In this document: positions 1-64,000 of the stretch, piece after piece | Layout of the letters: every line of letters starts with the position of its first letter | Numbering within the stretch: position 1 is the stretch's first letter | DNA from: an uncultured Chromatiales bacterium | Lineage (GTDB): Bacteria > Pseudomonadota > Gammaproteobacteria > DATFLL01 | Length of the DNA stretch: 64,000 nucleotides | Direction: 5' to 3' | NCBI GenBank assembly: GCA_964561765.1 | Contig: CAZLQI010000011.1 | Span: 5,955-69,954 of the forward strand | Program-made: the position numbers and the translations under genes | The notes under the pieces: model-generated | Told to the model about the DNA's origin: nothing | Databases searched by the model: none | What the model saw: the letters and a program-made list of their open reading frames with translations, nothing else

Positions 1-637
1 CCGCGACGACCTGTTCATTCAGCGCGATCGGTAGGCTGGCATTGCCCTTTCCCAGGAAACCAATATTCATCGGCAGATCTTCAGCCGCCTGCAACATACG
101 ATGGATGTACCATGGGCCCGGTGTACAGGTAGTGGCATTGGTGCCAGCAGCTGGTCCCGTGCCGCCACCAAGCATGGTCGTGATACCAGACATTAACGCC
201 TCGTCCACCTGCTGCGGACAGATGAAGTGGATGTGCGCGTCTATACCACCGGCAGTAACGATCAACCCCTCGCCAGCGATGATCTCGGTGCCAGGACCGA
301 TAATAATGTCTACGGATGGTTGAATGTCGGGGTTTCCAGCCTTGCCAATACCAGCGATGCGTCCAGCCTTGAGACCAATGTCAGCTTTGACCACGCCCCA
401 CCAGTCGAGAATCAACGCATTGGTAATAACAGTGTCGACCACCTCGGCAGCGGGGCGCTGGCTCTGTCCCATCCCGTCACGAATGACTTTGCCGCCGCCG
501 AACTTGACCTCTTCACCATACACGGTGCGGTCTTCCTCGACTTCGATGACCAGCGCCGTATCGGCCAGACGCACACGGTCACCAACAGTAGGGCCATACA
601 TCTCCCCGTAGGCACGGCGATCTATCGTTCGGCTCAT
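1..637 (-). CDS. ureC: Urease alpha subunit (5' part; runs off window)
   Basis: Manual translation from ATG at 637: [27 protein letters not shown]...[17 protein letters not shown]...[14 protein letters not shown] (Ni-ligand His pair); ATGA overlap with ureB stop. Confidence 0.97.
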
Positions 638-945
638 GAATCCAGTGCTCCCATGATCTGGCCGTTAAAACCATAAACTATGCGCGCACCGGATAGTGCG
701 ACCAGTTCGACCTCACGCACCTGCCCGGGCTCGAAGCGCACCGTAGTACCGGCTGGAATGTTGAGGCGGAAGCCACGCGCGGCTTCGCGCTCAAAGGCCA
801 GAGCTGCGTTGGTTTCATAGAAATGGTAGTGCGAACCTATCTGGATAGGCCGGTCTCCAGTGTTGGCGACGTCCAGCACGCGCGTCTCACGCCCTGCGTT
901 AATCTCGATCCTGCCCTCGGCAGGCAACAGCTCTCCGGGAATCAT
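634..945 (-). CDS. ureB: Urease beta subunit
   Basis: MIPGE...[17 protein letters not shown]...[17 protein letters not shown]; start placed at second Met. Confidence 0.97.
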
Positions 946-953
946 GAGTATCG

Positions 954-1397
954 TCACCATTTTCGGTAAGGTAGGAATTTCCCATTGTAGGTAATCTTCA
1001 CGCGATCGCCCTTGGGGTCGGATATGCGTTCAACGTTTAACTCAAAATCGATCGCGCTCATGATTCCGTCCCCGAATTCTTCATGGATCAGCGTTTTGAT
1101 AGTGCTGCCGTAGACTTGGGCGATCTCGTGCAAGCGGTAGCACAGCGGGTCGGTCGGTATCGTAGGATCCAGAGACCCCTTGAGAGGACATTCGATCAGA
1201 AGGGCAATACAGGCTGTATCGAGTCCTAGAAGCTCGACCGCAGCACACGCCTCATCCTCGTTCATGGATTGCTGCCCCAGCAGTGCGGAGGTAACCCATA
1301 CCGGATGGCGGCCAACCGTTGCGGCGATCTGTTTCCAGCTCAATCCCTTGGCGCGCTTGGCCTCGAGTACAGCAGTAGTGACATCTTCACGGATCAT
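954..1397 (-). CDS. cynS: Cyanate hydratase (cyanase)
   Basis: 147 aa; [17 protein letters not shown]...[15 protein letters not shown]...[14 protein letters not shown] with catalytic Arg/Glu/Ser equivalents. Confidence 0.96.
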
Positions 1398-1420
1398 GGT
1401 ATATCGCCTCGGAATGCGGC

Positions 1421-1723
1421 TCAGGGAATGGGTTGGTGCACGGTCACCAGCTTGGTACCATCAGGGAAGGTGGCCTCAACCTGCACCTCAGAGATCATTT
1501 CAGGCACGCCGTCCATAACATCTTCGCGCGTGAGCAACGTGGTGCCGTAGTCCATCAGTTCGGCGACGCTGCGCCCTTCGCGTGCACCTTCCAGGGTGGC
1601 AGCAGAGATATAGGCCACCGCTTCGGGATAGTTGAGTTTGAGTCCGCGTGCCTTGCGTCGTTCAGCGACCAGTCCGGCAGTGAAGAGCAACAGTTTATCT
1701 TTTTCTCGCGGTGTCAGTTCCAT
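1421..1723 (-). CDS. ureA: Urease gamma subunit
   Basis: 100 aa [12 protein letters not shown]...[10 protein letters not shown]...[20 protein letters not shown]. Confidence 0.97.
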
Positions 1724-1740
1724 AGTCTTGTCCGGTATCT

Positions 1741-2586
1741 TCAGGTAGCCCAGATACGCGGTGCGCATGCGGCGCGACCGAATACCACAGGTCGTAGTGC
1801 CTCCCACAGTCGCACGAACCAAGCGTGGGCATATCGTACCTGTGGCCCAAGATAACGTGCCACTAATAGGCCGTCAATAATGCTCACACCAGCGATCCCA
1901 ACGTGTGGCTCCCCGGCCCTATCACAGATCGCCTCGCCAGCGAGCGCATCGAAGCCTGCCACCGTACATAGCAACGTCGCGGTCACCGGCTGACCTTGTA
2001 ACCCCCATAGCGCGGCGAGTTGTGTTGCACCACCTTCCAGTAACAATCGCTCACTCAGTAGCGGCAATCCATCGTGCTCGACGTTGAGATATTGTTCGAA
2101 ACGCCCGGTCTCGAAATACTTGCCCGCCGCAGGTCGGCCCAGACAAATGATTTCCCAGCCAAGGTAACGCGCCGTACCCTTGAGGCTGATGCGCGTTTCC
2201 AAGCGGGTCCGGCTACCGGTATAGAGAATCGTCTCCTGCGGCAACCACTCCAGCGCAGCGTCGTCGGCAACGCTAAATCGCTGGCACACGTGGACTTCGC
2301 CCGTGGTGCGGTAAACCTTGCCCGCCCCCGGTGTGGTAATGAGTGCATGAGCACCCGGGGAGACCTCGACGATAAGCTCCAACGTGTCGCCCCCCACCAG
2401 ACCGGCTGGTGGGTGCAGCAAATAGCTGTGACATACCTCACCTTGAGGGTGTGCGCCCTCAGGAAAAAAGGGTCGCTGTACCAGCAGCGGACCGATGTGA
2501 CGTCGATGAATCGGCACGGTCCGCCCGGCGCTGGGTGCATAGCCCAACTCAAGCCGCGCGTGCCAACCTTCCGTTGCCTGCATCAA
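1741..2586 (-). CDS. ureD: Urease accessory protein UreD
   Basis: [43 protein letters not shown] motifs; directly upstream of ureA. Confidence 0.95.
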
Positions 2587-3338
2587 CTAACCTCCAAGTG
2601 TTTACGAATCACGCTATCGTCGAGCGCCTCCATGCGCCCGCCGGCAACGATCTTGCCACGATCGAGAATACTGTAGACGTGGCCTATCTGGCGTGCAAAC
2701 CCGATTTTCTGCTCCACCAGCAACACGCTCAGACCCCGCTTGCGATTGAGCTCAGTCACCACACTGCGGATCAATGTCACTAAATTGGGTTGAATACCTT
2801 CGGTTGGTTCGTCGAGAATCAACAATTTTGGTCGCCCCATAAGCGCGCGTGCGATGGCCAACTGCTGCTGTTGTCCGCCGGATAGATTACCACCGCGACG
2901 GCGCAACATGCGTTTGAGATCGGGGAAATAGTCAAACAACTCAACAGGTATCTCAGGATTGCGTTCCCCGGTGGCGAAACCACCAATCCGGATGTTTTCC
3001 TCAACCGTTAACTGTGGCAGAATTTCGCGGCCTTGCGGCACGAAACCAAACCCCAGTTGAGCACGGCAGTGGGTTGGTATGGCATCAATAGACTCGCCAT
3101 TCCAGTACATATGGCCACTCCAAGTCGACAACAGACCCATTACCGCGCGCAGCATCGTTGTCTTGCCCACACCATTGCGCCCGAGCAGACAAGTGACCTC
3201 GCCTTGCTTCACGCTGAGCCTTACACCCCTGAGCACGGTGGTGGAACCGTAACCCGTCACTAGATCATGCACCTCCAGAAGCGGTCTGATGCCAATCTTT
3301 GGTGTCTGCTCGATAAATACATTGGGCTCAGTGCTCAC
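2583..3338 (-). CDS. urtE: Urea ABC transporter ATP-binding subunit UrtE
   Basis: Walker A GRNGVGKT, VPQGREI, LSGGQQQQLAIARAL, DEPTEGIQP; operon position. Confidence 0.92.
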   Translation of the reverse strand: MSTEPNVFIEQTPKIGIRPLLEVHDLVTGYGSTTVLRGVRLSVKQGEVTCLLGRNGVGKTTMLRAVMGLLSTWSGHMYWNGESIDAIPTHCRAQLGFGFVPQGREILPQLTVEENIRIGGFATGERNPEIPVELFDYFPDLKRMLRRRGGNLSGGQQQQLAIARALMGRPKLLILDEPTEGIQPNLVTLIRSVVTELNRKRGLSVLLVEQKIGFARQIGHVYSILDRGKIVAGGRMEALDDSVIRKHLEVS

Positions 3339-4081
3339 GCCGCCTCCTCACCGAGATAGACTTTGCGTACTTGGGCATTGGCACTGACAAAATCGAAATT
3401 ACCTTCCGCCAGCAACTTCCCCTGATGCAGCACTAAAACCCGATCGGCGATGCTGCGCACGAACGCCATATCGTGCTCGATCACCAAGACGCTATGTGCA
3501 CGCGTGAGTTCACGCAGCAGCGATGCAGTCGCATCGATTTCTTCCTGGGTCATTCCCGCGATTGGCTCATCCAGAATCAACAAACGCGGGCGCATGCCCA
3601 AGACCATAGCGATTTCTAGCCACTGTTTTTGCCCGTGACTGAGCACCTGTGCTTTGTTCCGTGCGTGCCTTGCCAGGCCGGTTTGCGTGAGCAGATCGTC
3701 GATAAACTGGCGCTGCCCGGGCGACTCACGCCCCAACAATGCCGCACGCAGAGTTTTTTCCGGCTGCGTGGCGAGGCGCAGATTCTCTTCAAGAGTTAGG
3801 TCAGGGAATACACTTGGTGTTTGAAACTTACGCGCGATACCTACCCGTGCGATGCTATGTTCCTGCCAGTGTGTGATATCTGCACCATCAAAAAGTACGC
3901 TACCCGAAGCAGACCGCGTACGACCGGTCACCACGTCTACAAATGTCGTCTTGCCTGCGCCATTAGGTCCAATGGCTACGGTCAATTCATCCTCGCGGAT
4001 ACTCAGACTGAGATCATCGATCGCACGAAAACCGTCGAATTCCACGGTAATGTTGAAGACTTCGAGGATATCCCGGTTCAC
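3335..4081 (-). CDS. urtD: Urea ABC transporter ATP-binding subunit UrtD
   Basis: GPNGAGKT, RKFQTPSVF, LSHGQKQWLEI, EHDM; GTG start at 4081 overlaps urtC stop (GTGA). Confidence 0.92.
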   Translation of the reverse strand: MNRDILEVFNITVEFDGFRAIDDLSLSIREDELTVAIGPNGAGKTTFVDVVTGRTRSASGSVLFDGADITHWQEHSIARVGIARKFQTPSVFPDLTLEENLRLATQPEKTLRAALLGRESPGQRQFIDDLLTQTGLARHARNKAQVLSHGQKQWLEIAMVLGMRPRLLILDEPIAGMTQEEIDATASLLRELTRAHSVLVIEHDMAFVRSIADRVLVLHQGKLLAEGNFDFVSANAQVRKVYLGEEAA

Positions 4082-5184
4082 GTACGTTTTCTCCTGTACA
4101 GAAGATCGAACAGACCAACGATTCCGCGAGGAAACACTAACACCACCAGTACGAACAGGCCACCCATGAAATACAGCCAAACGGTCGCGAAACTGCTGGC
4201 CAGATAGTATTGTGCATATTGCACCAACAATGCGCCGATCACCGCACCGATCACGCTGCCACGTCCGCCGATGGCAACCCAGATGACCATGGTAATCGAA
4301 GGAACCACACCGAGCATATTGGGTGTAATGATGCCATTTTGAGGCACATACAAGGCGCCAGCAACACCGGCCAGCGCGGCAGCCAGCGCAAATATAAACG
4401 CCTGGAATACCGCCGGGTTATAGCCCAGGAAACGCAGGCGATTTTCACCATCGCGTACTGCGCGCAACACCGCGCCGAATGAGGAATGGGTAAGCCACCA
4501 TACCAACGCGAGCGCACCAATTAGCGCGATCACAGTCACCAGATAAAGTGCTGTGTAGGTGCTGTTGTCATAAAACGAGTGTCCGAGGATTGAGGTGTAG
4601 TTGGTCAACCCGGAACTGCCTCCGGTAAAACTCTGGCGTTCCAGCGCCAGGGTAGAGAACGCAACCGCTAACGCCTCAGTGAGGATCGAGAAATACACGC
4701 CCTTGATGCGACTGCGAAAGATGATGAGCCCGAATACGAACCCGATTAGCCCCGGAACCACGAGCACGAACAGCAAAGCGAACCAGAAATTGCGGCTCAG
4801 TTCCCACATCCAAGGCAGATGCGTCACTCCGCTGTACATCATGAAATCGGGAACGCCGCCCACCGCCAGTCCCTGTGTTTTCAGGTAGAAGGCCATCAGG
4901 TAGCCGCCGATACCGAAAAACACCGCCTGTCCAAGACTGAGAATTCCCGCATATCCCCAGATGAGATCGAGGCCGACGGCGAGAATCGCCATGGCCAGAA
5001 ACTGGCCCAGCAAATTCAATGAGGTCGGCCCCAGATACAGGGGTGCACTCAGTGCGGCAAGAGCGAGCCCTACCCAGACTAATGCTGGCAGCCGCACCCG
5101 GCTGAGAGGGCGACGCCCAGGCAGCTCCAACCCTTCCTCAACCGCTGGCATAAGCGACATATTCTCAGAATCCAGCGTACGCAT
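4078..5184 (-). CDS. urtC: Urea ABC transporter permease UrtC
   Basis: LDLIWGYAGILSLGQAVFFGIGGY, RSRIKGVYFSI, AVRDGENRLRFLGY, WVAIGGRG. Confidence 0.92.
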   Translation of the reverse strand: MRTLDSENMSLMPAVEEGLELPGRRPLSRVRLPALVWVGLALAALSAPLYLGPTSLNLLGQFLAMAILAVGLDLIWGYAGILSLGQAVFFGIGGYLMAFYLKTQGLAVGGVPDFMMYSGVTHLPWMWELSRNFWFALLFVLVVPGLIGFVFGLIIFRSRIKGVYFSILTEALAVAFSTLALERQSFTGGSSGLTNYTSILGHSFYDNSTYTALYLVTVIALIGALALVWWLTHSSFGAVLRAVRDGENRLRFLGYNPAVFQAFIFALAAALAGVAGALYVPQNGIITPNMLGVVPSITMVIWVAIGGRGSVIGAVIGALLVQYAQYYLASSFATVWLYFMGGLFVLVVLVFPRGIVGLFDLLYRRKRT

Positions 5185-6095
5185 CAGTCGAGTGCCCGGT
5201 TACGGGAGGGGAAAATACCCCCTGGGCGCATTTGCAGCGCCAGAATGATCAGGGTGAATACTGCTACTTTAGCCTCGGTCGAATTGGTAAAAAATTCCAG
5301 TATGGAATGGGTCTCTCCAATAACGAATGCCCCCAACAGGGTACCAAACAGACTCCCAACGCCACCGAGTACGACGACCATGAAAGCATCGATAATGTAA
5401 TGCTGACCCGTGGTTGGTCCGATAGAACCGATCAGAGACAAACCCACGCCGGCCACACCAGCCACACCGGAACCCAGCGCAAACGTCAGCATATCGATAC
5501 GTCGTGGAGAAATACCAAATGATGCCGCTGTCGCACGATTTTGCATGGCGGCGCGTATCTGCAGGCCTGAACGACTATAGTGCAGAAACAACAGTACACC
5601 GACAAATACCACGGCCACCAGCGCCAATATATACAGGCGCGCATAGGGCAGTCGCAGTACGCCCAGCGTAACCCCACCGGATAACCATTGAGGAGTTTGC
5701 ACCGCCACGTTGTTCGAACCGAATAGGTTTCTGAATACCTGCTGCAAAATCAGCGAAACACCCCAGGTGGCGAGCAATGTCTCCAACGGGCGACCGTAAA
5801 GAAAACGCACCACAACCCACTCCAGTACCAGACCGAGAAGTGCCGCGCACACGAATGCTACCGGAATCGCCAGCAAGTATGTCCACGAAGCCGCCGCCGC
5901 GCCTCCCATCTTGAACAACGCACCCTGGGTCAGATAGGTCGCATAGGCACCGGCGGTCATCAGCTCGCCATGCGCCATGTTGATCACCCCCATGAGGCCA
6001 AAAATGATGGCCAGACCCAGTGCCATCATCAGCAAAATGGAGAAATAACTCAGGCCATTGAATAACTGGCTTGCCATCGCCACGGTGTTCATCAC
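5184..6095 (-). CDS. urtB: Urea ABC transporter permease UrtB
   Basis: GLAIIFGLMGVINMAHGE, LYGRPLETLLATWGVSL, FMVVVLGGVG. Confidence 0.92.
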   Translation of the reverse strand: MMNTVAMASQLFNGLSYFSILLMMALGLAIIFGLMGVINMAHGELMTAGAYATYLTQGALFKMGGAAAASWTYLLAIPVAFVCAALLGLVLEWVVVRFLYGRPLETLLATWGVSLILQQVFRNLFGSNNVAVQTPQWLSGGVTLGVLRLPYARLYILALVAVVFVGVLLFLHYSRSGLQIRAAMQNRATAASFGISPRRIDMLTFALGSGVAGVAGVGLSLIGSIGPTTGQHYIIDAFMVVVLGGVGSLFGTLLGAFVIGETHSILEFFTNSTEAKVAVFTLIILALQMRPGGIFPSRNRALD

Positions 6096-6108
6096 ACTTC
6101 TCCTGTGT

Positions 6109-6135
6109 CACGGGGCCTGCTTGTCAGGCCCCGTG
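6109..6135 (-). other. Intercistronic hairpin between urtA and urtB
   Basis: CACGGGGCCTG-cttgt-CAGGCCCCGTG 11-bp stem; position fits an mRNA-stabilising or attenuating hairpin after a binding-protein gene. Confidence 0.55.
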
Positions 6136-6157
6136 TTCTGTCAGAAACCGGTGGGGT

Positions 6158-7423
6158 TCAGGTACTGTGTTTGACCAGGCCACCCTTGGGCCAGTCGCAC
6201 ATCATATCTGAAACATACGGGCTGTACGGCTGTGGCTCGACCGGCTTGTCCGTATTCCACACTTCCTCGAACATGCCATCCGGCCGAATCTTGCCAACAC
6301 GCACGATCTGCGACATGTTCTGATTTTCCTTGCTGACCTGCACTGCACCCTGCGGCGCGTCGAAACTGAAGGTGGAAACTGCGGCACGTACCTTGTCGGG
6401 AGCGAAACTGCCGGCTTTCTCCACCGCCTTGGCCCATAGATAGACATTCAGATAACCGTGCTCTATGGGATCATCGGTAACGGAATCCTGACCGTAGGCA
6501 TCCTTATAGGCTTTGATGAAGGCCTTGTTCTGCGACGTATTGGTGGTCATAAAATAATTCCAACAGGCATAATGTCCTGCGCAGTATTGCGGACCGATGC
6601 CCTGGATTTCCACCTCGGCGATACTGGTGGACATGATCGGCAGTTTCTCCGGAGTCAACCCGGCTTGCTGGAACTGTTTAAAGAAGGCGACATTACTGCT
6701 GCCGTTGAGCGTGTTGTACACCACGTCGGCGTCAGAATACTTTATTTTGTCGATAATCGTGGCGAACTCCATGTGCCCCAGTGGCGCGTATTCCACGCCC
6801 GCAGTCTTTCCACCCAGCGCCTTGATTTGAGCCTGAATGATAGCGTTGGCGGTGCGCGGAAACACGTAGTCGGAACCGATCAGAAAGAACTTCTTGCCTT
6901 TGTTCTTCAACAGCCATTCCACAGAAGGCTCGATCTGCTGATTGGGGCAAGCGCCCGTATAGATGATATCGTGTGAGCACTCCATACCTTCATACTGCAC
7001 CGGGTACCAGAGCAGGTTGCCGTAATGTTGTACCACCGGCAATACGGCCTTACGGCTAGCTGAAGTCCAGCAGCCGAAGATTGTGGTCACGTGATCCTCG
7101 GTAATCAACTTCTTAGCTAGACGCGCGAATGTCGGCCAATCCGAGGCGCCATCAACCACAATCGGCTCTATCTTGCGCCCGAGTACACCACCCTTGGCAT
7201 TGATCTCATTGATTGCCAGAAGTTCAGCATTCTTCACCGGAATTTCACTGATTGCCATGGTCCCGGAGAGCGAATGCAGATCACCTACCTTTACCGTTTC
7301 TGCACTGGTTCCACCCTTCCATAGCGCTTCAGCACTGGCGGTTGTGAATCCGCCTATGAGTGGATAGGCTGCAGCGCCAACAACGGCGGCTCCTGCTCTC
7401 TTGAGAAAGTTTCTACGTTTCAT
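6158..7423 (-). CDS. urtA: Urea ABC transporter substrate-binding protein UrtA with Tat signal
   Basis: MKRRNFLK twin-arginine leader; [48 protein letters not shown]. Confidence 0.94.
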
Positions 7424-7580
7424 TTCATGCTCCTGACGGTGATAGTGATAGATAGATAACGGCTGGTTGATCTCAGTGTGTTGCACCCAGACAGCAGCGA
7501 AACCCCGGCCTCATTACACGTCTCTTAGCTGATATCTATATTCGATCCAGGCAAACAGCAGATTTGTTAACCACTCAGTC

Positions 7581-7598
7581 AGGCATAAACTATGCCAA
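7581..7598 (-). promoter_or_regulatory. sigma54 (-24/-12) promoter of the urt-ure-cyn operon
   Basis: Minus strand TTGGCATAGTTTATGCCT = GG-N10-GC. Confidence 0.7.
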
Positions 7599-7701
7599 TA
7601 ATTTAACGCCTTATATTTCCTGAGATTCTGTTCCACACACATCAAGGAACATGCGCTTATCTCGCCACACCGTCTCCATATGGTGCGCGGCCATCTGTGG
7701 T

Positions 7702-7718
7702 TGCACTAAATTTGTGCG
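7702..7718. promoter_or_regulatory. NtrC-type enhancer site
   Basis: TGCAC-TAAATTT-GTGCG matches TGCAC-N7-GTGCA, about 105 bp upstream of the sigma54 motif; a weaker site ends TGGTGCG at 7681-7687. Confidence 0.7.
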
Positions 7719-7849
7719 TTAATGCACAACGCGATCTTCTCTTTGGTATGGCCAGATCGACAAAACAGAATGTACTGCAGCAGCATCAAAGCCAGAAGAT
7801 GAGAGCTCACGATCAAGAATATTCCGAGTTCAAAAAAAGGAAGTAGTTA

Positions 7850-8112
7850 AGGATGGCATGCGTGCTGAGCGCAGATTTGGCAAACAGGGTCTGCCCGAGA
7901 CCCCTGCAGAAGCGTGCGATGGAAGGCGTGCTGGAAGAAGCGTAAAGCCGTCGCTGCCGATCTCTGCGGATCTACACCTCAAGCAACGTGGGTCAAGCCT
8001 GAACAGGCCCTGGAGTGTTTCTCAGAAAGGTGGGACAGCAAGTACCCCGGCAAGCGACCGACCCGGCACTCTGTTTGGGTATGCCTGACAGTATTCTTCG
8101 ATTTCCCGCCGG
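7850..8112 (+). pseudogene. IS256-family transposase remnant
   Basis: WKKRKAVAADL...EQALECFSERWDSKYP...W..LTVFFDFPP resembles an internal IS256 transposase segment; truncated and degenerate. Confidence 0.7.
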
Positions 8113-8121
8113 GCGTGGCCC

Positions 8122-8973
8122 TTACCAGACATACCCTACGCTCAGCGAGAGATAACGCGTGGTGCTACGTGGCGCTGCATCCTGTGTCACACCACCTTCC
8201 AGGTAGATCTGCACGGGATCAAAACGGTAAAGTATCGTCGTGGCAGCATAGGTGTTGGATGCACTACCATCAATGGCAGAGATATAGTGTGACCACACCA
8301 ACGATACATCAGCAGGGCTGAAACTGTAACCCAGTTCCAGTCGCGCACTGCGTTTCAGGAAACCCTGCGTCAAGACCAGCGTAGCAGAAGAAAAGACACG
8401 CGCCGCACGTTGTGAGCCCAGTATGGAAGGGTCCCGTGAGTAATTGTAGATGTGCACGTCGGCATTCCAGAACCACTTGCCGAAACCATTGTAGGCCAGC
8501 GCACCACCCAAGCCGGTGCTGCCCAGTGTCGCCTGTCTTCGCAGAAACCGCGGGGCAGCATAGAGGTGTATGCGTCGATACTCGGGCAGCAGACGCAGTG
8601 ACCAGCCCCCTGATACATAGGCCACCGCCAGTTTGAGCGCCTGCGTTTCCAGCTCGCCAGCATGGCCCCAGTAAGCGTACTGCAGTGCGACATGAACCGG
8701 TGCGCGTCGATCGGTGTCGAAACCAATCGACCAGTATCGTGTATCGGTACCGCCCGGTGGGGCGTTGGACCGTGTCGTGCTGGCACTCAGCAACAGCGTG
8801 GCCCCCTTGGGCGGGCCCACGTTGAGATCCAGCCCCCTAGTGTCGGTGCCCATCGTATCGTGGGAGGTATCAAACCAGATCGAGCTTGCCATGGCATTTG
8901 TCAGTGGCACTCCGCACAGCACACACAGCAGGCATAGATACAGACCAAACCCCGGTGCCTTGCGGCGCCGCAC
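8122..8973 (-). CDS. Putative outer-membrane beta-barrel protein
   Basis: Probable GTG start giving signal peptide MRRRKAPGFGLYLCLLCVLCGVPLTNAMA; alternating amphipathic strands; C-terminal YLSLSVGYVW; start uncertain. Confidence 0.6.
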   Translation of the reverse strand: MRRRKAPGFGLYLCLLCVLCGVPLTNAMASSIWFDTSHDTMGTDTRGLDLNVGPPKGATLLLSASTTRSNAPPGGTDTRYWSIGFDTDRRAPVHVALQYAYWGHAGELETQALKLAVAYVSGGWSLRLLPEYRRIHLYAAPRFLRRQATLGSTGLGGALAYNGFGKWFWNADVHIYNYSRDPSILGSQRAARVFSSATLVLTQGFLKRSARLELGYSFSPADVSLVWSHYISAIDGSASNTYAATTILYRFDPVQIYLEGGVTQDAAPRSTTRYLSLSVGYVW

Positions 8974-9139
8974 GCAAACAGTGCCGATACTCGCCACGCC
9001 ATGCCCCCTTGCAAATACACGCGTTTTCAGGTGCCACCGACGACGAACGACACGACGGCGTTCCCCCCTGAATACGGTGACTCTCGGGACATTAACGCAG
9101 CACGCGCGCAGCGGTTGACCGGCATGGTCAAATTTTATA

Positions 9140-9355
9140 TCAGTCCTTCTTTTCCTGTGCCTCGACCACCTCTGCAACACCGGGTATCACTGGCTGTGGT
9201 GCTGTCTCGGAGGCACTGTCGTCCTTGACTGCTGCGCGAAAGCCTTTTACCGCCGCTCCCAGATCGCCGGCCACATTGCGCAGACGCTTGGTGCCGAAAA
9301 CGACAATCACGATGGCCAGCACCACCAGCCAGTGCCAGATACTGAATTCACCCAT
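9140..9355 (-). CDS. tatA: Twin-arginine translocase TatA/E subunit
   Basis: [40 protein letters not shown]. Confidence 0.93.
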
Positions 9356-9890
9356 GGTCTCATCCTGCATTAAGTAGAAAAACGTAAATATTCACCCTTG
9401 GACATGGCGTTCCCGCTACATCGAAGGACTCCTGTGAGGACAAATCAGCGTGGTGACGTACCCTCGACGCACAGACGGAAAACGCGCAGTGTGAGCTGAT
9501 GGCAGCCTGAATATAGGCCGGATGTATTTGCCACTCAATTGCCCCGAAGGAAACCGTTCCAGAGCCATGAGTGACACGTTAATGGCCGCCAGACACCTGC
9601 CCGCTCTGGATACTTGTGACTACGCCAGAGGCGACAAGCGTTCCGACAATCTGTCGTCCCCAGACCGACGGGCCATCATACACCCCGCACGGCTGGCCTG
9701 CAGCGGATGGCCGCAGAACCCGGCCTCACTCGGCCACGGGCACAATGACAAGATTGTGCCCACGAACACGCCTTGCGCCAACACCCGCCTCTGCGGCACA
9801 CAGGTGGCACACTTCGAGCCGCGCCAGGGTGTTCAACCCTGGCGACCCGCCGTTCATTTGGACCCCCCACCCGCCATCGGCGGCCGGGGA

Positions 9891-10088
9891 TCATTGCGGA
9901 TTACTGAGATTGGTCTCGAAATTCGTGCCCGGATTTTCCACTTCAATATCCATATAGGCCTGTCGGGTTTCTTCCGACTCGAAGTAGATCTTGATGGCGG
10001 TATCCCCTTCACCCTCAACGATAAACGGGTGCTTCTCGGGACTCGGTATGTCGTGCAGGGTAATGGGGTCAGTGGTACTTACCATCAT
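9891..10088 (-). CDS. Small acidic hypothetical protein (YHS-like pattern lacking Cys)
   Basis: RBS GAGGGAGGA upstream; TDPIT...HPFIVEG...IYFESEETRQAY. Confidence 0.65.
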   Translation of the reverse strand: MMVSTTDPITLHDIPSPEKHPFIVEGEGDTAIKIYFESEETRQAYMDIEVENPGTNFETNLSNPQ

Positions 10089-10601
10089 GGCGGCGTCCTC
10101 CCTCGTCATGGAGGCACAAGCGATCCGCGCGGTAGCCGCATCGCCATACTCCCAACCTCGCATGCGACCCGCAGGCCGGAAGGCAGGCCTACGCAGTTGG
10201 CCTGATTCCAATCATCCCGGTTCAGGCCATTCACTGAAAAACACATGATAAGCGTACCTTTCAGCGCCTCCCCTTCAATGTACAGGGTTACTTAAAGTGT
10301 AGAAGATCAGCGGGCAAAAACAAGCCTACTGGCGCAACAGTTCGACAACGCGCCCGGTATGCTCGACGCGAGAAAACAGGCGGCATAAAATGGGCCCGGC
10401 GTGGCATACCGAGCGTCCGCGACGACCTGAACACTCGCCCGCTCACGCGGCCTTCACCGAGGATGCCCCTTTATCAGAGGGTCAGAAAGTGCATGTTGGG
10501 GCCAGTGGCAGGCGTCTACTGCGCCTCACTGCGGATTCAACGCAGCAATACGTGCAGGATCATCACCGACACACACTGGAACGAGCAACCGGACCCGCAC
10601 C

Positions 10602-11141
10602 ATGAGCGATACACCCACCCCCGTCTTCACCGGCCGCATCATTCGCCTGACCCTGGAGCGCGTCACCCTGCCCAACGCGCGCACTCTGGACATGGAAATT
10701 GTGCACCACCCTGGCGGTGCCGCCGTGGTGGCGCTGGACGCCGAGCACTGCGTCGCCCTGTTACGCCAGTACCGCCACGCCGTCGGTGGCTGGGTCTGGG
10801 AATTGCCGGCCGGCAAGCTCGATCCCGGCGAGTCACCGGCACTCACTGCCCGGCGTGAACTGCTCGAGGAGACCGGCGTGAGCGCCGCCCATTGGACCGC
10901 ACTCGGCAACGTTATCAGTTCCCCCGGCGTCTTCACCGAGCGCGTCCACCTGTTCCTGGCCCTGGACCTTAGCCTCGCCAACGCCCAGCCTGAAGAACAT
11001 GAGGTCTTCGAACTGCACTGGCTACCCCTGGAGATGGCCCTTGAACGGGCCGCCACGGGCGAATTCAACGATGCCAAGACGGTCTGCGGCCTGTTTCGCG
11101 CCCGCCACCACCTTGCCGCTATCGCACATACCACCCGGTAA
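10602..11141 (+). CDS. Nudix hydrolase (ADP-ribose pyrophosphatase-like)
   Basis: Nudix box GKLDPGESPALTARRELLEETG; LLRQYR, WELPAG, SPG motifs. Confidence 0.9.
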   Translation: MSDTPTPVFTGRIIRLTLERVTLPNARTLDMEIVHHPGGAAVVALDAEHCVALLRQYRHAVGGWVWELPAGKLDPGESPALTARRELLEETGVSAAHWTALGNVISSPGVFTERVHLFLALDLSLANAQPEEHEVFELHWLPLEMALERAATGEFNDAKTVCGLFRARHHLAAIAHTTR

Positions 11142-11258
11142 CGCCGTGTCACCTGTGAACAACCGCATGGTTCCACGACGGCGTTTCACCTACACTCGTG
11201 ATGACGCTGTTTGCAGCTACAGCCTTCACCTGACCCTGAGCCACGCCGACAACCCAGC

Positions 11259-13658
11259 ATGAACACCCCCATACCACGCCGCACTCCGCGCGCGCGCCGC
11301 CTGCTTCCCGTTGCCCTGCTCTGTCTCGGTCTGCTCGCACACAGCCCACCAGGCCTGGCCCAGAGCGCCGCCAAGGCTCCGCCTAATCCACGCGTGCTCA
11401 GCCACCGCCTCGATCGCCTCGATGCCTACATCAAACGCGGCACGCGTGACGAAAACACGCTGCGACGCTGGTCGAACGAGATCGACAATCTCAAGGGACA
11501 GGCCGCGAACTGCATCTCTGCCAACGACCAGGGGTTGCAAAAAATCCAAGGTGATACCAAGAGTCTCGGGCCGCCGGTGAAGAACGAATCCCGTGCCGTC
11601 ATCAGCAAACGCCGCACCCTGGCACAACAACAGGGTGCGCGGGAAAAACAGCTCGCCAATTGTCGCCTGTTGCTGTTGCGCAGCGATGATGCCCTGGGGC
11701 GTATCAACGGCCAGCTCAAGCAACTGCTCTCCCAACACCTGTTCGCGCGGGGCCCCACACTCATTGCCGTACTCCAGGCCCCCGGCACCGTGCCCCGAGT
11801 CTGGCTGCGGGCCGCTTTCGAGTTCCTGCAGACACACAGCGGACTCTCCCTGCTCAGCGGCAAACAGATTGCTGTCCTCGTCGCCTTGTTGTTCGCGCTC
11901 GGCGCCCTCAGCCTCTACACCCGCCGTCGGCTATTGGCCTGGGCCACCCGGCGGACATGGCCCGCGCATTTCTCCAGCCGTTTCCACCGCGCCTTCGTCC
12001 ATACCTTCGGCCATTATCTGCCGCACCTGATACTGTCGCTGGCCACGGCCATCGATCTGTACATACTCACCCACACGCTGGCACCACCACCGTTCATCAG
12101 CGTGCTGGCCTACGGCCTGCCGGTGACGTTCACCCTGATCGCGCTGCTGCACCTGTTTCTCGACCCCCGTGCGGACAAGGATGCCCTGGTCCCCTGGCCG
12201 CGACCGGTCGCCCGTCAGCTCGTTCGCCGCCTGAAAGTCCTTATCGGCCTGCTGTTCGTCGGCTATCTCCTGTTTGCCACTCTGCTCACACAGAGCCTGC
12301 CCGAGGCCGCCCTGTTGCTGGCGCGTGGCGTGTTCGCCGCCGCCTTCATTCTCAACCTGATGTGGGCCGTGTGGTTGTTCGGACGTCTGCCCGGCCTGGC
12401 CTCCACGCGCTGGCTGCGCGCGGGCACCTACCTGATTCTGTTGGCCACTCTGGGTGCCGAATGGCTGGGCTATCGCAATCTCTCCCTGATGATTCTCACC
12501 GCTATGCTCGGCACCCTGTTGCTGCTCGGTGCACTGGCCCTGCTCAGCCGCCTGTTCTCGGAGTTGTTTGACGGTATCGACAGTAGCCGTCACGCCTGGC
12601 ATATCGGCCTGCGGGGCCTGCTTGGTCTGAACCCTCGCGACCCCTTCCCGGGTCTGGTGTGGCTGCGGATCATCGTCACTGTGGCCTTGTGGGGCGGCTT
12701 TGCGTTGGGGGTATTGCAACTCTGGGGGTTGTCTGACGCCACGCTGCAGACCTTGCAGGGTTATGTCGTCAACGGTTTCAAGCTGGGCTCGCTGGAAATT
12801 ATACCGGTACGCATCCTGCTGGCCCTGGCGAGCTTTGCCCTGCTGTTTACCTTGAGTGGGTGGTTCCGCAAACGCCTGGAACGTCACTGGATCCAGAAGA
12901 CCCACTTTGACCGCGGTGCGCGCGAGGCCATGGTCACTATGAGCGGCTATATCGGGACGGCCATCGCCCTGCTGGTCGCCCTCGGCGTCACTGGCGTGGA
13001 CTTCAGCCACCTGGCCATCATCGCCGGTGCACTCTCCGTCGGCATCGGTTTCGGCCTGCAGAATATCGTCAACAACTTCGTCTCCGGCCTGATCCTGTTG
13101 TTCGAACGCCCTATCAAGACCGGCGACTGGATCGCGGTCGGCGGCACCGAAGGCTATGTCAAACGCATCCGTATCCGCTCCACCCAGATCCAGACCTTCG
13201 ATCGTGCCGATGTCATCGTGCCCAACTCCGAGTTAATCTCCAGTCAGGTCACCAACTGGATGTTGAATGACACCCGGGGACGCTCGCGTATCCCGGTGAG
13301 CGTGGCCTATGGCACCGATACGTCAAAGGTCAAGGCCATCCTGTTACGCATCGCCCAGGGGCAACCGCGCGTCATCACCGATGGCACCGCACCGCAACCT
13401 GTCGTACTGTTCAGGGCCTTCGGTGACAGCGCGCTCAACTTCGAACTGCGCTGTTTCATCCAGAACATCGACGAGCGCCACGGGGTCATCAGCGACATCA
13501 ATTTCGCCCTCGACGCCGCCTTTCGCGCAGAGGGCATCGAGATCCCCTTCCCGCAACGCGATGTCCACATCCGCACCGTGCCTGAGCAGGACGGCATACC
13601 ACCCCGCCCCGCCAGCGCACCACCCGCGTCCCGAGATCCGGGTGACGGGCACGAATAA
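11259..13658 (+). CDS. Large MscS/MscK-type mechanosensitive channel
   Basis: Signal peptide, coiled periplasmic region, many TM helices, GALSVGIGFGLQNIVNNFVSGLILLFERPIK, GIEIPFPQRD. Confidence 0.92.
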   Translation: MNTPIPRRTPRARRLLPVALLCLGLLAHSPPGLAQSAAKAPPNPRVLSHRLDRLDAYIKRGTRDENTLRRWSNEIDNLKGQAANCISANDQGLQKIQGDTKSLGPPVKNESRAVISKRRTLAQQQGAREKQLANCRLLLLRSDDALGRINGQLKQLLSQHLFARGPTLIAVLQAPGTVPRVWLRAAFEFLQTHSGLSLLSGKQIAVLVALLFALGALSLYTRRRLLAWATRRTWPAHFSSRFHRAFVHTFGHYLPHLILSLATAIDLYILTHTLAPPPFISVLAYGLPVTFTLIALLHLFLDPRADKDALVPWPRPVARQLVRRLKVLIGLLFVGYLLFATLLTQSLPEAALLLARGVFAAAFILNLMWAVWLFGRLPGLASTRWLRAGTYLILLATLGAEWLGYRNLSLMILTAMLGTLLLLGALALLSRLFSELFDGIDSSRHAWHIGLRGLLGLNPRDPFPGLVWLRIIVTVALWGGFALGVLQLWGLSDATLQTLQGYVVNGFKLGSLEIIPVRILLALASFALLFTLSGWFRKRLERHWIQKTHFDRGAREAMVTMSGYIGTAIALLVALGVTGVDFSHLAIIAGALSVGIGFGLQNIVNNFVSGLILLFERPIKTGDWIAVGGTEGYVKRIRIRSTQIQTFDRADVIVPNSELISSQVTNWMLNDTRGRSRIPVSVAYGTDTSKVKAILLRIAQGQPRVITDGTAPQPVVLFRAFGDSALNFELRCFIQNIDERHGVISDINFALDAAFRAEGIEIPFPQRDVHIRTVPEQDGIPPRPASAPPASRDPGDGHE

Positions 13659-13857
13659 GGGGCAGAGCCAGGCCGATGGTTTGTCACTCCCACGCCCCCC
13701 CGTATCGCACACAGTCATGATCTGGCTCAATAACCTGTCCGCAACCGGCCCTTAGAATCGCCCCTTTAGACTGGGCCTTGGGTTGGTCCAGGGTACCTAA
13801 GCGCTGCTTCACCACACCACCACCAGGGAATCTGGACAGACTAGGGGGAAATACGGC

Positions 13858-14337
13858 ATGAGAATTGGTGAAATCTGCAAGCGGGATATGGCCATCATCG
13901 ACAAGGACGCCTCCATTCGTGAGGCGGTGCGATGTATGCGCGACAATCATGTGGGCGGCGTGGTCGTCACCGAAGGGGTGGAACCCAACCGGGTGCCGAT
14001 CGGCATCCTCACCCACCGCGACATCATTATCGAGATTTTGGCCGAGGATGTCGATGCCAACAACCTGTGTGTGGCGGACATCATGAGCTACGACCTGCTC
14101 ACCGCCCGCGAGGAGGATGACATCCTTGATACCATCAAGGCGATGCAGACGAAGGGAGTGCGCCGCGTACCCGTGATCAACCAGACCAGACGCTTGGTCG
14201 GCATCGTCGCCGTCGATGACCTCATCGACCTGATGGCCGACCAGCTCGCCAACATGGCCATGTTGCTCAAACACACCCCAAACACGGACCGCACCGCTCT
14301 ACCTGAGACCAGGCACGACCCGAGGCCACGAGGGTAG
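13858..14337 (+). CDS. CBS-pair protein
   Basis: MRDNHVGGVVV...PIGILTHRDI; GVRRVPVI...LVGIVAVDDL. Confidence 0.88.
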   Translation: MRIGEICKRDMAIIDKDASIREAVRCMRDNHVGGVVVTEGVEPNRVPIGILTHRDIIIEILAEDVDANNLCVADIMSYDLLTAREEDDILDTIKAMQTKGVRRVPVINQTRRLVGIVAVDDLIDLMADQLANMAMLLKHTPNTDRTALPETRHDPRPRG

Positions 14338-14392
14338 CGCCACCCACACGCCATCCTGCCAGGCGCACAAACACGGTGGCGTTTGGCAGCGC

Positions 14393-17227
14393 TCAAGACG
14401 GACCCGGTACCGGGCGTACGCGCCACGTCCGCAGCCAGGACAGCAGTTCCACTGCCGGTACCGGCCGACAAATGTAATAGCCTTGCACGGCATCACAACC
14501 CAGATCATCGAGCAGCTCGAGTGCGCGGGGCGTCTCCACGCCCTCCGCCGTGACCTTCAGGCCGAGGCCGTGTGCAAGCTCAATAGTGGAACGCACGATG
14601 ACGGCATCATTTTCGTTGTGCTCCATCTCCAGCACAAAGGATTTGTCGATTTTCAGCACATCAACATTGAGCCGTTTGAGCTGGGTGAGCGAGGAGTAGC
14701 CGGTGCCAAAATCATCAATGAGCAGGTCAATACCCAGCGCATCGAGTGCATTCATGGTCGCCAGCGCCCGGACGGGATCGGTCATGATCGCGCTCTCGGT
14801 CACCTCCATTTGCAGATGGCGTGATTCATGGCCATGGTGCGCGAGCAGGGCGGCCACCTTGTCGGCAAAGTCCCGGTCCTGGAGATTGCGCACCGAGATA
14901 TTCACACTCACCAGGAGACTGATACCTTTCTCCTGCCAGTCGCGCCAGTCACGCAGGGCTCGATCGATGACCCACAGCGTCATCGGCTTGATGTGTTCGC
15001 CCAGCTCGGCCAGCGGGATAAACTGATCCGGTCCCAGCAAACCGTATTCACCGTGCTGCCAGCGCACCAGGGCCTCGACACCGAGTACCTGCTGATCGCG
15101 CAGGCTGACGTTGGGCTGATAATATAACACCAGTTCGCCGTCGGTCGTGGCACGTCCCAGGTCACTCATCAGGGCCAGACGACGCGGACTATGGGCATCA
15201 TGGCTGGGGTCGTAGAGTACGCAGCCCTCGCCCGAGTGTTTGGCCGCATACATGGCAACGTCGGCATGGCGCATCAGTTTACTGGCGTTATCGCCGTGTC
15301 CCGGTGTCTGGGCGATCCCGATACTGGCACCAATCTGTACCCGCGTGCCGTCGAGTTCAAAAGACTGCTGAATGGCGCCACGCAGTCGCATGGCCTTCTC
15401 AAGAACCTGCCCCGGACTGATACTCCCGCGCAACAGAACGGCAAACTCATCCCCCCCCAGGCGCGCCAGTACATCCTGCTCATCGAGCAGACTCAGCAAC
15501 CGTGGGCCAATCTGTTTGAGCAACAGATCGCCGCTCTTGTGACCAAGGGTGTCATTGACCTCCTTGAACCGGTCCAGGTCAATGAACAACAGGGTGACAC
15601 CCTCACCGCTGCTGGCATATTCACGCAGTGCCAACTCCAATTGACGCTGCAACAGGTGCCGGTTGGGCAGATCGGTCAGGGAATCGTGTGTCGCCTGATA
15701 TTCAAGTTCCCGGGTGTGCCGATGCCGGTCGCTGATATCGAGCACACTCACCACCGCTCCCCGGTATTCACCGTGCTCACGCATCGGGCGGGTCCAGCAC
15801 TCGGCATGAAAACGGCTACCGTCTACACGCGCAAGCAAGATATCCGGCACATGCACGCCACAGTCCATAGTGCCTGGATTGTGAAAGGGACAGTCCTCGC
15901 CCGGTAACGGCTCACCACCCGCACCGCTCGGCGCCATCAGTACACACATGTCACGCCCCAACACCTGTTCGGCATGCGCATAGCCGAGCTGGTGCAACAA
16001 GGCGGGGTTGCAAAAGGAACAACGCCCCTGTGCATCGAGGCCGAAAATACCTTCTGCCGTCGATTCCAGCAGCAGGCGTACGCGCCGTTCGGACTGCGCC
16101 AGCGCCCGACGCGAGGCCCGCTCCCGGGTCTTGGCCGTCAACAGTCCGGCGATATGGTCATCCAGGTGTTCGGCCATCTGGTTGAAGCCCTCCGCCAGCG
16201 TGGCCAGTTCCGTGTGCTGCGGCACGGCGATACGCACCCTGCGCTTACCCTGCGCCAGGCGCGCGATGCCCTGTTGCAACACCTCCAGCGGGCGCAGCAT
16301 GCGGCGGGCGAAGAAAAACACGATCCCGGTGGTCAACAGGGCTGCCAGCAGAAAAGCGGCGACAAAACGCTGTACCAGCCGGTACAGGGGCGCAAGACCT
16401 TCCTGCACCGGCTGCTCGACCACCACCCACCAGCGATGCACCGAATCAAACCGGCTCACCCCGGCGACCTTCACGCCGCTGAGGCTGGTGTAGACTTGTA
16501 ACTGGTGCTCACCCCGACCGCGAAACAGCGCACGGGGGACACCCTTGTCGATCACCCGGTACTCGGACAGCACCAGGCTCGGATCGGGGTAGGCCACCAG
16601 TTTGTAGTCCTTGTCCACGATATAGACATAGCCGTCGCGGCTGATCGGCAAGGCCTGCACGGCCGCCCACAACCACTTCAGGTTGACGTGGATCATCAGT
16701 ACCCGATGCGTGCCCGGCCCTGTGCCCAGGGGGATGGCGATACGCATCTGGGGTTCGAAATAGCGGGAAAAGGTCACCGAACCGGTGACCGTGTGACCCG
16801 CCTGCGCCTGGAGGTACAGCGGATCGTGTCGCAAATGGTGCAGTGCATCCTGACTGAAACTGCTCACCCGCGAGATCCGCAAGCGCTCCTTGCCGTTCGC
16901 CGCGATCAGCTCCAGCCCGGCAATCTCCGGGCGCCGTTTGAGCAGCCCGTACAACAGCGTGCGTTGCTGCACCAACGACATCCGCCGGGCATGCAGCTTG
17001 TCCACCAACACCCCGGTTTCGATCTGCAGCGGTACAAAGAAATTATCAATGGCGCTGGTGGTACGCATTGCCACCTCGCTGAGCTGGCCACTGATCGAGC
17101 GCAGCAATTCTTCACGCGCGGCCTGGTAGGCCAACGAGCCCCATAGCAGGATCGAGACCAGTTCCAGGGCCAACACCAGCACCACCACCTTATTGGCAAC
17201 ACGATACGGTCCGTTGAACCCGCCCAT
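14393..17227 (-). CDS. Membrane Cache-HAMP-PAS-GGDEF-EAL c-di-GMP signalling protein
   Basis: Two TM segments around a Cache-like region (DGYVYIVD...LVAYPD), HAMP (ELATLAEGFNQM), PAS, RLGGDEF, EALVRW and DDFGTGYSSL. Confidence 0.92.
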   Translation of the reverse strand: MGGFNGPYRVANKVVVLVLALELVSILLWGSLAYQAAREELLRSISGQLSEVAMRTTSAIDNFFVPLQIETGVLVDKLHARRMSLVQQRTLLYGLLKRRPEIAGLELIAANGKERLRISRVSSFSQDALHHLRHDPLYLQAQAGHTVTGSVTFSRYFEPQMRIAIPLGTGPGTHRVLMIHVNLKWLWAAVQALPISRDGYVYIVDKDYKLVAYPDPSLVLSEYRVIDKGVPRALFRGRGEHQLQVYTSLSGVKVAGVSRFDSVHRWWVVVEQPVQEGLAPLYRLVQRFVAAFLLAALLTTGIVFFFARRMLRPLEVLQQGIARLAQGKRRVRIAVPQHTELATLAEGFNQMAEHLDDHIAGLLTAKTRERASRRALAQSERRVRLLLESTAEGIFGLDAQGRCSFCNPALLHQLGYAHAEQVLGRDMCVLMAPSGAGGEPLPGEDCPFHNPGTMDCGVHVPDILLARVDGSRFHAECWTRPMREHGEYRGAVVSVLDISDRHRHTRELEYQATHDSLTDLPNRHLLQRQLELALREYASSGEGVTLLFIDLDRFKEVNDTLGHKSGDLLLKQIGPRLLSLLDEQDVLARLGGDEFAVLLRGSISPGQVLEKAMRLRGAIQQSFELDGTRVQIGASIGIAQTPGHGDNASKLMRHADVAMYAAKHSGEGCVLYDPSHDAHSPRRLALMSDLGRATTDGELVLYYQPNVSLRDQQVLGVEALVRWQHGEYGLLGPDQFIPLAELGEHIKPMTLWVIDRALRDWRDWQEKGISLLVSVNISVRNLQDRDFADKVAALLAHHGHESRHLQMEVTESAIMTDPVRALATMNALDALGIDLLIDDFGTGYSSLTQLKRLNVDVLKIDKSFVLEMEHNENDAVIVRSTIELAHGLGLKVTAEGVETPRALELLDDLGCDAVQGYYICRPVPAVELLSWLRTWRVRPVPGPS

Positions 17228-17228
17228 A

Positions 17229-18257
17229 TCAGTGCCCAGCACCGATAATCTGGTCAACCTGGTTTCGCACCAACGGACTCAGGTGAATCCCCAAACGCGC
17301 CATCGTCCCCTTGTTGAGGGTGTAGACAAAATGCATCGGCGTCTCAAACGGGATGTTCTGCGCCGGGATACCGCGCAATACCTTGTCAGCAAGCCGCGCG
17401 GCCTGATGGCCCATGGCATAGAGATTGGCGCCGTAACTGGCCAGCGCCCCCTGCTTGACGAACGTGCGGGCATAGGTCATCAGGGGCAGACCCAGCGCCT
17501 TGACCCGTGGCAAAATGATGCTGTGCATGACGTCGTCGATGGGTGCGTTCGGTACGGTGAGCATGGCATCGACCTCACCGGGGCGCAGCGCATCCATCGC
17601 CCGTCTGATCGTCGCCGGCGAGTCCACCGCCTGCGCGTCGATCACCAGTTTGCGCCTGATCGCCGTCGCCTTCGCCATTTCCACACCGATGCGCGAGGGT
17701 GCAATGTGCGGGTAGTAGAGAATCAGGATACGGTGCAGGGGCGGGCGGTGTCCCCGTAGCAGGTCCTGCAACAACGCCACACGCTTGCCAGAGAGTTCCG
17801 CATTGAGGTTGTCCACCCCGGTCACCGCCCAGCCGGGGTGGCGTCGACTGTCGACCAGACCACGCTCGACGATACTGCTGACAAAGAGCACCACCACCGG
17901 GATGTGTCGTGGTGCGGCAATGGGCCGCATGCTGTCGGCCTCCAGGCCACCGGCCGCCACCAGCAGATCCACCCGTGCATCGGCCAGTGCGCTCACCAGC
18001 GCCCCGAGCCGGGTCCGATCGTTGTGGGCATTGCGAATAAGGTAGTGCACGCGGTGCTTTCCGCCATAGCCAAGGGCCGTCATGCCGGCAATAAACCCGT
18101 TCACCTGCGGCTGGCGGGCATTACCGAGCAGCACGATGCCGATGCGCACAGCGCGCGGCGAGTCGAGCTCCCATGACCGCGCCACCTCTCCCAACACCAT
18201 CATGGCAAGCACGACCAACACCAGACGTACCGGCGTGGAACCGAAAAACTTGACCAT
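17229..18257 (-). CDS. ABC-type substrate-binding protein (ABC_sub_bind family), no transporter nearby
   Basis: GLVDSRRHPGWAVTGV, LSGKRVALL, GALASYG...MGHQAARLADKVLRG..AQNIPFE. Confidence 0.85.
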   Translation of the reverse strand: MVKFFGSTPVRLVLVVLAMMVLGEVARSWELDSPRAVRIGIVLLGNARQPQVNGFIAGMTALGYGGKHRVHYLIRNAHNDRTRLGALVSALADARVDLLVAAGGLEADSMRPIAAPRHIPVVVLFVSSIVERGLVDSRRHPGWAVTGVDNLNAELSGKRVALLQDLLRGHRPPLHRILILYYPHIAPSRIGVEMAKATAIRRKLVIDAQAVDSPATIRRAMDALRPGEVDAMLTVPNAPIDDVMHSIILPRVKALGLPLMTYARTFVKQGALASYGANLYAMGHQAARLADKVLRGIPAQNIPFETPMHFVYTLNKGTMARLGIHLSPLVRNQVDQIIGAGH

Positions 18258-18453
18258 TCTTCCTCTCCCCGCGCGCGAGCCGTTCGATCGGTTCTCGCTT
18301 AACGCTGTACTGTCGGTATTTTTCTGCGTATGCACACGGCGCTGACCCGGGTCACCACACCGGCGCCATGGCCTTGCTCCAAATTGCATCCCGACACCCG
18401 CCGGACACGCCGCGCCTACGTGACCGGCCCGTGTATCTCAGGCTCAGTAACGG

Positions 18454-18480
18454 ATGTCGGCACACGCGCTGAAAGCTTTA
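18454..18480 (-). promoter_or_regulatory. sigma28 (FliA)-type promoter
   Basis: Minus strand TAAAGCTT-N11-GCCGACAT versus consensus TAAAGTTT-N11-GCCGATAA. Confidence 0.65.
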
Positions 18481-18686
18481 CCCATACGATATCGACTGGC
18501 CAGGAGAACACCCTAACGGGCGGAATCGAGACGAAAACCAACATTTAACGTCGATTTGACGAAATAATGATGGTGCCGCCCGAAAAATAGGTGTAATACA
18601 ATAATCTCATGCAATGGTTTTGCACGTACTTTGTCTGCTCTCACGTGGAGCCAGAATGTGGCGTGCGCAAAAATCCGGAGAATCCC

Positions 18687-18905
18687 ATGTCCCTATCTAT
18701 CAGCGCCTCCGCACACCTCACCCAAACCACTCAGGCTGCCCAGACTGCGTCCAACAATCAGGTGCACAGCGAGCGCGCCGAGGTCCGGGAACACGACTCA
18801 GACCAGGATAGCAGCCGCGCCGTCAGCCAAACATCGCAGGTCAAGACGAACCGTGTCGCTGTCGCTAGCGGCACACTCGGCAACCACATCAATACGCACG
18901 CCTGA
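18687..18905 (+). CDS. Small low-complexity hypothetical protein
   Basis: GGAG RBS; 72 aa rich in S/T/Q/A, ending GTLGNHINTHA. Confidence 0.55.
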   Translation: MSLSISASAHLTQTTQAAQTASNNQVHSERAEVREHDSDQDSSRAVSQTSQVKTNRVAVASGTLGNHINTHA

Positions 18906-19185
18906 ATCCGGTTTACAGGCTGAACAGGGCCCCGCGCATAACACCGACACGCCACCGACAGATACATGTCCTGATACGCCATTCGTGACCGGGCGCGAAT
19001 CCAGACAACGCAGTGTCGCCGCATCGCTGTACGCTAATTGCGCTCACAAAACCGCTGCAACCTCCCCCTTATACGACCTAAAAGAAACTCCTTGCAGTAG
19101 GACCGATTGCGGCTCATTTCCTTGACCGAATCACCACGGTCCACCTATTCGCTGAGCGCACGACGACTAACACTCAGCGCCAGGC

Positions 19186-19214
19186 TTGCATACCGCACCC
19201 TGTTCGGCTATAAA
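19186..19214 (+). promoter_or_regulatory. sigma70 promoter of the TetR-exporter operon
   Basis: TTGCAT-N17-TATAAA. Confidence 0.6.
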
Positions 19215-19246
19215 TTAAACGATCGTTTAATTTATAGCCGAACAGG
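19199..19246. repeat. 48-bp perfect palindrome, probable TetR operator
   Basis: CCTGTTCGGCTATAAATTAAACGA|TCGTTTAATTTATAGCCGAACAGG, no spacer and no mismatch. Confidence 0.85.
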
Positions 19247-19252
19247 TCCACG

Positions 19253-19969
19253 ATGACCGAAAATCACCCACATCTGGCCCGCAATGGCTCACTCCCGCCC
19301 CGCCGACCCGGGCGCCCCTGTGCCGGTCAGGACAACGACGCGGTACGCACGCGCTTGCTCGAGTGTGCGCGCGAACAATTTGCACAGTTTGGCTACGCGG
19401 GCGTATCGTTGCGCCGTCTCGCGGCCGAGGCCCACACGAATCCCGCCATGGTGAGTTATTATTTCGGCAACAAACAGGGCCTGTTCCTGAGCATATTGGC
19501 CGAGCATGTCGAACCCCTGCTGGTGCACCTGGAACAGGCCCTGGCGAACACCCGCGCCGAGGGACGGCAGACACTGCATGAATTTCTCTGCGTTTTTGCC
19601 CATACCCTGTGTCGCACACCCTGGCTGTCGGGTCTGGTACTGCGTGAAGTATTGCCCGGACAAGGCGCCTTGCACCAGGTTTTTATTGACCGCTTCGCCC
19701 GCCGTGGTGCCCACATGCTGCGTACCCTGATCACCCGCGAACAACATCGCGGCAATCTCCCGGCGTCACTGGACCCGTCCATCACCGCCCTGACGATCGC
19801 CAGCCAAATATGGTTCCCCTTCCTGGCACGCCCACTGGCCAGCCAGGTGTTCGCCGGTGAGTTCAACGCACACTTTATCGCTGGCCTGGTGGAACAGATC
19901 CTGCGCGGACTGTATGGCAATTCGGTGATCACCGCCAACCGCAAAAAGCGCGGAGAAAAACAACTCTGA
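19253..19969 (+). CDS. TetR/AcrR-family regulator
   Basis: HTH FAQFGYAGVSLRRLAAEA..NPAMVSYYFGNKQGL. Confidence 0.92.
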   Translation: MTENHPHLARNGSLPPRRPGRPCAGQDNDAVRTRLLECAREQFAQFGYAGVSLRRLAAEAHTNPAMVSYYFGNKQGLFLSILAEHVEPLLVHLEQALANTRAEGRQTLHEFLCVFAHTLCRTPWLSGLVLREVLPGQGALHQVFIDRFARRGAHMLRTLITREQHRGNLPASLDPSITALTIASQIWFPFLARPLASQVFAGEFNAHFIAGLVEQILRGLYGNSVITANRKKRGEKQL

Positions 19970-20026
19970 CCCCTGTTTGCCACACTTCTGGCGCCACCCG
20001 TTGACTATGCACAAGGAGCCGATAGC

Positions 20027-21082
20027 ATGCATCTGAACAAGGCCCGACGCTGGCTCATCCCGCTCGTCCTTATCCTGGCGCTGGCTGCAGCCTATCTGAG
20101 TCGTGATGAATGGTGGCCCGGGGGAAATAACACTGTTGCCTCCACCCCCTTAACGCTGTACGGCAATATCGACCAGCGCGAGGTGAACCTGGCCTTCCAG
20201 GAAAGCGGGCGCATCACGGCCCTGAAGGTACGCGAGGGGGAATCCGTTCGGCGAGGACAATTGCTGGCCACCCTGGACCCGGCGCGCCTGGACGACGCAA
20301 TGGCAGTGGCACGGGCACATGCCGCTGCCCAGCAGCAGGTTGTCGCCGCCCTGCGTGCCGGTACCCGCCCTGAGAAAATCAGCAAACTGGAGGCCGAGCG
20401 CGACGCCGCCGCCGCGACCCTGCATAATGCCGAAGCCAGCGCGCGGCGCATCGATGATCTGGCCCAGCGCAAACTGGCCTCACCCCAGCAACGCGATAAT
20501 GTGCACACGGCGGTCGATGCCGCACGCGCTCATCTCAGTGCCGCCCGTGCGACCCTGGCCCTGGCCCTGGCGGGTCCGCGCAAACAGGATATCGCAGCGG
20601 CGCTGGCCACACTCCAGGCCCTGCAGGCACAGTATGCACTCGCCCGGCGTAATCTGGCAGACAGCAAACTCTACGCCCCACGCGATGGTCTCATCCGCAC
20701 CCGCATCCTCGAGGCGGGGGACATGGCCTCACCGCAGACACCGGTCTACACCCTGGCACTGATCAACCCGCTGTGGGTACGCGCCTATGTGGACGAGCCC
20801 GCTCTCGGTCGTCTGCACCCGGGTATGGCCGCGACGATCCGCACCGACAGTTATCCCGGCAAGTCCTACCGTGGTTGGGTCGGTTACATCTCACCCAGCG
20901 CCGAATTTACCCCCAAGACGGTGGAGACCGCGGATGTACGCACTGCCCTGGTCTACCAGGTACGGGTCTTCGTCTGCAATCCGCAGAATGAATTGCGCCA
21001 GGGCATGCCGGCCACCGTCACCATTGCAACGGCGACGAGCATGGTGCCCGGGAAGCCCCTCCCCCACTGCACAGGGCGCTGA
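20027..21082 (+). CDS. HlyD-family membrane fusion protein (YbhG-like)
   Basis: LYGNIDQREVNLAF, WVRAYVDE, ISPSAEFTPKTVET. Confidence 0.9.
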   Translation: MHLNKARRWLIPLVLILALAAAYLSRDEWWPGGNNTVASTPLTLYGNIDQREVNLAFQESGRITALKVREGESVRRGQLLATLDPARLDDAMAVARAHAAAQQQVVAALRAGTRPEKISKLEAERDAAAATLHNAEASARRIDDLAQRKLASPQQRDNVHTAVDAARAHLSAARATLALALAGPRKQDIAAALATLQALQAQYALARRNLADSKLYAPRDGLIRTRILEAGDMASPQTPVYTLALINPLWVRAYVDEPALGRLHPGMAATIRTDSYPGKSYRGWVGYISPSAEFTPKTVETADVRTALVYQVRVFVCNPQNELRQGMPATVTIATATSMVPGKPLPHCTGR

Positions 21083-21084
21083 AT

Positions 21085-22929
21085 ATGTCCGCCGTAGCAC
21101 CTCAAGTCGACACACCAATCGTGCTCGAGTTTCACGCTGTCGACAAGACCTTCGAGCGCGCCGGTGCCCGTCACCCGGCACTCAGCGACATCAACCTGCG
21201 CCTCACCGCCGGGGGGGTAACCGGGCTGATCGGCCCCGATGGCGCTGGCAAGACCACACTGATGCGCCTGGCCACCGGCTTGCTCGTGCCGGATACCGGC
21301 ACCATCACCGTCCTCGGTCACGATGTCACGCGTGAGCCCCTGGCCGTACAGTCCAGCACCGGTTACATGCCGCAACGCTTCGGTCTGTACGAGGACCTGA
21401 GCGTCCGGGAAAACCTCGAACTGTATGCCGATCTGCAGGGCGTGCCCCGCGCGCAGCGTGCATTACGCTATGACCGGCTCATGCACATGACCGGGCTGGC
21501 CACGTTCACCCGCCGTCTGGCCGGGCGACTCTCCGGGGGCATGAAACAGAAACTGGGCCTGGCCTGCACTCTGGTGCGCCCACCCCGCCTACTGTTGCTC
21601 GATGAGCCCACTGTTGGCGTCGATCCAGTGTCGCGGCGCGAACTGTGGGATATCGTCTACCGTCTGGTCCAGGACGAGGCCATGACCGTATTGCTGAGTA
21701 CCGCCTATCTCGATGAGGCCGAACGCTGCGACGAGGTAATTCTGCTCAACGCCGGGCGAACACTCGGCCACGCGCCACCAGCCGAATTCAGCGCACCCCT
21801 GCGCGGGCGGTGCTACACCCTCACCCTGCCCGGTGTACGCAAGCGTGTGCTACAAGCCCATGTTGCACATCAACCGGGCATACTCGATGCCGTCATCCAG
21901 GGCGAGGCCGTGCGCCTGGTCATGGCCGAGGACGTGCAGCCGGTGCTGTCCACACTGCTCTCCGGCCTACCCGGTGCACACGCCGCCCGGGCCCGACTCG
22001 ACGCCACCCCTCCCCGTTTCGAGGACAGTTTTGTCACCCGCATCCGTGCCCATCAACACGAGACATCGACGGGACCGCCGCTGAGTCCATCCGCACCACG
22101 GCCGTATGCGCCCACGCCGGTAAGCGCGGCCGCACTCCTCCCGACGGCCTCATCGGCCACCACCACGGTGCCGATCATCCGTGTCGCTCATCTCGAACGT
22201 TGCTTCGGTGAATTTCGTGCCGTGCGCGCGATCAGTTTTGAGGTGCACCGCGGCGAGGTCTTCGGCCTGCTCGGCGCCAATGGCGCCGGCAAGACCACCA
22301 CCTTTCGCATGCTCTGCGGCCTGCTGCCACCCAGCGCCGGTCAGGTCAGCGTGGCAGGGGTGGATCTGCGCCACGCCGCCGCCACCGCACGCGCGCGCAT
22401 CGGCTACATGTCACAGAAGTTCTCGCTCTATGGTCATCTCAGCGTTATACAGAATCTGCGCTTTTTCAGCGGTGCCTATGGCCTGCGCAAGGCCCAACGC
22501 ATGGCCCGGATCGCCTGGGCGCTGGAGCAATTCGATCTGGGCACGATGGCCAACAGCACCAGTCTGTCCCTGTCGCTTGGGCACAAGCAACGCCTCGCAC
22601 TGGCCTGTGCGCTGATGCACCAACCGGACATCCTGTTCCTTGACGAACCCACCTCCGGCGTCGATCCGCTGGCCCGGCGCGAGTTCTGGGAACGGATCAA
22701 TGCCCTGGCCGAGACCGGGGTCACCGTGCTAGTGACCACACACTTCATGGAAGAAGCCGAGTATTGCGACCGGCTCGCGATCATGGCCGTCGGCGAAATT
22801 CTTGCGCTCGGCACACCGGCATCGATAAAACACCACCAACAACGTAGCGACGACGAGATACTCAGCATGGAAGAGGCCTTTATCCGGCTCATCGAACACG
22901 GCGCAGAGGGTGCCGGAGACACACCATGA
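21085..22929 (+). CDS. Dual-domain ABC ATPase (YbhF-like)
   Basis: Two Walker A motifs (GPDGAGKT, GANGAGKT); DEPTVGVDP and DEPTSGVDP. Confidence 0.92.
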   Translation: MSAVAPQVDTPIVLEFHAVDKTFERAGARHPALSDINLRLTAGGVTGLIGPDGAGKTTLMRLATGLLVPDTGTITVLGHDVTREPLAVQSSTGYMPQRFGLYEDLSVRENLELYADLQGVPRAQRALRYDRLMHMTGLATFTRRLAGRLSGGMKQKLGLACTLVRPPRLLLLDEPTVGVDPVSRRELWDIVYRLVQDEAMTVLLSTAYLDEAERCDEVILLNAGRTLGHAPPAEFSAPLRGRCYTLTLPGVRKRVLQAHVAHQPGILDAVIQGEAVRLVMAEDVQPVLSTLLSGLPGAHAARARLDATPPRFEDSFVTRIRAHQHETSTGPPLSPSAPRPYAPTPVSAAALLPTASSATTTVPIIRVAHLERCFGEFRAVRAISFEVHRGEVFGLLGANGAGKTTTFRMLCGLLPPSAGQVSVAGVDLRHAAATARARIGYMSQKFSLYGHLSVIQNLRFFSGAYGLRKAQRMARIAWALEQFDLGTMANSTSLSLSLGHKQRLALACALMHQPDILFLDEPTSGVDPLARREFWERINALAETGVTVLVTTHFMEEAEYCDRLAIMAVGEILALGTPASIKHHQQRSDDEILSMEEAFIRLIEHGAEGAGDTP

Positions 22930-24059
22930 CACGCGGTGGCGCATCGATGCGCCTGCGCGGTCTCATCCGCAAGGAGTTTTTGCAAATTCTGCGCGACCCT
23001 AGCAGCCTTGCCATCGCCTTCGTCATGCCGGTGTTCTTGTTGTTGCTGTTCGGCTATGGCGTATCACTCGATGCCCGGCATGTGCCGCTGGCCTTCGTCA
23101 TCGCGCACCCCGATGCCACCACGGCGAGCTTCACCGGGGCCTTCGCCCACTCACCCTATTTCGATGCGATCCCGATGCCGAACATGCACACAGCCGAACA
23201 GGCCCTGATGGCGCGCAAGGTCAACGGCATCATACGGCTGCGTGCCGACTTCAGCCGTCGACTGCTAAGTGCCACCTCCACAGGTGCACCGATACAGCTC
23301 ATCGTCAACGGCGTGGATGGCAATACCGGGCGCATGGTCGAGGGCTACGTGCAGGGAGTGTGGGCACGCTGGCTCGAACAACGCGCTGCGGCACACGGAG
23401 TCACGCTGAGTACTCCGGTGCACCCGCAGGCACGGATCTGGTTCAACAGCGAACTGCGCTCTCGCGACTATCTGGTACCGGGGTTGATCGTGATCATCAT
23501 GACACTCATCGGCGCCCTGCTCACGGCCCTGGTCATGGCTCGCGAGTGGGAACGCGGCACGCTGGAGGCCCTGCTGGTCACGCCGGTGACTTTGCGCGAA
23601 ATCCTGCTCGGCAAGATCATTCCCTACTTCATCCTGGGCATGGGCAGCATGGCCTTGTCGGTGGTGATGGCGGTCTGGTTGTTTGCGGTGCCACTGCGCG
23701 GCAGCCTGGTCGTGCTGACGGCAACCTCGGCGTTGTTCCTGCTGGTTGCTCTGGGCATGGGTTTGCTGATCTCGGTCATTGCGCGCAACCAGTTCGTTGC
23801 CGGCCTCGTCGCCATCATCGCCACCTTCCTGCCAGCCTTCATCCTCTCCGGTTTCATCTTCGACATCGGCAGCATGCCAGCGCCCATCCAGGCCATTACC
23901 TACCTCGTCGCCGCACGCTACTTTGTCGCCATCCTGCAAAGTCTCTTTCTAGCCGGTAACGTGTGGCAGGTGATCTGGCCCAATGCAGGTGCACTGTTGA
24001 TCATGGCCGTATTTTTCCTCGGCCTCACCCGGCTCAAATCACACAAGCGGCTCGAATAA
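22926..24059 (+). CDS. ABC-2 permease (YbhS-like)
   Basis: KEFLQILRD, AREWERGTLEALL, LSGFIFDI. Confidence 0.9.
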   Translation: MTRGGASMRLRGLIRKEFLQILRDPSSLAIAFVMPVFLLLLFGYGVSLDARHVPLAFVIAHPDATTASFTGAFAHSPYFDAIPMPNMHTAEQALMARKVNGIIRLRADFSRRLLSATSTGAPIQLIVNGVDGNTGRMVEGYVQGVWARWLEQRAAAHGVTLSTPVHPQARIWFNSELRSRDYLVPGLIVIIMTLIGALLTALVMAREWERGTLEALLVTPVTLREILLGKIIPYFILGMGSMALSVVMAVWLFAVPLRGSLVVLTATSALFLLVALGMGLLISVIARNQFVAGLVAIIATFLPAFILSGFIFDIGSMPAPIQAITYLVAARYFVAILQSLFLAGNVWQVIWPNAGALLIMAVFFLGLTRLKSHKRLE

Positions 24060-24175
24060 TGCACTCCGGACCCCCCCCGGTGAGCGCCGAACGGCGACCG
24101 ACCCGGTGAGACGCCCCTTCGGCCTTACCGGTAGTATTTGACTACTCACTGCTCATTGCTAATTGGAATCACATC

Positions 24176-25285
24176 ATGTGGCGACGTATTCTCACCCTCA
24201 CCATCAAGGAATTTCTGGCCCTGCTCAAGGACAAGAAGAGCCGCATCGTCATTATCGTGCCACCGCTCATGCAACTCATCATATTCGGCTATGCCGCCAC
24301 GTTCGACTTAAACCACGTGTCGTTCGCCGTCTACAATGAGGACAATGGCAGCGCCTCGCGCGCACTCATCGCCCGGTTTGAAGGTTCACCCAACTTCCGG
24401 CGGGTCGCCACCCTCCACCGCCAAGCGGATATCCGCACGCTGATTGATGCGCGTCGTGCCCTGATGGTGGTACACATCGGTCCCGGCTTCAGCCGTCATC
24501 TGCTGCGCCACACCCCCGCTGATGTCCAGCTCATCGTCGATGGCCGCAATTCCAATACCGCCATGCTCGGATTGAACTATGCCCGTGGCATCATCGACGG
24601 ATTTAATCGCAATTGGGCGCACCAACACCATCTCCGCGCCCCGCCCGCCCGGTTGCTCATGCGCGCCTGGTACAACCCCAATCTGGTCAGCCGCTGGTTT
24701 ATCGTCCCCGGTATCGTCGGCCTGCTCACCCTCATCGTCACCATGCTGGTCACCGCGTTGTCCGTGGCCCGTGAACGCGAACAGGGGACCTTCGACCAGT
24801 TACTGGTCACCCCGCTGCGACCGCTGGAGATCCTCATCGGCAAGGCCCTACCAGGGCTGATTATAGGTACACTGGAGGCATCGCTGATCATCGTCCTCGC
24901 TGTGCTCTGGTTTCGTGTTCCGCTCATCGGACACCTCACCACGCTCTACACCGGTCTGGGCTTGTTCCTGCTCTCCGGTGTCGGCATCGGACTGATGGTC
25001 TCCGCCCTTGCCGTCACTCTGCAACAGGCCCTGCTCGGTGCCTTCCTGTTCATGGTCCCGGCCATCATTCTCTCCGGCTTTGCGACCCCCATCGCCAATA
25101 TGCCGGCCTTTGTACAGGCCATCACCCTGATCGATCCGGTACGCTACTTTATGGTGGTGCTACGTGGCGTCTTCCTCGAAGGTGCGCCCTTTCACCTGCT
25201 CATCGCCCAGTTCTGGCCCATGGCGCTCATCGGCATAACGACACTCGCACTGGCCACCTGGCTGTTCCGGCGCAGAATGTATTGA
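24176..25285 (+). CDS. ABC-2 permease (YbhR-like)
   Basis: VDGRNSNTA, AREREQGTFDQLLVTP, LSGFATPIANMP. Confidence 0.9.
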   Translation: MWRRILTLTIKEFLALLKDKKSRIVIIVPPLMQLIIFGYAATFDLNHVSFAVYNEDNGSASRALIARFEGSPNFRRVATLHRQADIRTLIDARRALMVVHIGPGFSRHLLRHTPADVQLIVDGRNSNTAMLGLNYARGIIDGFNRNWAHQHHLRAPPARLLMRAWYNPNLVSRWFIVPGIVGLLTLIVTMLVTALSVAREREQGTFDQLLVTPLRPLEILIGKALPGLIIGTLEASLIIVLAVLWFRVPLIGHLTTLYTGLGLFLLSGVGIGLMVSALAVTLQQALLGAFLFMVPAIILSGFATPIANMPAFVQAITLIDPVRYFMVVLRGVFLEGAPFHLLIAQFWPMALIGITTLALATWLFRRRMY

Positions 25286-25503
25286 GCCACACGGCTCACC
25301 ACACACCGGATCCCCGACGCCCCGCACGCGGATCACCCTGTGCTCAGCGAGGCATCTGTCGGACTATGGACCCGCTGAAGTGGGTGCTACCATAGATGCG
25401 CACGCATCGCTGCGGTGTGGCTGAAACGTCCTCACCACATCGGCTGCCCGGCATCCTGATTCAGGTACGGGCGGTAGTGCCACTTTGTCTGCGAGGTTCG
25501 ACC

Positions 25504-26121
25504 CTGTCCACCCTGACACTCAAGGCCGTGCGCGTATTGCATGTCGGCCCCATCGATTTATCCCTCTCTGTGGGCGAGTGCGTCTGTCTGTCCGGTGCAT
25601 CGGGGGTGGGCAAGAGTCTGTTGTTGCGAGCCGTGGCCGATCTCGTGGTGCATGACGGCGAAGCCTACCTGGATGACGCACCCTGCCAGGGTATGAATGC
25701 GCCGCAGTGGCGCCGGCAGGTGGGCCTGTTACCGCCCGAGAGCGCCTGGTGGTTCGAGCGGGTGGGCGAACACTTTCCCGCAGGTAATGGGGAGAATGAC
25801 GTACTGCACGGCGCCTTCGCGCAGCTTGGCTTCAAGGCCGGGACACTCGACTGGGAGGTGGCGCGCTGTTCGAGTGGTGAGCGCCAACGCCTTGCCCTGC
25901 TGCGTCTGCTGGCACAGGGGCCACGAGCATTGCTGCTCGATGAACCCACCGCCAGCCTCGACCCGAAGTCCGTGGCCCGAGTTGAAGCTATGGTGACACG
26001 CTACCGGAAGGAGCACGCCGCGCCCGTGTTGTGGGTCAGTCACGATCCGGCGCAGATCGAACGCATGGCCACGCAACACCTGATCATGGGCGAGGACGGA
26101 CAGTTGGAGCGGGCGGCATGA
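25504..26121 (+). CDS. ABC ATPase (FetA/YbbL-like); start uncertain (CTG 25504, GTG 25477 or ATG 25396)
   Basis: GASGVGKS, SSGERQR, LLLDEPTASLD, WVSHD. Confidence 0.8.
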   Translation: MSTLTLKAVRVLHVGPIDLSLSVGECVCLSGASGVGKSLLLRAVADLVVHDGEAYLDDAPCQGMNAPQWRRQVGLLPPESAWWFERVGEHFPAGNGENDVLHGAFAQLGFKAGTLDWEVARCSSGERQRLALLRLLAQGPRALLLDEPTASLDPKSVARVEAMVTRYRKEHAAPVLWVSHDPAQIERMATQHLIMGEDGQLERAA

Positions 26122-26930
26122 ACATGACTACGCTGAGTACCCTGGACCTTGCCCTGGCCGCCTTGCTGGTGCTTGCCCTGGCCGGATTGTCACGCTGGCA
26201 GCAGCTTGGCGTCGGTCGGCGCCTGATCATCGCTGCGGCACGCACGGCGGTCCAGTTGACCCTGATCGGACTGGTTCTCAAGGTACTGTTTGCCCATGCG
26301 CAACTGCTCTGGATCGGCCTGATGGCCGCCGTCATGCTGGCGGCGGCAGGGCGCGAGGTGATGGCGCGCCAGACACAGCGTTTTACCGGCTGGTGGGGCT
26401 ATGGGCTGGGCACGCTGGCAATGTTCGTCTCCAGCTTCAGCGTCTTGATCCTGGTGTTGGTGGTGATCATTGCCAACCGGCCCTGGTATGAGCCGCAGTA
26501 TGCGATCCCGCTGCTGGGCATGATGCTCGGCAATACCATGAACGGGGTAGCGCTGAGTCTGGATCGCCTCACCGAATCGGCCCGTACCCGGCGCGGTGCC
26601 ATCGAGGGGAGGCTGTGCCTCGGTGAGGACTGGCATGTCGCCATTCGTGACATTCGCCGCGACAGTATGCGCATCGGAGTGTTACCCATCATCAACGCCA
26701 TGGCCGCAGCCGGTCTTGTCAGCCTGCCAGGCATGATGACCGGTCAGATACTCGCCGGTTCACCGCCGGTCGAGGCGGTGAAATACCAGATCCTGATCAT
26801 GTTCATGATTGCCGCAGGCACCGGGTTAGCGACCCTGCTGGCCGTGCAGGTGGGTGCCCGGCGTCTGTTCGATGAACGTCAGCGTTTGCGGTTGGACCGG
26901 CTGACAGCACCGGCAAAAAACGGTGCCTGA
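26118..26930 (+). CDS. ABC permease (FetB/YbbM, UPF0014 family)
   Basis: RTAVQL, PQYAIPLLGMMLGN, GLVSLPGMMTGQILAG..PVEAVKYQI. Confidence 0.88.
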   Translation: MNMTTLSTLDLALAALLVLALAGLSRWQQLGVGRRLIIAAARTAVQLTLIGLVLKVLFAHAQLLWIGLMAAVMLAAAGREVMARQTQRFTGWWGYGLGTLAMFVSSFSVLILVLVVIIANRPWYEPQYAIPLLGMMLGNTMNGVALSLDRLTESARTRRGAIEGRLCLGEDWHVAIRDIRRDSMRIGVLPIINAMAAAGLVSLPGMMTGQILAGSPPVEAVKYQILIMFMIAAGTGLATLLAVQVGARRLFDERQRLRLDRLTAPAKNGA

Positions 26931-26968
26931 GTGTATGGTCACGACCGGTTGTCCCCCATACCCCCCGC

Positions 26969-27841
26969 TCAATCTGATACGGCCTCGCTGAACAGCGCCT
27001 CGTAGAGGAAATTCGGCGCACACATCGAGGCGGTATGGATGGCATGGTTGTAATAGTGGGTCTGGAACGGCTTGTCGCGCGCGTCCTCTTCGCGAAAACC
27101 GCTCAGAGTGGTGTCGCGCCGCGCCAGGGTGGCCGACCACCAGCCAGAGGGATACACGGGCTGGGGGAAGTGCAAGGTCAAGGTATCAAGGTAGCCAGCA
27201 GCGCGCATGTCCTGGTGCATACGCTGGATCAGGGGTAGATGCAGCAGGGGAGATTCACTTTGCTGGACGAGGATGCCATCCGCGCCCAGCGCCTTGAAGC
27301 AGTCCTGGTAAAAGGGCCTCTGGAACAGGCCCTCGGCGGGGCCGATGGGATCGGTGCTATCGATGATGATGACATCATAGTGCCCGGGAGCAGCCTCCTG
27401 GACCCATTTGATGCCATCGACAAAACGCAGTTCGGCGCGCGGATCGCCGTTGGACGCACACAGCTCGGGGAAAAACTGCTCGGAAAGGCGAGTGACACGC
27501 TCGTCGAGCTCCACCTGCTGGGCGTGTTCCACGCCAGGGTGTTTGAGCACCTCGCGCAGGGTGCCACAATCACCGCCACCGATGATAAGGACGTTCTTCG
27601 GCGCAGCGTGAGTAAACAACGCCGGGTGGGACATCATCTCGTGGTAGAGAAAGTTGTCACGGGTGGAGAGCATGACATAGCCATCGATGGCCATCACATT
27701 GCCCCAGTCTTCGGTTGCGTAGATGCTGATGCGCTGGTAGGCGCTGTGTTCTTCGTGGAGCTTGGCCTTGATCCTGAAGGAGAAGGCGCAACCCGCGGCC
27801 TCGTGGACCTCGGTGAACCAGTGTGTGTCGTCCAGCACCAT
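26969..27841 (-). CDS. speE: Polyamine aminopropyltransferase (spermidine synthase)
   Basis: YHEMMSH, VLIIGGGDCGTLRE, DVIIIDSTDPIGP. Confidence 0.94.
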   Translation of the reverse strand: MVLDDTHWFTEVHEAAGCAFSFRIKAKLHEEHSAYQRISIYATEDWGNVMAIDGYVMLSTRDNFLYHEMMSHPALFTHAAPKNVLIIGGGDCGTLREVLKHPGVEHAQQVELDERVTRLSEQFFPELCASNGDPRAELRFVDGIKWVQEAAPGHYDVIIIDSTDPIGPAEGLFQRPFYQDCFKALGADGILVQQSESPLLHLPLIQRMHQDMRAAGYLDTLTLHFPQPVYPSGWWSATLARRDTTLSGFREEDARDKPFQTHYYNHAIHTASMCAPNFLYEALFSEAVSD

Positions 27842-28016
27842 GGGTGGCTCCTGTGTGCGGCGTGGCGGAAAAGCAGACCCCAAAGGGTAAAAGATATGGC
27901 CAGAGGGAACAAGCGCGCAGGGGCGAATGCGCCGGGGTTTTATCCACGCGCGTTTATTCTCGTGCGCAAATCTTTCATACTCGTGGCCCCTGTCACGCTA
28001 CCGGTAACTACCAAGC

Positions 28017-29921
28017 ATGTCTGAGTGGACCACACGCGATGCCTGCAAAACCTACAATATCCTCCACTGGGGCGGGGGCTATTATGATATCGATGCCGGA
28101 GGGTATCTGTGCGCGCGCCCCGATCGTGATGACACTCACCCTGGGGTGAACCTGTATGCCCTGGCCAGGGACATGCAGCGCCAGGGGCTGTCCCTGCCAT
28201 TGTTGGTGCGCTTCCCCGGCATCCTGCGCGATCGAGTCGATACCCTGTGCGGCGCCTTTGCCCAAGCTATGGATGCGCTGAGCTACACCGGCGGGTTTAC
28301 GGCAGCATATCCCATCAAGGTCAACCAGCAACGGCGCGTGGTTGAGGATATCCTGCACAACAACCGGGGCCGGGTCGGCCTAGAGGCAGGCAGCAAGCCG
28401 GAACTGCTGGTAGTCATGGCGCTGTCCGAACCCGGTGGTATCGTCATTTGTAACGGTTACAAGGATCGTGAATACATCCGCCTGGCGCTGATCGGCCGCG
28501 CCTTGGGCCTGCGTGTCCACATCGTGGTGGAAAAGCGCTCCGAGCTGGCATTGATCCTCCAGGAGTCCCGACGCATGGGCGTGGCACCGCTCATCGGCGT
28601 GCGCGTGCGCCTGTCCTCCCTGGGCGCGGGCAAGTGGCAGAACACCGGCGGCGAGAAGGCCAAATTCGGTCTCTCGTCCACACAGCTCCTGGAGATGGTC
28701 GAACACCTGCGTACCGAGGGCATGCTCGATGCGCTGCAACTGCTGCACTGTCACATGGGCTCGCAGATCGCCAATATCCAGGACATCCAGCGCGGTATGC
28801 GCGAGTGCGCACGCTATTTCGCCGAGCTGTGTCACCTCGGCGCACCGATCGGCATCATGGACGTCGGTGGTGGTCTGGGCGTGGACTACGAAGGCACCCG
28901 TTCGCGCAGCTTCTGTTCGATGAACTACAACGTGCAGGACTACGCCAACAACGTGATGCACAGCCTGTGGACGGTGTGCGAGGAACAGGGTCTGGTCCAA
29001 CCGCATGTCATCAGCGAATCGGGCCGCGCATTGACGGCCCACCACGCGGTGCTGATCGTCAATGTGATCGACGTGGAGAGGACACCGGGCGAGGTGGCGC
29101 CAGCGGCACCCGTCGCCGAAGAACCGCCGGTCATCACCCATCTGCGTGAGGCCTTGGCCAGTCTGCAACCAACACCACACGGCACACCACGCTCAGCGCT
29201 GGAGGTCTACCACGATGCCGTGCACTGGCTGGGCGAGGCGCAGACCGGGTACACCCACGGTGTACTCGGTCTGGCGCAGCGCGCCCAGGCAGAACGAATC
29301 TACTTCGCCATCTGCTGGCGTGTGCGTCGACGCCTGCAACCGGGTGCGCGAGCACACCGCGAGGTACTCGACGCACTCGATGCCAAGCTTGCCGACAAGT
29401 ATTTCTGTAATTTCTCTCTGTTCCAGTCCCTACCAGACGTGTGGGCCATCGACCAGATATTCCCGGTCGTACCCCTGCACCGCCTCGACGAGGCGCCCAC
29501 CCGGCGTGCGGTGCTGGAGGACATCACCTGCGACTCGGACGGGCGCATCGATCACTATGTCGATGCCGAGGGCATCGAGGCCAGCCTGCCGTTGCACGCA
29601 CCACGTGAGGGCGAACCCTATCTGCTCGGCCTGTTCATGATCGGTGCCTACCAGGAAATCCTCGGCGATATGCACAACCTGTTCGGCGATACCAATGCGG
29701 TACACGTGGAGGTCACCGCACAGGGCCACCACAAGGTGGTCGATACCCTTCGCGGCGACACGGTGGATGCGGTGCTCGACCATGTCCACTTTGATGCCAC
29801 GGATCTGATGGCACGCTATCAGGCCAAACTGGCGCTGGCCGCCCTGGATGAGCCAGTGCGTGCGCGCTTTGTCGAAGCGTTGGCCGCAGGTCTGCAGGGC
29901 TACACCTATCTGGAAGACTGA
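28017..29921 (+). CDS. speA: Biosynthetic arginine decarboxylase
   Basis: YPIKVNQ (PLP Lys), GLEAGSKPE, CNGYKD, DVGGGLGVDY, DITCDSDG, GAYQEILGDMHNLFG. Confidence 0.96.
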   Translation: MSEWTTRDACKTYNILHWGGGYYDIDAGGYLCARPDRDDTHPGVNLYALARDMQRQGLSLPLLVRFPGILRDRVDTLCGAFAQAMDALSYTGGFTAAYPIKVNQQRRVVEDILHNNRGRVGLEAGSKPELLVVMALSEPGGIVICNGYKDREYIRLALIGRALGLRVHIVVEKRSELALILQESRRMGVAPLIGVRVRLSSLGAGKWQNTGGEKAKFGLSSTQLLEMVEHLRTEGMLDALQLLHCHMGSQIANIQDIQRGMRECARYFAELCHLGAPIGIMDVGGGLGVDYEGTRSRSFCSMNYNVQDYANNVMHSLWTVCEEQGLVQPHVISESGRALTAHHAVLIVNVIDVERTPGEVAPAAPVAEEPPVITHLREALASLQPTPHGTPRSALEVYHDAVHWLGEAQTGYTHGVLGLAQRAQAERIYFAICWRVRRRLQPGARAHREVLDALDAKLADKYFCNFSLFQSLPDVWAIDQIFPVVPLHRLDEAPTRRAVLEDITCDSDGRIDHYVDAEGIEASLPLHAPREGEPYLLGLFMIGAYQEILGDMHNLFGDTNAVHVEVTAQGHHKVVDTLRGDTVDAVLDHVHFDATDLMARYQAKLALAALDEPVRARFVEALAAGLQGYTYLED

Positions 29922-29973
29922 CCGGGACGGGTCTGCGCACCCGTTGCGGTTGGCGATGCGACGTGGAGGGGAA

Positions 29974-30870
29974 ATGAAAACAGGCTTTATAGGACTGGGC
30001 GCGATGGGACGCCACATGGCGCGGCATCTGCTGGGCGCCGGGCATCTCATCGGCGTGTGGAATCGCACCCGTGAGACGACACAGGCCTGGTGGGTGGACG
30101 TCGGCTCGCCCGCAGGGGTGATACTTGCCGACACTCCGGCCACGCTTGCCGCGCGCTGTGAGCTGGTGGTGAGCTGTGTCTCCGACGATGCAGCCCTGCG
30201 CGAGGTGGTCAGTGCGATGGCACCCGCCCTGGCGCCCGGTACGGTGTGGGTCGATACGTCAACGGTGGGCAGAGAGACAATCTGTGCGCTGGCGCGCCAT
30301 CTGGCTAGATGCGGTGTCCACAGCCTCGATGCCCCGGTCACCGGCGGGGTGGAAGGCGCGCGCGATGCGCGGCTGGTGATGCTGGTCGGTGGCGAGCGGG
30401 ACACGCTGGCGCGCGTGCGTCCGACGCTGGCCAGCTTCACCCGCCGTATCGAGCACATGGGTATCCTCGGGACCGGCCAGGCCGCCAAGGCAGTCAACCA
30501 GTTGATGGTCGCCGGCATCAATCAGGCGGTAACCGAGGCACTGGCCTTCGGCGAGGCGCTGGCGCGTGAGTCCGGCCTGGACACGGCACGTCTGGCCGAA
30601 GTATTGGGCGGCGGCGCGGCCGGCAGTTGGTTCCTGGACCATCGCGGCGCGAGCATGCTCGCCGGAGACTACACGCCGGGGTTTAAGCTCGCCTTGCACC
30701 ACAAGGACCTCGGCCTGTGCCAGGAACTGGCCAGGGGGATGGGCGCCCGACTACCCTTGGTGGACATGACCCTAGCGCACTATGGTCAACTTATGGATGC
30801 CGGGCGGGGGGGTGAGGACATCTCGGTTTTGATCGAACAAAAGCGTACACTTTTCAAACAGAAATCCTGA
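29974..30870 (+). CDS. 3-hydroxyisobutyrate dehydrogenase-family NAD(P) oxidoreductase
   Basis: GFIGLGAMG, LDAPVTGG, GQAAKAVNQ, KDLG. Confidence 0.9.
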   Translation: MKTGFIGLGAMGRHMARHLLGAGHLIGVWNRTRETTQAWWVDVGSPAGVILADTPATLAARCELVVSCVSDDAALREVVSAMAPALAPGTVWVDTSTVGRETICALARHLARCGVHSLDAPVTGGVEGARDARLVMLVGGERDTLARVRPTLASFTRRIEHMGILGTGQAAKAVNQLMVAGINQAVTEALAFGEALARESGLDTARLAEVLGGGAAGSWFLDHRGASMLAGDYTPGFKLALHHKDLGLCQELARGMGARLPLVDMTLAHYGQLMDAGRGGEDISVLIEQKRTLFKQKS

Positions 30871-30946
30871 GCTCAGCCTGGGATGGTATTACCCGTAGTG
30901 GAGTACGGGGACTCACAATATAACCAAATGCAGGAGAGAGAACAGC

Positions 30947-31615
30947 ATGAAAAAAACGATTGTGGTGATCTGTGTGGCAGTATTGCTGGGTGGCTGTGCG
31001 GCACCCGGGCAGCAGGGTGCAGGCCAGCAGCCAAGTCGCGCAACACTAGGGGCGATCATCGGTGCCGTGTCTGGTGCGGTGATTGGCAACCAGACCCACA
31101 GCAAGAACGGTGCGCTCGCAGGGGCGGTGCTCGGTGCGGTTGCTGGAGGCTCCATCGGCTATTACATGGACAAGCAGGAACAGGACTACAAGAATGCGCT
31201 GGCGACCGAGCAGCGTAACCATGAGATTGAAATCCAGCGCGTGCGCGCCAACCTGATGCGTTTGACGCTGAATTCGGAGGCCTCGTTCGACTTTGGCAGG
31301 GCGACAGTCAAACCGGCCTTCTACCAGACACTGGACAAGCTGGCCACTCTGATGCAGAAGTACAACCGCACGCAGGTGACCATCGTCGGTTACACCGACT
31401 CGGTAGGCTCTGCGGCCTACAATCAGCAGCTCTCCGAGCGTCGTGCGCAGGCCGTTGCCGATTATCTGATCAACCAGGGCGTGGCGTCCTCGCGCATACG
31501 GACCGAGGGGCGCGGTGAAAGCAATCCGCGGGCGAGCAATGCCACTGCAGCGGGCCGCCAGCTCAATCGCCGGGTGGCGATCCTGATCCGGCCGGACAAT
31601 ACCTTCCAGCAATAA
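30947..31615 (+). CDS. OmpA-family lipoprotein (YiaD-like, glycine zipper)
   Basis: Lipobox LGGC; GYTDSVG..YNQQLSERRA; NRRV. Confidence 0.92.
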   Translation: MKKTIVVICVAVLLGGCAAPGQQGAGQQPSRATLGAIIGAVSGAVIGNQTHSKNGALAGAVLGAVAGGSIGYYMDKQEQDYKNALATEQRNHEIEIQRVRANLMRLTLNSEASFDFGRATVKPAFYQTLDKLATLMQKYNRTQVTIVGYTDSVGSAAYNQQLSERRAQAVADYLINQGVASSRIRTEGRGESNPRASNATAAGRQLNRRVAILIRPDNTFQQ

Positions 31616-31644
31616 GCAAAGATCGGTCATACACACCGCGTTCA

Positions 31645-31684
31645 ACGCCAGCAGCGCCACCTCCTCCGGTGGCGCTGCTGGCGT
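31645..31684. terminator. Hairpin between convergent genes
   Basis: ACGCCAGCAGCGCCACC-tcctcc-GGTGGCGCTGCTGGCGT 17-bp stem; weak U tract. Confidence 0.6.
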
Positions 31685-31693
31685 GGGGCCGTC

Positions 31694-32329
31694 TCAGCCC
31701 TTGAGCTTGAGCACGATGGACACCACCTTGTCGCGCTTGAGACGAGTCCGTGCGGCATTGAGTTCAGCGAGGCCCTTGAAGGGACCGAGGCGCACACGGT
31801 GCCAGGTCTGGCCGTCAATGGTAACAACCTGCACGTCGGCCTGGATGCCATGCGTCAGCGCCAGTCTGGCCTTGAGGCTCTCGGCCTCTGGGCCGCTGCG
31901 AAAGGCACCAACCTGCAAGACGTAGGTGGCGTGCGCATCCAGCACCGGCTTGCCCCCCTTGGCTGTAGACTTGTCCAGTGCCTGATTCGGCACCTGCACC
32001 TCCATATCCGGCAAAATGGTATAGAAGTCGAAGTGCGGCTTGCCCTGATCGGCGGGTCCGGGGAGCGCCTGCGGCGCGGACTTGTGTACGTCACGGGCAT
32101 CGCGCAGGTGGGTATTAAATGGCTTGGGCCGGGGCAGAATCGTCTCGGGCCTGAGCGTGATGTGTGCTACGGGCTGGTGGCTCAGGTAGAAGAGAAAGGC
32201 AACGAAGAGGCCGACAAACAGCCCCGCCAGCAGCCAAGTCCAGCTCGGGGGCGTGCGGCGCTGGCGGGTGCTACGGCGGCGCCGGGTATTTTTTCCGGTG
32301 CGACTCTTGTTGGCATAATCCTGCGCCAT
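31694..32329 (-). CDS. SPOR-domain cell division protein (FtsN-like)
   Basis: MAQDY, TM segment, FDFYTILP, LQVGAFR, WHRVRLGPF; directly downstream of argS. Confidence 0.88.
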   Translation of the reverse strand: MAQDYANKSRTGKNTRRRRSTRQRRTPPSWTWLLAGLFVGLFVAFLFYLSHQPVAHITLRPETILPRPKPFNTHLRDARDVHKSAPQALPGPADQGKPHFDFYTILPDMEVQVPNQALDKSTAKGGKPVLDAHATYVLQVGAFRSGPEAESLKARLALTHGIQADVQVVTIDGQTWHRVRLGPFKGLAELNAARTRLKRDKVVSIVLKLKG

Positions 32330-32330
32330 G

Positions 32331-34094
32331 CTACATGGTCTCCGGTGCGCTGACACCTAGCAGCCCCAGACCACCGGCAAGGACCAGGCGCACGGCCTGG
32401 ATGAGACACAGGCGCGCGTCGCGCAGGGCAGGGTCTGCGACCAGAAACTGATGGGCGTTATAGTAGGTGTGGAATTCGTTGGCCAGCGCGCGCAGATAAT
32501 GGGCCAGGCTGTGCGGTTCGTGGTTCAGTGCTGCGGCCTCGACCACCTCCGGGTAGCGTGACAGACTCGCCAGCAGCGCCTGCTCGTGGTCCGCGACGAG
32601 CAGGCTCACATGCAACAGGCCGTGCTCGCGATCGTGGACCATCGCCTTTTCGTCGAGCTGGCGCAGCACACTGCAGATACGCGCATGGGCATACTGGATG
32701 TAGTAGACGGGGTTATCCGCCGATTGTGACTTGGCCAGGTCGAGATCAAAGTCGAGGTGTTGCTCGCACTTGCGCATGACATAGAAGAAACGTGCCGCGT
32801 CATTACCCACCTCTTCGCGCAGTTCACGCAGGGTGACGAAGGAACCCGAGCGGGTCGACATCGGCACCTTCTTGCCGCCACGGTAGAGGATGGCGAACTG
32901 CACCAACAACACGTCGAGCCGGGCCGGATCATCGCCCAGCGCCTGCAGGGCGGCCTTTACCCGCGGCACATAGCCGTGGTGGTCCGCGCCCCAGACATCG
33001 ATGACGCGTGCAAAACCGCGTTCCAGTTTGTCCCTGTGGTAGGCAATATCGGAGGCGAAGTAGGTGGTCTGGCCGTTGTCGCGCACGATCACACGGTCCT
33101 TCTCGTCACCGAAGTCAGTGGAACGAAACCACAGGGCACCGTCCTGCTCGTAGGTGTGGCCTGCGGCCTGGAGATGTTCGATGGCGCGTTGCACGGCACC
33201 GGACTCGGTCAGTGAGCGCTCCGAAAACCACGTCTCATAGACCACACCGAAGGCCTGCAGATCATCACGAATGTCATCGCGCAGGGTGTTGAGCCCGGCA
33301 TTGAAGACGCTACGATAGGCATCCGGGCCAAGCAGCGCCTTGGCGCGCTCGATCACCGCATCGATATAGACCTCCTTGTCGCCGCCCTGCGCCTCGTCTG
33401 CGGGCAGATCAGCGAAGACGGTGGCAGCGCCGTGGCGCAGGGTATCGCCCTGGGTGGCCTTCAGGTCACGCGCGATGTCGTAGACATAGCCTTCACTCTT
33501 GTAGCCATTGGCTGGAAAGACGAGATCCTCACCACACAACTCCAGGTAGCGCAGCCAGACGCTGGCCGCGAGGATGTCCATCTGGCGTCCGGCATCGTTG
33601 ACATAGTACTCGCGATGGACCTGAAAACCAGCGGCGGCCAGCAGGTCGGCCACGGCCGCCCCATAGGCGGCACCGCGACCATGGCCGACGTGTAGCGGAC
33701 CGGTCGGATTGGCCGAGACAAACTCCACCTGTACGCGTTGGCCGTCGCCCACGGTTGAATGACCATAGGTCTCGCCAGCGCCCAGCACGGCAGGCACAAC
33801 GGCCTGGAAGGCCGTCGGGCTCATGAAGAAGTTGATGAAACCGGGGCCAGCCAACTCCACACGGCTGATCTGCGCCGAGGGTAACAGGGCACCGATCAAC
33901 GCCGCAGCCAGCTCGCGCGGCTTGCGCCGGGCCGGCTTGGCCAGCAACATCGCCACATTGCAGGCGAAATCGCCGTGCGCTTTGTCGCGACTGCGTTCGA
34001 TATGAATATCGACCGTGGTCTCGGTGGGGATGAGCGCCTGATCACGCAGGGCGTCGAGGGCGTCACTGAGCAGGGCCTGGAGGTGTGATTTCAT
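32331..34094 (-). CDS. argS: Arginine-tRNA ligase
   Basis: [49 protein letters not shown]. Confidence 0.98.
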
Positions 34095-34257
34095 CGCGAA
34101 GATTCAGGAAAGGGTGTGTGTCTCAATGGGTCAGATGGCTGGGCGCACGGCGGCACTCAAAGCGCCCGCATTATAGCGTCTCGCCACCGGTATTGCGCCC
34201 ACTAGTTTATCGTGACGTGACGTGCAGACCGGGCGCGCCTGTCCATGGCAGGGAGGC

Positions 34258-36498
34258 TCAGTACATCTCCTGCGGGTCGACATCGAGTGACCAGCGTACG
34301 CGGCGCGCACGTTTGAGTGATTCCACCTGCAAGGCCCAGGGGGTGAGCAGACGGTGGAGGGCCGCGCGGTGTTCGGCCTGGATCAACAATTGCGCGCGAT
34401 AGCGCCCGGCCCGGCGCTCCATGGGCGAGGCCACCGGGCCGAGCAGCTGGATAGCGTCGCTGTGGGCAGGCAGCAGCGCACGGGCCCGTTCGGCGGCCTC
34501 GTCAAGAAAGGCCTGGGGGGCCTCGGCATCCACGGCCTCGGCACGCAACAGGGCGAGGTGGGTGAACGGGGGCAGGCAGGCGGCACGGCGCTCGTCCAGG
34601 GCCTCGCGGGCAAAACCGGCATAACCGTCACGCAACAGGGTCGTGAGCAGGGGGTGGTCCGGATGGTGCGTCTGGATGATCACCTCGCCAGGGCGTTGCG
34701 CTCGCCCGGCTCGCCCGGACACCTGAGTGATGAGCTGTGCCATACGCTCGGGACCACGGAAATCAGCGCTGTACAGTCCCTGATCGGTGTCGATGATCCC
34801 CACCAGGGTGACATTGGGGAAGTGGTGTCCCTTGGCCAGCATCTGGGTACCGATCATCACCCGGCCCTCGCCGCTGTGCACCGCATCGAGCAGGTCGTCG
34901 AGGGCCCCCTTGCGGCGAGTGCTGTCGCGATCGATACGCACGATCCGCTGCTCGGGAAAGTGCGCCACCAGGGCCTCGGCGATACGCTCGGTGCCAACGC
35001 CCAGGTCGCGCAGATCGACGCTGCCACAGGCGGGACAATGCGCCACCAGGGGACGTTCGGCACCGCAATGATGACAGCGCAGGCGGCGATCACGCTGGTG
35101 CACCGTCATGTGTGCATCACAGCGCTGACAGTGTGCCACCCAGCCACACGCATGGCACAACAGCGTCGGTGCATAGCCACGGCGGTTGAGAAACAACAGG
35201 ACCTGGCCATCGGCGTCGAGGTGACGGCGCACACACGCAAGCAGTGGCGGGGAAAGATAGTCCTGCAACGGCTGCTGGCGGAGATCGAGTACCTGTAGCG
35301 TGGGCGGACGGGCGGTACCGGCGCGATGTGGCAGGTGCAGGCGTTGATAGCGGCCCTGTTGCGCGTTGTGCAGGCTCTCCAGTGAGGGGGTAGCCGAGCC
35401 AAGCACGATGGGTACCCCGAGGCGCTGTGCGCGGACCAGAGCGACATCACGCGCCGAATAACGGAAACCGTCCTGTTGTTTATAAGACAGGTCGTGTTCC
35501 TCATCGACCACGATGATGCCGGGTCGGGCCAGCGGGATGAATACCGCAGAGCGCGTACCGATGACGATGGTAGCCCGGCCATCGCGCGCGGCCAACCAGG
35601 CACACAGGCGTTGCGCATCGTTGAGCCCCGAGTGCAGCACCGCGATGGGCACCGCGAAACGGCCCCGGAAGCGCGCCAGCAGTTGCGGGGTGAGGCCTAT
35701 TTCAGGCACCAACACCAGGGCCTGGCGCCCTAGAGCGATAACCTGCTCAATCGCCTGGAAATAGACCTCGGTCTTGCCGCTGCCAGTGACGCCATCGAGC
35801 AGGCAGGGCACAAACTGCTCAAGCCGAGCGCTGATGGAATTGACGGCCGCCAGCTGTTCCGGGTTGAGGCACGGCGCGGGCGCACGGCCCGCCTCGGCGG
35901 GTAGTGCACCCAGGCAGGAACGGGTCTCGATGCGCACCCGCCCCTTGTCCACCAGTCGGCCCATGGCATCACGCCAGTTGACCGTCAGGGTGTTGAGGGC
36001 CTCTCCGTCCAGACCGTCGGGATGCGCGTGCAGCAGGGCAAGCAACTGGGCCTGACGCGGTGCGCGGGTCGCCCCCCCTTTTGCCGCATCAGGCACAAGG
36101 CACCAGTGGCGACGCCCCACGCTCTGCGCGGGTCGGCCCTGGCGCAGCAGCGCCGGCAGGGCATTGTGTACGACCTCACCGATAGGATGGTGATAGTACG
36201 TGCTCGCCCAGCGTAGCAGCGCAAGCAGTTCGTCAGGCAGCATCGCGGTGTCGTCGAGCAGGTGACGGATACGTTTGAGGCGTGCCGCAGGCACCTCGGT
36301 CTGGTCGCGTTGTTCGAGGATCACGCCGATCACCTGGCCCCGGCCAAAGGGCACCACAACCCGTGCACCGATGGGCAGTCCGCCTGGCAGCCCCTCATGC
36401 GGGCCATCTGTCGGTGGCAGATAGTCGAAACCACGCCGCAACGGCGAGGGGATCGCAACATGTAAAAACAGGTGATCACTGGGAGGGGAATCGGACAT
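34258..36498 (-). CDS. priA: Primosomal protein N'
   Basis: GVTGSGKTEVY, DEEH, NRRGY, four CxxC motifs, QVSGRAGR, WSLDVDP. Confidence 0.97.
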   Translation of the reverse strand: MSDSPPSDHLFLHVAIPSPLRRGFDYLPPTDGPHEGLPGGLPIGARVVVPFGRGQVIGVILEQRDQTEVPAARLKRIRHLLDDTAMLPDELLALLRWASTYYHHPIGEVVHNALPALLRQGRPAQSVGRRHWCLVPDAAKGGATRAPRQAQLLALLHAHPDGLDGEALNTLTVNWRDAMGRLVDKGRVRIETRSCLGALPAEAGRAPAPCLNPEQLAAVNSISARLEQFVPCLLDGVTGSGKTEVYFQAIEQVIALGRQALVLVPEIGLTPQLLARFRGRFAVPIAVLHSGLNDAQRLCAWLAARDGRATIVIGTRSAVFIPLARPGIIVVDEEHDLSYKQQDGFRYSARDVALVRAQRLGVPIVLGSATPSLESLHNAQQGRYQRLHLPHRAGTARPPTLQVLDLRQQPLQDYLSPPLLACVRRHLDADGQVLLFLNRRGYAPTLLCHACGWVAHCQRCDAHMTVHQRDRRLRCHHCGAERPLVAHCPACGSVDLRDLGVGTERIAEALVAHFPEQRIVRIDRDSTRRKGALDDLLDAVHSGEGRVMIGTQMLAKGHHFPNVTLVGIIDTDQGLYSADFRGPERMAQLITQVSGRAGRAQRPGEVIIQTHHPDHPLLTTLLRDGYAGFAREALDERRAACLPPFTHLALLRAEAVDAEAPQAFLDEAAERARALLPAHSDAIQLLGPVASPMERRAGRYRAQLLIQAEHRAALHRLLTPWALQVESLKRARRVRWSLDVDPQEMY

Positions 36499-36649
36499 GG
36501 ACGCCACTCTAGCATGGTCACAATGAGGCGACCTATGCCATCAAATCCCCTCTTATCGCCAACCATTTGACGCGTCGACTTAGCATGATCATCTCAGTCA
36601 GATTCTAGGAGGTTTTCGCTAACTCTCTGTGCGGCTTTGAGAATATCCC

Positions 36650-36861
36650 TTATCCACAGAAGCTGTGGATAACTATGTGGATGAAAGGGGATCAACCGTC
36701 TCAATCCCGCGCTATTGTTACACTATTGTTAAATTGGTTACATTTCATACGGTAAAATAAACTTATATAAATCATCATGATATAAGATATTAAAGATCAC
36801 TGATGAGGATATATGCTGATCTTTCGAGAATGTTCTTGTCGTTCGCCAATTATGTGAATAA
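36650..36861. promoter_or_regulatory. DnaA-box cluster with AT-rich tract
   Basis: TTATCCACA 36650-58, TGTGGATAA 36664-72, TGTGGATGA 36676-84, TGTGAATAA 36853-61. Confidence 0.75.
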
Positions 36862-37126
36862 ATCCGCACAAAGGGAGGCGTGAGGGCTTGTTCTGTATGG
36901 GTGAGCTGTGCTAAGCACGGAGGAAATGCGATCAGTACAAGAGCGTATATGGGGCGAATTTTATCGTAGCGCCGTATCCTCCGGGTGCTATTGAGAGGAT
37001 CGGCCCCCCGAATGGTCCGATGGATAAAATGCAGAGATTCCAGCCGGTAGGCTACAGCCAGCACTCTCCCGCGCGAAGTATGATCGGCGTTGAACGGTGC
37101 GAGGCACGGGACACTCCCCCCTGTTA

Positions 37127-37681
37127 TTACTCAGTGTCATGACCGGGCGTGGGCAGATCATCGATGCTGACGGCATTCTTGGCGGCGCGATAGGCCTTGA
37201 GATTTTCCTCGCCCTTGTTGTTCGCCCAGGCGGACAGGTCATCGCGCTGGCCAAGGTAGTCCATGAGTGGCACGCCAAAACCGCAGGAGGTCTGCACGCG
37301 GGTAACGAGCAGGCGGATGATCTGGCGTGCGCCGGGCAGCTCGGGGAAGCGCGGGCGCAGGGCGTCCCAGCCTGCGTCGCCCGGCATCAGGACCTCGCCT
37401 TCGCCGTACAGGCGCAGGATACGTGGGGCACCGGTAAAGGCGCAGAACATCAGGGTGGTGCGTGCATTCTCAGCGATGTGCGCGGCGCTTTCGTTGTCAC
37501 TGCCGGTAAGGTCGAGAAAGGCTACCTGATAGGGGTCGAGAACGCGCAGGGTATCCAGCCCACGCGGCGAGACATTGATATGGCCCTGCGCCGAAAGCGG
37601 AGCGGTGGCAATGAAAAACAGCGGCTGGGCCGCGATCCACTCGGCCAGTTCGGGGCTGATCTCGGGGTGTACTCGTGCCAT
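37127..37681 (-). CDS. Pyridoxamine 5'-phosphate oxidase-like FMN-binding protein
   Basis: QPLFFIATAP, NVSPRG, LDLTGS.NE, LMFCAF.GAPRILRLYG, QTSCGFGVP. Confidence 0.88.
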   Translation of the reverse strand: MARVHPEISPELAEWIAAQPLFFIATAPLSAQGHINVSPRGLDTLRVLDPYQVAFLDLTGSDNESAAHIAENARTTLMFCAFTGAPRILRLYGEGEVLMPGDAGWDALRPRFPELPGARQIIRLLVTRVQTSCGFGVPLMDYLGQRDDLSAWANNKGEENLKAYRAAKNAVSIDDLPTPGHDTE

Positions 37682-38263
37682 ATTCGGGAGCTCGTTTACC
37701 TGGGTTATGGAGGGTACTGGTTCAACGCTGGACGGGATGATACCAGCACGTGCCATCACCCTGTGAAGTCACATGATAAAGTACATCAATACCTAATTTG
37801 GTGGCCACATACAGCGCTCTTGATTGCCAAAAAGCGGAACCGATTTGGATTAACCTGAATGGTGGAGGCGTTACCTTGTTAGGGATCTATTGCAACCAAT
37901 TAGAAAAACGCATTAATCTCCCATAACACATGATCGCAAATTTATTTTTTACTAATCGCATGCCCGCCGCCTTGGTTCTGGGGTATACGATTACAATCAA
38001 GCTGCATACACTCAGGCAGCGCCTCCGGGGTTCGTAAGCCTTGCTCACAGTGATATAACGCGCCTGGAGAAATACCGAATGCCGCACAGAACCTCTGTTG
38101 GCTCATCCCTGTCTGTTAGCGGATTGCCCTGACGTTTATTTCTTCCAGCGCAGGAACGCCGCTTACCCGGCGTCACCTGTACAGCTGTATTCCCGAATTA
38201 TCGTCGCAGAAGAAGGTGTGCTGAAACACCAAAGTTTGCGGGCCATACATATCAGCGGTCCCG

Positions 38264-38737
38264 TCAAGAGGGCGCAGACGTTCTCTTGGCACGCGGTGGC
38301 AAGGCATTCAAAGTCACCGGTCGTATACCGAAGTCATCGGGATGCAGCATCAGATCGGACAGGGTATAGCGATCGAGTGTTGCAGAAAAGGCATCGAGCG
38401 CCTCTTGAAAGATACCGCGCAACCGACACGTGGGAGAAATGACACAACGGTTTTCGACGGTGAAGCATTCGACCAGGGCAAAATCAGGTTCGGTTACACG
38501 CACGACACCGCCCAAACAAATCTTGTCAGGTCGGCGCGCCAGCGTCAGTCCGCCGGACCGCCCACGGACAGCCTTCAGATAACCCGTGCGTGTCAGCAGG
38601 TTTGCAATTTTCATCAAATGACTCCGCGAAATCCTGCAGACCTGCGCTGTCTCCTCGATGGTGATCAACCGCTCCTGTCTGGCTGCCGCATACATTAGCA
38701 GGCGCAGGGCATAATCAGAAAAGTGGGTCAGTTGCAT
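38264..38737 (-). CDS. nsrR: Rrf2-family regulator, NsrR-like
   Basis: MQLTHFSDYALRLLMY, ISRSHLMKI, RGRSGGL, three Cys in LVECF..NRC..PTC. Confidence 0.82.
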   Translation of the reverse strand: MQLTHFSDYALRLLMYAAARQERLITIEETAQVCRISRSHLMKIANLLTRTGYLKAVRGRSGGLTLARRPDKICLGGVVRVTEPDFALVECFTVENRCVISPTCRLRGIFQEALDAFSATLDRYTLSDLMLHPDDFGIRPVTLNALPPRAKRTSAPS

Positions 38738-38941
38738 GAAGACATCCTGCAGGCATGGGGCATGGGGACATGCTCTGGTTCGGTGAAGGAAGCATAAAGA
38801 TGACTTATTAAGGTATATTTAGCAAGTTATTTAACCTCTGCCTACCTTCATCGAAATTCACATAATTGCGCTATATTTATGAGTATATTCATATTTTCAC
38901 ATTAAATAATACTGCTGGATTATCGATAAAAGAATCGATAA

Positions 38942-38978
38942 AAGAATCATTGACAGTGTATCTTTAGGGGCGTACTTT
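38942..38978 (+). promoter_or_regulatory. sigma70 promoter overlapped by an NsrR-like box
   Basis: TTGACA(38950)-N17-TACTTT(38973); AAGAATCATTGACAGTGTATCTT resembles AAGATGCATTTnAAATGCATCTT; second box AAGATGACTTATTAAGGTATATT near 38797. Confidence 0.6.
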
Positions 38979-39072
38979 ACGCCCTGCAATGCTGCCCCTG
39001 TGGCGAATGTTGTCGCGGTGTATGTTAGCGGCAGCCTCCTGCGCCTTATTTCATCTTTCGAGGGACCCTTCC

Positions 39073-39333
39073 ATGTCAGATTCCATCGCTTCTCCCGTGC
39101 CTACCGAGGTCGACCTTCGCAGCCTCGCTCCTGCCCAACGCCATGCCCGGATTTTTGAGTTGGTCGATGCGTTGCTCCCCGACGCCGCCTTCGTTCTGAT
39201 CAACGATCACGATCCCAAACCGTTGTACTACCAACTCGAGGCCGAACACCCCAAACAATTCTCCTGGACCTATCTCGAGGAGGGTCCTGAGGCTTGGCGC
39301 GTCGAAATTCGCAAATTGCCACAGACCAACTAA
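39073..39333 (+). CDS. DUF2249-domain protein
   Basis: DLRSLAPAQRHARIF...LINDHDPKPLYYQL...WTYLEEGPEAWRVEI. Confidence 0.88.
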   Translation: MSDSIASPVPTEVDLRSLAPAQRHARIFELVDALLPDAAFVLINDHDPKPLYYQLEAEHPKQFSWTYLEEGPEAWRVEIRKLPQTN

Positions 39334-39383
39334 AGTGTGTTAAGCCCTGGACGCGCACGTGTCCAGGGTGCGGGAGGTATTAA

Positions 39384-40739
39384 ATGACGGGTGTCACGCT
39401 CTCGCGCTGGACCTTGGCGTACTTTGCCGTAGCACTGGCCGCGCTGCTCGCGGCCGAGGGACTGATGTCTGCGGGTTATGGTTATCCACAGACTTCCATC
39501 AGTGCGCCAGCAACCTTGGTGCTTGTGCACTTGGTTGTGCTGGGCTGGTTGAGCCTGTTGCTTTGCGGTGCGTTGTTCCAGTTTGTGCCGGTATTGGTCG
39601 CCAAACCACTCTACAGTATGCTGCTGTCCCTGCCCGCATTGGGCTTTTTACTGCTGGGGATCATTGCGCTGCTATCGGGATTTCTGCATCTAAGCGGTGT
39701 GTTCGAGGCGAACCTGCCGTTCTTTCCATTGGCGAGTGGACTACTTGTCATCGGTTTCGGACTGGTATTGTGGGATCTCGGCTTGACTCTCTGGAACGCA
39801 CGACCGTTGACTCTGCCAGCCCGCTTCATCGTGGTCGGTCTCTGTGGCCTCACCGCGACTGTGGGCTTTGGCGTCATGTTCGCGCTGGTGCTGGGGGGGG
39901 TCATCGGCGGGCCTGTCTCGATGCGATTGCTCGCCGACGAGCTCCCCCTGCACATCGTTGCGGGCCTGGGTGGCTGGCTCACCCTTAGCGCAATGGGCGT
40001 CAGCTATCGACTGCTCGCCATGTTCATGTTGGCCCCAGAGCAAGAACGCACAAGCAGTCGTGGGGCGTTCTTGCTTGGCGCATCGGCCCTGGGGGTCATT
40101 ATCCTTGGTGGTGGCGCCGCCATTGCCCTGAACTATGACTCGAAGTCAATCCTGCTGCTGGGTACGGTACTCGGACTGGCGGCCGTCGCCCTGTATATGT
40201 ACGATATTGTGCATCTGTATCGAGCGCGCAAGCGCCGCGTCATTGAACTAAACAGTATAATGGCGATGGCGGCAATGGCATCTCTGGTACTGGCGGCCGT
40301 GTTGATAGCCATCCTTCTCGCCATGGGACAACTTGCGCACCACGCCAGTGCGGTAGTATTTCTCGTCGCCTTCGGTTGGCTCTCGGGACTCGGCCTCGCC
40401 ATGCTCTACAAGATTGTACCGTTCCTGACCTGGCTGGAATGCTACGGTCCAATCCTTGGCAAGGAGGCCACACCCAGGGTGCAGGATCTGGTCGAGGAGC
40501 GACATGCACGCAAGTGGTTCATGTTCTATTTTCTGGGCGTCTGGGGCGCGGTGGCAGCGTTGTTGGTTGATGCTACAGCGGTGTTTCGTATTGCAGCGGC
40601 ACTGATGTTGGTCGCGACTGCGGGCATCATCATCCAGCTGGTGCGCGCGCGCCGCCTGGATGATGTGCCAATATCAGCGCGTTTTCCCACCGGCAGTTAT
40701 CGACCTCGACTCTTCATGACCTCAATACGCCCGGACTGA
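39384..40739 (+). CDS. Polytopic membrane protein with repeated (H)-x-GW helices
   Basis: About 12-13 hydrophobic segments; VHLVVLGW, LHIVAGLGGW, FGWL...YKIVPFLTW. Confidence 0.8.
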   Translation: MTGVTLSRWTLAYFAVALAALLAAEGLMSAGYGYPQTSISAPATLVLVHLVVLGWLSLLLCGALFQFVPVLVAKPLYSMLLSLPALGFLLLGIIALLSGFLHLSGVFEANLPFFPLASGLLVIGFGLVLWDLGLTLWNARPLTLPARFIVVGLCGLTATVGFGVMFALVLGGVIGGPVSMRLLADELPLHIVAGLGGWLTLSAMGVSYRLLAMFMLAPEQERTSSRGAFLLGASALGVIILGGGAAIALNYDSKSILLLGTVLGLAAVALYMYDIVHLYRARKRRVIELNSIMAMAAMASLVLAAVLIAILLAMGQLAHHASAVVFLVAFGWLSGLGLAMLYKIVPFLTWLECYGPILGKEATPRVQDLVEERHARKWFMFYFLGVWGAVAALLVDATAVFRIAAALMLVATAGIIIQLVRARRLDDVPISARFPTGSYRPRLFMTSIRPD

Positions 40740-40755
40740 CTGAGAGGAAATAACA

Positions 40756-41286
40756 ATGACCGTATATGTAGATCTCGATGTACGACCCATATTACGCGAT
40801 GGTGGCGAACCGTTCGAACAGATCATGGCAGCAGTAAACGCATTGCAGCCGGACCAGGGTTTGCGCCTACTCGCACCCTTCGAGCCGACACCGCTGCTGC
40901 ACGTGTTGGGTTCGCGCGGTTTTACCCACGAGATCAAGGAAGTGAGCGCTGGCGACTGGGAGGTTCTGTTCAGTCCACCGGCCACATCTTCTACGGAAGT
41001 AGCAACGGCACCCATAGCGGACACCAATGGTGCACAGTGGCCTGAACCCTCGGTGACACTCGACAATCGTGAACTCGACCCCCCCGAGCCGATGGTACGT
41101 ATCCTCGAAGCCCTCGAGTCCATGTCCGCAGGTGAGGTGCTGTCGGCACTCATGAATCGCGAACCGCTATTTTTACTGCCCGAACTTGCCAAGCGCGGTC
41201 ATCACTGGCACGGCGCCTTCGAACCGGATGGTACCACCTACGCCATCACGATACAGGTGGGAGCGCAACAGGGGGATACGCAGTGA
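40756..41286 (+). CDS. Tandem DUF2249/SirA-like domain protein
   Basis: LDVRPILRDGGEPF...APFEPTPL and LDNRELDPPEPMVRIL...REPLFLLPEL. Confidence 0.85.
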   Translation: MTVYVDLDVRPILRDGGEPFEQIMAAVNALQPDQGLRLLAPFEPTPLLHVLGSRGFTHEIKEVSAGDWEVLFSPPATSSTEVATAPIADTNGAQWPEPSVTLDNRELDPPEPMVRILEALESMSAGEVLSALMNREPLFLLPELAKRGHHWHGAFEPDGTTYAITIQVGAQQGDTQ

Positions 41287-41606
41287 ATCAACAGTCGGAT
41301 AATCCACTGATTGAACAGGCTGAGCAGGCATTGCGCACTGTTATCGATCCGGAGCTCGGTTTCAATATTGTCGATCTCGGCCTGATCTACACGATCACCG
41401 CTGATACTGCAGGTACGACGATCTGCGTGCAAATGACCACAACCACGCGTGGCTGCCCGGCAACGGGCTATCTGCAAGAGGGTGCCCACAACGCGATCGC
41501 TCAAGTCCCCGGGGTTGCAGGCGCGGAGATCACCCTGACCTACGACCCGCCCTGGACACCCGAGAAAATGAGTTCCGCCGCCAAACAACACCTCGGCATG
41601 TATTGA
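41283..41606 (+). CDS. DUF59/SufT-like metal-sulfur cluster assembly factor
   Basis: VIDPELGFNIVDLGLIY, MTTTTRGCP, DPPWTPE. Confidence 0.9.
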   Translation: MNQQSDNPLIEQAEQALRTVIDPELGFNIVDLGLIYTITADTAGTTICVQMTTTTRGCPATGYLQEGAHNAIAQVPGVAGAEITLTYDPPWTPEKMSSAAKQHLGMY

Positions 41607-41618
41607 GGGCCAACACCG

Positions 41619-41855
41619 ATGAGCGATAAGCAGATGGGTACAGACGATGTCTCGCCCGGTACACCCGGGCGAACGGTCGAGGATCTATCTGGGATTCTCA
41701 TGGACTGCCTCGGGACACTGGTCGCAGCCAACGAAATTGAAGCCGCATGCCGCTTTGCCGGGCGCGCTTGCGTGACACTTAGACACGACAATCCTAAGGC
41801 CGAGCAGCGTTTCAACGTCTTGCTACACCGGCTCACTCCACGCGTGTCGTGGTAG
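41619..41855 (+). CDS. Small Cys-containing hypothetical protein
   Basis: Co-oriented 12 bp after DUF59 with GAGGG RBS; ACRFAGRAC..LR...EQRFNVLLHRL. Confidence 0.65.
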   Translation: MSDKQMGTDDVSPGTPGRTVEDLSGILMDCLGTLVAANEIEAACRFAGRACVTLRHDNPKAEQRFNVLLHRLTPRVSW

Positions 41856-41940
41856 CTGCGCGAGGCATCCATGGCGCAATTCCAGCGCACTCGGCCATAG
41901 CCCTCAATCACCGGGCATCCTTGCCACCACCAACCCAGCC

Positions 41941-42261
41941 TCAGCGATCCCCGATGGGCAGAGCCACGGACACTTCACTGATAAAGATCCAGCCCGCCTC
42001 AGGTTGGCCCGTACGCCCATGCGCCTGAATAATACCCACAGCCTGTGCCGTAGTGTTTTCATCATTACAGAACAACTCGAGTTTCACTTCGGTAATCACC
42101 TCACTGCCAAACTCAATGGAGTAATCCTGCTCTTTACTGCTTAGGGCATTCAGAATGCCCTTGACGTCAATCACTGACAGATTGCGGTATCCCGCGGCTC
42201 GCAAGGCGCGTACCACATCCGCTATCCGGTTACGATGAACAAAGGCCTTGATCTCTTTCAT
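41941..42261 (-). CDS. PII-like protein associated with metal efflux
   Basis: MKEIKAF...LSVIDVKG...KLEL...GRTGQPEAGWIFISEV; ATGA overlap with RND pump stop. Confidence 0.88.
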   Translation of the reverse strand: MKEIKAFVHRNRIADVVRALRAAGYRNLSVIDVKGILNALSSKEQDYSIEFGSEVITEVKLELFCNDENTTAQAVGIIQAHGRTGQPEAGWIFISEVSVALPIGDR

Positions 42262-45200
42262 TGTTTTTTCTCCTTTCGAGTCTCTATCCACTCATAAAGC
42301 ACGGGCAGTAACACCAGCGTCAGCAGTGTGGAGGTAATCAAGCCACCCACTACCACCGTAGCGAGCGGGCGTTGGGTCTCTGCGCCCACGCCGGATGACA
42401 ACAACATCGGCATCAGACCCAGGATGGCCACACTTGCGGTCATCATCACTGGTCGTAATCGGAGTTCCGCCCCCTTGCGCACCGCTTCACCCACCGCCAT
42501 GCCCTTCTCACGCAGTTCATTGATGAAACTCACCAGCACAATGCCGTTGAGCATAGCCACACCGAACACTGCAATAAAGCCAATGGCCGAAGGCACCGAG
42601 AGGTATTGACCACTGATCCACAGAGAAATCAATCCACCAATCGTGGCAAAGGGGACATTGGCAATAATAAGTGTGGCGTATTTCACAGAATTGAACGCGG
42701 TATAGAGCAACACAAAGATGAAGAAGATGGTCAGTGGCACAATAACAGCGAGTCGTGCCAAAGCACGTTGCTGATTCTCGAATGCACCACCCCACTCTAT
42801 CCAGTAACCGGGCGGTAGTTTTATCTGCTTTGTAATGGCTGCGTTAGCGGCCTTCACGAAACCACCCACATCACGTCCCTGCACGTCCATCTGGATCACC
42901 GCATAGCGCTGCAACCGCTCGCGCCGCACAAAGGAATAGCCCTCTGCTGTACTGACATCAGCGACCTGCTCCAGTGACACGATGGCACCACTGGCCGTAC
43001 GCAGAGGTATATTGCGAATCGCCTGCACTGAATTTCGGGAGGCATTATTCAGGCGCGCCGTAATATCAAAACGTTTTACGCCATCTATCAGGGTCGAGAC
43101 CGGCTGATTACCGATGCCCGTTCTCACCACAGTGAGTACGGTATCGGCATTGATCCCGTAGCGGGCCAGCGCATCACGGTCCACCTTGATTCGAATCTGC
43201 GGTTTACCCTTGTTCGCCTCCAGCGACAGATCAGCCACACCCTTCACGCCACTCAGTGCATTCTTGATATCGGCGCTCAAACGATCGAGTTCACCAAGAT
43301 CAGGGCCGTAGAGTTTGGCCGCCAGGGTAGCGCGCACGCCGGATATCAGCTCCTCCACCCGGCTCTGAATGGGTTGGGTGTAGGCGATGACTGCCGTGGG
43401 TACGGCCCGCTCCAACTCCTCACGCATGGCGTTTGCCAGTTCCGTGACTGAACGCGTACGTTGATCCTTTGGCTTGAGAGCGGTATAGATTTCCATATAA
43501 TTTGCATCCGCCGTCTCGCCCTTTTCAGCGCGACCGATCATGGCAACCGTGGTTTCTACCTCGGGAAACTCGCCCAACACCTTCTCGATGCGTTTGGACA
43601 CTTTGATGGATTGCTCCAGCGAGGTGGAGGGGATCGAGGTGACACGCCACATGATCGATCCCTCCTGGAGTTGTGGCATAAACTCCTTTCCAAGAACAGG
43701 AAACAGCGCCAAACTGACCGCCAGGACTAACACCGCGCCGGTAACAACCTTCTTCTTATGGCGCATTGCCCAGGCCAGCAGGGGCAAATACCCCCGCTTG
43801 ATCCAGCGCACCAACACAGTGTCTCGTGCTTGCTTGGGTTTCAGGATGAGGGCGGCCAGTACGGGTATCAGCGTCAAGGTAAGCAACAACGAGCCCGCCA
43901 TGGCGAAACTGATATTGAAAGCCATAGGCTTGAACAACTTGCCCTCAAGACCTTGTAGACTGAACAAGGGCAGGAACACCACGATGATGATAAGGATGGC
44001 AAAGGCGACAGGATTGGCCACCTCGCGTGCGGCGGTCAACACCGCTGCGGTCCGGTTAACCGTCTCACCTCTCTCACGCCACTCCGACATGATACGGAAT
44101 GCGTTCTCGGTCATCACCACGGCCCCGTCAACCATCATACCGATACCGATGGCAAGACCTGCCAGCGACATCAGATTGGCAGACAATCCCACCACTCCCA
44201 TAAAGATAAAGGCGATAAGCATGGCCAATGGCAATGCAGCGATCACTACGATGGCTGAACGCAACTCACCTAGAAATAAAAACAGGACAATAGCGACCAG
44301 GATCGAGCCCTCAATCAAGGCCCGCTCGGCCGTACCGACTGCTTTTTTAACCAGCTCTGTGCGTTCATATACCGACTTTATCTTCACACCTGCCGGTAGT
44401 GCGGACTGGGCGATGACCACCTTTTTCTTGACGGCATTGACCACGTCAGCAGCATTACTGCCTATCCGGGCAAGCGCCATGCCCATGACGACCTCCTTGC
44501 CATCGCGGGTGACGGCACCGAAGCGCAGTGCAGGTGCCTGTTCTATTCTGGCCACATCGCGCAGGTAGACGGGCGTGCCATTGACCACCTTGACCATGAT
44601 ATTGCCGATATCGTGTTCGCCAGTCACCAGACCCAGACCACGTACCAGATACTGCTCGGCACCCAGGTTGACGTACTGACCACCCACCTGGCGGTTATTG
44701 GCCTGGATAGCGCCCATGACTTCCCTGTAGGTGAGGCCGTACTTAATCAGGCGTAGCGGGTCGATAACCGCCTGATACTGGCGCTCTTGCCCACCCCAGG
44801 ACATCACATCATCGACACCGGGGGCAGTGCGCAAAATCAGCCTGACGGTCCAGTCCTGGATCGTGCGCAGGTCCATGTCCGTCAGCCCCGCATTGAGCTT
44901 ATCGTCGGCGCGTTCCACGGTGTACCAGAACACCTGTCCGAGCCCGGAGGTATTCGGTCCCATCACCGGCTTACCGTAACCTGCCGGGATTCGATCGCCC
45001 ACTTCTTGCAGCCGTTCCATAACCAAGCGCCGCGCGAAGTAAATGTCCATGCTGTCCTTGAAGTAGACCGACACGTAGGACAGGCCGAACAGGCTCACTG
45101 AGCGTATTTCTGTCACCCCCGGCAAACCGGCCATGCCGGATTCAACGGGAAAGGTCAACAACTGCTCCACGTCTTCCGCGGCAAGTCCCGATGACTCGGT

Positions 45201-45350
45201 ATAGATGTTGACCTGTACCGGTGTCACATCCGGAAAGGCATCAATCGGGATAGTGCTGACCGCGCGCAGACCCAGAAACCCCACCACGAGAAAAGCAATG
45301 ATAACTAGAAATTTGTAGTGCAATGACACTTCAACCAGTTTATTTAACAT
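42258..45350 (-). CDS. CusA/CzcA-family heavy-metal RND pump
   Basis: PIDAFPDVT, GMMVDGAVVMTEN, EGKLFKPMA, GVAMLNG, RLRPVMMTA, QRPLATVVVGG. Confidence 0.95.
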   Translation of the reverse strand: MLNKLVEVSLHYKFLVIIAFLVVGFLGLRAVSTIPIDAFPDVTPVQVNIYTESSGLAAEDVEQLLTFPVESGMAGLPGVTEIRSVSLFGLSYVSVYFKDSMDIYFARRLVMERLQEVGDRIPAGYGKPVMGPNTSGLGQVFWYTVERADDKLNAGLTDMDLRTIQDWTVRLILRTAPGVDDVMSWGGQERQYQAVIDPLRLIKYGLTYREVMGAIQANNRQVGGQYVNLGAEQYLVRGLGLVTGEHDIGNIMVKVVNGTPVYLRDVARIEQAPALRFGAVTRDGKEVVMGMALARIGSNAADVVNAVKKKVVIAQSALPAGVKIKSVYERTELVKKAVGTAERALIEGSILVAIVLFLFLGELRSAIVVIAALPLAMLIAFIFMGVVGLSANLMSLAGLAIGIGMMVDGAVVMTENAFRIMSEWRERGETVNRTAAVLTAAREVANPVAFAILIIIVVFLPLFSLQGLEGKLFKPMAFNISFAMAGSLLLTLTLIPVLAALILKPKQARDTVLVRWIKRGYLPLLAWAMRHKKKVVTGAVLVLAVSLALFPVLGKEFMPQLQEGSIMWRVTSIPSTSLEQSIKVSKRIEKVLGEFPEVETTVAMIGRAEKGETADANYMEIYTALKPKDQRTRSVTELANAMREELERAVPTAVIAYTQPIQSRVEELISGVRATLAAKLYGPDLGELDRLSADIKNALSGVKGVADLSLEANKGKPQIRIKVDRDALARYGINADTVLTVVRTGIGNQPVSTLIDGVKRFDITARLNNASRNSVQAIRNIPLRTASGAIVSLEQVADVSTAEGYSFVRRERLQRYAVIQMDVQGRDVGGFVKAANAAITKQIKLPPGYWIEWGGAFENQQRALARLAVIVPLTIFFIFVLLYTAFNSVKYATLIIANVPFATIGGLISLWISGQYLSVPSAIGFIAVFGVAMLNGIVLVSFINELREKGMAVGEAVRKGAELRLRPVMMTASVAILGLMPMLLSSGVGAETQRPLATVVVGGLITSTLLTLVLLPVLYEWIETRKEKKQ

Positions 45351-45369
45351 GCCTGCATCCCCTGTATAT

Positions 45370-46572
45370 TCAGTGTCCTTCGCCGATCTGCGATTTCAGC
45401 AGCAGCGATTTCAACAAAAAGACACCCTTGACCACGACCTTGGAGCCTGCGGCAAGACCTGTTTTTATCTCGGTCCAACCGCTGAGTGTGCGCCCCGCCT
45501 CTATGGGTCTGGGTTGCAGTTCATCGCCCTTGACGATGAAGACGGTCTTGTTACCCTGGAGAAGAATGACGGCCTGTTCGGGTACGGCAATCACGGGCGC
45601 AGTCTCGCCCGTTTTCAGGGCGACATCGACATACTGACCTGGATGTAACTGGCCGGCCCTGTCCAGCTCCACCCGCACTGCCAAGGTACGTGATGCCGGA
45701 TCGAGTATGTGGTGCAATTGCACGACCTTACCCTGCTCGCGCACTCCACTGCGGGTAGTAACCGTCACGGCGGTACCTAGTTTTATATTCGTTGCCTTCT
45801 TGGGACTAAGCTGTACTTCAACCCATAGGCGTGATTCATCCGTAATCTCAAACAGGACACGACCAGGTTTTATCACTTCACCCACCAAAAACTTGTCGTG
45901 CACAATCGTGCCGTCCTGAGCGCTGTACAAATCAAATCTACCAGTCGCCTTACCCGCATCGCGCCCACTGACAAGCGCGTCTATTTGCCTTGTCGTCATA
46001 CCGTAGGCACGCACGGTGGCATAGGCGCGCTGTCGCGCGACTTGTGCCGCCACATAGCGTTTTTCAGAAACTACGCCACGCCCCAGTCTTTTAACCCGAC
46101 TCCATTCGCGATCCGTCTCGATCAAGGCACCTTGCGCCTGCGCCATCTCCACGCTCGACAGCGTCACCAGTTTTGTACCTGCCTTCACGACCTCACCCAG
46201 TTTGGCGTGGCGCGCCACCACCTGTGCGACAACGCGCGGGGTGACTTGAGACGTGCGATAGGCATTCATCTTCACCTCGCCCGGCGCAATCACTGTCTCC
46301 TGCAAGGCACGTTGCTCGACACGTGCCGTCACGATACCTTCCGCATGGCGCTGTTGTTGCGACATTTGCATCACGTTGGCGCGATCGTCCACATGCATTT
46401 TGCTCTCATAGGCCATCGCCGGCGTTAGCGCCACGACACCAAACAAGGCCAATACGGCATACACACTCGGCCCTTTAATCCTGCTGGGTGTTGAATTCGA
46501 TAATTGCTGTTTCATACACGTTATCCCCGAAGTAATCGTTTCAGCATAAAAGCTGAGCATTACGAAATTCAT
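45370..46572 (-). CDS. RND periplasmic adaptor (CzcB-like); start may be 46515
   Basis: Barrel-sandwich/MFP motifs (LWVEV, LDPASRT, VIAVPEQAV); lies between TolC and RND genes. Confidence 0.9.
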   Translation of the reverse strand: MNFVMLSFYAETITSGITCMKQQLSNSTPSRIKGPSVYAVLALFGVVALTPAMAYESKMHVDDRANVMQMSQQQRHAEGIVTARVEQRALQETVIAPGEVKMNAYRTSQVTPRVVAQVVARHAKLGEVVKAGTKLVTLSSVEMAQAQGALIETDREWSRVKRLGRGVVSEKRYVAAQVARQRAYATVRAYGMTTRQIDALVSGRDAGKATGRFDLYSAQDGTIVHDKFLVGEVIKPGRVLFEITDESRLWVEVQLSPKKATNIKLGTAVTVTTRSGVREQGKVVQLHHILDPASRTLAVRVELDRAGQLHPGQYVDVALKTGETAPVIAVPEQAVILLQGNKTVFIVKGDELQPRPIEAGRTLSGWTEIKTGLAAGSKVVVKGVFLLKSLLLKSQIGEGH

Positions 46573-46575
46573 TAT

Positions 46576-47871
46576 TCAGTTGCCGGCCCGTTGCTGGACA
46601 CGCGTCCCCGCACCCAGGCCCAACCAGGATTCGATGCGCGCCGTGGCCCGCAACCAGTCAAACCATGCCCGCCAGAGATCACCGCGCAGATGCAAGGCCT
46701 CATCGCGCGTATCCAGCGCCTGATTCAGTTGCACCAGGTAATCGGTTGTACTCATCTCACCCGCACGCCACACGCGCTCAAGCAGACCCAAATGACTGTC
46801 CAGACTTCCCTCGCCGGTTTGACCCCAGGTCTTCCATGCGGACTGCGTCAGCGTCAATCGCTGCCGCGCAGAAACCAGCCGACTGTGCGACTGCCGGTAG
46901 GCATCCTGTGCCTCACGCTGTACCTTTATCAGTTCTGCAGCGGCCACTTTTGCTTCGGCGCTATAGGAATTGCGCACATACAGGGGAACTGATATCGACA
47001 ATCCGATCAGCGCCTTGCTTCCCTCGCGACCACCGCGAAGGCTCAATGTCGGATCGGCCTGTCGCGCGCGCTGGCGCAGACTCAACGTACTGCGAGCCGC
47101 TGCAACGCGTGCCTGCAAGACCTGCATCCCGGGAAGGGCCTGCAACACCTGTGCGGTCGGTACTGCGGCGATGTTCGTCTCATCGGCGAACGCTACGGGT
47201 AAGTTCGGCCAGACTGTGCGTACCTCACCGACCAGGGCGTTCAGTCTCTGCCCGCTATCGGCCAGCGCCGCAGCGATACGGGCGCGCGCCATTTGTGCGC
47301 GGACCAGGGCCAGCCTGGCCAGATCTAGGGCACTCTGTTCCAGATCGCCCGCTTGGCGCCGTTTCACTGTCAGATTCTCGAAACGGGTCATGAGCATGGC
47401 GCGGCGCTCGGCAAGCCGGCTTCGTGCCTGCGCGGTATGGAACTGTCCCAGTGCGGAGAGAGTCTCCCAGGCGAGTTCCTCTCGCGTCAGCCGCAAACGT
47501 GCCTTTGCAACACGTTCATCCGCCTCCGCAATACGCACCAGGGCACCACGCTTGTCGCCCCAATCAAGGGTTTGCGCCACACCCAGAGTACGGCGTTTGA
47601 TATCGCCGTTTTCGACATCGAGTTCCAGAGAGGGGTTATACAGAGATTGTCCGGCAGCGCTACGACGCGCACTCGCCGCCGCAAGTGCCGCGCGGGCCGC
47701 TTCCACACGAGGATAGTCGGCCAGCACATTTTTCACCAGGCGGCTCAGTGCCGGTTCAGGCTTAGCGGTATTGTTATTTGTTGCGCCAGTAGTGGCGCTC
47801 AGCCCGGTAACGGGCAGCAGTATAAACAAGCCACCCAACAGGGCAGCCCGAGAAAATCGGATCGACAACAT
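46576..47871 (-). CDS. TolC/CzcC-family outer membrane efflux protein
   Basis: Signal peptide, NPSL, ISVPL, RAGE..TTDYL. Confidence 0.9.
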   Translation of the reverse strand: MLSIRFSRAALLGGLFILLPVTGLSATTGATNNNTAKPEPALSRLVKNVLADYPRVEAARAALAAASARRSAAGQSLYNPSLELDVENGDIKRRTLGVAQTLDWGDKRGALVRIAEADERVAKARLRLTREELAWETLSALGQFHTAQARSRLAERRAMLMTRFENLTVKRRQAGDLEQSALDLARLALVRAQMARARIAAALADSGQRLNALVGEVRTVWPNLPVAFADETNIAAVPTAQVLQALPGMQVLQARVAAARSTLSLRQRARQADPTLSLRGGREGSKALIGLSISVPLYVRNSYSAEAKVAAAELIKVQREAQDAYRQSHSRLVSARQRLTLTQSAWKTWGQTGEGSLDSHLGLLERVWRAGEMSTTDYLVQLNQALDTRDEALHLRGDLWRAWFDWLRATARIESWLGLGAGTRVQQRAGN

Positions 47872-47957
47872 GATCTGAATCCTTTGCGTGGAAAAAAATA
47901 GGCAACCGCTGGCCCACATCGACAGCGCGGCCGATGTGGTATCAAGTTGAGCGGGAT

Positions 47958-48338
47958 TCAGACCCTAGGAGGGGGAAAGGGGATATCTTGTGCCCGGCTG
48001 TGGGGCGCCGCGCGGGCATTTAACCGAACAGATGGCCGTGGGTCATTTTGGAGCATCGCAACCGCGAAGGGGAGACCGACATAATGCGCAGAACCATGAC
48101 AGCAGTGATCACAGACGGGGGGAGAAAACGGTGATGAGGGACCACCCTGATCCGGCGTAGCCTGAAAGTCAGCGGCAATATCATCGGCAAACACCGCCAC
48201 ATGCAGCGGTGGTGTAGAGGTCGATATTTCATGCATATCGGCCGCCCACGCCACACCTCCGTAGGAGACGGTGGCGATCAGCAGGTAAACAAGCCCACGG
48301 GCTAATATCCATGTACTATGTGTGGAATAGTGGCGCAT
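47958..48338 (-). CDS. Small exported metal-binding protein (CzcI/DUF2946-like)
   Basis: Hydrophobic N-terminus, CDHCCHG, C-terminal PPPR; upstream of efflux genes. Confidence 0.65.
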   Translation of the reverse strand: MRHYSTHSTWILARGLVYLLIATVSYGGVAWAADMHEISTSTPPLHVAVFADDIAADFQATPDQGGPSSPFSPPVCDHCCHGSAHYVGLPFAVAMLQNDPRPSVRLNARAAPHSRAQDIPFPPPRV

Positions 48339-48488
48339 GACAACGAAAACTTAACATATGCTCCGACATATGGCAACACCCCCAGGCACACTCTCAGGCA
48401 AACGGGGCTACCGACAGGCATGGCAGATCAACAATGTGCTTTACGTGATAGTGATCAACATAGCGTTATTACACCCATCGGAGCTGTC

Positions 48489-48923
48489 TTACTCGCGCCC
48501 ATTGGGGTGACACGGGCAACCGTCTCCCTGCGCGGCCTTCTCCAGATTGCGCATGATCGCGCACTCACCGCTGTTGTTCCTTGCACGGCAGGTCGCACGC
48601 AGGGTATGCAGCTGTTCCCCCAACGCCTGCAGGGTTTCGATCTGCGTGTGTATACGCGCAATCTGCGTATCGACGAGTTCATTCACCTCGTCACACGTCA
48701 GACCATGTTCGCCCTGCAACCCGCGTAAACGACGTATGTCTTCCAACCCGATGCCCAGTGACCGGCAGTGGCGGATGAAATTGAGTTCCACCAGGTGGGA
48801 ATCCACATAGCAGCGATAACCGTTGGCTTCCCGCTCCGGCGGATCCAGTAGGCCCTTCTTCTCGTAAAACCGCACTGTTTCGATGTTGCAGCCGCTACGC
48901 CGCGCCAGTGTTCCAATTCTCAT
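48489..48923 (-). CDS. cadR: MerR-family Cd/Pb/Zn-responsive regulator
   Basis: MRIGTLA..SGC..ETVRFYE, FIRHCRSLG, three conserved Cys, C-terminal CPCH. Confidence 0.88.
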   Translation of the reverse strand: MRIGTLARRSGCNIETVRFYEKKGLLDPPEREANGYRCYVDSHLVELNFIRHCRSLGIGLEDIRRLRGLQGEHGLTCDEVNELVDTQIARIHTQIETLQALGEQLHTLRATCRARNNSGECAIMRNLEKAAQGDGCPCHPNGRE

Positions 48924-48945
48924 CGCTTCATCTCTCCGACGGGAC

Positions 48946-48976
48946 TTGACCCTGTAGTAGATACAGACTGTTTACT
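48946..48976 (+). promoter_or_regulatory. MerR-type promoter/operator for cadA
   Basis: TTGACC-19 bp-TTTACT with dyad CTGTA-gtaga-TACAG in the spacer. Confidence 0.75.
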
Positions 48977-49006
48977 AGGGTCATGGTTCCCGGAGACTCC
49001 TCGGTT

Positions 49007-51337
49007 ATGACGCACACGCATCACGCAGAACAGGCCGACGCCTGTTGCTCATCCGCCACAATGGCCTCTTGTGACGCTCCCCCGACCAGCTCGCTCCCCC
49101 CGCTGCCGGAGGGCACACAACAGGTCCGCTACCGTATCGAGCACATGGATTGCCCAACCGAGGAGCGCCTGATCCGCAACAAACTGGAACCGCTGCCCGG
49201 TATTGTCCGGCTCGACTTCAACTTACTTGACCGTGAACTGACAGTGTATCACCAGCTGGATGATCCACAGCCTGTTGCCACCGCCCTGACGGCACTGGAC
49301 ATGGCGCCTGTGCTGCTCGACACAAATACGCCCGCAGTGGTGACCCGCCCGATCCTGAGCGCCCGGCAAATCATCCTGCTGAGTATCGCCGGATTGACCG
49401 CAGTGGGCGCCGAGCTCATCGCCTGGGTCACGGGACAGGGACTGTCATGGGGCGTCGCAGCCCTGGCCTTGATATCAATTCTGAGCGCTGGCGTGCCAAC
49501 CCTGAAAAAGGGCTGGATTGCACTGAAGAATCTGACACTGAATATCTATTTCCTGATGTCCGTGGCCGTCGCCGGCGCGGCCCTGATCGGTAAATGGCCA
49601 GAAGCGGCTATGGTCATCTTCCTGTTTGCACTGTCAGAGACCATCGAAGCACTCTCTCTGGAGCGCGCACGCAACGCCATCACGTCATTGACCGCGCTGG
49701 CCCCGGAAACGGCCTCCGTCAGCATCGACAACGACTGGCAGACACGGAGTGTGGCCGATGTGGCGATCGGTGCGCTGATCCGCGTGCGCACCGGTGAACG
49801 GGTCCCCCTGGACGCACGTGTGCAAACCGGTCATGCCGCGCTTGATCAGGCACCCATTACCGGAGAAAGCCTGCCGGTCGACAAACAGCCAGGCGATGCC
49901 CTGTACGCGGGCAGCATCGTCACCGATGGTGTACTGAGCGCACGGGTCACCGCAGCTGCGAGCGCCAGCACACTTGCGCGAATTGCCAGGGCCATCCAGG
50001 AAGCGCAATCGCAGCGTGCGCCCACACAACGCTTCGTCGATCAGTTTGCCCGTTACTACACGCCTGCCGTCGTTGCTCTCGCCACCGCAGTGGCCCTACT
50101 CGGCCCGCTACTGCTGGGTGGGAGCTGGAGCAGCTGGTTTTACGAGGCCCTGGTCATGCTGGTGATTGCCTGCCCCTGTGCCCTGGTCGTCTCGACCCCG
50201 GTCACCGTAGTCAGTGGACTGACTGCCGCGGCCCGCCACGGTATCCTGATCAAGGGTGGAACCTACCTTGAAGGCGGTCGTCACCTGAAGGCCGTCGCCC
50301 TGGACAAAACGGGCACCCTGACCCAGGGGCAACCGGTCCTGACTGATGCATCATCTCTGGGTGACATGCCTATCGAGCATGCCCTGTTGATCGCTGCGAG
50401 TCTCGATGAACACAGCACTCACCCCATCGCCCAAGCGCTGGTCAGTGGCTGGCGGTTGCGCCAGCCAGACACGGTGTTACTGGCGATTGATGATTTTGGT
50501 GTGCTCAACGGCCGTGGCGTAAAGGGTCATAGTGAGGGACAGCAGTGGTACCTGGGCAATCACCGTCTGGTTGAAGAACGGGGAATGTGCTCGCCCGAAC
50601 TTGAGGCGCATTTGGCCAAACTGGAGGAGGCCGGAAAAACCGCCATTGTACTGTGCTCAACCCAGCAAGGACCCTGTGCCCTGTTCGCCCTGGCGGATAC
50701 TGTGCGACCCGAAAGTTCGCACGCAGTCGAGGCTCTCAAGGCACTGCATGTGGTACCGGTCATGCTCACCGGTGACAATCCGGCCACTGCGCGCTCGATC
50801 GCCGATCAGCTCGATATCGACGACGCCCGCGGCAACCTCCTGCCGGAAGACAAACAGGCCGCCATCGCCACACTCAAGTCACACTATGGCGCGGTAGGCA
50901 TGGTGGGTGATGGTGTCAATGACGCCCCCGCCCTGGCTCGGGCCGACATCGGCTTTGCCATGGGCGCAGCTGGCACCGCCACGGCATTAGAAACTGCCGA
51001 TGTCGCCATTATGGACGACGATCCACGCAAGATAGCCGATTTTATCGCGCTAAGCCGACGTACCACCCGTGTTTTGAAGCAAAATATTGCCTTGGCATTA
51101 GGAATAAAAATTATTTTTCTGGCCCTGGCCCTAAGTGGCAATGCCACACTCTGGATGGCCGTGTTCGCCGATACCGGTGCCAGCCTGCTGGTCGTCTTCA
51201 ATGGCCTACGCCTGCTGCGCAAGACCATACCCAGGCAGAAGCTATCGCCGCTCGACGGCAGCGTCGGGGAGACAATGCGGGCCCAGGCGACAGCGGTCAG
51301 TGGCCACCGGTGCGCACCAGCGAAGCCAGAGGGCTGA
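49007..51337 (+). CDS. cadA: P1B-type heavy-metal ATPase (CadA/ZntA)
   Basis: MDCPTEE HMA domain, TGES, CPC, DKTGTLT, HP, GDGVNDAP, K/D TM ligands (ALGIK, FADTG). Confidence 0.92.
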   Translation: MTHTHHAEQADACCSSATMASCDAPPTSSLPPLPEGTQQVRYRIEHMDCPTEERLIRNKLEPLPGIVRLDFNLLDRELTVYHQLDDPQPVATALTALDMAPVLLDTNTPAVVTRPILSARQIILLSIAGLTAVGAELIAWVTGQGLSWGVAALALISILSAGVPTLKKGWIALKNLTLNIYFLMSVAVAGAALIGKWPEAAMVIFLFALSETIEALSLERARNAITSLTALAPETASVSIDNDWQTRSVADVAIGALIRVRTGERVPLDARVQTGHAALDQAPITGESLPVDKQPGDALYAGSIVTDGVLSARVTAAASASTLARIARAIQEAQSQRAPTQRFVDQFARYYTPAVVALATAVALLGPLLLGGSWSSWFYEALVMLVIACPCALVVSTPVTVVSGLTAAARHGILIKGGTYLEGGRHLKAVALDKTGTLTQGQPVLTDASSLGDMPIEHALLIAASLDEHSTHPIAQALVSGWRLRQPDTVLLAIDDFGVLNGRGVKGHSEGQQWYLGNHRLVEERGMCSPELEAHLAKLEEAGKTAIVLCSTQQGPCALFALADTVRPESSHAVEALKALHVVPVMLTGDNPATARSIADQLDIDDARGNLLPEDKQAAIATLKSHYGAVGMVGDGVNDAPALARADIGFAMGAAGTATALETADVAIMDDDPRKIADFIALSRRTTRVLKQNIALALGIKIIFLALALSGNATLWMAVFADTGASLLVVFNGLRLLRKTIPRQKLSPLDGSVGETMRAQATAVSGHRCAPAKPEG

Positions 51338-51606
51338 AGGCCAAAGGCGGTTAGACATGGCCGAAATATTTTACTGATTGGGCATACCAACACGCTGTCC
51401 AAGCAGATATAATAGACTTTCGCATGTGGTGTAGAGGTGTGTAGGCATACGCCCCTCTCCCACCGGGTATGAGAAGACCGGATCGGAGAAATACTGTACG
51501 CCAGCAGACCGGCGATGACCCGTGACAATTCGATTTCCACCCACCCTGCTATGGTGGCAGATGGGTGGTGTATGCGCTCAATACTGTTTATCGAGGAGAT
51601 ATCGTT

Positions 51607-51984
51607 ATGAAGTCTAAGCTCGTTGCAACCTCCGCTGCGCTTATCCTGGGCCTGTCTGGTCTGGGTCTGTCGTCCACGGCGCTGGCCGGTAATGCCAAAC
51701 AGCTGCTGACCCAACAGGGTTGCTTTGCCTGCCATGCCGTCGGTCATAAGGTGGTCGGACCCGCCTTTTCCTGGGTTGCCTACCGCTATCATGGTAACAA
51801 GGCGGACAAGAAGACCGTAGAAATGCTGGCCGAACAGGTCATCAAGGGCGGTGCCGGCAAATGGAACAAGTGGACCGGTGGTATCCCGATGTCTCCGCAT
51901 CCGACCATGAGCATGGCGCAGGCCGAAGTGGCTGTGCACTGGGTGCTTGCGCGCAAGCCGGTCAAGGCCCCCCCTGCACCGTAA
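51607..51984 (+). CDS. Monoheme cytochrome c551/c552-type
   Basis: Signal peptide, CFACH, KVVGPAF, GIPMSP. Confidence 0.92.
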   Translation: MKSKLVATSAALILGLSGLGLSSTALAGNAKQLLTQQGCFACHAVGHKVVGPAFSWVAYRYHGNKADKKTVEMLAEQVIKGGAGKWNKWTGGIPMSPHPTMSMAQAEVAVHWVLARKPVKAPPAP

Positions 51985-52009
51985 ACGCCTGATCACGCAT
52001 GCAATCATG

Positions 52010-52042
52010 CCGCCGACGGTCCCTCCGTTCGGCGGTTTTTTT
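52010..52042 (+). terminator. Rho-independent terminator
   Basis: CCGCCGACGG...CCGTTCGGCGG followed by TTTTTTT. Confidence 0.8.
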
Positions 52043-52086
52043 ATGTCCTGAACTCACCGCCTCGCCTGACACACACGACGTGCCGC

Positions 52087-53859
52087 CTATTGCGCGACCT
52101 CCACCCGATTGCGCCCCTGATCTTTGGCACGATACAGTGCCGCATCGGCGCGATCGAAGCAGTCGGTGATGTCCTCCTCCACCCGGTAGGAGGTCAATCC
52201 GCAGGAAACGGTAATTGGCACGGTTTTGTCGCGGTAATGAAAATCACAGTTGGCAACCGCCTGGCGCAACTTTTCGGCGGCCTGCCGTGCGCCATCCAAA
52301 TCGATCTCGGGCATGAGTACCACGAACTCTTCGCCACCATAACGGGCGATAAAATCAGACTCGCGCACGTTCTCGGACAAACGTTTCGCGATCACCACCA
52401 ACACGCGGTCGCCGGCCTGATGGCCATAGAGATCATTGACGGCCTTGAAGCGGTCGACATCCCACATCATGATTACCAGCGGTGAGCCGTAGCGCTTGCT
52501 GCGGGCGATCTCCTGCTCGACACGTTCCTGATAGGCGATGCGGTTGGCCAGACCGGTGAGTGGATCATGCATGGCCAGGCGGTGTTTCTCACGGACACGC
52601 TCGCGCAACCCTGCCGCCTCGTTTTCCATCGTCTCGAGCTTGGCGGTGAGCGCCGCGACCTGGGCCTGAGCCTCGCGCTGGCGTGCCGCTTCAGCACTGC
52701 GGAACTGTCCGAGATGCTGATCAATGTGTTCAAGCCGGCGCTGGATATCATGCTTGAGGGCATCGAGATGCTGCGCACTCTGGACTGAACTCTGGATGCC
52801 ACGGACTTCGGCCTGCACGGCGGCATCCAGATCTCGCCCATCGGCCAGACTGGCCTCATTCAAGACCGTATTTTCCTGAAATGCGGCATCCAGCTCTTGC
52901 AGGCGCAGGGTCAGTTGCTTGAGAAAGACCTCCAGCTCCCGCTTTTCCGTCTCGACGCTGGCTCTCGCCTCGGCAATAAGACTGGCGATCTCGACGACCG
53001 CACGATCGAGGACACCGAGATCCGGCTCATCCATGAGGCGGTGGCGCACCGCCTGGGCACATGTCTCAAGCTCGACAGGCAAGCCCACCCGATCGAGCAG
53101 TTCGACCAGCAGATCACCGATGCGGGCAACCTCGACCTCGGTGGCATCGGCATCGGCCAGACTGACAGGCGCAGGCCGCACCTCGGCGACGGGCGAGGTA
53201 GGGGGCGGTTCGTTCGCTGCCGCAGGTGAGCTCGGCCCGCCCGCTGCCTCTCCCGCAGGTGACGGCGTCAGCGTCCCGGCCTGTTGCGCCGTCGCTGGCG
53301 AAGCGTCGGAGTTGCCCTCGCCGCCACCGAACAACCCCGCCAGCAGACCACGTCGTCGGCCTGCCGTGGCGTCCTCTGGAGGTCCCTTAACACGTTCAAG
53401 TGCCTCGCCAACCAGTCCGGAAACGCCCTGAACCAAACGTTCTACATCTGCGCCATGAGTGTTGAATTGCTTTTTAAGGGCACGGGCCTTGTGGTTCATG
53501 CCGCGGGGCCAGACGACAGCATCGACCAATTGCACCAGCGCCTCAGCCGGTCCCGGCAATGTGCTCGTCTCACGCCGGTGCTGGTCAAGAGCCAGGATAG
53601 TCGTGGACAGTCCGTCGAGCAGACCGCGCAGGGCCAGGCTATCACGGCCCCGACGCAGGGCGTCGCGTAACTCACCAAGCTGGCTCTCAAGTTGGGGCAG
53701 ACCGGGTTCAGCCGCCAGCGTCAGGTGCGAAAGCCCTTGGCGCAGCATGGCCTCCGCCTCACTCCACTGCTGCTCCTTACGCTCCAGCTCACTGAGGCTA
53801 TCGTAGTATTTCTGCTTCCACTCGGCCGTTCCACGGCGCCCGGCGTCATCGTGTTCCAT
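52087..53859 (-). CDS. Coiled-coil diguanylate cyclase
   Basis: WKQKYYDSL N-terminus; DPLTGLANR, RESD I-site, RYGGEEF. Confidence 0.92.
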   Translation of the reverse strand: MEHDDAGRRGTAEWKQKYYDSLSELERKEQQWSEAEAMLRQGLSHLTLAAEPGLPQLESQLGELRDALRRGRDSLALRGLLDGLSTTILALDQHRRETSTLPGPAEALVQLVDAVVWPRGMNHKARALKKQFNTHGADVERLVQGVSGLVGEALERVKGPPEDATAGRRRGLLAGLFGGGEGNSDASPATAQQAGTLTPSPAGEAAGGPSSPAAANEPPPTSPVAEVRPAPVSLADADATEVEVARIGDLLVELLDRVGLPVELETCAQAVRHRLMDEPDLGVLDRAVVEIASLIAEARASVETEKRELEVFLKQLTLRLQELDAAFQENTVLNEASLADGRDLDAAVQAEVRGIQSSVQSAQHLDALKHDIQRRLEHIDQHLGQFRSAEAARQREAQAQVAALTAKLETMENEAAGLRERVREKHRLAMHDPLTGLANRIAYQERVEQEIARSKRYGSPLVIMMWDVDRFKAVNDLYGHQAGDRVLVVIAKRLSENVRESDFIARYGGEEFVVLMPEIDLDGARQAAEKLRQAVANCDFHYRDKTVPITVSCGLTSYRVEEDITDCFDRADAALYRAKDQGRNRVEVAQ

Positions 53860-53906
53860 GCTCTATCCCGTCCGCATTTTTCTACGTCACGTGTGTCGAC
53901 AACACC

Positions 53907-54719
53907 TTAACCATTCAGGCGCATTCCCATCGGTAGGGCAATCTCCACGGCAATCGGCAGGTGATCGGAAAAACTGTATTTCAACGCCCGTGCCTCGATG
54001 ACATTCAACCCCGGCGTGGTCAGGATGTGATCGATGTGAAACCGTGGACGCCAGCTGGGGAAAGTAAGCACCTCTTCCAGCGGTTCGCGCAGGTTCGTGC
54101 GCTGAAACAAAATGTTCATCTCCTTGCTGCCAGGCCGACAGTTCATGTCACCCATGAGTATGGCGTGAGGATAGTCGTTGATCAATTCGCCGATCATAGC
54201 GAGCTGGCGTATACGTGCGTGCCGGCCCAGTGCCAGGTGCAGCATGACCACGACCAGTGGCGCGTCATTGCGACCATAGCGAGCAAAGATTGCGCCACGC
54301 CCTGGAATCAACCCGGGCAGGCGAAGTTCACGTAGTTCGACGGGGCAGTAGCGGCTGAGCAGTCCATTGCTGTGCTGGGCCAGACGGCCGATGTTGCGGT
54401 TGACCTGATGGAACCAGAAGGGGAAACCGGCCTTGTCGGCCAGATACTCGGTCTGGTTGATGAAACCCGAGCGCAGGCTACCGGCATCGACCTCCTGCAA
54501 ACCCACGATGTCGAAATTCGCGACCATTTGCGCGATCCGATCCAGATTGGTCATGCGCTGCGGGTGCGGCAGCACATGTCTCCAACTGTGGGTGAGATAG
54601 TGGCGCGGCCGGGTGGTGGTGATACCGACCTGGATGTTGTAACTCACCACGCGCAGGTGCGGGCGCTGCCCAATGACCGGCTCCATTGCGACCTGCTCGT
54701 TCATCAATACCGACATCAT
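53907..54719 (-). CDS. Endonuclease/exonuclease/phosphatase-family protein
   Basis: SYNIQ, GLQEVD, MGDMN, IDHIL, SDHLP. Confidence 0.9.
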   Translation of the reverse strand: MMSVLMNEQVAMEPVIGQRPHLRVVSYNIQVGITTTRPRHYLTHSWRHVLPHPQRMTNLDRIAQMVANFDIVGLQEVDAGSLRSGFINQTEYLADKAGFPFWFHQVNRNIGRLAQHSNGLLSRYCPVELRELRLPGLIPGRGAIFARYGRNDAPLVVVMLHLALGRHARIRQLAMIGELINDYPHAILMGDMNCRPGSKEMNILFQRTNLREPLEEVLTFPSWRPRFHIDHILTTPGLNVIEARALKYSFSDHLPIAVEIALPMGMRLNG

Positions 54720-54740
54720 AACGACCGCTCTTCGCTGCGC

Positions 54741-56372
54741 CTAGATTGGGCAGACCATCTCACCCAACTTGCTGGTCAATTTGAGGTTCTCACTGTAGTC
54801 CACCGGGCAGTCGATAATGCTCACGGTATTATCGGCCAGGGCCTGTTTGAGCGTGGGCAACAAATCATTGCCGTCCTGGATGCGGTAGCCCTTGGCCCCG
54901 AAAGATTCCGCTAGCTTGACGAAATCCGGGTTGGTAAAATCCACATTGGACTTGCGCCCGAACTGGGTCATCTGTTTCCACTCGATAAGCCCGTAACCAC
55001 TATCACTCCAGATGAGTATGACAAAGGGCGTACCAATACGCATTGCCGTCTCGATTTCCTGGACATTCATCAGAAAGCCAGCATCACCGGTGACCGCCAC
55101 GACGGCCCGCTCCGGGCAGGCCAGCTTGGCGGCCACGGCACCCGGCACGGCAATCCCCATGCTGGCAAAACCGTTGGAGATCAGACAGGTATTTGGATAT
55201 TCACAGCGAAACATTCGCGCCATCCACATCTTGTGGGCACCCACATCACAAACCACGATGTCTTCCATGTCCATGGCCGTGCGCAGATCCCAGATGATCT
55301 TCTGCGGCTTCATCGGCATGCTGAAGTCGTCCTTGCATTGATTCATGTCGTGGATCAGGGCGTCACGCAGGGCGCGCAGAGTATGGCCGGTGTGCGGCGT
55401 GGCCAGATCCATGATCCGGCGCAGGCTCTTCTTGATGTCGCCCACCACGCCCACCGACACCGGATAGGCCGCATCGACCTCGGCGGGTGACATATCGATA
55501 TGGACGATGTTGCGATCGCGCGTCGGATGCCACAGATAGGGGTGGTACTCGACCAGATCGTAGCCTATGCAGATGATCAGATCGGCACGGTTAAAACCGC
55601 AACTCACATAGTCCTTGGCCTGCAGACCGGCGCTGCCCAGAGCCATCGGGTGTTTGAAGGGAATCACCCCCTTGGCCATGAAGGTGTTTGCGACCGGGAT
55701 GTTGAGTTTGTCGGCAAAGTCGGCAAGCTGCTGCCAGGCCTTGGCGCGGATGACACCGTTCCCAGCGAGGATGATCGGGTTCTTGGCATCAGAGATCAGC
55801 GCCACGGCGCGGTTGACCTGTTCGACTGCTGGATCGGGGGGGACCGGCAACATGGTGGGCAGCGGTATATCCTGGACCTCCATCTCGGCGATATTTTCCG
55901 GAAATTCGATGAAACAGGCGCCAGTCTTCTCGCTTTGCGAGAGCTTGAAGGCCTTGCGAATCACCTCAGCAATGATATTGGGCGTCAACAGGCGAGCTGA
56001 ATACTTGGTAATGGAGGAAAACATCTGCTCCAGATCCAGTACCTGGTGGGATTCCTTGTGCAACCGGTGGGTACTGGCCTGACCGGCAATCGCCACCAGC
56101 GGAGCATGGTCCAGATTGGCGTCGGCCACCCCGGTAATCAGATTGGTCGCCCCCGGACCCAGGGTGGAGAGGCAGACCCCGGCCTTGCCGGTCAATCGGC
56201 CATAAACATCGGCCATGAAGGCGGCACCCTGCTCATGGCGGGTGGTGATAAACGTGATGGGAGAATCCAGCAGTGCATCCATCAAATCGAGGTTTTCCTC
56301 GCCAGGCAGGCCGAAGATGTACTCGACACCCTCGTTCTCCAGGCACTTGATGAACAGTTCCGCCGCTTTCAT
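54741..56372 (-). CDS. ThDP-dependent enzyme of the acetolactate synthase family (OgdA-like clade)
   Basis: IFGLPGEENL, RHEQGAAFMADVYGRLTGK, ISNGFASMG, GDAGF; no ilvH/ilvN adjacent. Confidence 0.88.
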   Translation of the reverse strand: MKAAELFIKCLENEGVEYIFGLPGEENLDLMDALLDSPITFITTRHEQGAAFMADVYGRLTGKAGVCLSTLGPGATNLITGVADANLDHAPLVAIAGQASTHRLHKESHQVLDLEQMFSSITKYSARLLTPNIIAEVIRKAFKLSQSEKTGACFIEFPENIAEMEVQDIPLPTMLPVPPDPAVEQVNRAVALISDAKNPIILAGNGVIRAKAWQQLADFADKLNIPVANTFMAKGVIPFKHPMALGSAGLQAKDYVSCGFNRADLIICIGYDLVEYHPYLWHPTRDRNIVHIDMSPAEVDAAYPVSVGVVGDIKKSLRRIMDLATPHTGHTLRALRDALIHDMNQCKDDFSMPMKPQKIIWDLRTAMDMEDIVVCDVGAHKMWMARMFRCEYPNTCLISNGFASMGIAVPGAVAAKLACPERAVVAVTGDAGFLMNVQEIETAMRIGTPFVILIWSDSGYGLIEWKQMTQFGRKSNVDFTNPDFVKLAESFGAKGYRIQDGNDLLPTLKQALADNTVSIIDCPVDYSENLKLTSKLGEMVCPI

Positions 56373-56608
56373 GTCGTCTCCACAGGTGGGTCCTTATATC
56401 CTATCGGCCGGTACCACCCGGTCTTTATTGATTCGACCATGAAATCGACGAACTGTGTCACCAGGAGGCGCGATGCTGTGCGGCGATACGAAGCGACAGG
56501 CTATACGCGTTGGCACCACGTCCGTGGCCGCAGCGGTCACATTTCCGTCCCCCCCCCAACGGAGAATCGGTCGGCACAGCGACGAAAAAAACCTGAGTGC
56601 GCCGACCG

Positions 56609-57271
56609 TTAGTGCAGTCCCTTGGCCTTGGCCTCCTTGGCAACAAGAAAGTTAATCACCTTGATCATGCCCTCATCGCCGCCGGCCAGCAGGCCACTGG
56701 TGCGATATTTACCATCGACGATCAACGAGGGTACTCCACTGATACCGTAATGACGGCTGAGTTCAGCGGCACGACGCACCTTGCTGTAGACAACGAAGGA
56801 ATTGAAGGCATTCTTGAAGTCCTTGACGGACACCCCGTGGGCAACAAAAAAGGCCTCGATAGCCGGTTCGGTCGCCAGGGACTCACCCTGCTTGTGAATG
56901 GCATCGAAAAAAGCCTCGTGGGTCTTGTCCAACACGCCCAACACCTTGGCGGTATAGTAGGCCTTGGCCTGGATCTTCCACACCGGATTATTGAACACGG
57001 CCGGCACGCGTATAAAGACCACATGTTTGGGTTTGTGTGCCAACCATTTGAGCAGATAGGGCTCAAAATGATAGCAATGCGGGCAACCGTACCAGAACAT
57101 CTCGACAACCTCTATCTGATTATCGTTAACCGTGGTGGGCACCGGCGGGGTGATCTTCTGGTATTCAAACCCCTCATTGATATCCGCACGGGCCACGCCC
57201 GGCATCCACAAGGGCGACAGGCCGGGCAGCAGGACCAACAGAAACAGCACACGATACAGAGCATTCTTCAT
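56609..57271 (-). CDS. dsbA: Thiol:disulfide interchange protein DsbA
   Basis: FWYGCPHCY, GVP cis-Pro loop, signal peptide. Confidence 0.93.
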   Translation of the reverse strand: MKNALYRVLFLLVLLPGLSPLWMPGVARADINEGFEYQKITPPVPTTVNDNQIEVVEMFWYGCPHCYHFEPYLLKWLAHKPKHVVFIRVPAVFNNPVWKIQAKAYYTAKVLGVLDKTHEAFFDAIHKQGESLATEPAIEAFFVAHGVSVKDFKNAFNSFVVYSKVRRAAELSRHYGISGVPSLIVDGKYRTSGLLAGGDEGMIKVINFLVAKEAKAKGLH

Positions 57272-57415
57272 GCGTTCATTCTCCAGTTCAGTGTAAAATC
57301 CAGACTATGTAAATCCCACTCCGTCTGCAAGCGAGGCCTGCACGTCGCGCGGTTGTCCGCCTTCCTGTAAACGATCAGATCGATTATGCTATATCCCTAC
57401 GTTAGGGAGGGAAAT

Positions 57416-57907
57416 ATGATGCCGACAGAGAAGATCGATCTTGCTGACTTCCTCAATCAACAATACTTGTGTGAATCACTCACTATCAAGGAGGTGCGCA
57501 CCCTGCTTGAGTACACCGAGCTGATCACACTGGAAAAAGATGCCCTCATTGCCGAGATTGGCGATGTCGGCGATGCCCTGTACTTCGTGGTCAAAGGCGA
57601 GTCTGCCCTGTTCTACGACGATACCGGCACGGAAATCGAAATCGGCCGCATGCAGGAAGGTGAACTGATGGGTGAGATGTCCTTCTTCGACCGCCAACCT
57701 CGTCTGGTGCGGATGCGTGCCATGCGCGCCGATACCCGTCTGCTCAAACTCACTCACACCATGTATCAACGTATGCGAGTGGAGCACCCCTACATTGCCG
57801 TTAATCTGCTCGAGCACGCTATTATCAGCCTGGATCATGTTTTCCGCCGGGTCAGCACCGATGTGGCCACCTTCACACACTACATCAACGATAGCGGTCG
57901 CAAGTAA
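57416..57907 (+). CDS. Stand-alone cyclic-nucleotide-binding domain protein
   Basis: GDVGDALYFVVKG, GELMGEMSFFDRQPR; no HTH. Confidence 0.85.
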   Translation: MMPTEKIDLADFLNQQYLCESLTIKEVRTLLEYTELITLEKDALIAEIGDVGDALYFVVKGESALFYDDTGTEIEIGRMQEGELMGEMSFFDRQPRLVRMRAMRADTRLLKLTHTMYQRMRVEHPYIAVNLLEHAIISLDHVFRRVSTDVATFTHYINDSGRK

Positions 57908-58024
57908 GCCGTCGCGCACTCCCGCACCCGCTGATCTACTCGATTCATACCTCCCCACAAACACACAGCCCGCTGGCGCAGGCCAGGCGGGCCGTGTGTC
58001 TGGGAACACGGGTACAGGCGCCCG

Positions 58025-59356
58025 CTACAGCGTACCGTAGGAGTGCAGGCCTGAAAGGAACATGTTCACCCCCAGGAAAGCGAACAGGGTAATGAACAGA
58101 CCGATTAGAGCCCACCAGGCCATAGGGGCACCGCGCCAGCCCTTGGTCAGGCGCATGTGCAACCAGGCCGCGTAATTGAGCCACACGATCAACGCCCAGG
58201 TCTCTTTTGGATCCCAGGACCAGTACCCCCCCCAGGCCTGCTCTGCCCACAGGGAGCCCAGAATCGTGGCCAGGGTAAAGAAAGCAAAACCCAGACCGAT
58301 CGCCTTGTACATGACGTCGTCGAGCATCTCGCGTGGGGGCATGTTGTCTGTCACCCGCGGCATCATGACCATCGTACCAAAACCCCACATCACCGCTGCC
58401 ACTACCACACCGTAGCCGATCGAGATACCGGTGATCGACAAGTGTACACCAGCCACCAGCCAGCCGATGATCACGGCCGCCACCACGGTCAGGCCAAGGA
58501 TTGAGTAGCCCAGGGCACGATTGGGTTTCTTTGCGTAATCGATCAGCAGGTGCAGGGTGCCGACCATCGCTGCTATGGCAAAGGAACCATAGCCAATAAA
58601 ATTGGCCGGGACATGCATCTTCATCCAGTAACTCTGTAGTGCCGGCACCAGGGGTTCGATCTGGCTGGCATGCTGTCCGAACTGATACCAGAGCAGAAAG
58701 GCAATGGCCGCGCTGATGATCAGGAGCACAAAACCGCCCATGCTGCGGGTGCGGTAGTACATTTCGTAGTACAGATAAATGAGTGCAGTAACGATAGAAA
58801 ACAGAATGAAGACGTCGTAGAGATTACTGATCGGAATATGACCAATATCCATACCCATCATGTAAGACTCGCGCCAGCGCACCATCAATCCAATCAGACC
58901 CATGGCCGTGGCCGACCAGGTCATGGCGGTGCCGACCTTGCTGGCAAACCCGGAGCGGGCAAAGATGCCGGTAAAATAGGCCAGCGTCGCCATGACATAG
59001 AGCGCGCTCATCCACATGATCGCCGCTTGGCTGGAGATCAGGAATCGCAGGAAGAATTCATGCTCACGCCGGCTCAGATCATCACCATACAGAGCGATGG
59101 CGCTGAGGCTCGCCACGGCCACCACCACGATAAGCCAGCGCAATGACCTCCAGTAGGTACTCAGTGCGATGGTGCCAACGGTTACGCCCACGAGGATCCC
59201 GACCTGAAGAACGTTCATGTACTCGCCGTAGCGGTGATAACCTATATAGGCTCCGCCCGCGACCAGTACCGTCCAGATCAGGTCCCAGATATTCAGCTGT
59301 TTGAATAGAGAACTCTTTTTTAGTTCCGCCTGTAGAACGGCATGTGATACGGACAT
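58025..59356 (-). CDS. ccsA: System II cytochrome c synthase, WWD subunit (CcsA/ResC)
   Basis: GHIPISNLY, LQSYWMKMHV, WAEQAWGGYWSWDPKETW, GLHSY. Confidence 0.95.
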   Translation of the reverse strand: MSVSHAVLQAELKKSSLFKQLNIWDLIWTVLVAGGAYIGYHRYGEYMNVLQVGILVGVTVGTIALSTYWRSLRWLIVVVAVASLSAIALYGDDLSRREHEFFLRFLISSQAAIMWMSALYVMATLAYFTGIFARSGFASKVGTAMTWSATAMGLIGLMVRWRESYMMGMDIGHIPISNLYDVFILFSIVTALIYLYYEMYYRTRSMGGFVLLIISAAIAFLLWYQFGQHASQIEPLVPALQSYWMKMHVPANFIGYGSFAIAAMVGTLHLLIDYAKKPNRALGYSILGLTVVAAVIIGWLVAGVHLSITGISIGYGVVVAAVMWGFGTMVMMPRVTDNMPPREMLDDVMYKAIGLGFAFFTLATILGSLWAEQAWGGYWSWDPKETWALIVWLNYAAWLHMRLTKGWRGAPMAWWALIGLFITLFAFLGVNMFLSGLHSYGTL

Positions 59357-59512
59357 AATGATCCTCTCGCTCTTGGGATTAGACTGCGCCCGCAGTATCG
59401 GCAACGGCCATACTACGCGCACTTATACTACCCGAATCCTGACTTGCTGTACGTTCCTGGCGGTGCGTATCCCTGTACCGCGCCGCCCGCTTCTTGCGCG
59501 GCCGCATCATCT

Positions 59513-61507
59513 TCATCTGCGCAAATATCCGTCCAAGCGTTCACCCATCGCAGTGAAATCGCGGGCAAAATCCCGCTGATGCCGGTCCTCGTTACCCGCG
59601 AACAGCACACGGGTCTGCTCACCATCACGCCGAACGATCGCCCACAGGCGCCGATGGTTGATGTACAGCGACATGAAGACACCACCGATCAGCAAAATAA
59701 AGCCTAAAAAGACAATATTATTACCAGGCGCCTTGCTGATCTCCAGACCTGACGCCTGCACTTCCTTGAAGCCGGTAAGCTGTAGATAAAACGGCGAACC
59801 GTATTTGCTCATCTCATTGATGGCATTGATGCTGTCATTGTAGAACTGAGCGGCCTTTGGCCCCACACCCTTGGTGGTATCGACCCCCTCTTGGTGCAAA
59901 AGTTCCACATAGACACTACGCAGAATACTCTGCAACACCTTGCTATAGGCATCGGTAACGCCCGCCTGGCGCGCCTTGGGTACGTTCTTTTTAATGTGAT
60001 CAATGATGGCCTTGAATCCACCCTGATCGAACAACCCTACCAATCGAACCATGGAGTCGGTCACGTCCTTGCGCACCCGGGGGTTGTCCATCCCGGCCGC
60101 GGCCATGGTCTCGCGGGCCTGGCGTGAGGCGATGGCCCGCACCTGGTCAACATTATTGAGCAGTGCCTCAAACTTCAGGAAGCGCTTGGGACTGGCGTTC
60201 GCATCTGCTGGGATATGGAGGAATTGGTAGGGCTGGCCTGGCTCATCGCGCACACCGGAGAGGAAGAACAGGCGACCGTCCTGAAGTACAGGCGACATAT
60301 AGTTATCATACTGCTTGGCCACACCACTGGCATTGCGCAGCTTAAAGATAAAACTCGGACCGATGTTGGTAAATTTGTGACCACTATTAGGCGGGGCCGG
60401 CATGACGTTGTATGCCTTGAAATTGGAAAACTCCAGAGTCATCGGTCCCCGTGAGGTATTGACCTTCAGATCCTGGTGGATTACCCCCTTCAGGTCCAAC
60501 GGCTTGAGCTGACCGCTAAACAGGGGCCAGGCGCGCAACTGCAGTTTTGAGCCACCGTCGCCAAAGCTGGCTTGATAAATGGTGTAACCGCGGTAGCTCA
60601 ACGGGTGATTGACCCGTATGGTCGTTGCCAGGATTTTCTGGTGCCGGGCATCATGGACAACGATATCAGACTGGAAATCCTTGGGCTTCCCCGAGGGATA
60701 GTGTTTGATACGGAAATCCTTCAATGCTATGGAGAACGGCAACTCTTGTACCAGGTAGCCATCACGCATATTCAGGAAGACCACATTGGTCGATGTCCCT
60801 TCCGGAATGGTGACATTGCCACGAAACGAGGTCGTCTCTCCCGCAGCCAGTTTGCTGCTCTCAGGCACCTGCGAGACCGGGATGTCGCGGGTCTCGATAC
60901 GTTTGTGCCCGAGATACATCTCCAGCCGGAGCCCCAGACTGCCGCCGATCAGGGCACCGATGCAAATGACCACGATACCTGCGTGAGTAAACAGATAACC
61001 CAGACGATTGAGACTGCCCTTCTTCCCCGCAATGGTCAGCGTGTTCCCTATGCGCTTGTCGCGGGTCCGGTAACCTTGTCCCTTGATGAAGTCACGCAGG
61101 ATGAGCTCGGCATCCTCGCTTCTCCCTTGCAACACCCATTCCCGGTGATTGCGCAAAGTGCGCAAGGTTCTCTCCTGCGCACTTTCGCGATACTGGAACA
61201 TATCGCGCAACAAGGTCGGGCCATTGCGGTAGATACACACGCTGGTCGAGACCAGCAGAAAACCCATCAGCGCCAGAAACCAGACCGTGCCATAGACATC
61301 GTACAGGCCCAAGTCGACAAACACCTTGTGCCAGAACGGTCCGAACTTGAAGATATAATCGGTATAGGGTTGATTCTGCTTGAGTACTGTACCGATCACT
61401 GCGGCGATAGCAATGGCTATCAGGATGGTGATCGCCAAGTTCATGGATCCGAGAAATTCCAGCGCAATACGGCGCCGGTTCCGGGGGATGTTTGTCTGCC
61501 CGCTCAC
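59513..61507 (-). CDS. resB: System II cytochrome c biogenesis protein ResB/Ccs1
   Basis: LGSMNLAI, IGTVLKQ, H in LFTHAG, IRVNHPL, YQASF, SGLEISKAPG. Confidence 0.94.
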   Translation of the reverse strand: MSGQTNIPRNRRRIALEFLGSMNLAITILIAIAIAAVIGTVLKQNQPYTDYIFKFGPFWHKVFVDLGLYDVYGTVWFLALMGFLLVSTSVCIYRNGPTLLRDMFQYRESAQERTLRTLRNHREWVLQGRSEDAELILRDFIKGQGYRTRDKRIGNTLTIAGKKGSLNRLGYLFTHAGIVVICIGALIGGSLGLRLEMYLGHKRIETRDIPVSQVPESSKLAAGETTSFRGNVTIPEGTSTNVVFLNMRDGYLVQELPFSIALKDFRIKHYPSGKPKDFQSDIVVHDARHQKILATTIRVNHPLSYRGYTIYQASFGDGGSKLQLRAWPLFSGQLKPLDLKGVIHQDLKVNTSRGPMTLEFSNFKAYNVMPAPPNSGHKFTNIGPSFIFKLRNASGVAKQYDNYMSPVLQDGRLFFLSGVRDEPGQPYQFLHIPADANASPKRFLKFEALLNNVDQVRAIASRQARETMAAAGMDNPRVRKDVTDSMVRLVGLFDQGGFKAIIDHIKKNVPKARQAGVTDAYSKVLQSILRSVYVELLHQEGVDTTKGVGPKAAQFYNDSINAINEMSKYGSPFYLQLTGFKEVQASGLEISKAPGNNIVFLGFILLIGGVFMSLYINHRRLWAIVRRDGEQTRVLFAGNEDRHQRDFARDFTAMGERLDGYLRR

Positions 61508-61626
61508 ATCTAGACTACCTTGGCGATTACGCCATTCGATGACACTGGAAACAGGAATATCAGAGCTGCCAAAGGGTGGTCAGAGCGACCACCCTTTGGC
61601 ATAGGACTACGCGATGGGACAGAGGT

Positions 61627-62253
61627 TCAGTGCAAACCCTGAATATAAGCCGCGACGGCCTTCATTTCGCCAGGGCTCAGTTTGGCGGCAATGTTGCGCA
61701 TCAACATACCGGCATCGTTAGAGCGAGTGCCGTTTTTGAAGGCCTCAAGCTGTGCCACGATGTACGGCGCATGCTGGCCGGCCAGGCGCGGGAAATGCGC
61801 CGCCGGGTTGCCTGCTCCGGTCGGACCATGGCAGGCCATGCAGGCCGCCACGCCCGTCGTCGCATTGCCACCGCGGAAGATATTCTCGCCCTTGGCTGCC
61901 AGCTTCTTGTTCGTAGTACCCACGCTCATGGTCTGCGAGGAGTAATACGCGGCCAGGTTGTCGATATCCTGGTTGGTCAACGGTACGACCATGGCCGTCA
62001 TGATCGGGTTTTTACGGGCACCCGACTTGAAGTCATGCAGTTCCTTCATCAGATAGGGGGCATTCTGCCCGGCCAGTTTGGGGAAGGTCGGCACAACACT
62101 ATTACCGTCGGCGCCGTGGCAGGCGGCACAGGTCGCTGCCTTGGCCTTGCCGGCCTCGGCGTTACCCTTGGGATTGAAGGGATTGCCTGCGGCCTGAGCG
62201 ACCGAGACGGCGGACATCAGCACAAAGGCTGCAATCGCAAATCGATAGTTCAT
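61627..62253 (-). CDS. Diheme cytochrome c4
   Basis: CAACHG and CMACHG, PKLAGQ and PRLAGQ. Confidence 0.94.
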   Translation of the reverse strand: MNYRFAIAAFVLMSAVSVAQAAGNPFNPKGNAEAGKAKAATCAACHGADGNSVVPTFPKLAGQNAPYLMKELHDFKSGARKNPIMTAMVVPLTNQDIDNLAAYYSSQTMSVGTTNKKLAAKGENIFRGGNATTGVAACMACHGPTGAGNPAAHFPRLAGQHAPYIVAQLEAFKNGTRSNDAGMLMRNIAAKLSPGEMKAVAAYIQGLH

Positions 62254-62835
62254 CCTAATTACCTGTTTGGCTGAGTTATGACACAATGTAATATAATGAA
62301 ACGTTAATCAAGAACTCCGTAACCGGGTCTATCGGCCCTGCGCGCCCAGGTCAGGTGGACGCCCGACCTGGGCGCGCAGCAATGCCGATGCCATGGCACC
62401 TGCAACAGGTCTGCTGGAACAGAGTCTTGCCGTGCGGGTGATCCGCCGTCTCAGTGGACACCTCTATTGCGGCTGTGGCCGCTACGCATACTATTTTCAC
62501 TCATCTCCCTCCCTGCCTGGCGACCAGGCCCGCGTGGGTTTGCTTGAAACCCGACCACTGCGACATGTTACACTGCGCCCTGCTTCGGCCAGAGTGAAAA
62601 CCGGCGCCTCTATATACCAACTGAGGCAACCCCGGTCAAGCCAAGCCCCCAAACCTGGGGCCTCACGGACGCGCTGTGCAGTGACGAGCGCTATTGACAC
62701 ACTACGTGTAAAACTGATTTATCCAGCCGGATTAGCTCTATCCTATACCCACTATATCCAACACAGATGGCCGACCCTGTTTCTGACTCAAGTATCCGGT
62801 CGGCACACTGAACACGAGATGAACACGATCCCCCA

Positions 62836-63480
62836 ATGAATACCTATTACGCCCGGGCACGCTACCTGACAAGCGCCCCCACTCTGACCGGCGCCCCACC
62901 CGATGAGGGCCGGGAGGTGGCCTTTGCCGGTCGGTCCAATGCGGGTAAATCCAGCGCACTCAATGCCCTCACCCGTCAACGGGCCTTGGCGCGCACCAGC
63001 AAGACCCCCGGGCGCACCCAATTGCTCAATTTCTTCTCCCTCGATGACGACCATCGCCTAGTCGATCTGCCGGGCTATGGTTTTGCACGAGTACCCGAGG
63101 CGGTCAAACGGCGCTGGCAACTCGCCATGGCTGACTATCTTAACCGACGTTGCTCACTGGTGGGATTGATCCTGATCATGGATCTACGACATCCGCTCAG
63201 CCCTTTTGACCAGCAGATGCTCGATGGCTGCCAGCACAGCACCCTGCCCGTCCACATCCTGCTCAACAAGGCAGACAAGCTCAAGCGTGGCCCCGCCCTC
63301 AATACCCTGCATGCCGTACGCCGCACCCTGTCCGAGTATACGCAGGTCAGCGTACAGCTATTCTCGGCGACCCGACCCCTGGGCGTCGATGAGGCCCATG
63401 CGGTGCTCGATGACTGGCTTGGGCTGGGTGACGGTGCCCCGCCCGCTCAGCCCGGACGGACAAACCAACAGACCCAATAG
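62836..63480 (+). CDS. engB: GTP-binding protein EngB/YihA
   Basis: [27 protein letters not shown]. Confidence 0.96.
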
Positions 63481-63550
63481 AACCTGTTCCATTCAGGGGA
63501 GGAGGGAGGGAGTAGGTGAAACCAGCAGGCCGCCGGTACGGGTAGAGTGT

Positions 63551-63594
63551 AAAAAAAAGCCCCGGCCAATTAGGGGGAGGGAGGGTCCGGGGCT
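63551..63594 (-). terminator. Rho-independent terminator
   Basis: Minus strand AGCCCCGGACC...GGCCGGGGCT followed by a T run. Confidence 0.8.
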
Positions 63595-63670
63595 CAATGT
63601 GTCCGGCCTTGGGTGCCGGACCTAGCAGTTCCCCGCCAGGGAGAGCAGGCGGGAAGGGTGTAAAACACCT
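63551..63670 (-). ncRNA. Candidate sRNA at the Spot42/ErsA position (about 120 nt)
   Basis: sigmaE-like promoter upstream, two internal hairpins, terminator with U8 tail, convergent on engB. Confidence 0.55.
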
Positions 63671-63676
63671 GACTAA

Positions 63677-63703
63677 ATAGACCAAAGGTCTAGGGAATGG
63701 TTC
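63677..63703 (-). promoter_or_regulatory. sigmaE/AlgU-type promoter
   Basis: Minus strand GAACCA-N16-TCTAT versus GAACTT-N16-TCTRA. Confidence 0.55.
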
Positions 63704-64000
63704 AGCATATTCCCGAAAATTTTTGCTTATCAACCCTGCTTTAGCACAAACACTCAAGAAACAATCAGTTAGGCAACACTCGTATCACGAAGAACCATCA
63801 ACCCTGTCACGACGCCTTATCACATCACGAAACGGCGGCCCCATCGCGTTATACGTACTGGTATTGAGACGGTCGCAGGTGAAAAAAGTTCACCCCGCAC
63901 AGGTGCTGTCGGACACATTCCACCCGTCTGTGGCTTTACATCAGTCAAAGGGCCATCTCCGGCAAAGTCCCCGCCAGCGCGTCAAGCCCAGTGTTGCACT

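What the first reader, a model, noticed from the sequence alone, without database searches (positions are those of the whole stretch)
1..7423. Cyanase embedded among the urease structural genes (urtABCDE-ureD-ureA-cynS-ureB-ureC)
Seen: an intact cynS lies between ureA and ureB on the same strand, with gaps of only 23 and 8 bp, and no cynR, cynT, cynX or cynABD in the window. Known: urea decomposes spontaneously to cyanate, which carbamylates proteins; cyanase and urease both release ammonium; cynS normally lies with cynT/cynX or with nitrite/nitrate/cyanate transport genes; some proteobacteria carry unrelated ORFs between ureA and ureB. Inference: one urea-plus-cyanate nitrogen-scavenging unit in which cyanase is made alongside the urease subunits. 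It could detoxify urea-derived cyanate, or this Urt transporter could also import cyanate. I do not recall a described ureA-cynS-ureB arrangement.
Basis: partly seen in the sequence, partly recalled or inferred. Interest (0 to 1): 0.75.

Follow-up and report, generated by a model that had tools for sequence, protein, structure and literature searches.

The report
Cyanase gene inside a urease operon
An intact cyanase gene really does sit between two urease subunit genes in a urea-uptake and urease operon; one genus was already reported to have this layout in 2022, and this survey finds it in several unrelated bacterial lineages.

Summary
On the minus strand the window carries urtABCDE-ureD-ureA-cynS-ureB-ureC. 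The gaps flanking cynS are 23 and 8 bp. The cluster continues off the window as ureE-ureF-ureG-nicO. CynS is full length, scores above the NCBIfam cyanase cut-offs and keeps the catalytic Arg/Glu/Ser.

The layout is not new. Boase et al. 2022 (PMC9062700, section 20 read) describe cynS between ureA and ureB in all Acidihalobacter genomes and propose acid buffering.

- The window's genome belongs to a different family from the Acidihalobacter-like genome G363.
- A third family of the class has ureA-cynS-tauE-ureB.
- In a Rubrobacterales sample, 13 of 18 cynS places are urease-linked.
- A single origin of all embedded CynS is rejected (p-AU 0.0085).
- The ureA|ureB junction is a general insertion site: 12 of 93 pairs have gaps over 400 bp.

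Most likely cynS is co-transcribed with the urea-scavenging genes and removes cyanate that accompanies urea and carbamoyl metabolism. I found no expression data and no cyanate transporter. Verdict: a further member of a published operon variant, of modest interest.

The parts
6158..7423 (-). urtA, urea ABC transporter substrate-binding protein
   Evidence: TIGR03407 554.8 bits against a cut-off of 492.75; PF13433 517 bits; start at 7423 read
5184..6095 (-). urtB, permease
   Evidence: TIGR03409 388.7 bits against a cut-off of 250.3
4078..5184 (-). urtC, permease (the true start may lie downstream of 5184)
   Evidence: TIGR03408 388 bits against a cut-off of 296.2; the match begins at residue 49
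3335..4180 (-). urtD, ATPase (the true start is probably near 4070)
   Evidence: TIGR03411 329.4 bits against a cut-off of 304.1; the match begins at residue 38
2583..3338 (-). urtE, ATPase
   Evidence: TIGR03410 305.7 bits against a cut-off of 285.8
1741..2586 (-). ureD, urease accessory protein
   Evidence: PF01774 178.3 bits; no NCBIfam match
1421..1723 (-). ureA, urease gamma subunit
   Evidence: TIGR00193 180.1 bits, NF009712 174.9 bits
954..1397 (-). cynS, cyanase, 147 aa, catalytic R88/E91/S114 present
   Evidence: NF002773 210.1 bits, TIGR00673 187.1 bits; aligned to PDB 1dw9, E 1.8e-37; the three residues are invariant in 9 CynS sequences
634..945 (-). ureB, urease beta subunit
   Evidence: NF009682 169.8 bits over residues 1-102 of the 103-aa form
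1..637 (-). ureC, urease alpha subunit, first 212 codons. The gene continues past the window start and is 568 aa in the contig. It is followed there by ureE, ureF, ureG and a NicO-type nickel transporter.
   Evidence: NF009686 365.7 bits; contig stretch L148 and Pfam hits UreE, UreF, cobW/UreG and NicO
7583..7597 (-). sigma-54-type -24/-12 motif (TGGCAT-N5-ATGC) in the intergenic region about 160 nt upstream of urtA; candidate operon promoter
   Evidence: The pattern is not enriched in the window as a whole (28 matches against 21.25 expected), so only its position speaks for it. The genome has rpoN and an ntrC equivalog.

Best explanation
cynS is a working cyanase gene fixed inside one long urea-utilisation operon (urtABCDE-ureD-ureA-cynS-ureB-ureC-ureE-ureF-ureG-nicO). 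It is most likely transcribed from a nitrogen-regulated (sigma-54/NtrC-type) promoter upstream of urtA. When the cell scavenges urea it makes cyanase at the same time. Cyanase converts cyanate (from the environment alongside urea, or formed inside the cell from urea and carbamoyl phosphate) plus bicarbonate into ammonia and CO2. That salvages nitrogen and prevents carbamoylation of proteins. The urease reaction itself yields CO2/bicarbonate, the cyanase co-substrate, which would explain why no carbonic anhydrase gene is linked as cynT is in E. coli. Shown here: gene identities, order, spacing, intact catalytic residues, and recurrence in other lineages. Inferred: co-transcription, the promoter, the source of cyanate, and the bicarbonate coupling.
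For: The gaps of 23 and 8 nt carry Shine-Dalgarno-like motifs, and stop/start overlaps occur elsewhere in the cluster. No terminator-like site lies on the minus strand between ureA and ureB, and no promoter-like site lies between 1723 and 634. CynS scores above the NCBIfam cut-offs, and R88/E91/S114 align with R96/E99/S122 of E. coli cyanase 1dw9 (that these three are the catalytic residues is recalled). cynS has GC3 0.62, like ureA (0.62) and ureB (0.635), so it is not a recent separate insert. A -24/-12 motif lies upstream of urtA, and rpoN and ntrC are in the genome. The genome has no recognisable cyanate importer, which fits cyanate arising internally or entering by another route. Recurrence: G363 has ureD-ureA-cynS-ureB-ureC; G018 has ureA-cynS-tauE-ureB; 4 of the 80 best genome contigs relatives are linked, as are 4 of the 80 best metagenome relatives; 13 of 18 cynS places in 61 relatives of a Rubrobacteraceae genome are linked. 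In every linked locus where the downstream flank was present, cynS sits upstream of ureB, directly or (G018) with tauE between. One clade of all 7 embedded CynS is rejected (p-AU 0.0085). The window's UreA is 79-87% identical to other members of its class but 68-72% to Rubrobacterales, so the insertions look independent. Its presence in Rubrobacterales argues for a role not tied to acidophily (that Rubrobacterales are not acidophiles is recalled).
Against: There is no transcript evidence of any kind. The ureA|ureB junction also takes in cargo with no evident link to urea in the same class sample: whole kdp operons, GNAT acetyltransferases and unknown ORFs. Position alone therefore does not prove a functional tie. 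In the class sample, 22 of the 25 genomes that have both cynS and ureA keep them on different contigs or at least 283 kb apart. The sister-genus genome G001 (91% complete) has a stand-alone cynS, and no urease was found with UreC, PF00547 or PF00699. Uncatalysed breakdown of urea to cyanate is very slow (recalled, not tested), so urea-derived cyanate inside cells may be minor. The sigma-54 pattern is not more frequent than chance in the window.
Confidence: 0.6

Rival explanations
1. Acid buffering (the published proposal for Acidihalobacter). Cyanase consumes protons (OCN- + HCO3- + 2H+ gives NH3 + 2CO2) and, together with urease, raises cytoplasmic pH. On this view the operon is an acid-tolerance module rather than a nitrogen module.
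For: Proposed by Boase et al. 2022 (PMC9062700, section 20). The closest embedded cluster (G363: CynS 81%, UreC 87% identical) has the adiA-speE-arsR neighbours described in that paper. The window carries speE and speA about 19 kb from urtA, plus heavy-metal efflux genes.
Against: The window's cluster is headed by a high-affinity Urt transporter and a sigma-54-type motif, which are typical of nitrogen scavenging. The same gene order dominates in Rubrobacterales (13 of 18 cynS places), which are not known as acidophiles (recalled). The paper itself notes that environmental urea is very dilute.
Confidence: 0.15
2. Passenger at a permissive site. The ureA|ureB junction tolerates foreign genes. 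cynS landed there by chance and persists because a nitrogen-regulated promoter suits any nitrogen-salvage gene, with no biochemical link to urease.
For: 12 of 93 ureA-ureB pairs in the class sample have a gap over 400 bp. Besides cynS, the cargo includes GNAT genes (G228, G377), HupE/UreJ (G315), a 2OG oxygenase plus an unknown ORF (G020), an unknown 484-aa ORF (G286), a porin plus urt genes (G038) and kdp operons (G206, G362). Most genomes with both genes keep them apart (22 of 25).
Against: cynS was captured at the same junction at least twice independently, and probably three times given the class-type urease backbone. It has been kept across a whole Rubrobacterales sample. No urease-linked cynS was seen at any other junction of the urease cluster.
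Confidence: 0.2
3. The Urt transporter also imports cyanate, so the operon is a combined uptake-and-breakdown system for both substrates.
For: The genome has no recognisable cyanate importer, so some other route would be needed if external cyanate is used.
Against: UrtA-E all score as standard urea-transporter equivalogs. G363 and the Rubrobacterales loci have the embedded cynS without an adjacent urtABCDE, so the pairing does not depend on Urt. No binding data exist.
Confidence: 0.04

Closest known systems
Acidihalobacter urease cluster with cynS between ureA and ureB (Boase et al. 2022, Front Microbiol 13:848410, PMC9062700; section 20 and the Fig. 5 legend read)
   Same: The core order ureD-ureA-cynS-ureB-ureC is identical.
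   Different: The window's genome is placed in another family of the class; ArgS is 67% identical to G363 but 76% to the same-family G001. Here urtABCDE lies directly upstream and shares the strand; the paper reports urt only in A. ferrooxydans. The paper called the layout unique to the genus, which this survey shows it is not.
E. coli cynTSX operon with the regulator cynR (recalled)
   Same: The same enzyme family; 1dw9 is the best solved match (E 1.8e-37), and the catalytic residues are conserved.
   Different: There is no linked carbonic anhydrase, no CynX (24.7 bits against a cut-off of 406) and no dedicated operon. cynR was not searched for.
cynABDS-type clusters (ABC cyanate/nitrate-type transporter followed by cynS), as in cyanobacteria and Nitrospirales (PMC12342949, passages read)
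   Same: cynS is the last step of a nitrogen-scavenging transport operon. G038 of the same class has exactly this form: a sigma-54 activator, an NMT1_2 binding protein, a permease, an ATPase and cynS.
   Different: The window's genome has no PF13379 binding protein at all. The transporter in the operon is the urea-specific Urt.
urt-ure clusters with foreign genes between ureA and ureB (for example the acetyltransferase genes of Pseudomonas; recalled)
   Same: The same junction is used. In the class sample, G228 and G377 carry GNAT genes there.
   Different: Here the cargo is a nitrogen-releasing enzyme whose substrate is chemically related to urea.

Membership tests
Cyanase (CynS; TIGR00673, NF002773, PF02560 + PF21291) | Full-length match above the curated cut-offs, with both domains | tested here: met
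   NF002773 210.1 bits (cut-off 150) over 1-147 of 147; TIGR00673 187.1 bits (cut-off 113.3); PF21291 over residues 3-70 and PF02560 over 79-146
Cyanase (CynS; TIGR00673, NF002773, PF02560 + PF21291) | Catalytic Arg96, Glu99 and Ser122 (E. coli numbering; their role is recalled) | tested here: met
   R88, E91 and S114 align with them in the 1dw9 alignment and are invariant in 9 CynS sequences, including all the embedded ones aligned
Cyanase (CynS; TIGR00673, NF002773, PF02560 + PF21291) | Decamer with active sites shared between subunits; bicarbonate-dependent activity | not testable with these tools
Urease operon with embedded cynS (Acidihalobacter type, PMC9062700) | cynS between ureA and ureB, on the same strand, within the ureD..ureC core | tested here: met
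   gaps of 23 and 8 nt
Urease operon with embedded cynS (Acidihalobacter type, PMC9062700) | Close relationship of the embedded CynS to that of the described clusters | tested here: met
   WINDOW and G363 form a pair with SH-aLRT 99. That G363 is an Acidihalobacter is inferred from its neighbourhood only.
Urease operon with embedded cynS (Acidihalobacter type, PMC9062700) | Co-transcription with the urease genes | not testable with these tools
   No RNA holder is listed; the paper gives none either (section 20 read)
UrtABCDE urea ABC transporter | All five components above their NCBIfam equivalog cut-offs | tested here: met
   UrtA 554.8/492.75, UrtB 388.7/250.3, UrtC 388/296.2, UrtD 329.4/304.1, UrtE 305.7/285.8
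E. coli-type cyn operon (cynR-cynTSX) | cynS flanked by the carbonic anhydrase cynT and the permease cynX | tested here: not met
   The flanks are ureA and ureB; the beta-carbonic anhydrases lie on contigs C3 and C6; CynX is below its cut-off
cynABDS cluster | An NrtA/CynA-type binding protein (PF13379) and an ABC transporter next to cynS | tested here: not met
   No PF13379 match in the whole genome, which is 99.78% complete

The most novel reading that the evidence does not exclude
Cyanase acts as a true partner enzyme of urease, not just a co-regulated neighbour. It has been captured at the same ureA|ureB junction at least twice, and probably three times, in two phyla. Possible reasons: urease supplies the bicarbonate/CO2 that cyanase needs; cyanase removes cyanate that would irreversibly carbamoylate the active-site lysine of newly made apo-urease, which must instead be carboxylated by CO2; or it mops up a cyanate side-product of urea breakdown. 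On this reading cynS is, in these lineages, an additional urease accessory gene.
Probability: 0.2. Interest if true: 0.65.

Novelty: new member of a known kind. Interest (0 to 1): 0.3.

Why it matters
The single published report treated the cyanase-in-urease layout as a peculiarity of one acidophilic genus and explained it as acid buffering. A third family has a variant with an extra TauE-type permease. It is also the predominant cynS context in a Rubrobacterales sample. The explanation therefore shifts towards a general link between urea and cyanate metabolism. That link is testable by knock-outs and transcript mapping in cultured Acidihalobacter or Rubrobacter strains. Genome annotators should expect extra genes at the ureA|ureB junction. 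Ecologists who count cynS as a marker of external cyanate use should note that some copies may serve internal detoxification tied to urea use.

Tried and rejected
Expression: the look-up of sequencing runs listed no RNA holder, only one DNA/unknown run kept as contigs. Read laying was therefore not used, and transcription remains untested.

Full 132-row constrained-tree tests did not finish in 300 s. I repeated them on a 47-row subset that I chose myself: 85 rows were dropped, mostly redundant beta/gammaproteobacterial CynS, and the very long L143 row was left out.

Synteny between G001's stand-alone cynS locus and G363's cluster, suggested by shared Pfam families: rejected. The amine oxidase and EamA proteins gave no match, and the GGDEF-EAL protein gave only a 34%, 175-residue domain-level match.

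Whole-cluster transfer between the G363 lineage and the window's lineage: left open. CynS is closer to G363 (81%) than to same-family G001 (70%), and the cluster has low GC3 (0.46-0.64 against 0.70-0.79 in neighbouring core genes). However, the UreC/ArgS identity ratios are similar for G363, G038 and G018, and speA/speE lie near the cluster in both genomes.

Literature: searches found only PMC9062700 describing the arrangement. PMC12342949, PMC7768721 and PMC8886135 (passages read) do not. Subscription-only papers, and supplements I did not open, are not covered.

A first greedy ORF call by length picked antisense ORFs in GC-rich loci. I replaced it with a GC3-weighted choice.

Complex prediction, structure prediction and the large protein-database searches were not used, because no claim here depends on them.
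Full report
**1. The observation.**
The ORF list, Pfam and NCBIfam show ten consecutive minus-strand genes in window 1-7486:
- urtA (6158-7423; the longest ORF reaches 7486)
- urtB (5184-6095)
- urtC (4078-5184)
- urtD (3335-4180)
- urtE (2583-3338)
- ureD (1741-2586)
- ureA (1421-1723)
- cynS (954-1397)
- ureB (634-945)
- ureC (from 637 to the window edge)

The five Urt proteins, UreA, UreB and CynS all exceed their NCBIfam cut-offs. UreD matches Pfam only.

Reading the sequence:
- The ureA stop is followed by 23 nt containing GAGG, 9 nt before the cynS ATG.
- The cynS stop is followed by 8 nt before the ureB ATG (MIPGE...).
- ureB/ureC, urtD/urtE and urtE/ureD overlap by ATGA.

The window starts inside ureC. 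The contig stretch before it (L148) carries the rest of ureC (568 aa), then ureE, ureF, ureG and a NicO-type nickel transporter on the same strand. The unit therefore has 14 genes.

**2. Is cynS intact and alone?**
- CynS (147 aa, P0001) matches cyanase models end to end.
- Its best solved relative is E. coli cyanase 1dw9 (E 1.8e-37).
- Counting along that alignment, E. coli R96, E99 and S122 correspond to R88, E91 and S114 here. That these are the catalytic residues is recalled.
- These three are invariant in an alignment of nine CynS sequences, including six other embedded or related ones.
- The genome (2.65 Mb, 28 contigs, 99.78% complete) has this single cynS.
- It has no PF13379 binding protein, no FNT channel, and nothing above the CynX cut-off.
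- Its two beta-carbonic anhydrases lie on other contigs.

**3. Operon signals.**
- The consensus scan found no terminator-like site on the minus strand between ureA and ureB.
- The only minus-strand promoter-like site lies inside ureD (1877-1849, 9 of 12 matches), and the total number of promoter-like sites was below the shuffle mean.
- In the 635-nt intergenic region upstream of urtA there is a GG-N10-GC motif, TGGCAT-N5-ATGC (7597-7583), with a palindrome upstream of it.
- The pattern is not enriched in the window (28 matches against 21.25 expected), so only its position speaks for it.
- The genome encodes RpoN and an NtrC equivalog (740.5 bits against a cut-off of 558.6).
- No RNA run holds this stretch, so transcription is inferred, not shown.

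**4. Already in print.**
A full-text search for cynS + ureA + ureB led to Boase et al. 2022 (PMC9062700). I read its section 20 and the Fig. 5 legend.
- It states that in all Acidihalobacter genomes a cynS gene lies between ureA and ureB.
- The authors found no other report of this.
- They suggest it may add proton-consuming buffering capacity.
- They report urtABCDE only in A. ferrooxydans.

Six further searches found no other description. Three candidate papers read in passages do not mention it.

**5. Where else it occurs.**

(a) *The window's class.* The organisms that cluster with it in the CynS tree are Pseudomonadota, so it is probably Gammaproteobacteria; this is an inference. In 401 sampled genomes:
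- 54 have a cynS match and 92 of 400 have ureA.
- 25 have both.
- In 3 of those 25 (G000, G363, G018) cynS lies within 300 bp of ureA.
- In the other 22 it is on another contig or at least 283 kb away.

The tallies in (a) and in section 7 include the unpublished genomes G040, G141 and G307.

G363 has ureD-ureA-cynS-ureB-ureC. Two unassigned ORFs, an arginine decarboxylase, a spermidine synthase and an ArsR regulator lie upstream. This matches the neighbourhood described for Acidihalobacter, so G363 is probably that genus or close to it (inference).

G018 has ureD-ureA-cynS-TauE/SafE permease-ureB-ureC-ureE-ureF-ureG. An NMT1-type binding protein and a formamidase follow.

(b) *genome contigs.* Among the 80 best of 595 CynS relatives, 4 are urease-linked, all Rubrobacterales/Rubrobacteraceae MAGs: L010, L011, L015, and L014 with only partial urease hits.

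(c) *Relatives of the genome behind L015.*
- 17 of 61 have cynS, giving 18 places.
- 13 places are urease-linked.
- 9 of these show ureA, cynS and ureB together.
- 2 of the 5 unlinked places lie at contig ends.
- G439, unpublished, is among the unlinked.

(d) *Metagenome contigs.* Among the 80 best of 587 relatives, 4 are linked (L159, L160, L161, L166). 58 of the 80 loci had at least 350 bp on both sides.

In every linked locus where the downstream flank was present, cynS lies upstream of ureB, directly or (G018) with tauE between.

**6. How many origins?**
In a 132-row CynS tree:
- The window pairs with G363 (81% identity, SH-aLRT 99).
- This pair sits in a weakly supported group with G001, a Ktedonobacteraceae MAG, a Terriglobia MAG and Rubrobacter sequences.
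- G018 is far away on a long branch.

AU tests on a 47-row subset:

| Rows held as one clade | p-AU |
|---|---|
| All seven embedded | 0.0085 |
| Six without G018 | 0.019 |
| Those six plus two non-embedded Rubrobacter CynS | 0.30 (not rejected) |

. The groups were defined by the trait, but after a first tree had been seen.

The urease genes themselves are of the class's own type:
- The window's UreA is 79-87% identical to nine non-embedded class members but 68-72% to Rubrobacterales.
- UreC is 87% identical to G363, 79% to G038, 73% to G018 and 70-71% to Rubrobacterales at full length.

So at least two insertions occurred at the same junction. Three are likely: the window/G363 lineage, G018 and Rubrobacterales. 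A transfer of cynS alone between Rubrobacterales and the window/G363 lineage is not excluded.

**7. The junction is permissive.**
I paired the UreA and UreB domain matches in the class sample. Of 97 UreA matches, 93 could be paired with a UreB match and four could not.

| Gap between the matches | Pairs |
|---|---|
| 60 bp or less | 62 |
| 61-150 bp | 7 |
| 151-400 bp | 12 |
| Over 400 bp | 12 |

The 12 long gaps hold:
- cynS (G000, G363)
- cynS + TauE (G018)
- one or two GNAT acetyltransferases (G228, G377)
- HupE/UreJ (G315)
- a 2OG-Fe(II) oxygenase plus an unassigned ORF (G020)
- an unassigned 484-aa ORF (G286)
- a porin-like protein plus urt genes (G038)
- kdpA-kdpB-kdpD plus a response regulator (G206 and G362, same family)
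- one pair with a partial UreA match, not examined (G354)

Position alone is therefore weak evidence of a biochemical tie.

**8. History in this genome.**
- ArgS is 76% identical to the same-family G001 and 67% to G363. CynS shows the reverse order (70% and 81%).
- In G001 (91% complete) no urease was found with UreC, PF00547 or PF00699.
- The cluster's GC3 (0.46-0.64) is below that of neighbouring core genes (0.70-0.79). The contig start, with a PIN/CopG pair, is 41-48% GC against a genome mean of 58.6%.
- This hints at acquisition of the whole cluster.
- However, the UreC/ArgS identity ratios are similar for other class members, and speA/speE lie within about 20 kb of the cluster in both G000 and G363. 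I leave transfer versus vertical descent open.
- cynS has the same GC3 as ureA and ureB, so it came with them.

**9. Mechanism.**
Best reading (0.6): a nitrogen-regulated urea-scavenging operon that also makes cyanase.
- Cyanase turns cyanate plus bicarbonate into ammonia and CO2 (established enzymology; the equation is cited in PMC9062700).
- Urease turnover supplies CO2/bicarbonate.
- This would make a linked carbonic anhydrase unnecessary (inference).
- The lack of any recognisable cyanate importer points to cyanate of internal origin or uptake by an unknown route.

Rivals:
- Acid buffering (0.15). It is weakened by the Urt and sigma-54 context and by the dominance of the layout in Rubrobacterales.
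- A neutral passenger at a permissive site (0.2). It is weakened by repeated capture and long retention.
- Cyanate import by Urt (0.04).

**10. Verdict.**
The arrangement is already published for one genus, so this is a new member of a known kind. The wider distribution and the repeated origin are new but incremental.

Noticed in passing
window 7583-7597 (-) and about 7716-7733: A sigma-54-type -24/-12 motif lies upstream of urtA. Upstream of it is an 18-nt palindrome (TTGTGCA TTAA CGCACAA), a possible activator site. The terminator scan also flagged that palindrome on the plus strand.
   Followed up: partly
L140 (G018:C53) 7164-8012 (-), 913-3292 (-): In G018 a TauE/SafE-family permease sits between cynS and ureB. 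An NMT1-type binding protein and a formamidase follow ureG. Together these form a small-nitrogen-compound island; the permease could be an anion (cyanate?) carrier.
   Followed up: partly
L155 (G206:C22) and L156 (G362:C1): A whole kdp potassium-pump operon (kdpA, kdpB, kdpD and a response regulator, about 8.3 kb) lies between ureA and ureB on the same strand in two genomes of one family.
   Followed up: partly
L154 (G038:C28) 345-6343: A porin-like gene and the urt transporter genes lie between ureA and ureB. The same genome keeps its cynS in a separate cluster: sigma-54 activator, NMT1_2 binding protein, permease, ATPase, cynS (L142).
   Followed up: partly
L015 801-3562: In a Rubrobacteraceae MAG, an arginase-family gene and a sodium:solute symporter directly precede ureA-cynS-ureB. 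This suggests a guanidino-compound or arginine to urea to ammonia route.
   Followed up: no
L014 3977-4439; L160 853-1147; L245, L252: Some Rubrobacterales or metagenome copies show only partial UreB/UreC hits, or a UreA hit split in two (possible frameshift or decay). Two others have about 0.5 kb between ureA and cynS, enough room for another small gene.
   Followed up: no
contig C11:35-747 (L148), just outside the window: A CopG-like antitoxin and a PIN-domain toxin pair sit at the low-GC (41%) contig end beside the nickel transporter, which is consistent with an island edge.
   Followed up: no
window 8122-9180 (-), 9522-10205 (+): Two ORFs (352 and 227 aa) next to the operon's upstream region have no Pfam or NCBIfam match.
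   Followed up: no
window 42258-51337: Heavy-metal resistance genes: a CzcA-type RND pump, a CadR/PbrR-type regulator and a ZntA-type P-type ATPase. Also divergent speE/speA at 26969-29921 and FetAB-like iron efflux genes at 25396-26930.
   Followed up: no
class sample: Urease is about twice as frequent among cynS-bearing genomes (25 of 54) as in the whole sample (92 of 400). The genomes are related, so no statistical test was made.
   Followed up: no
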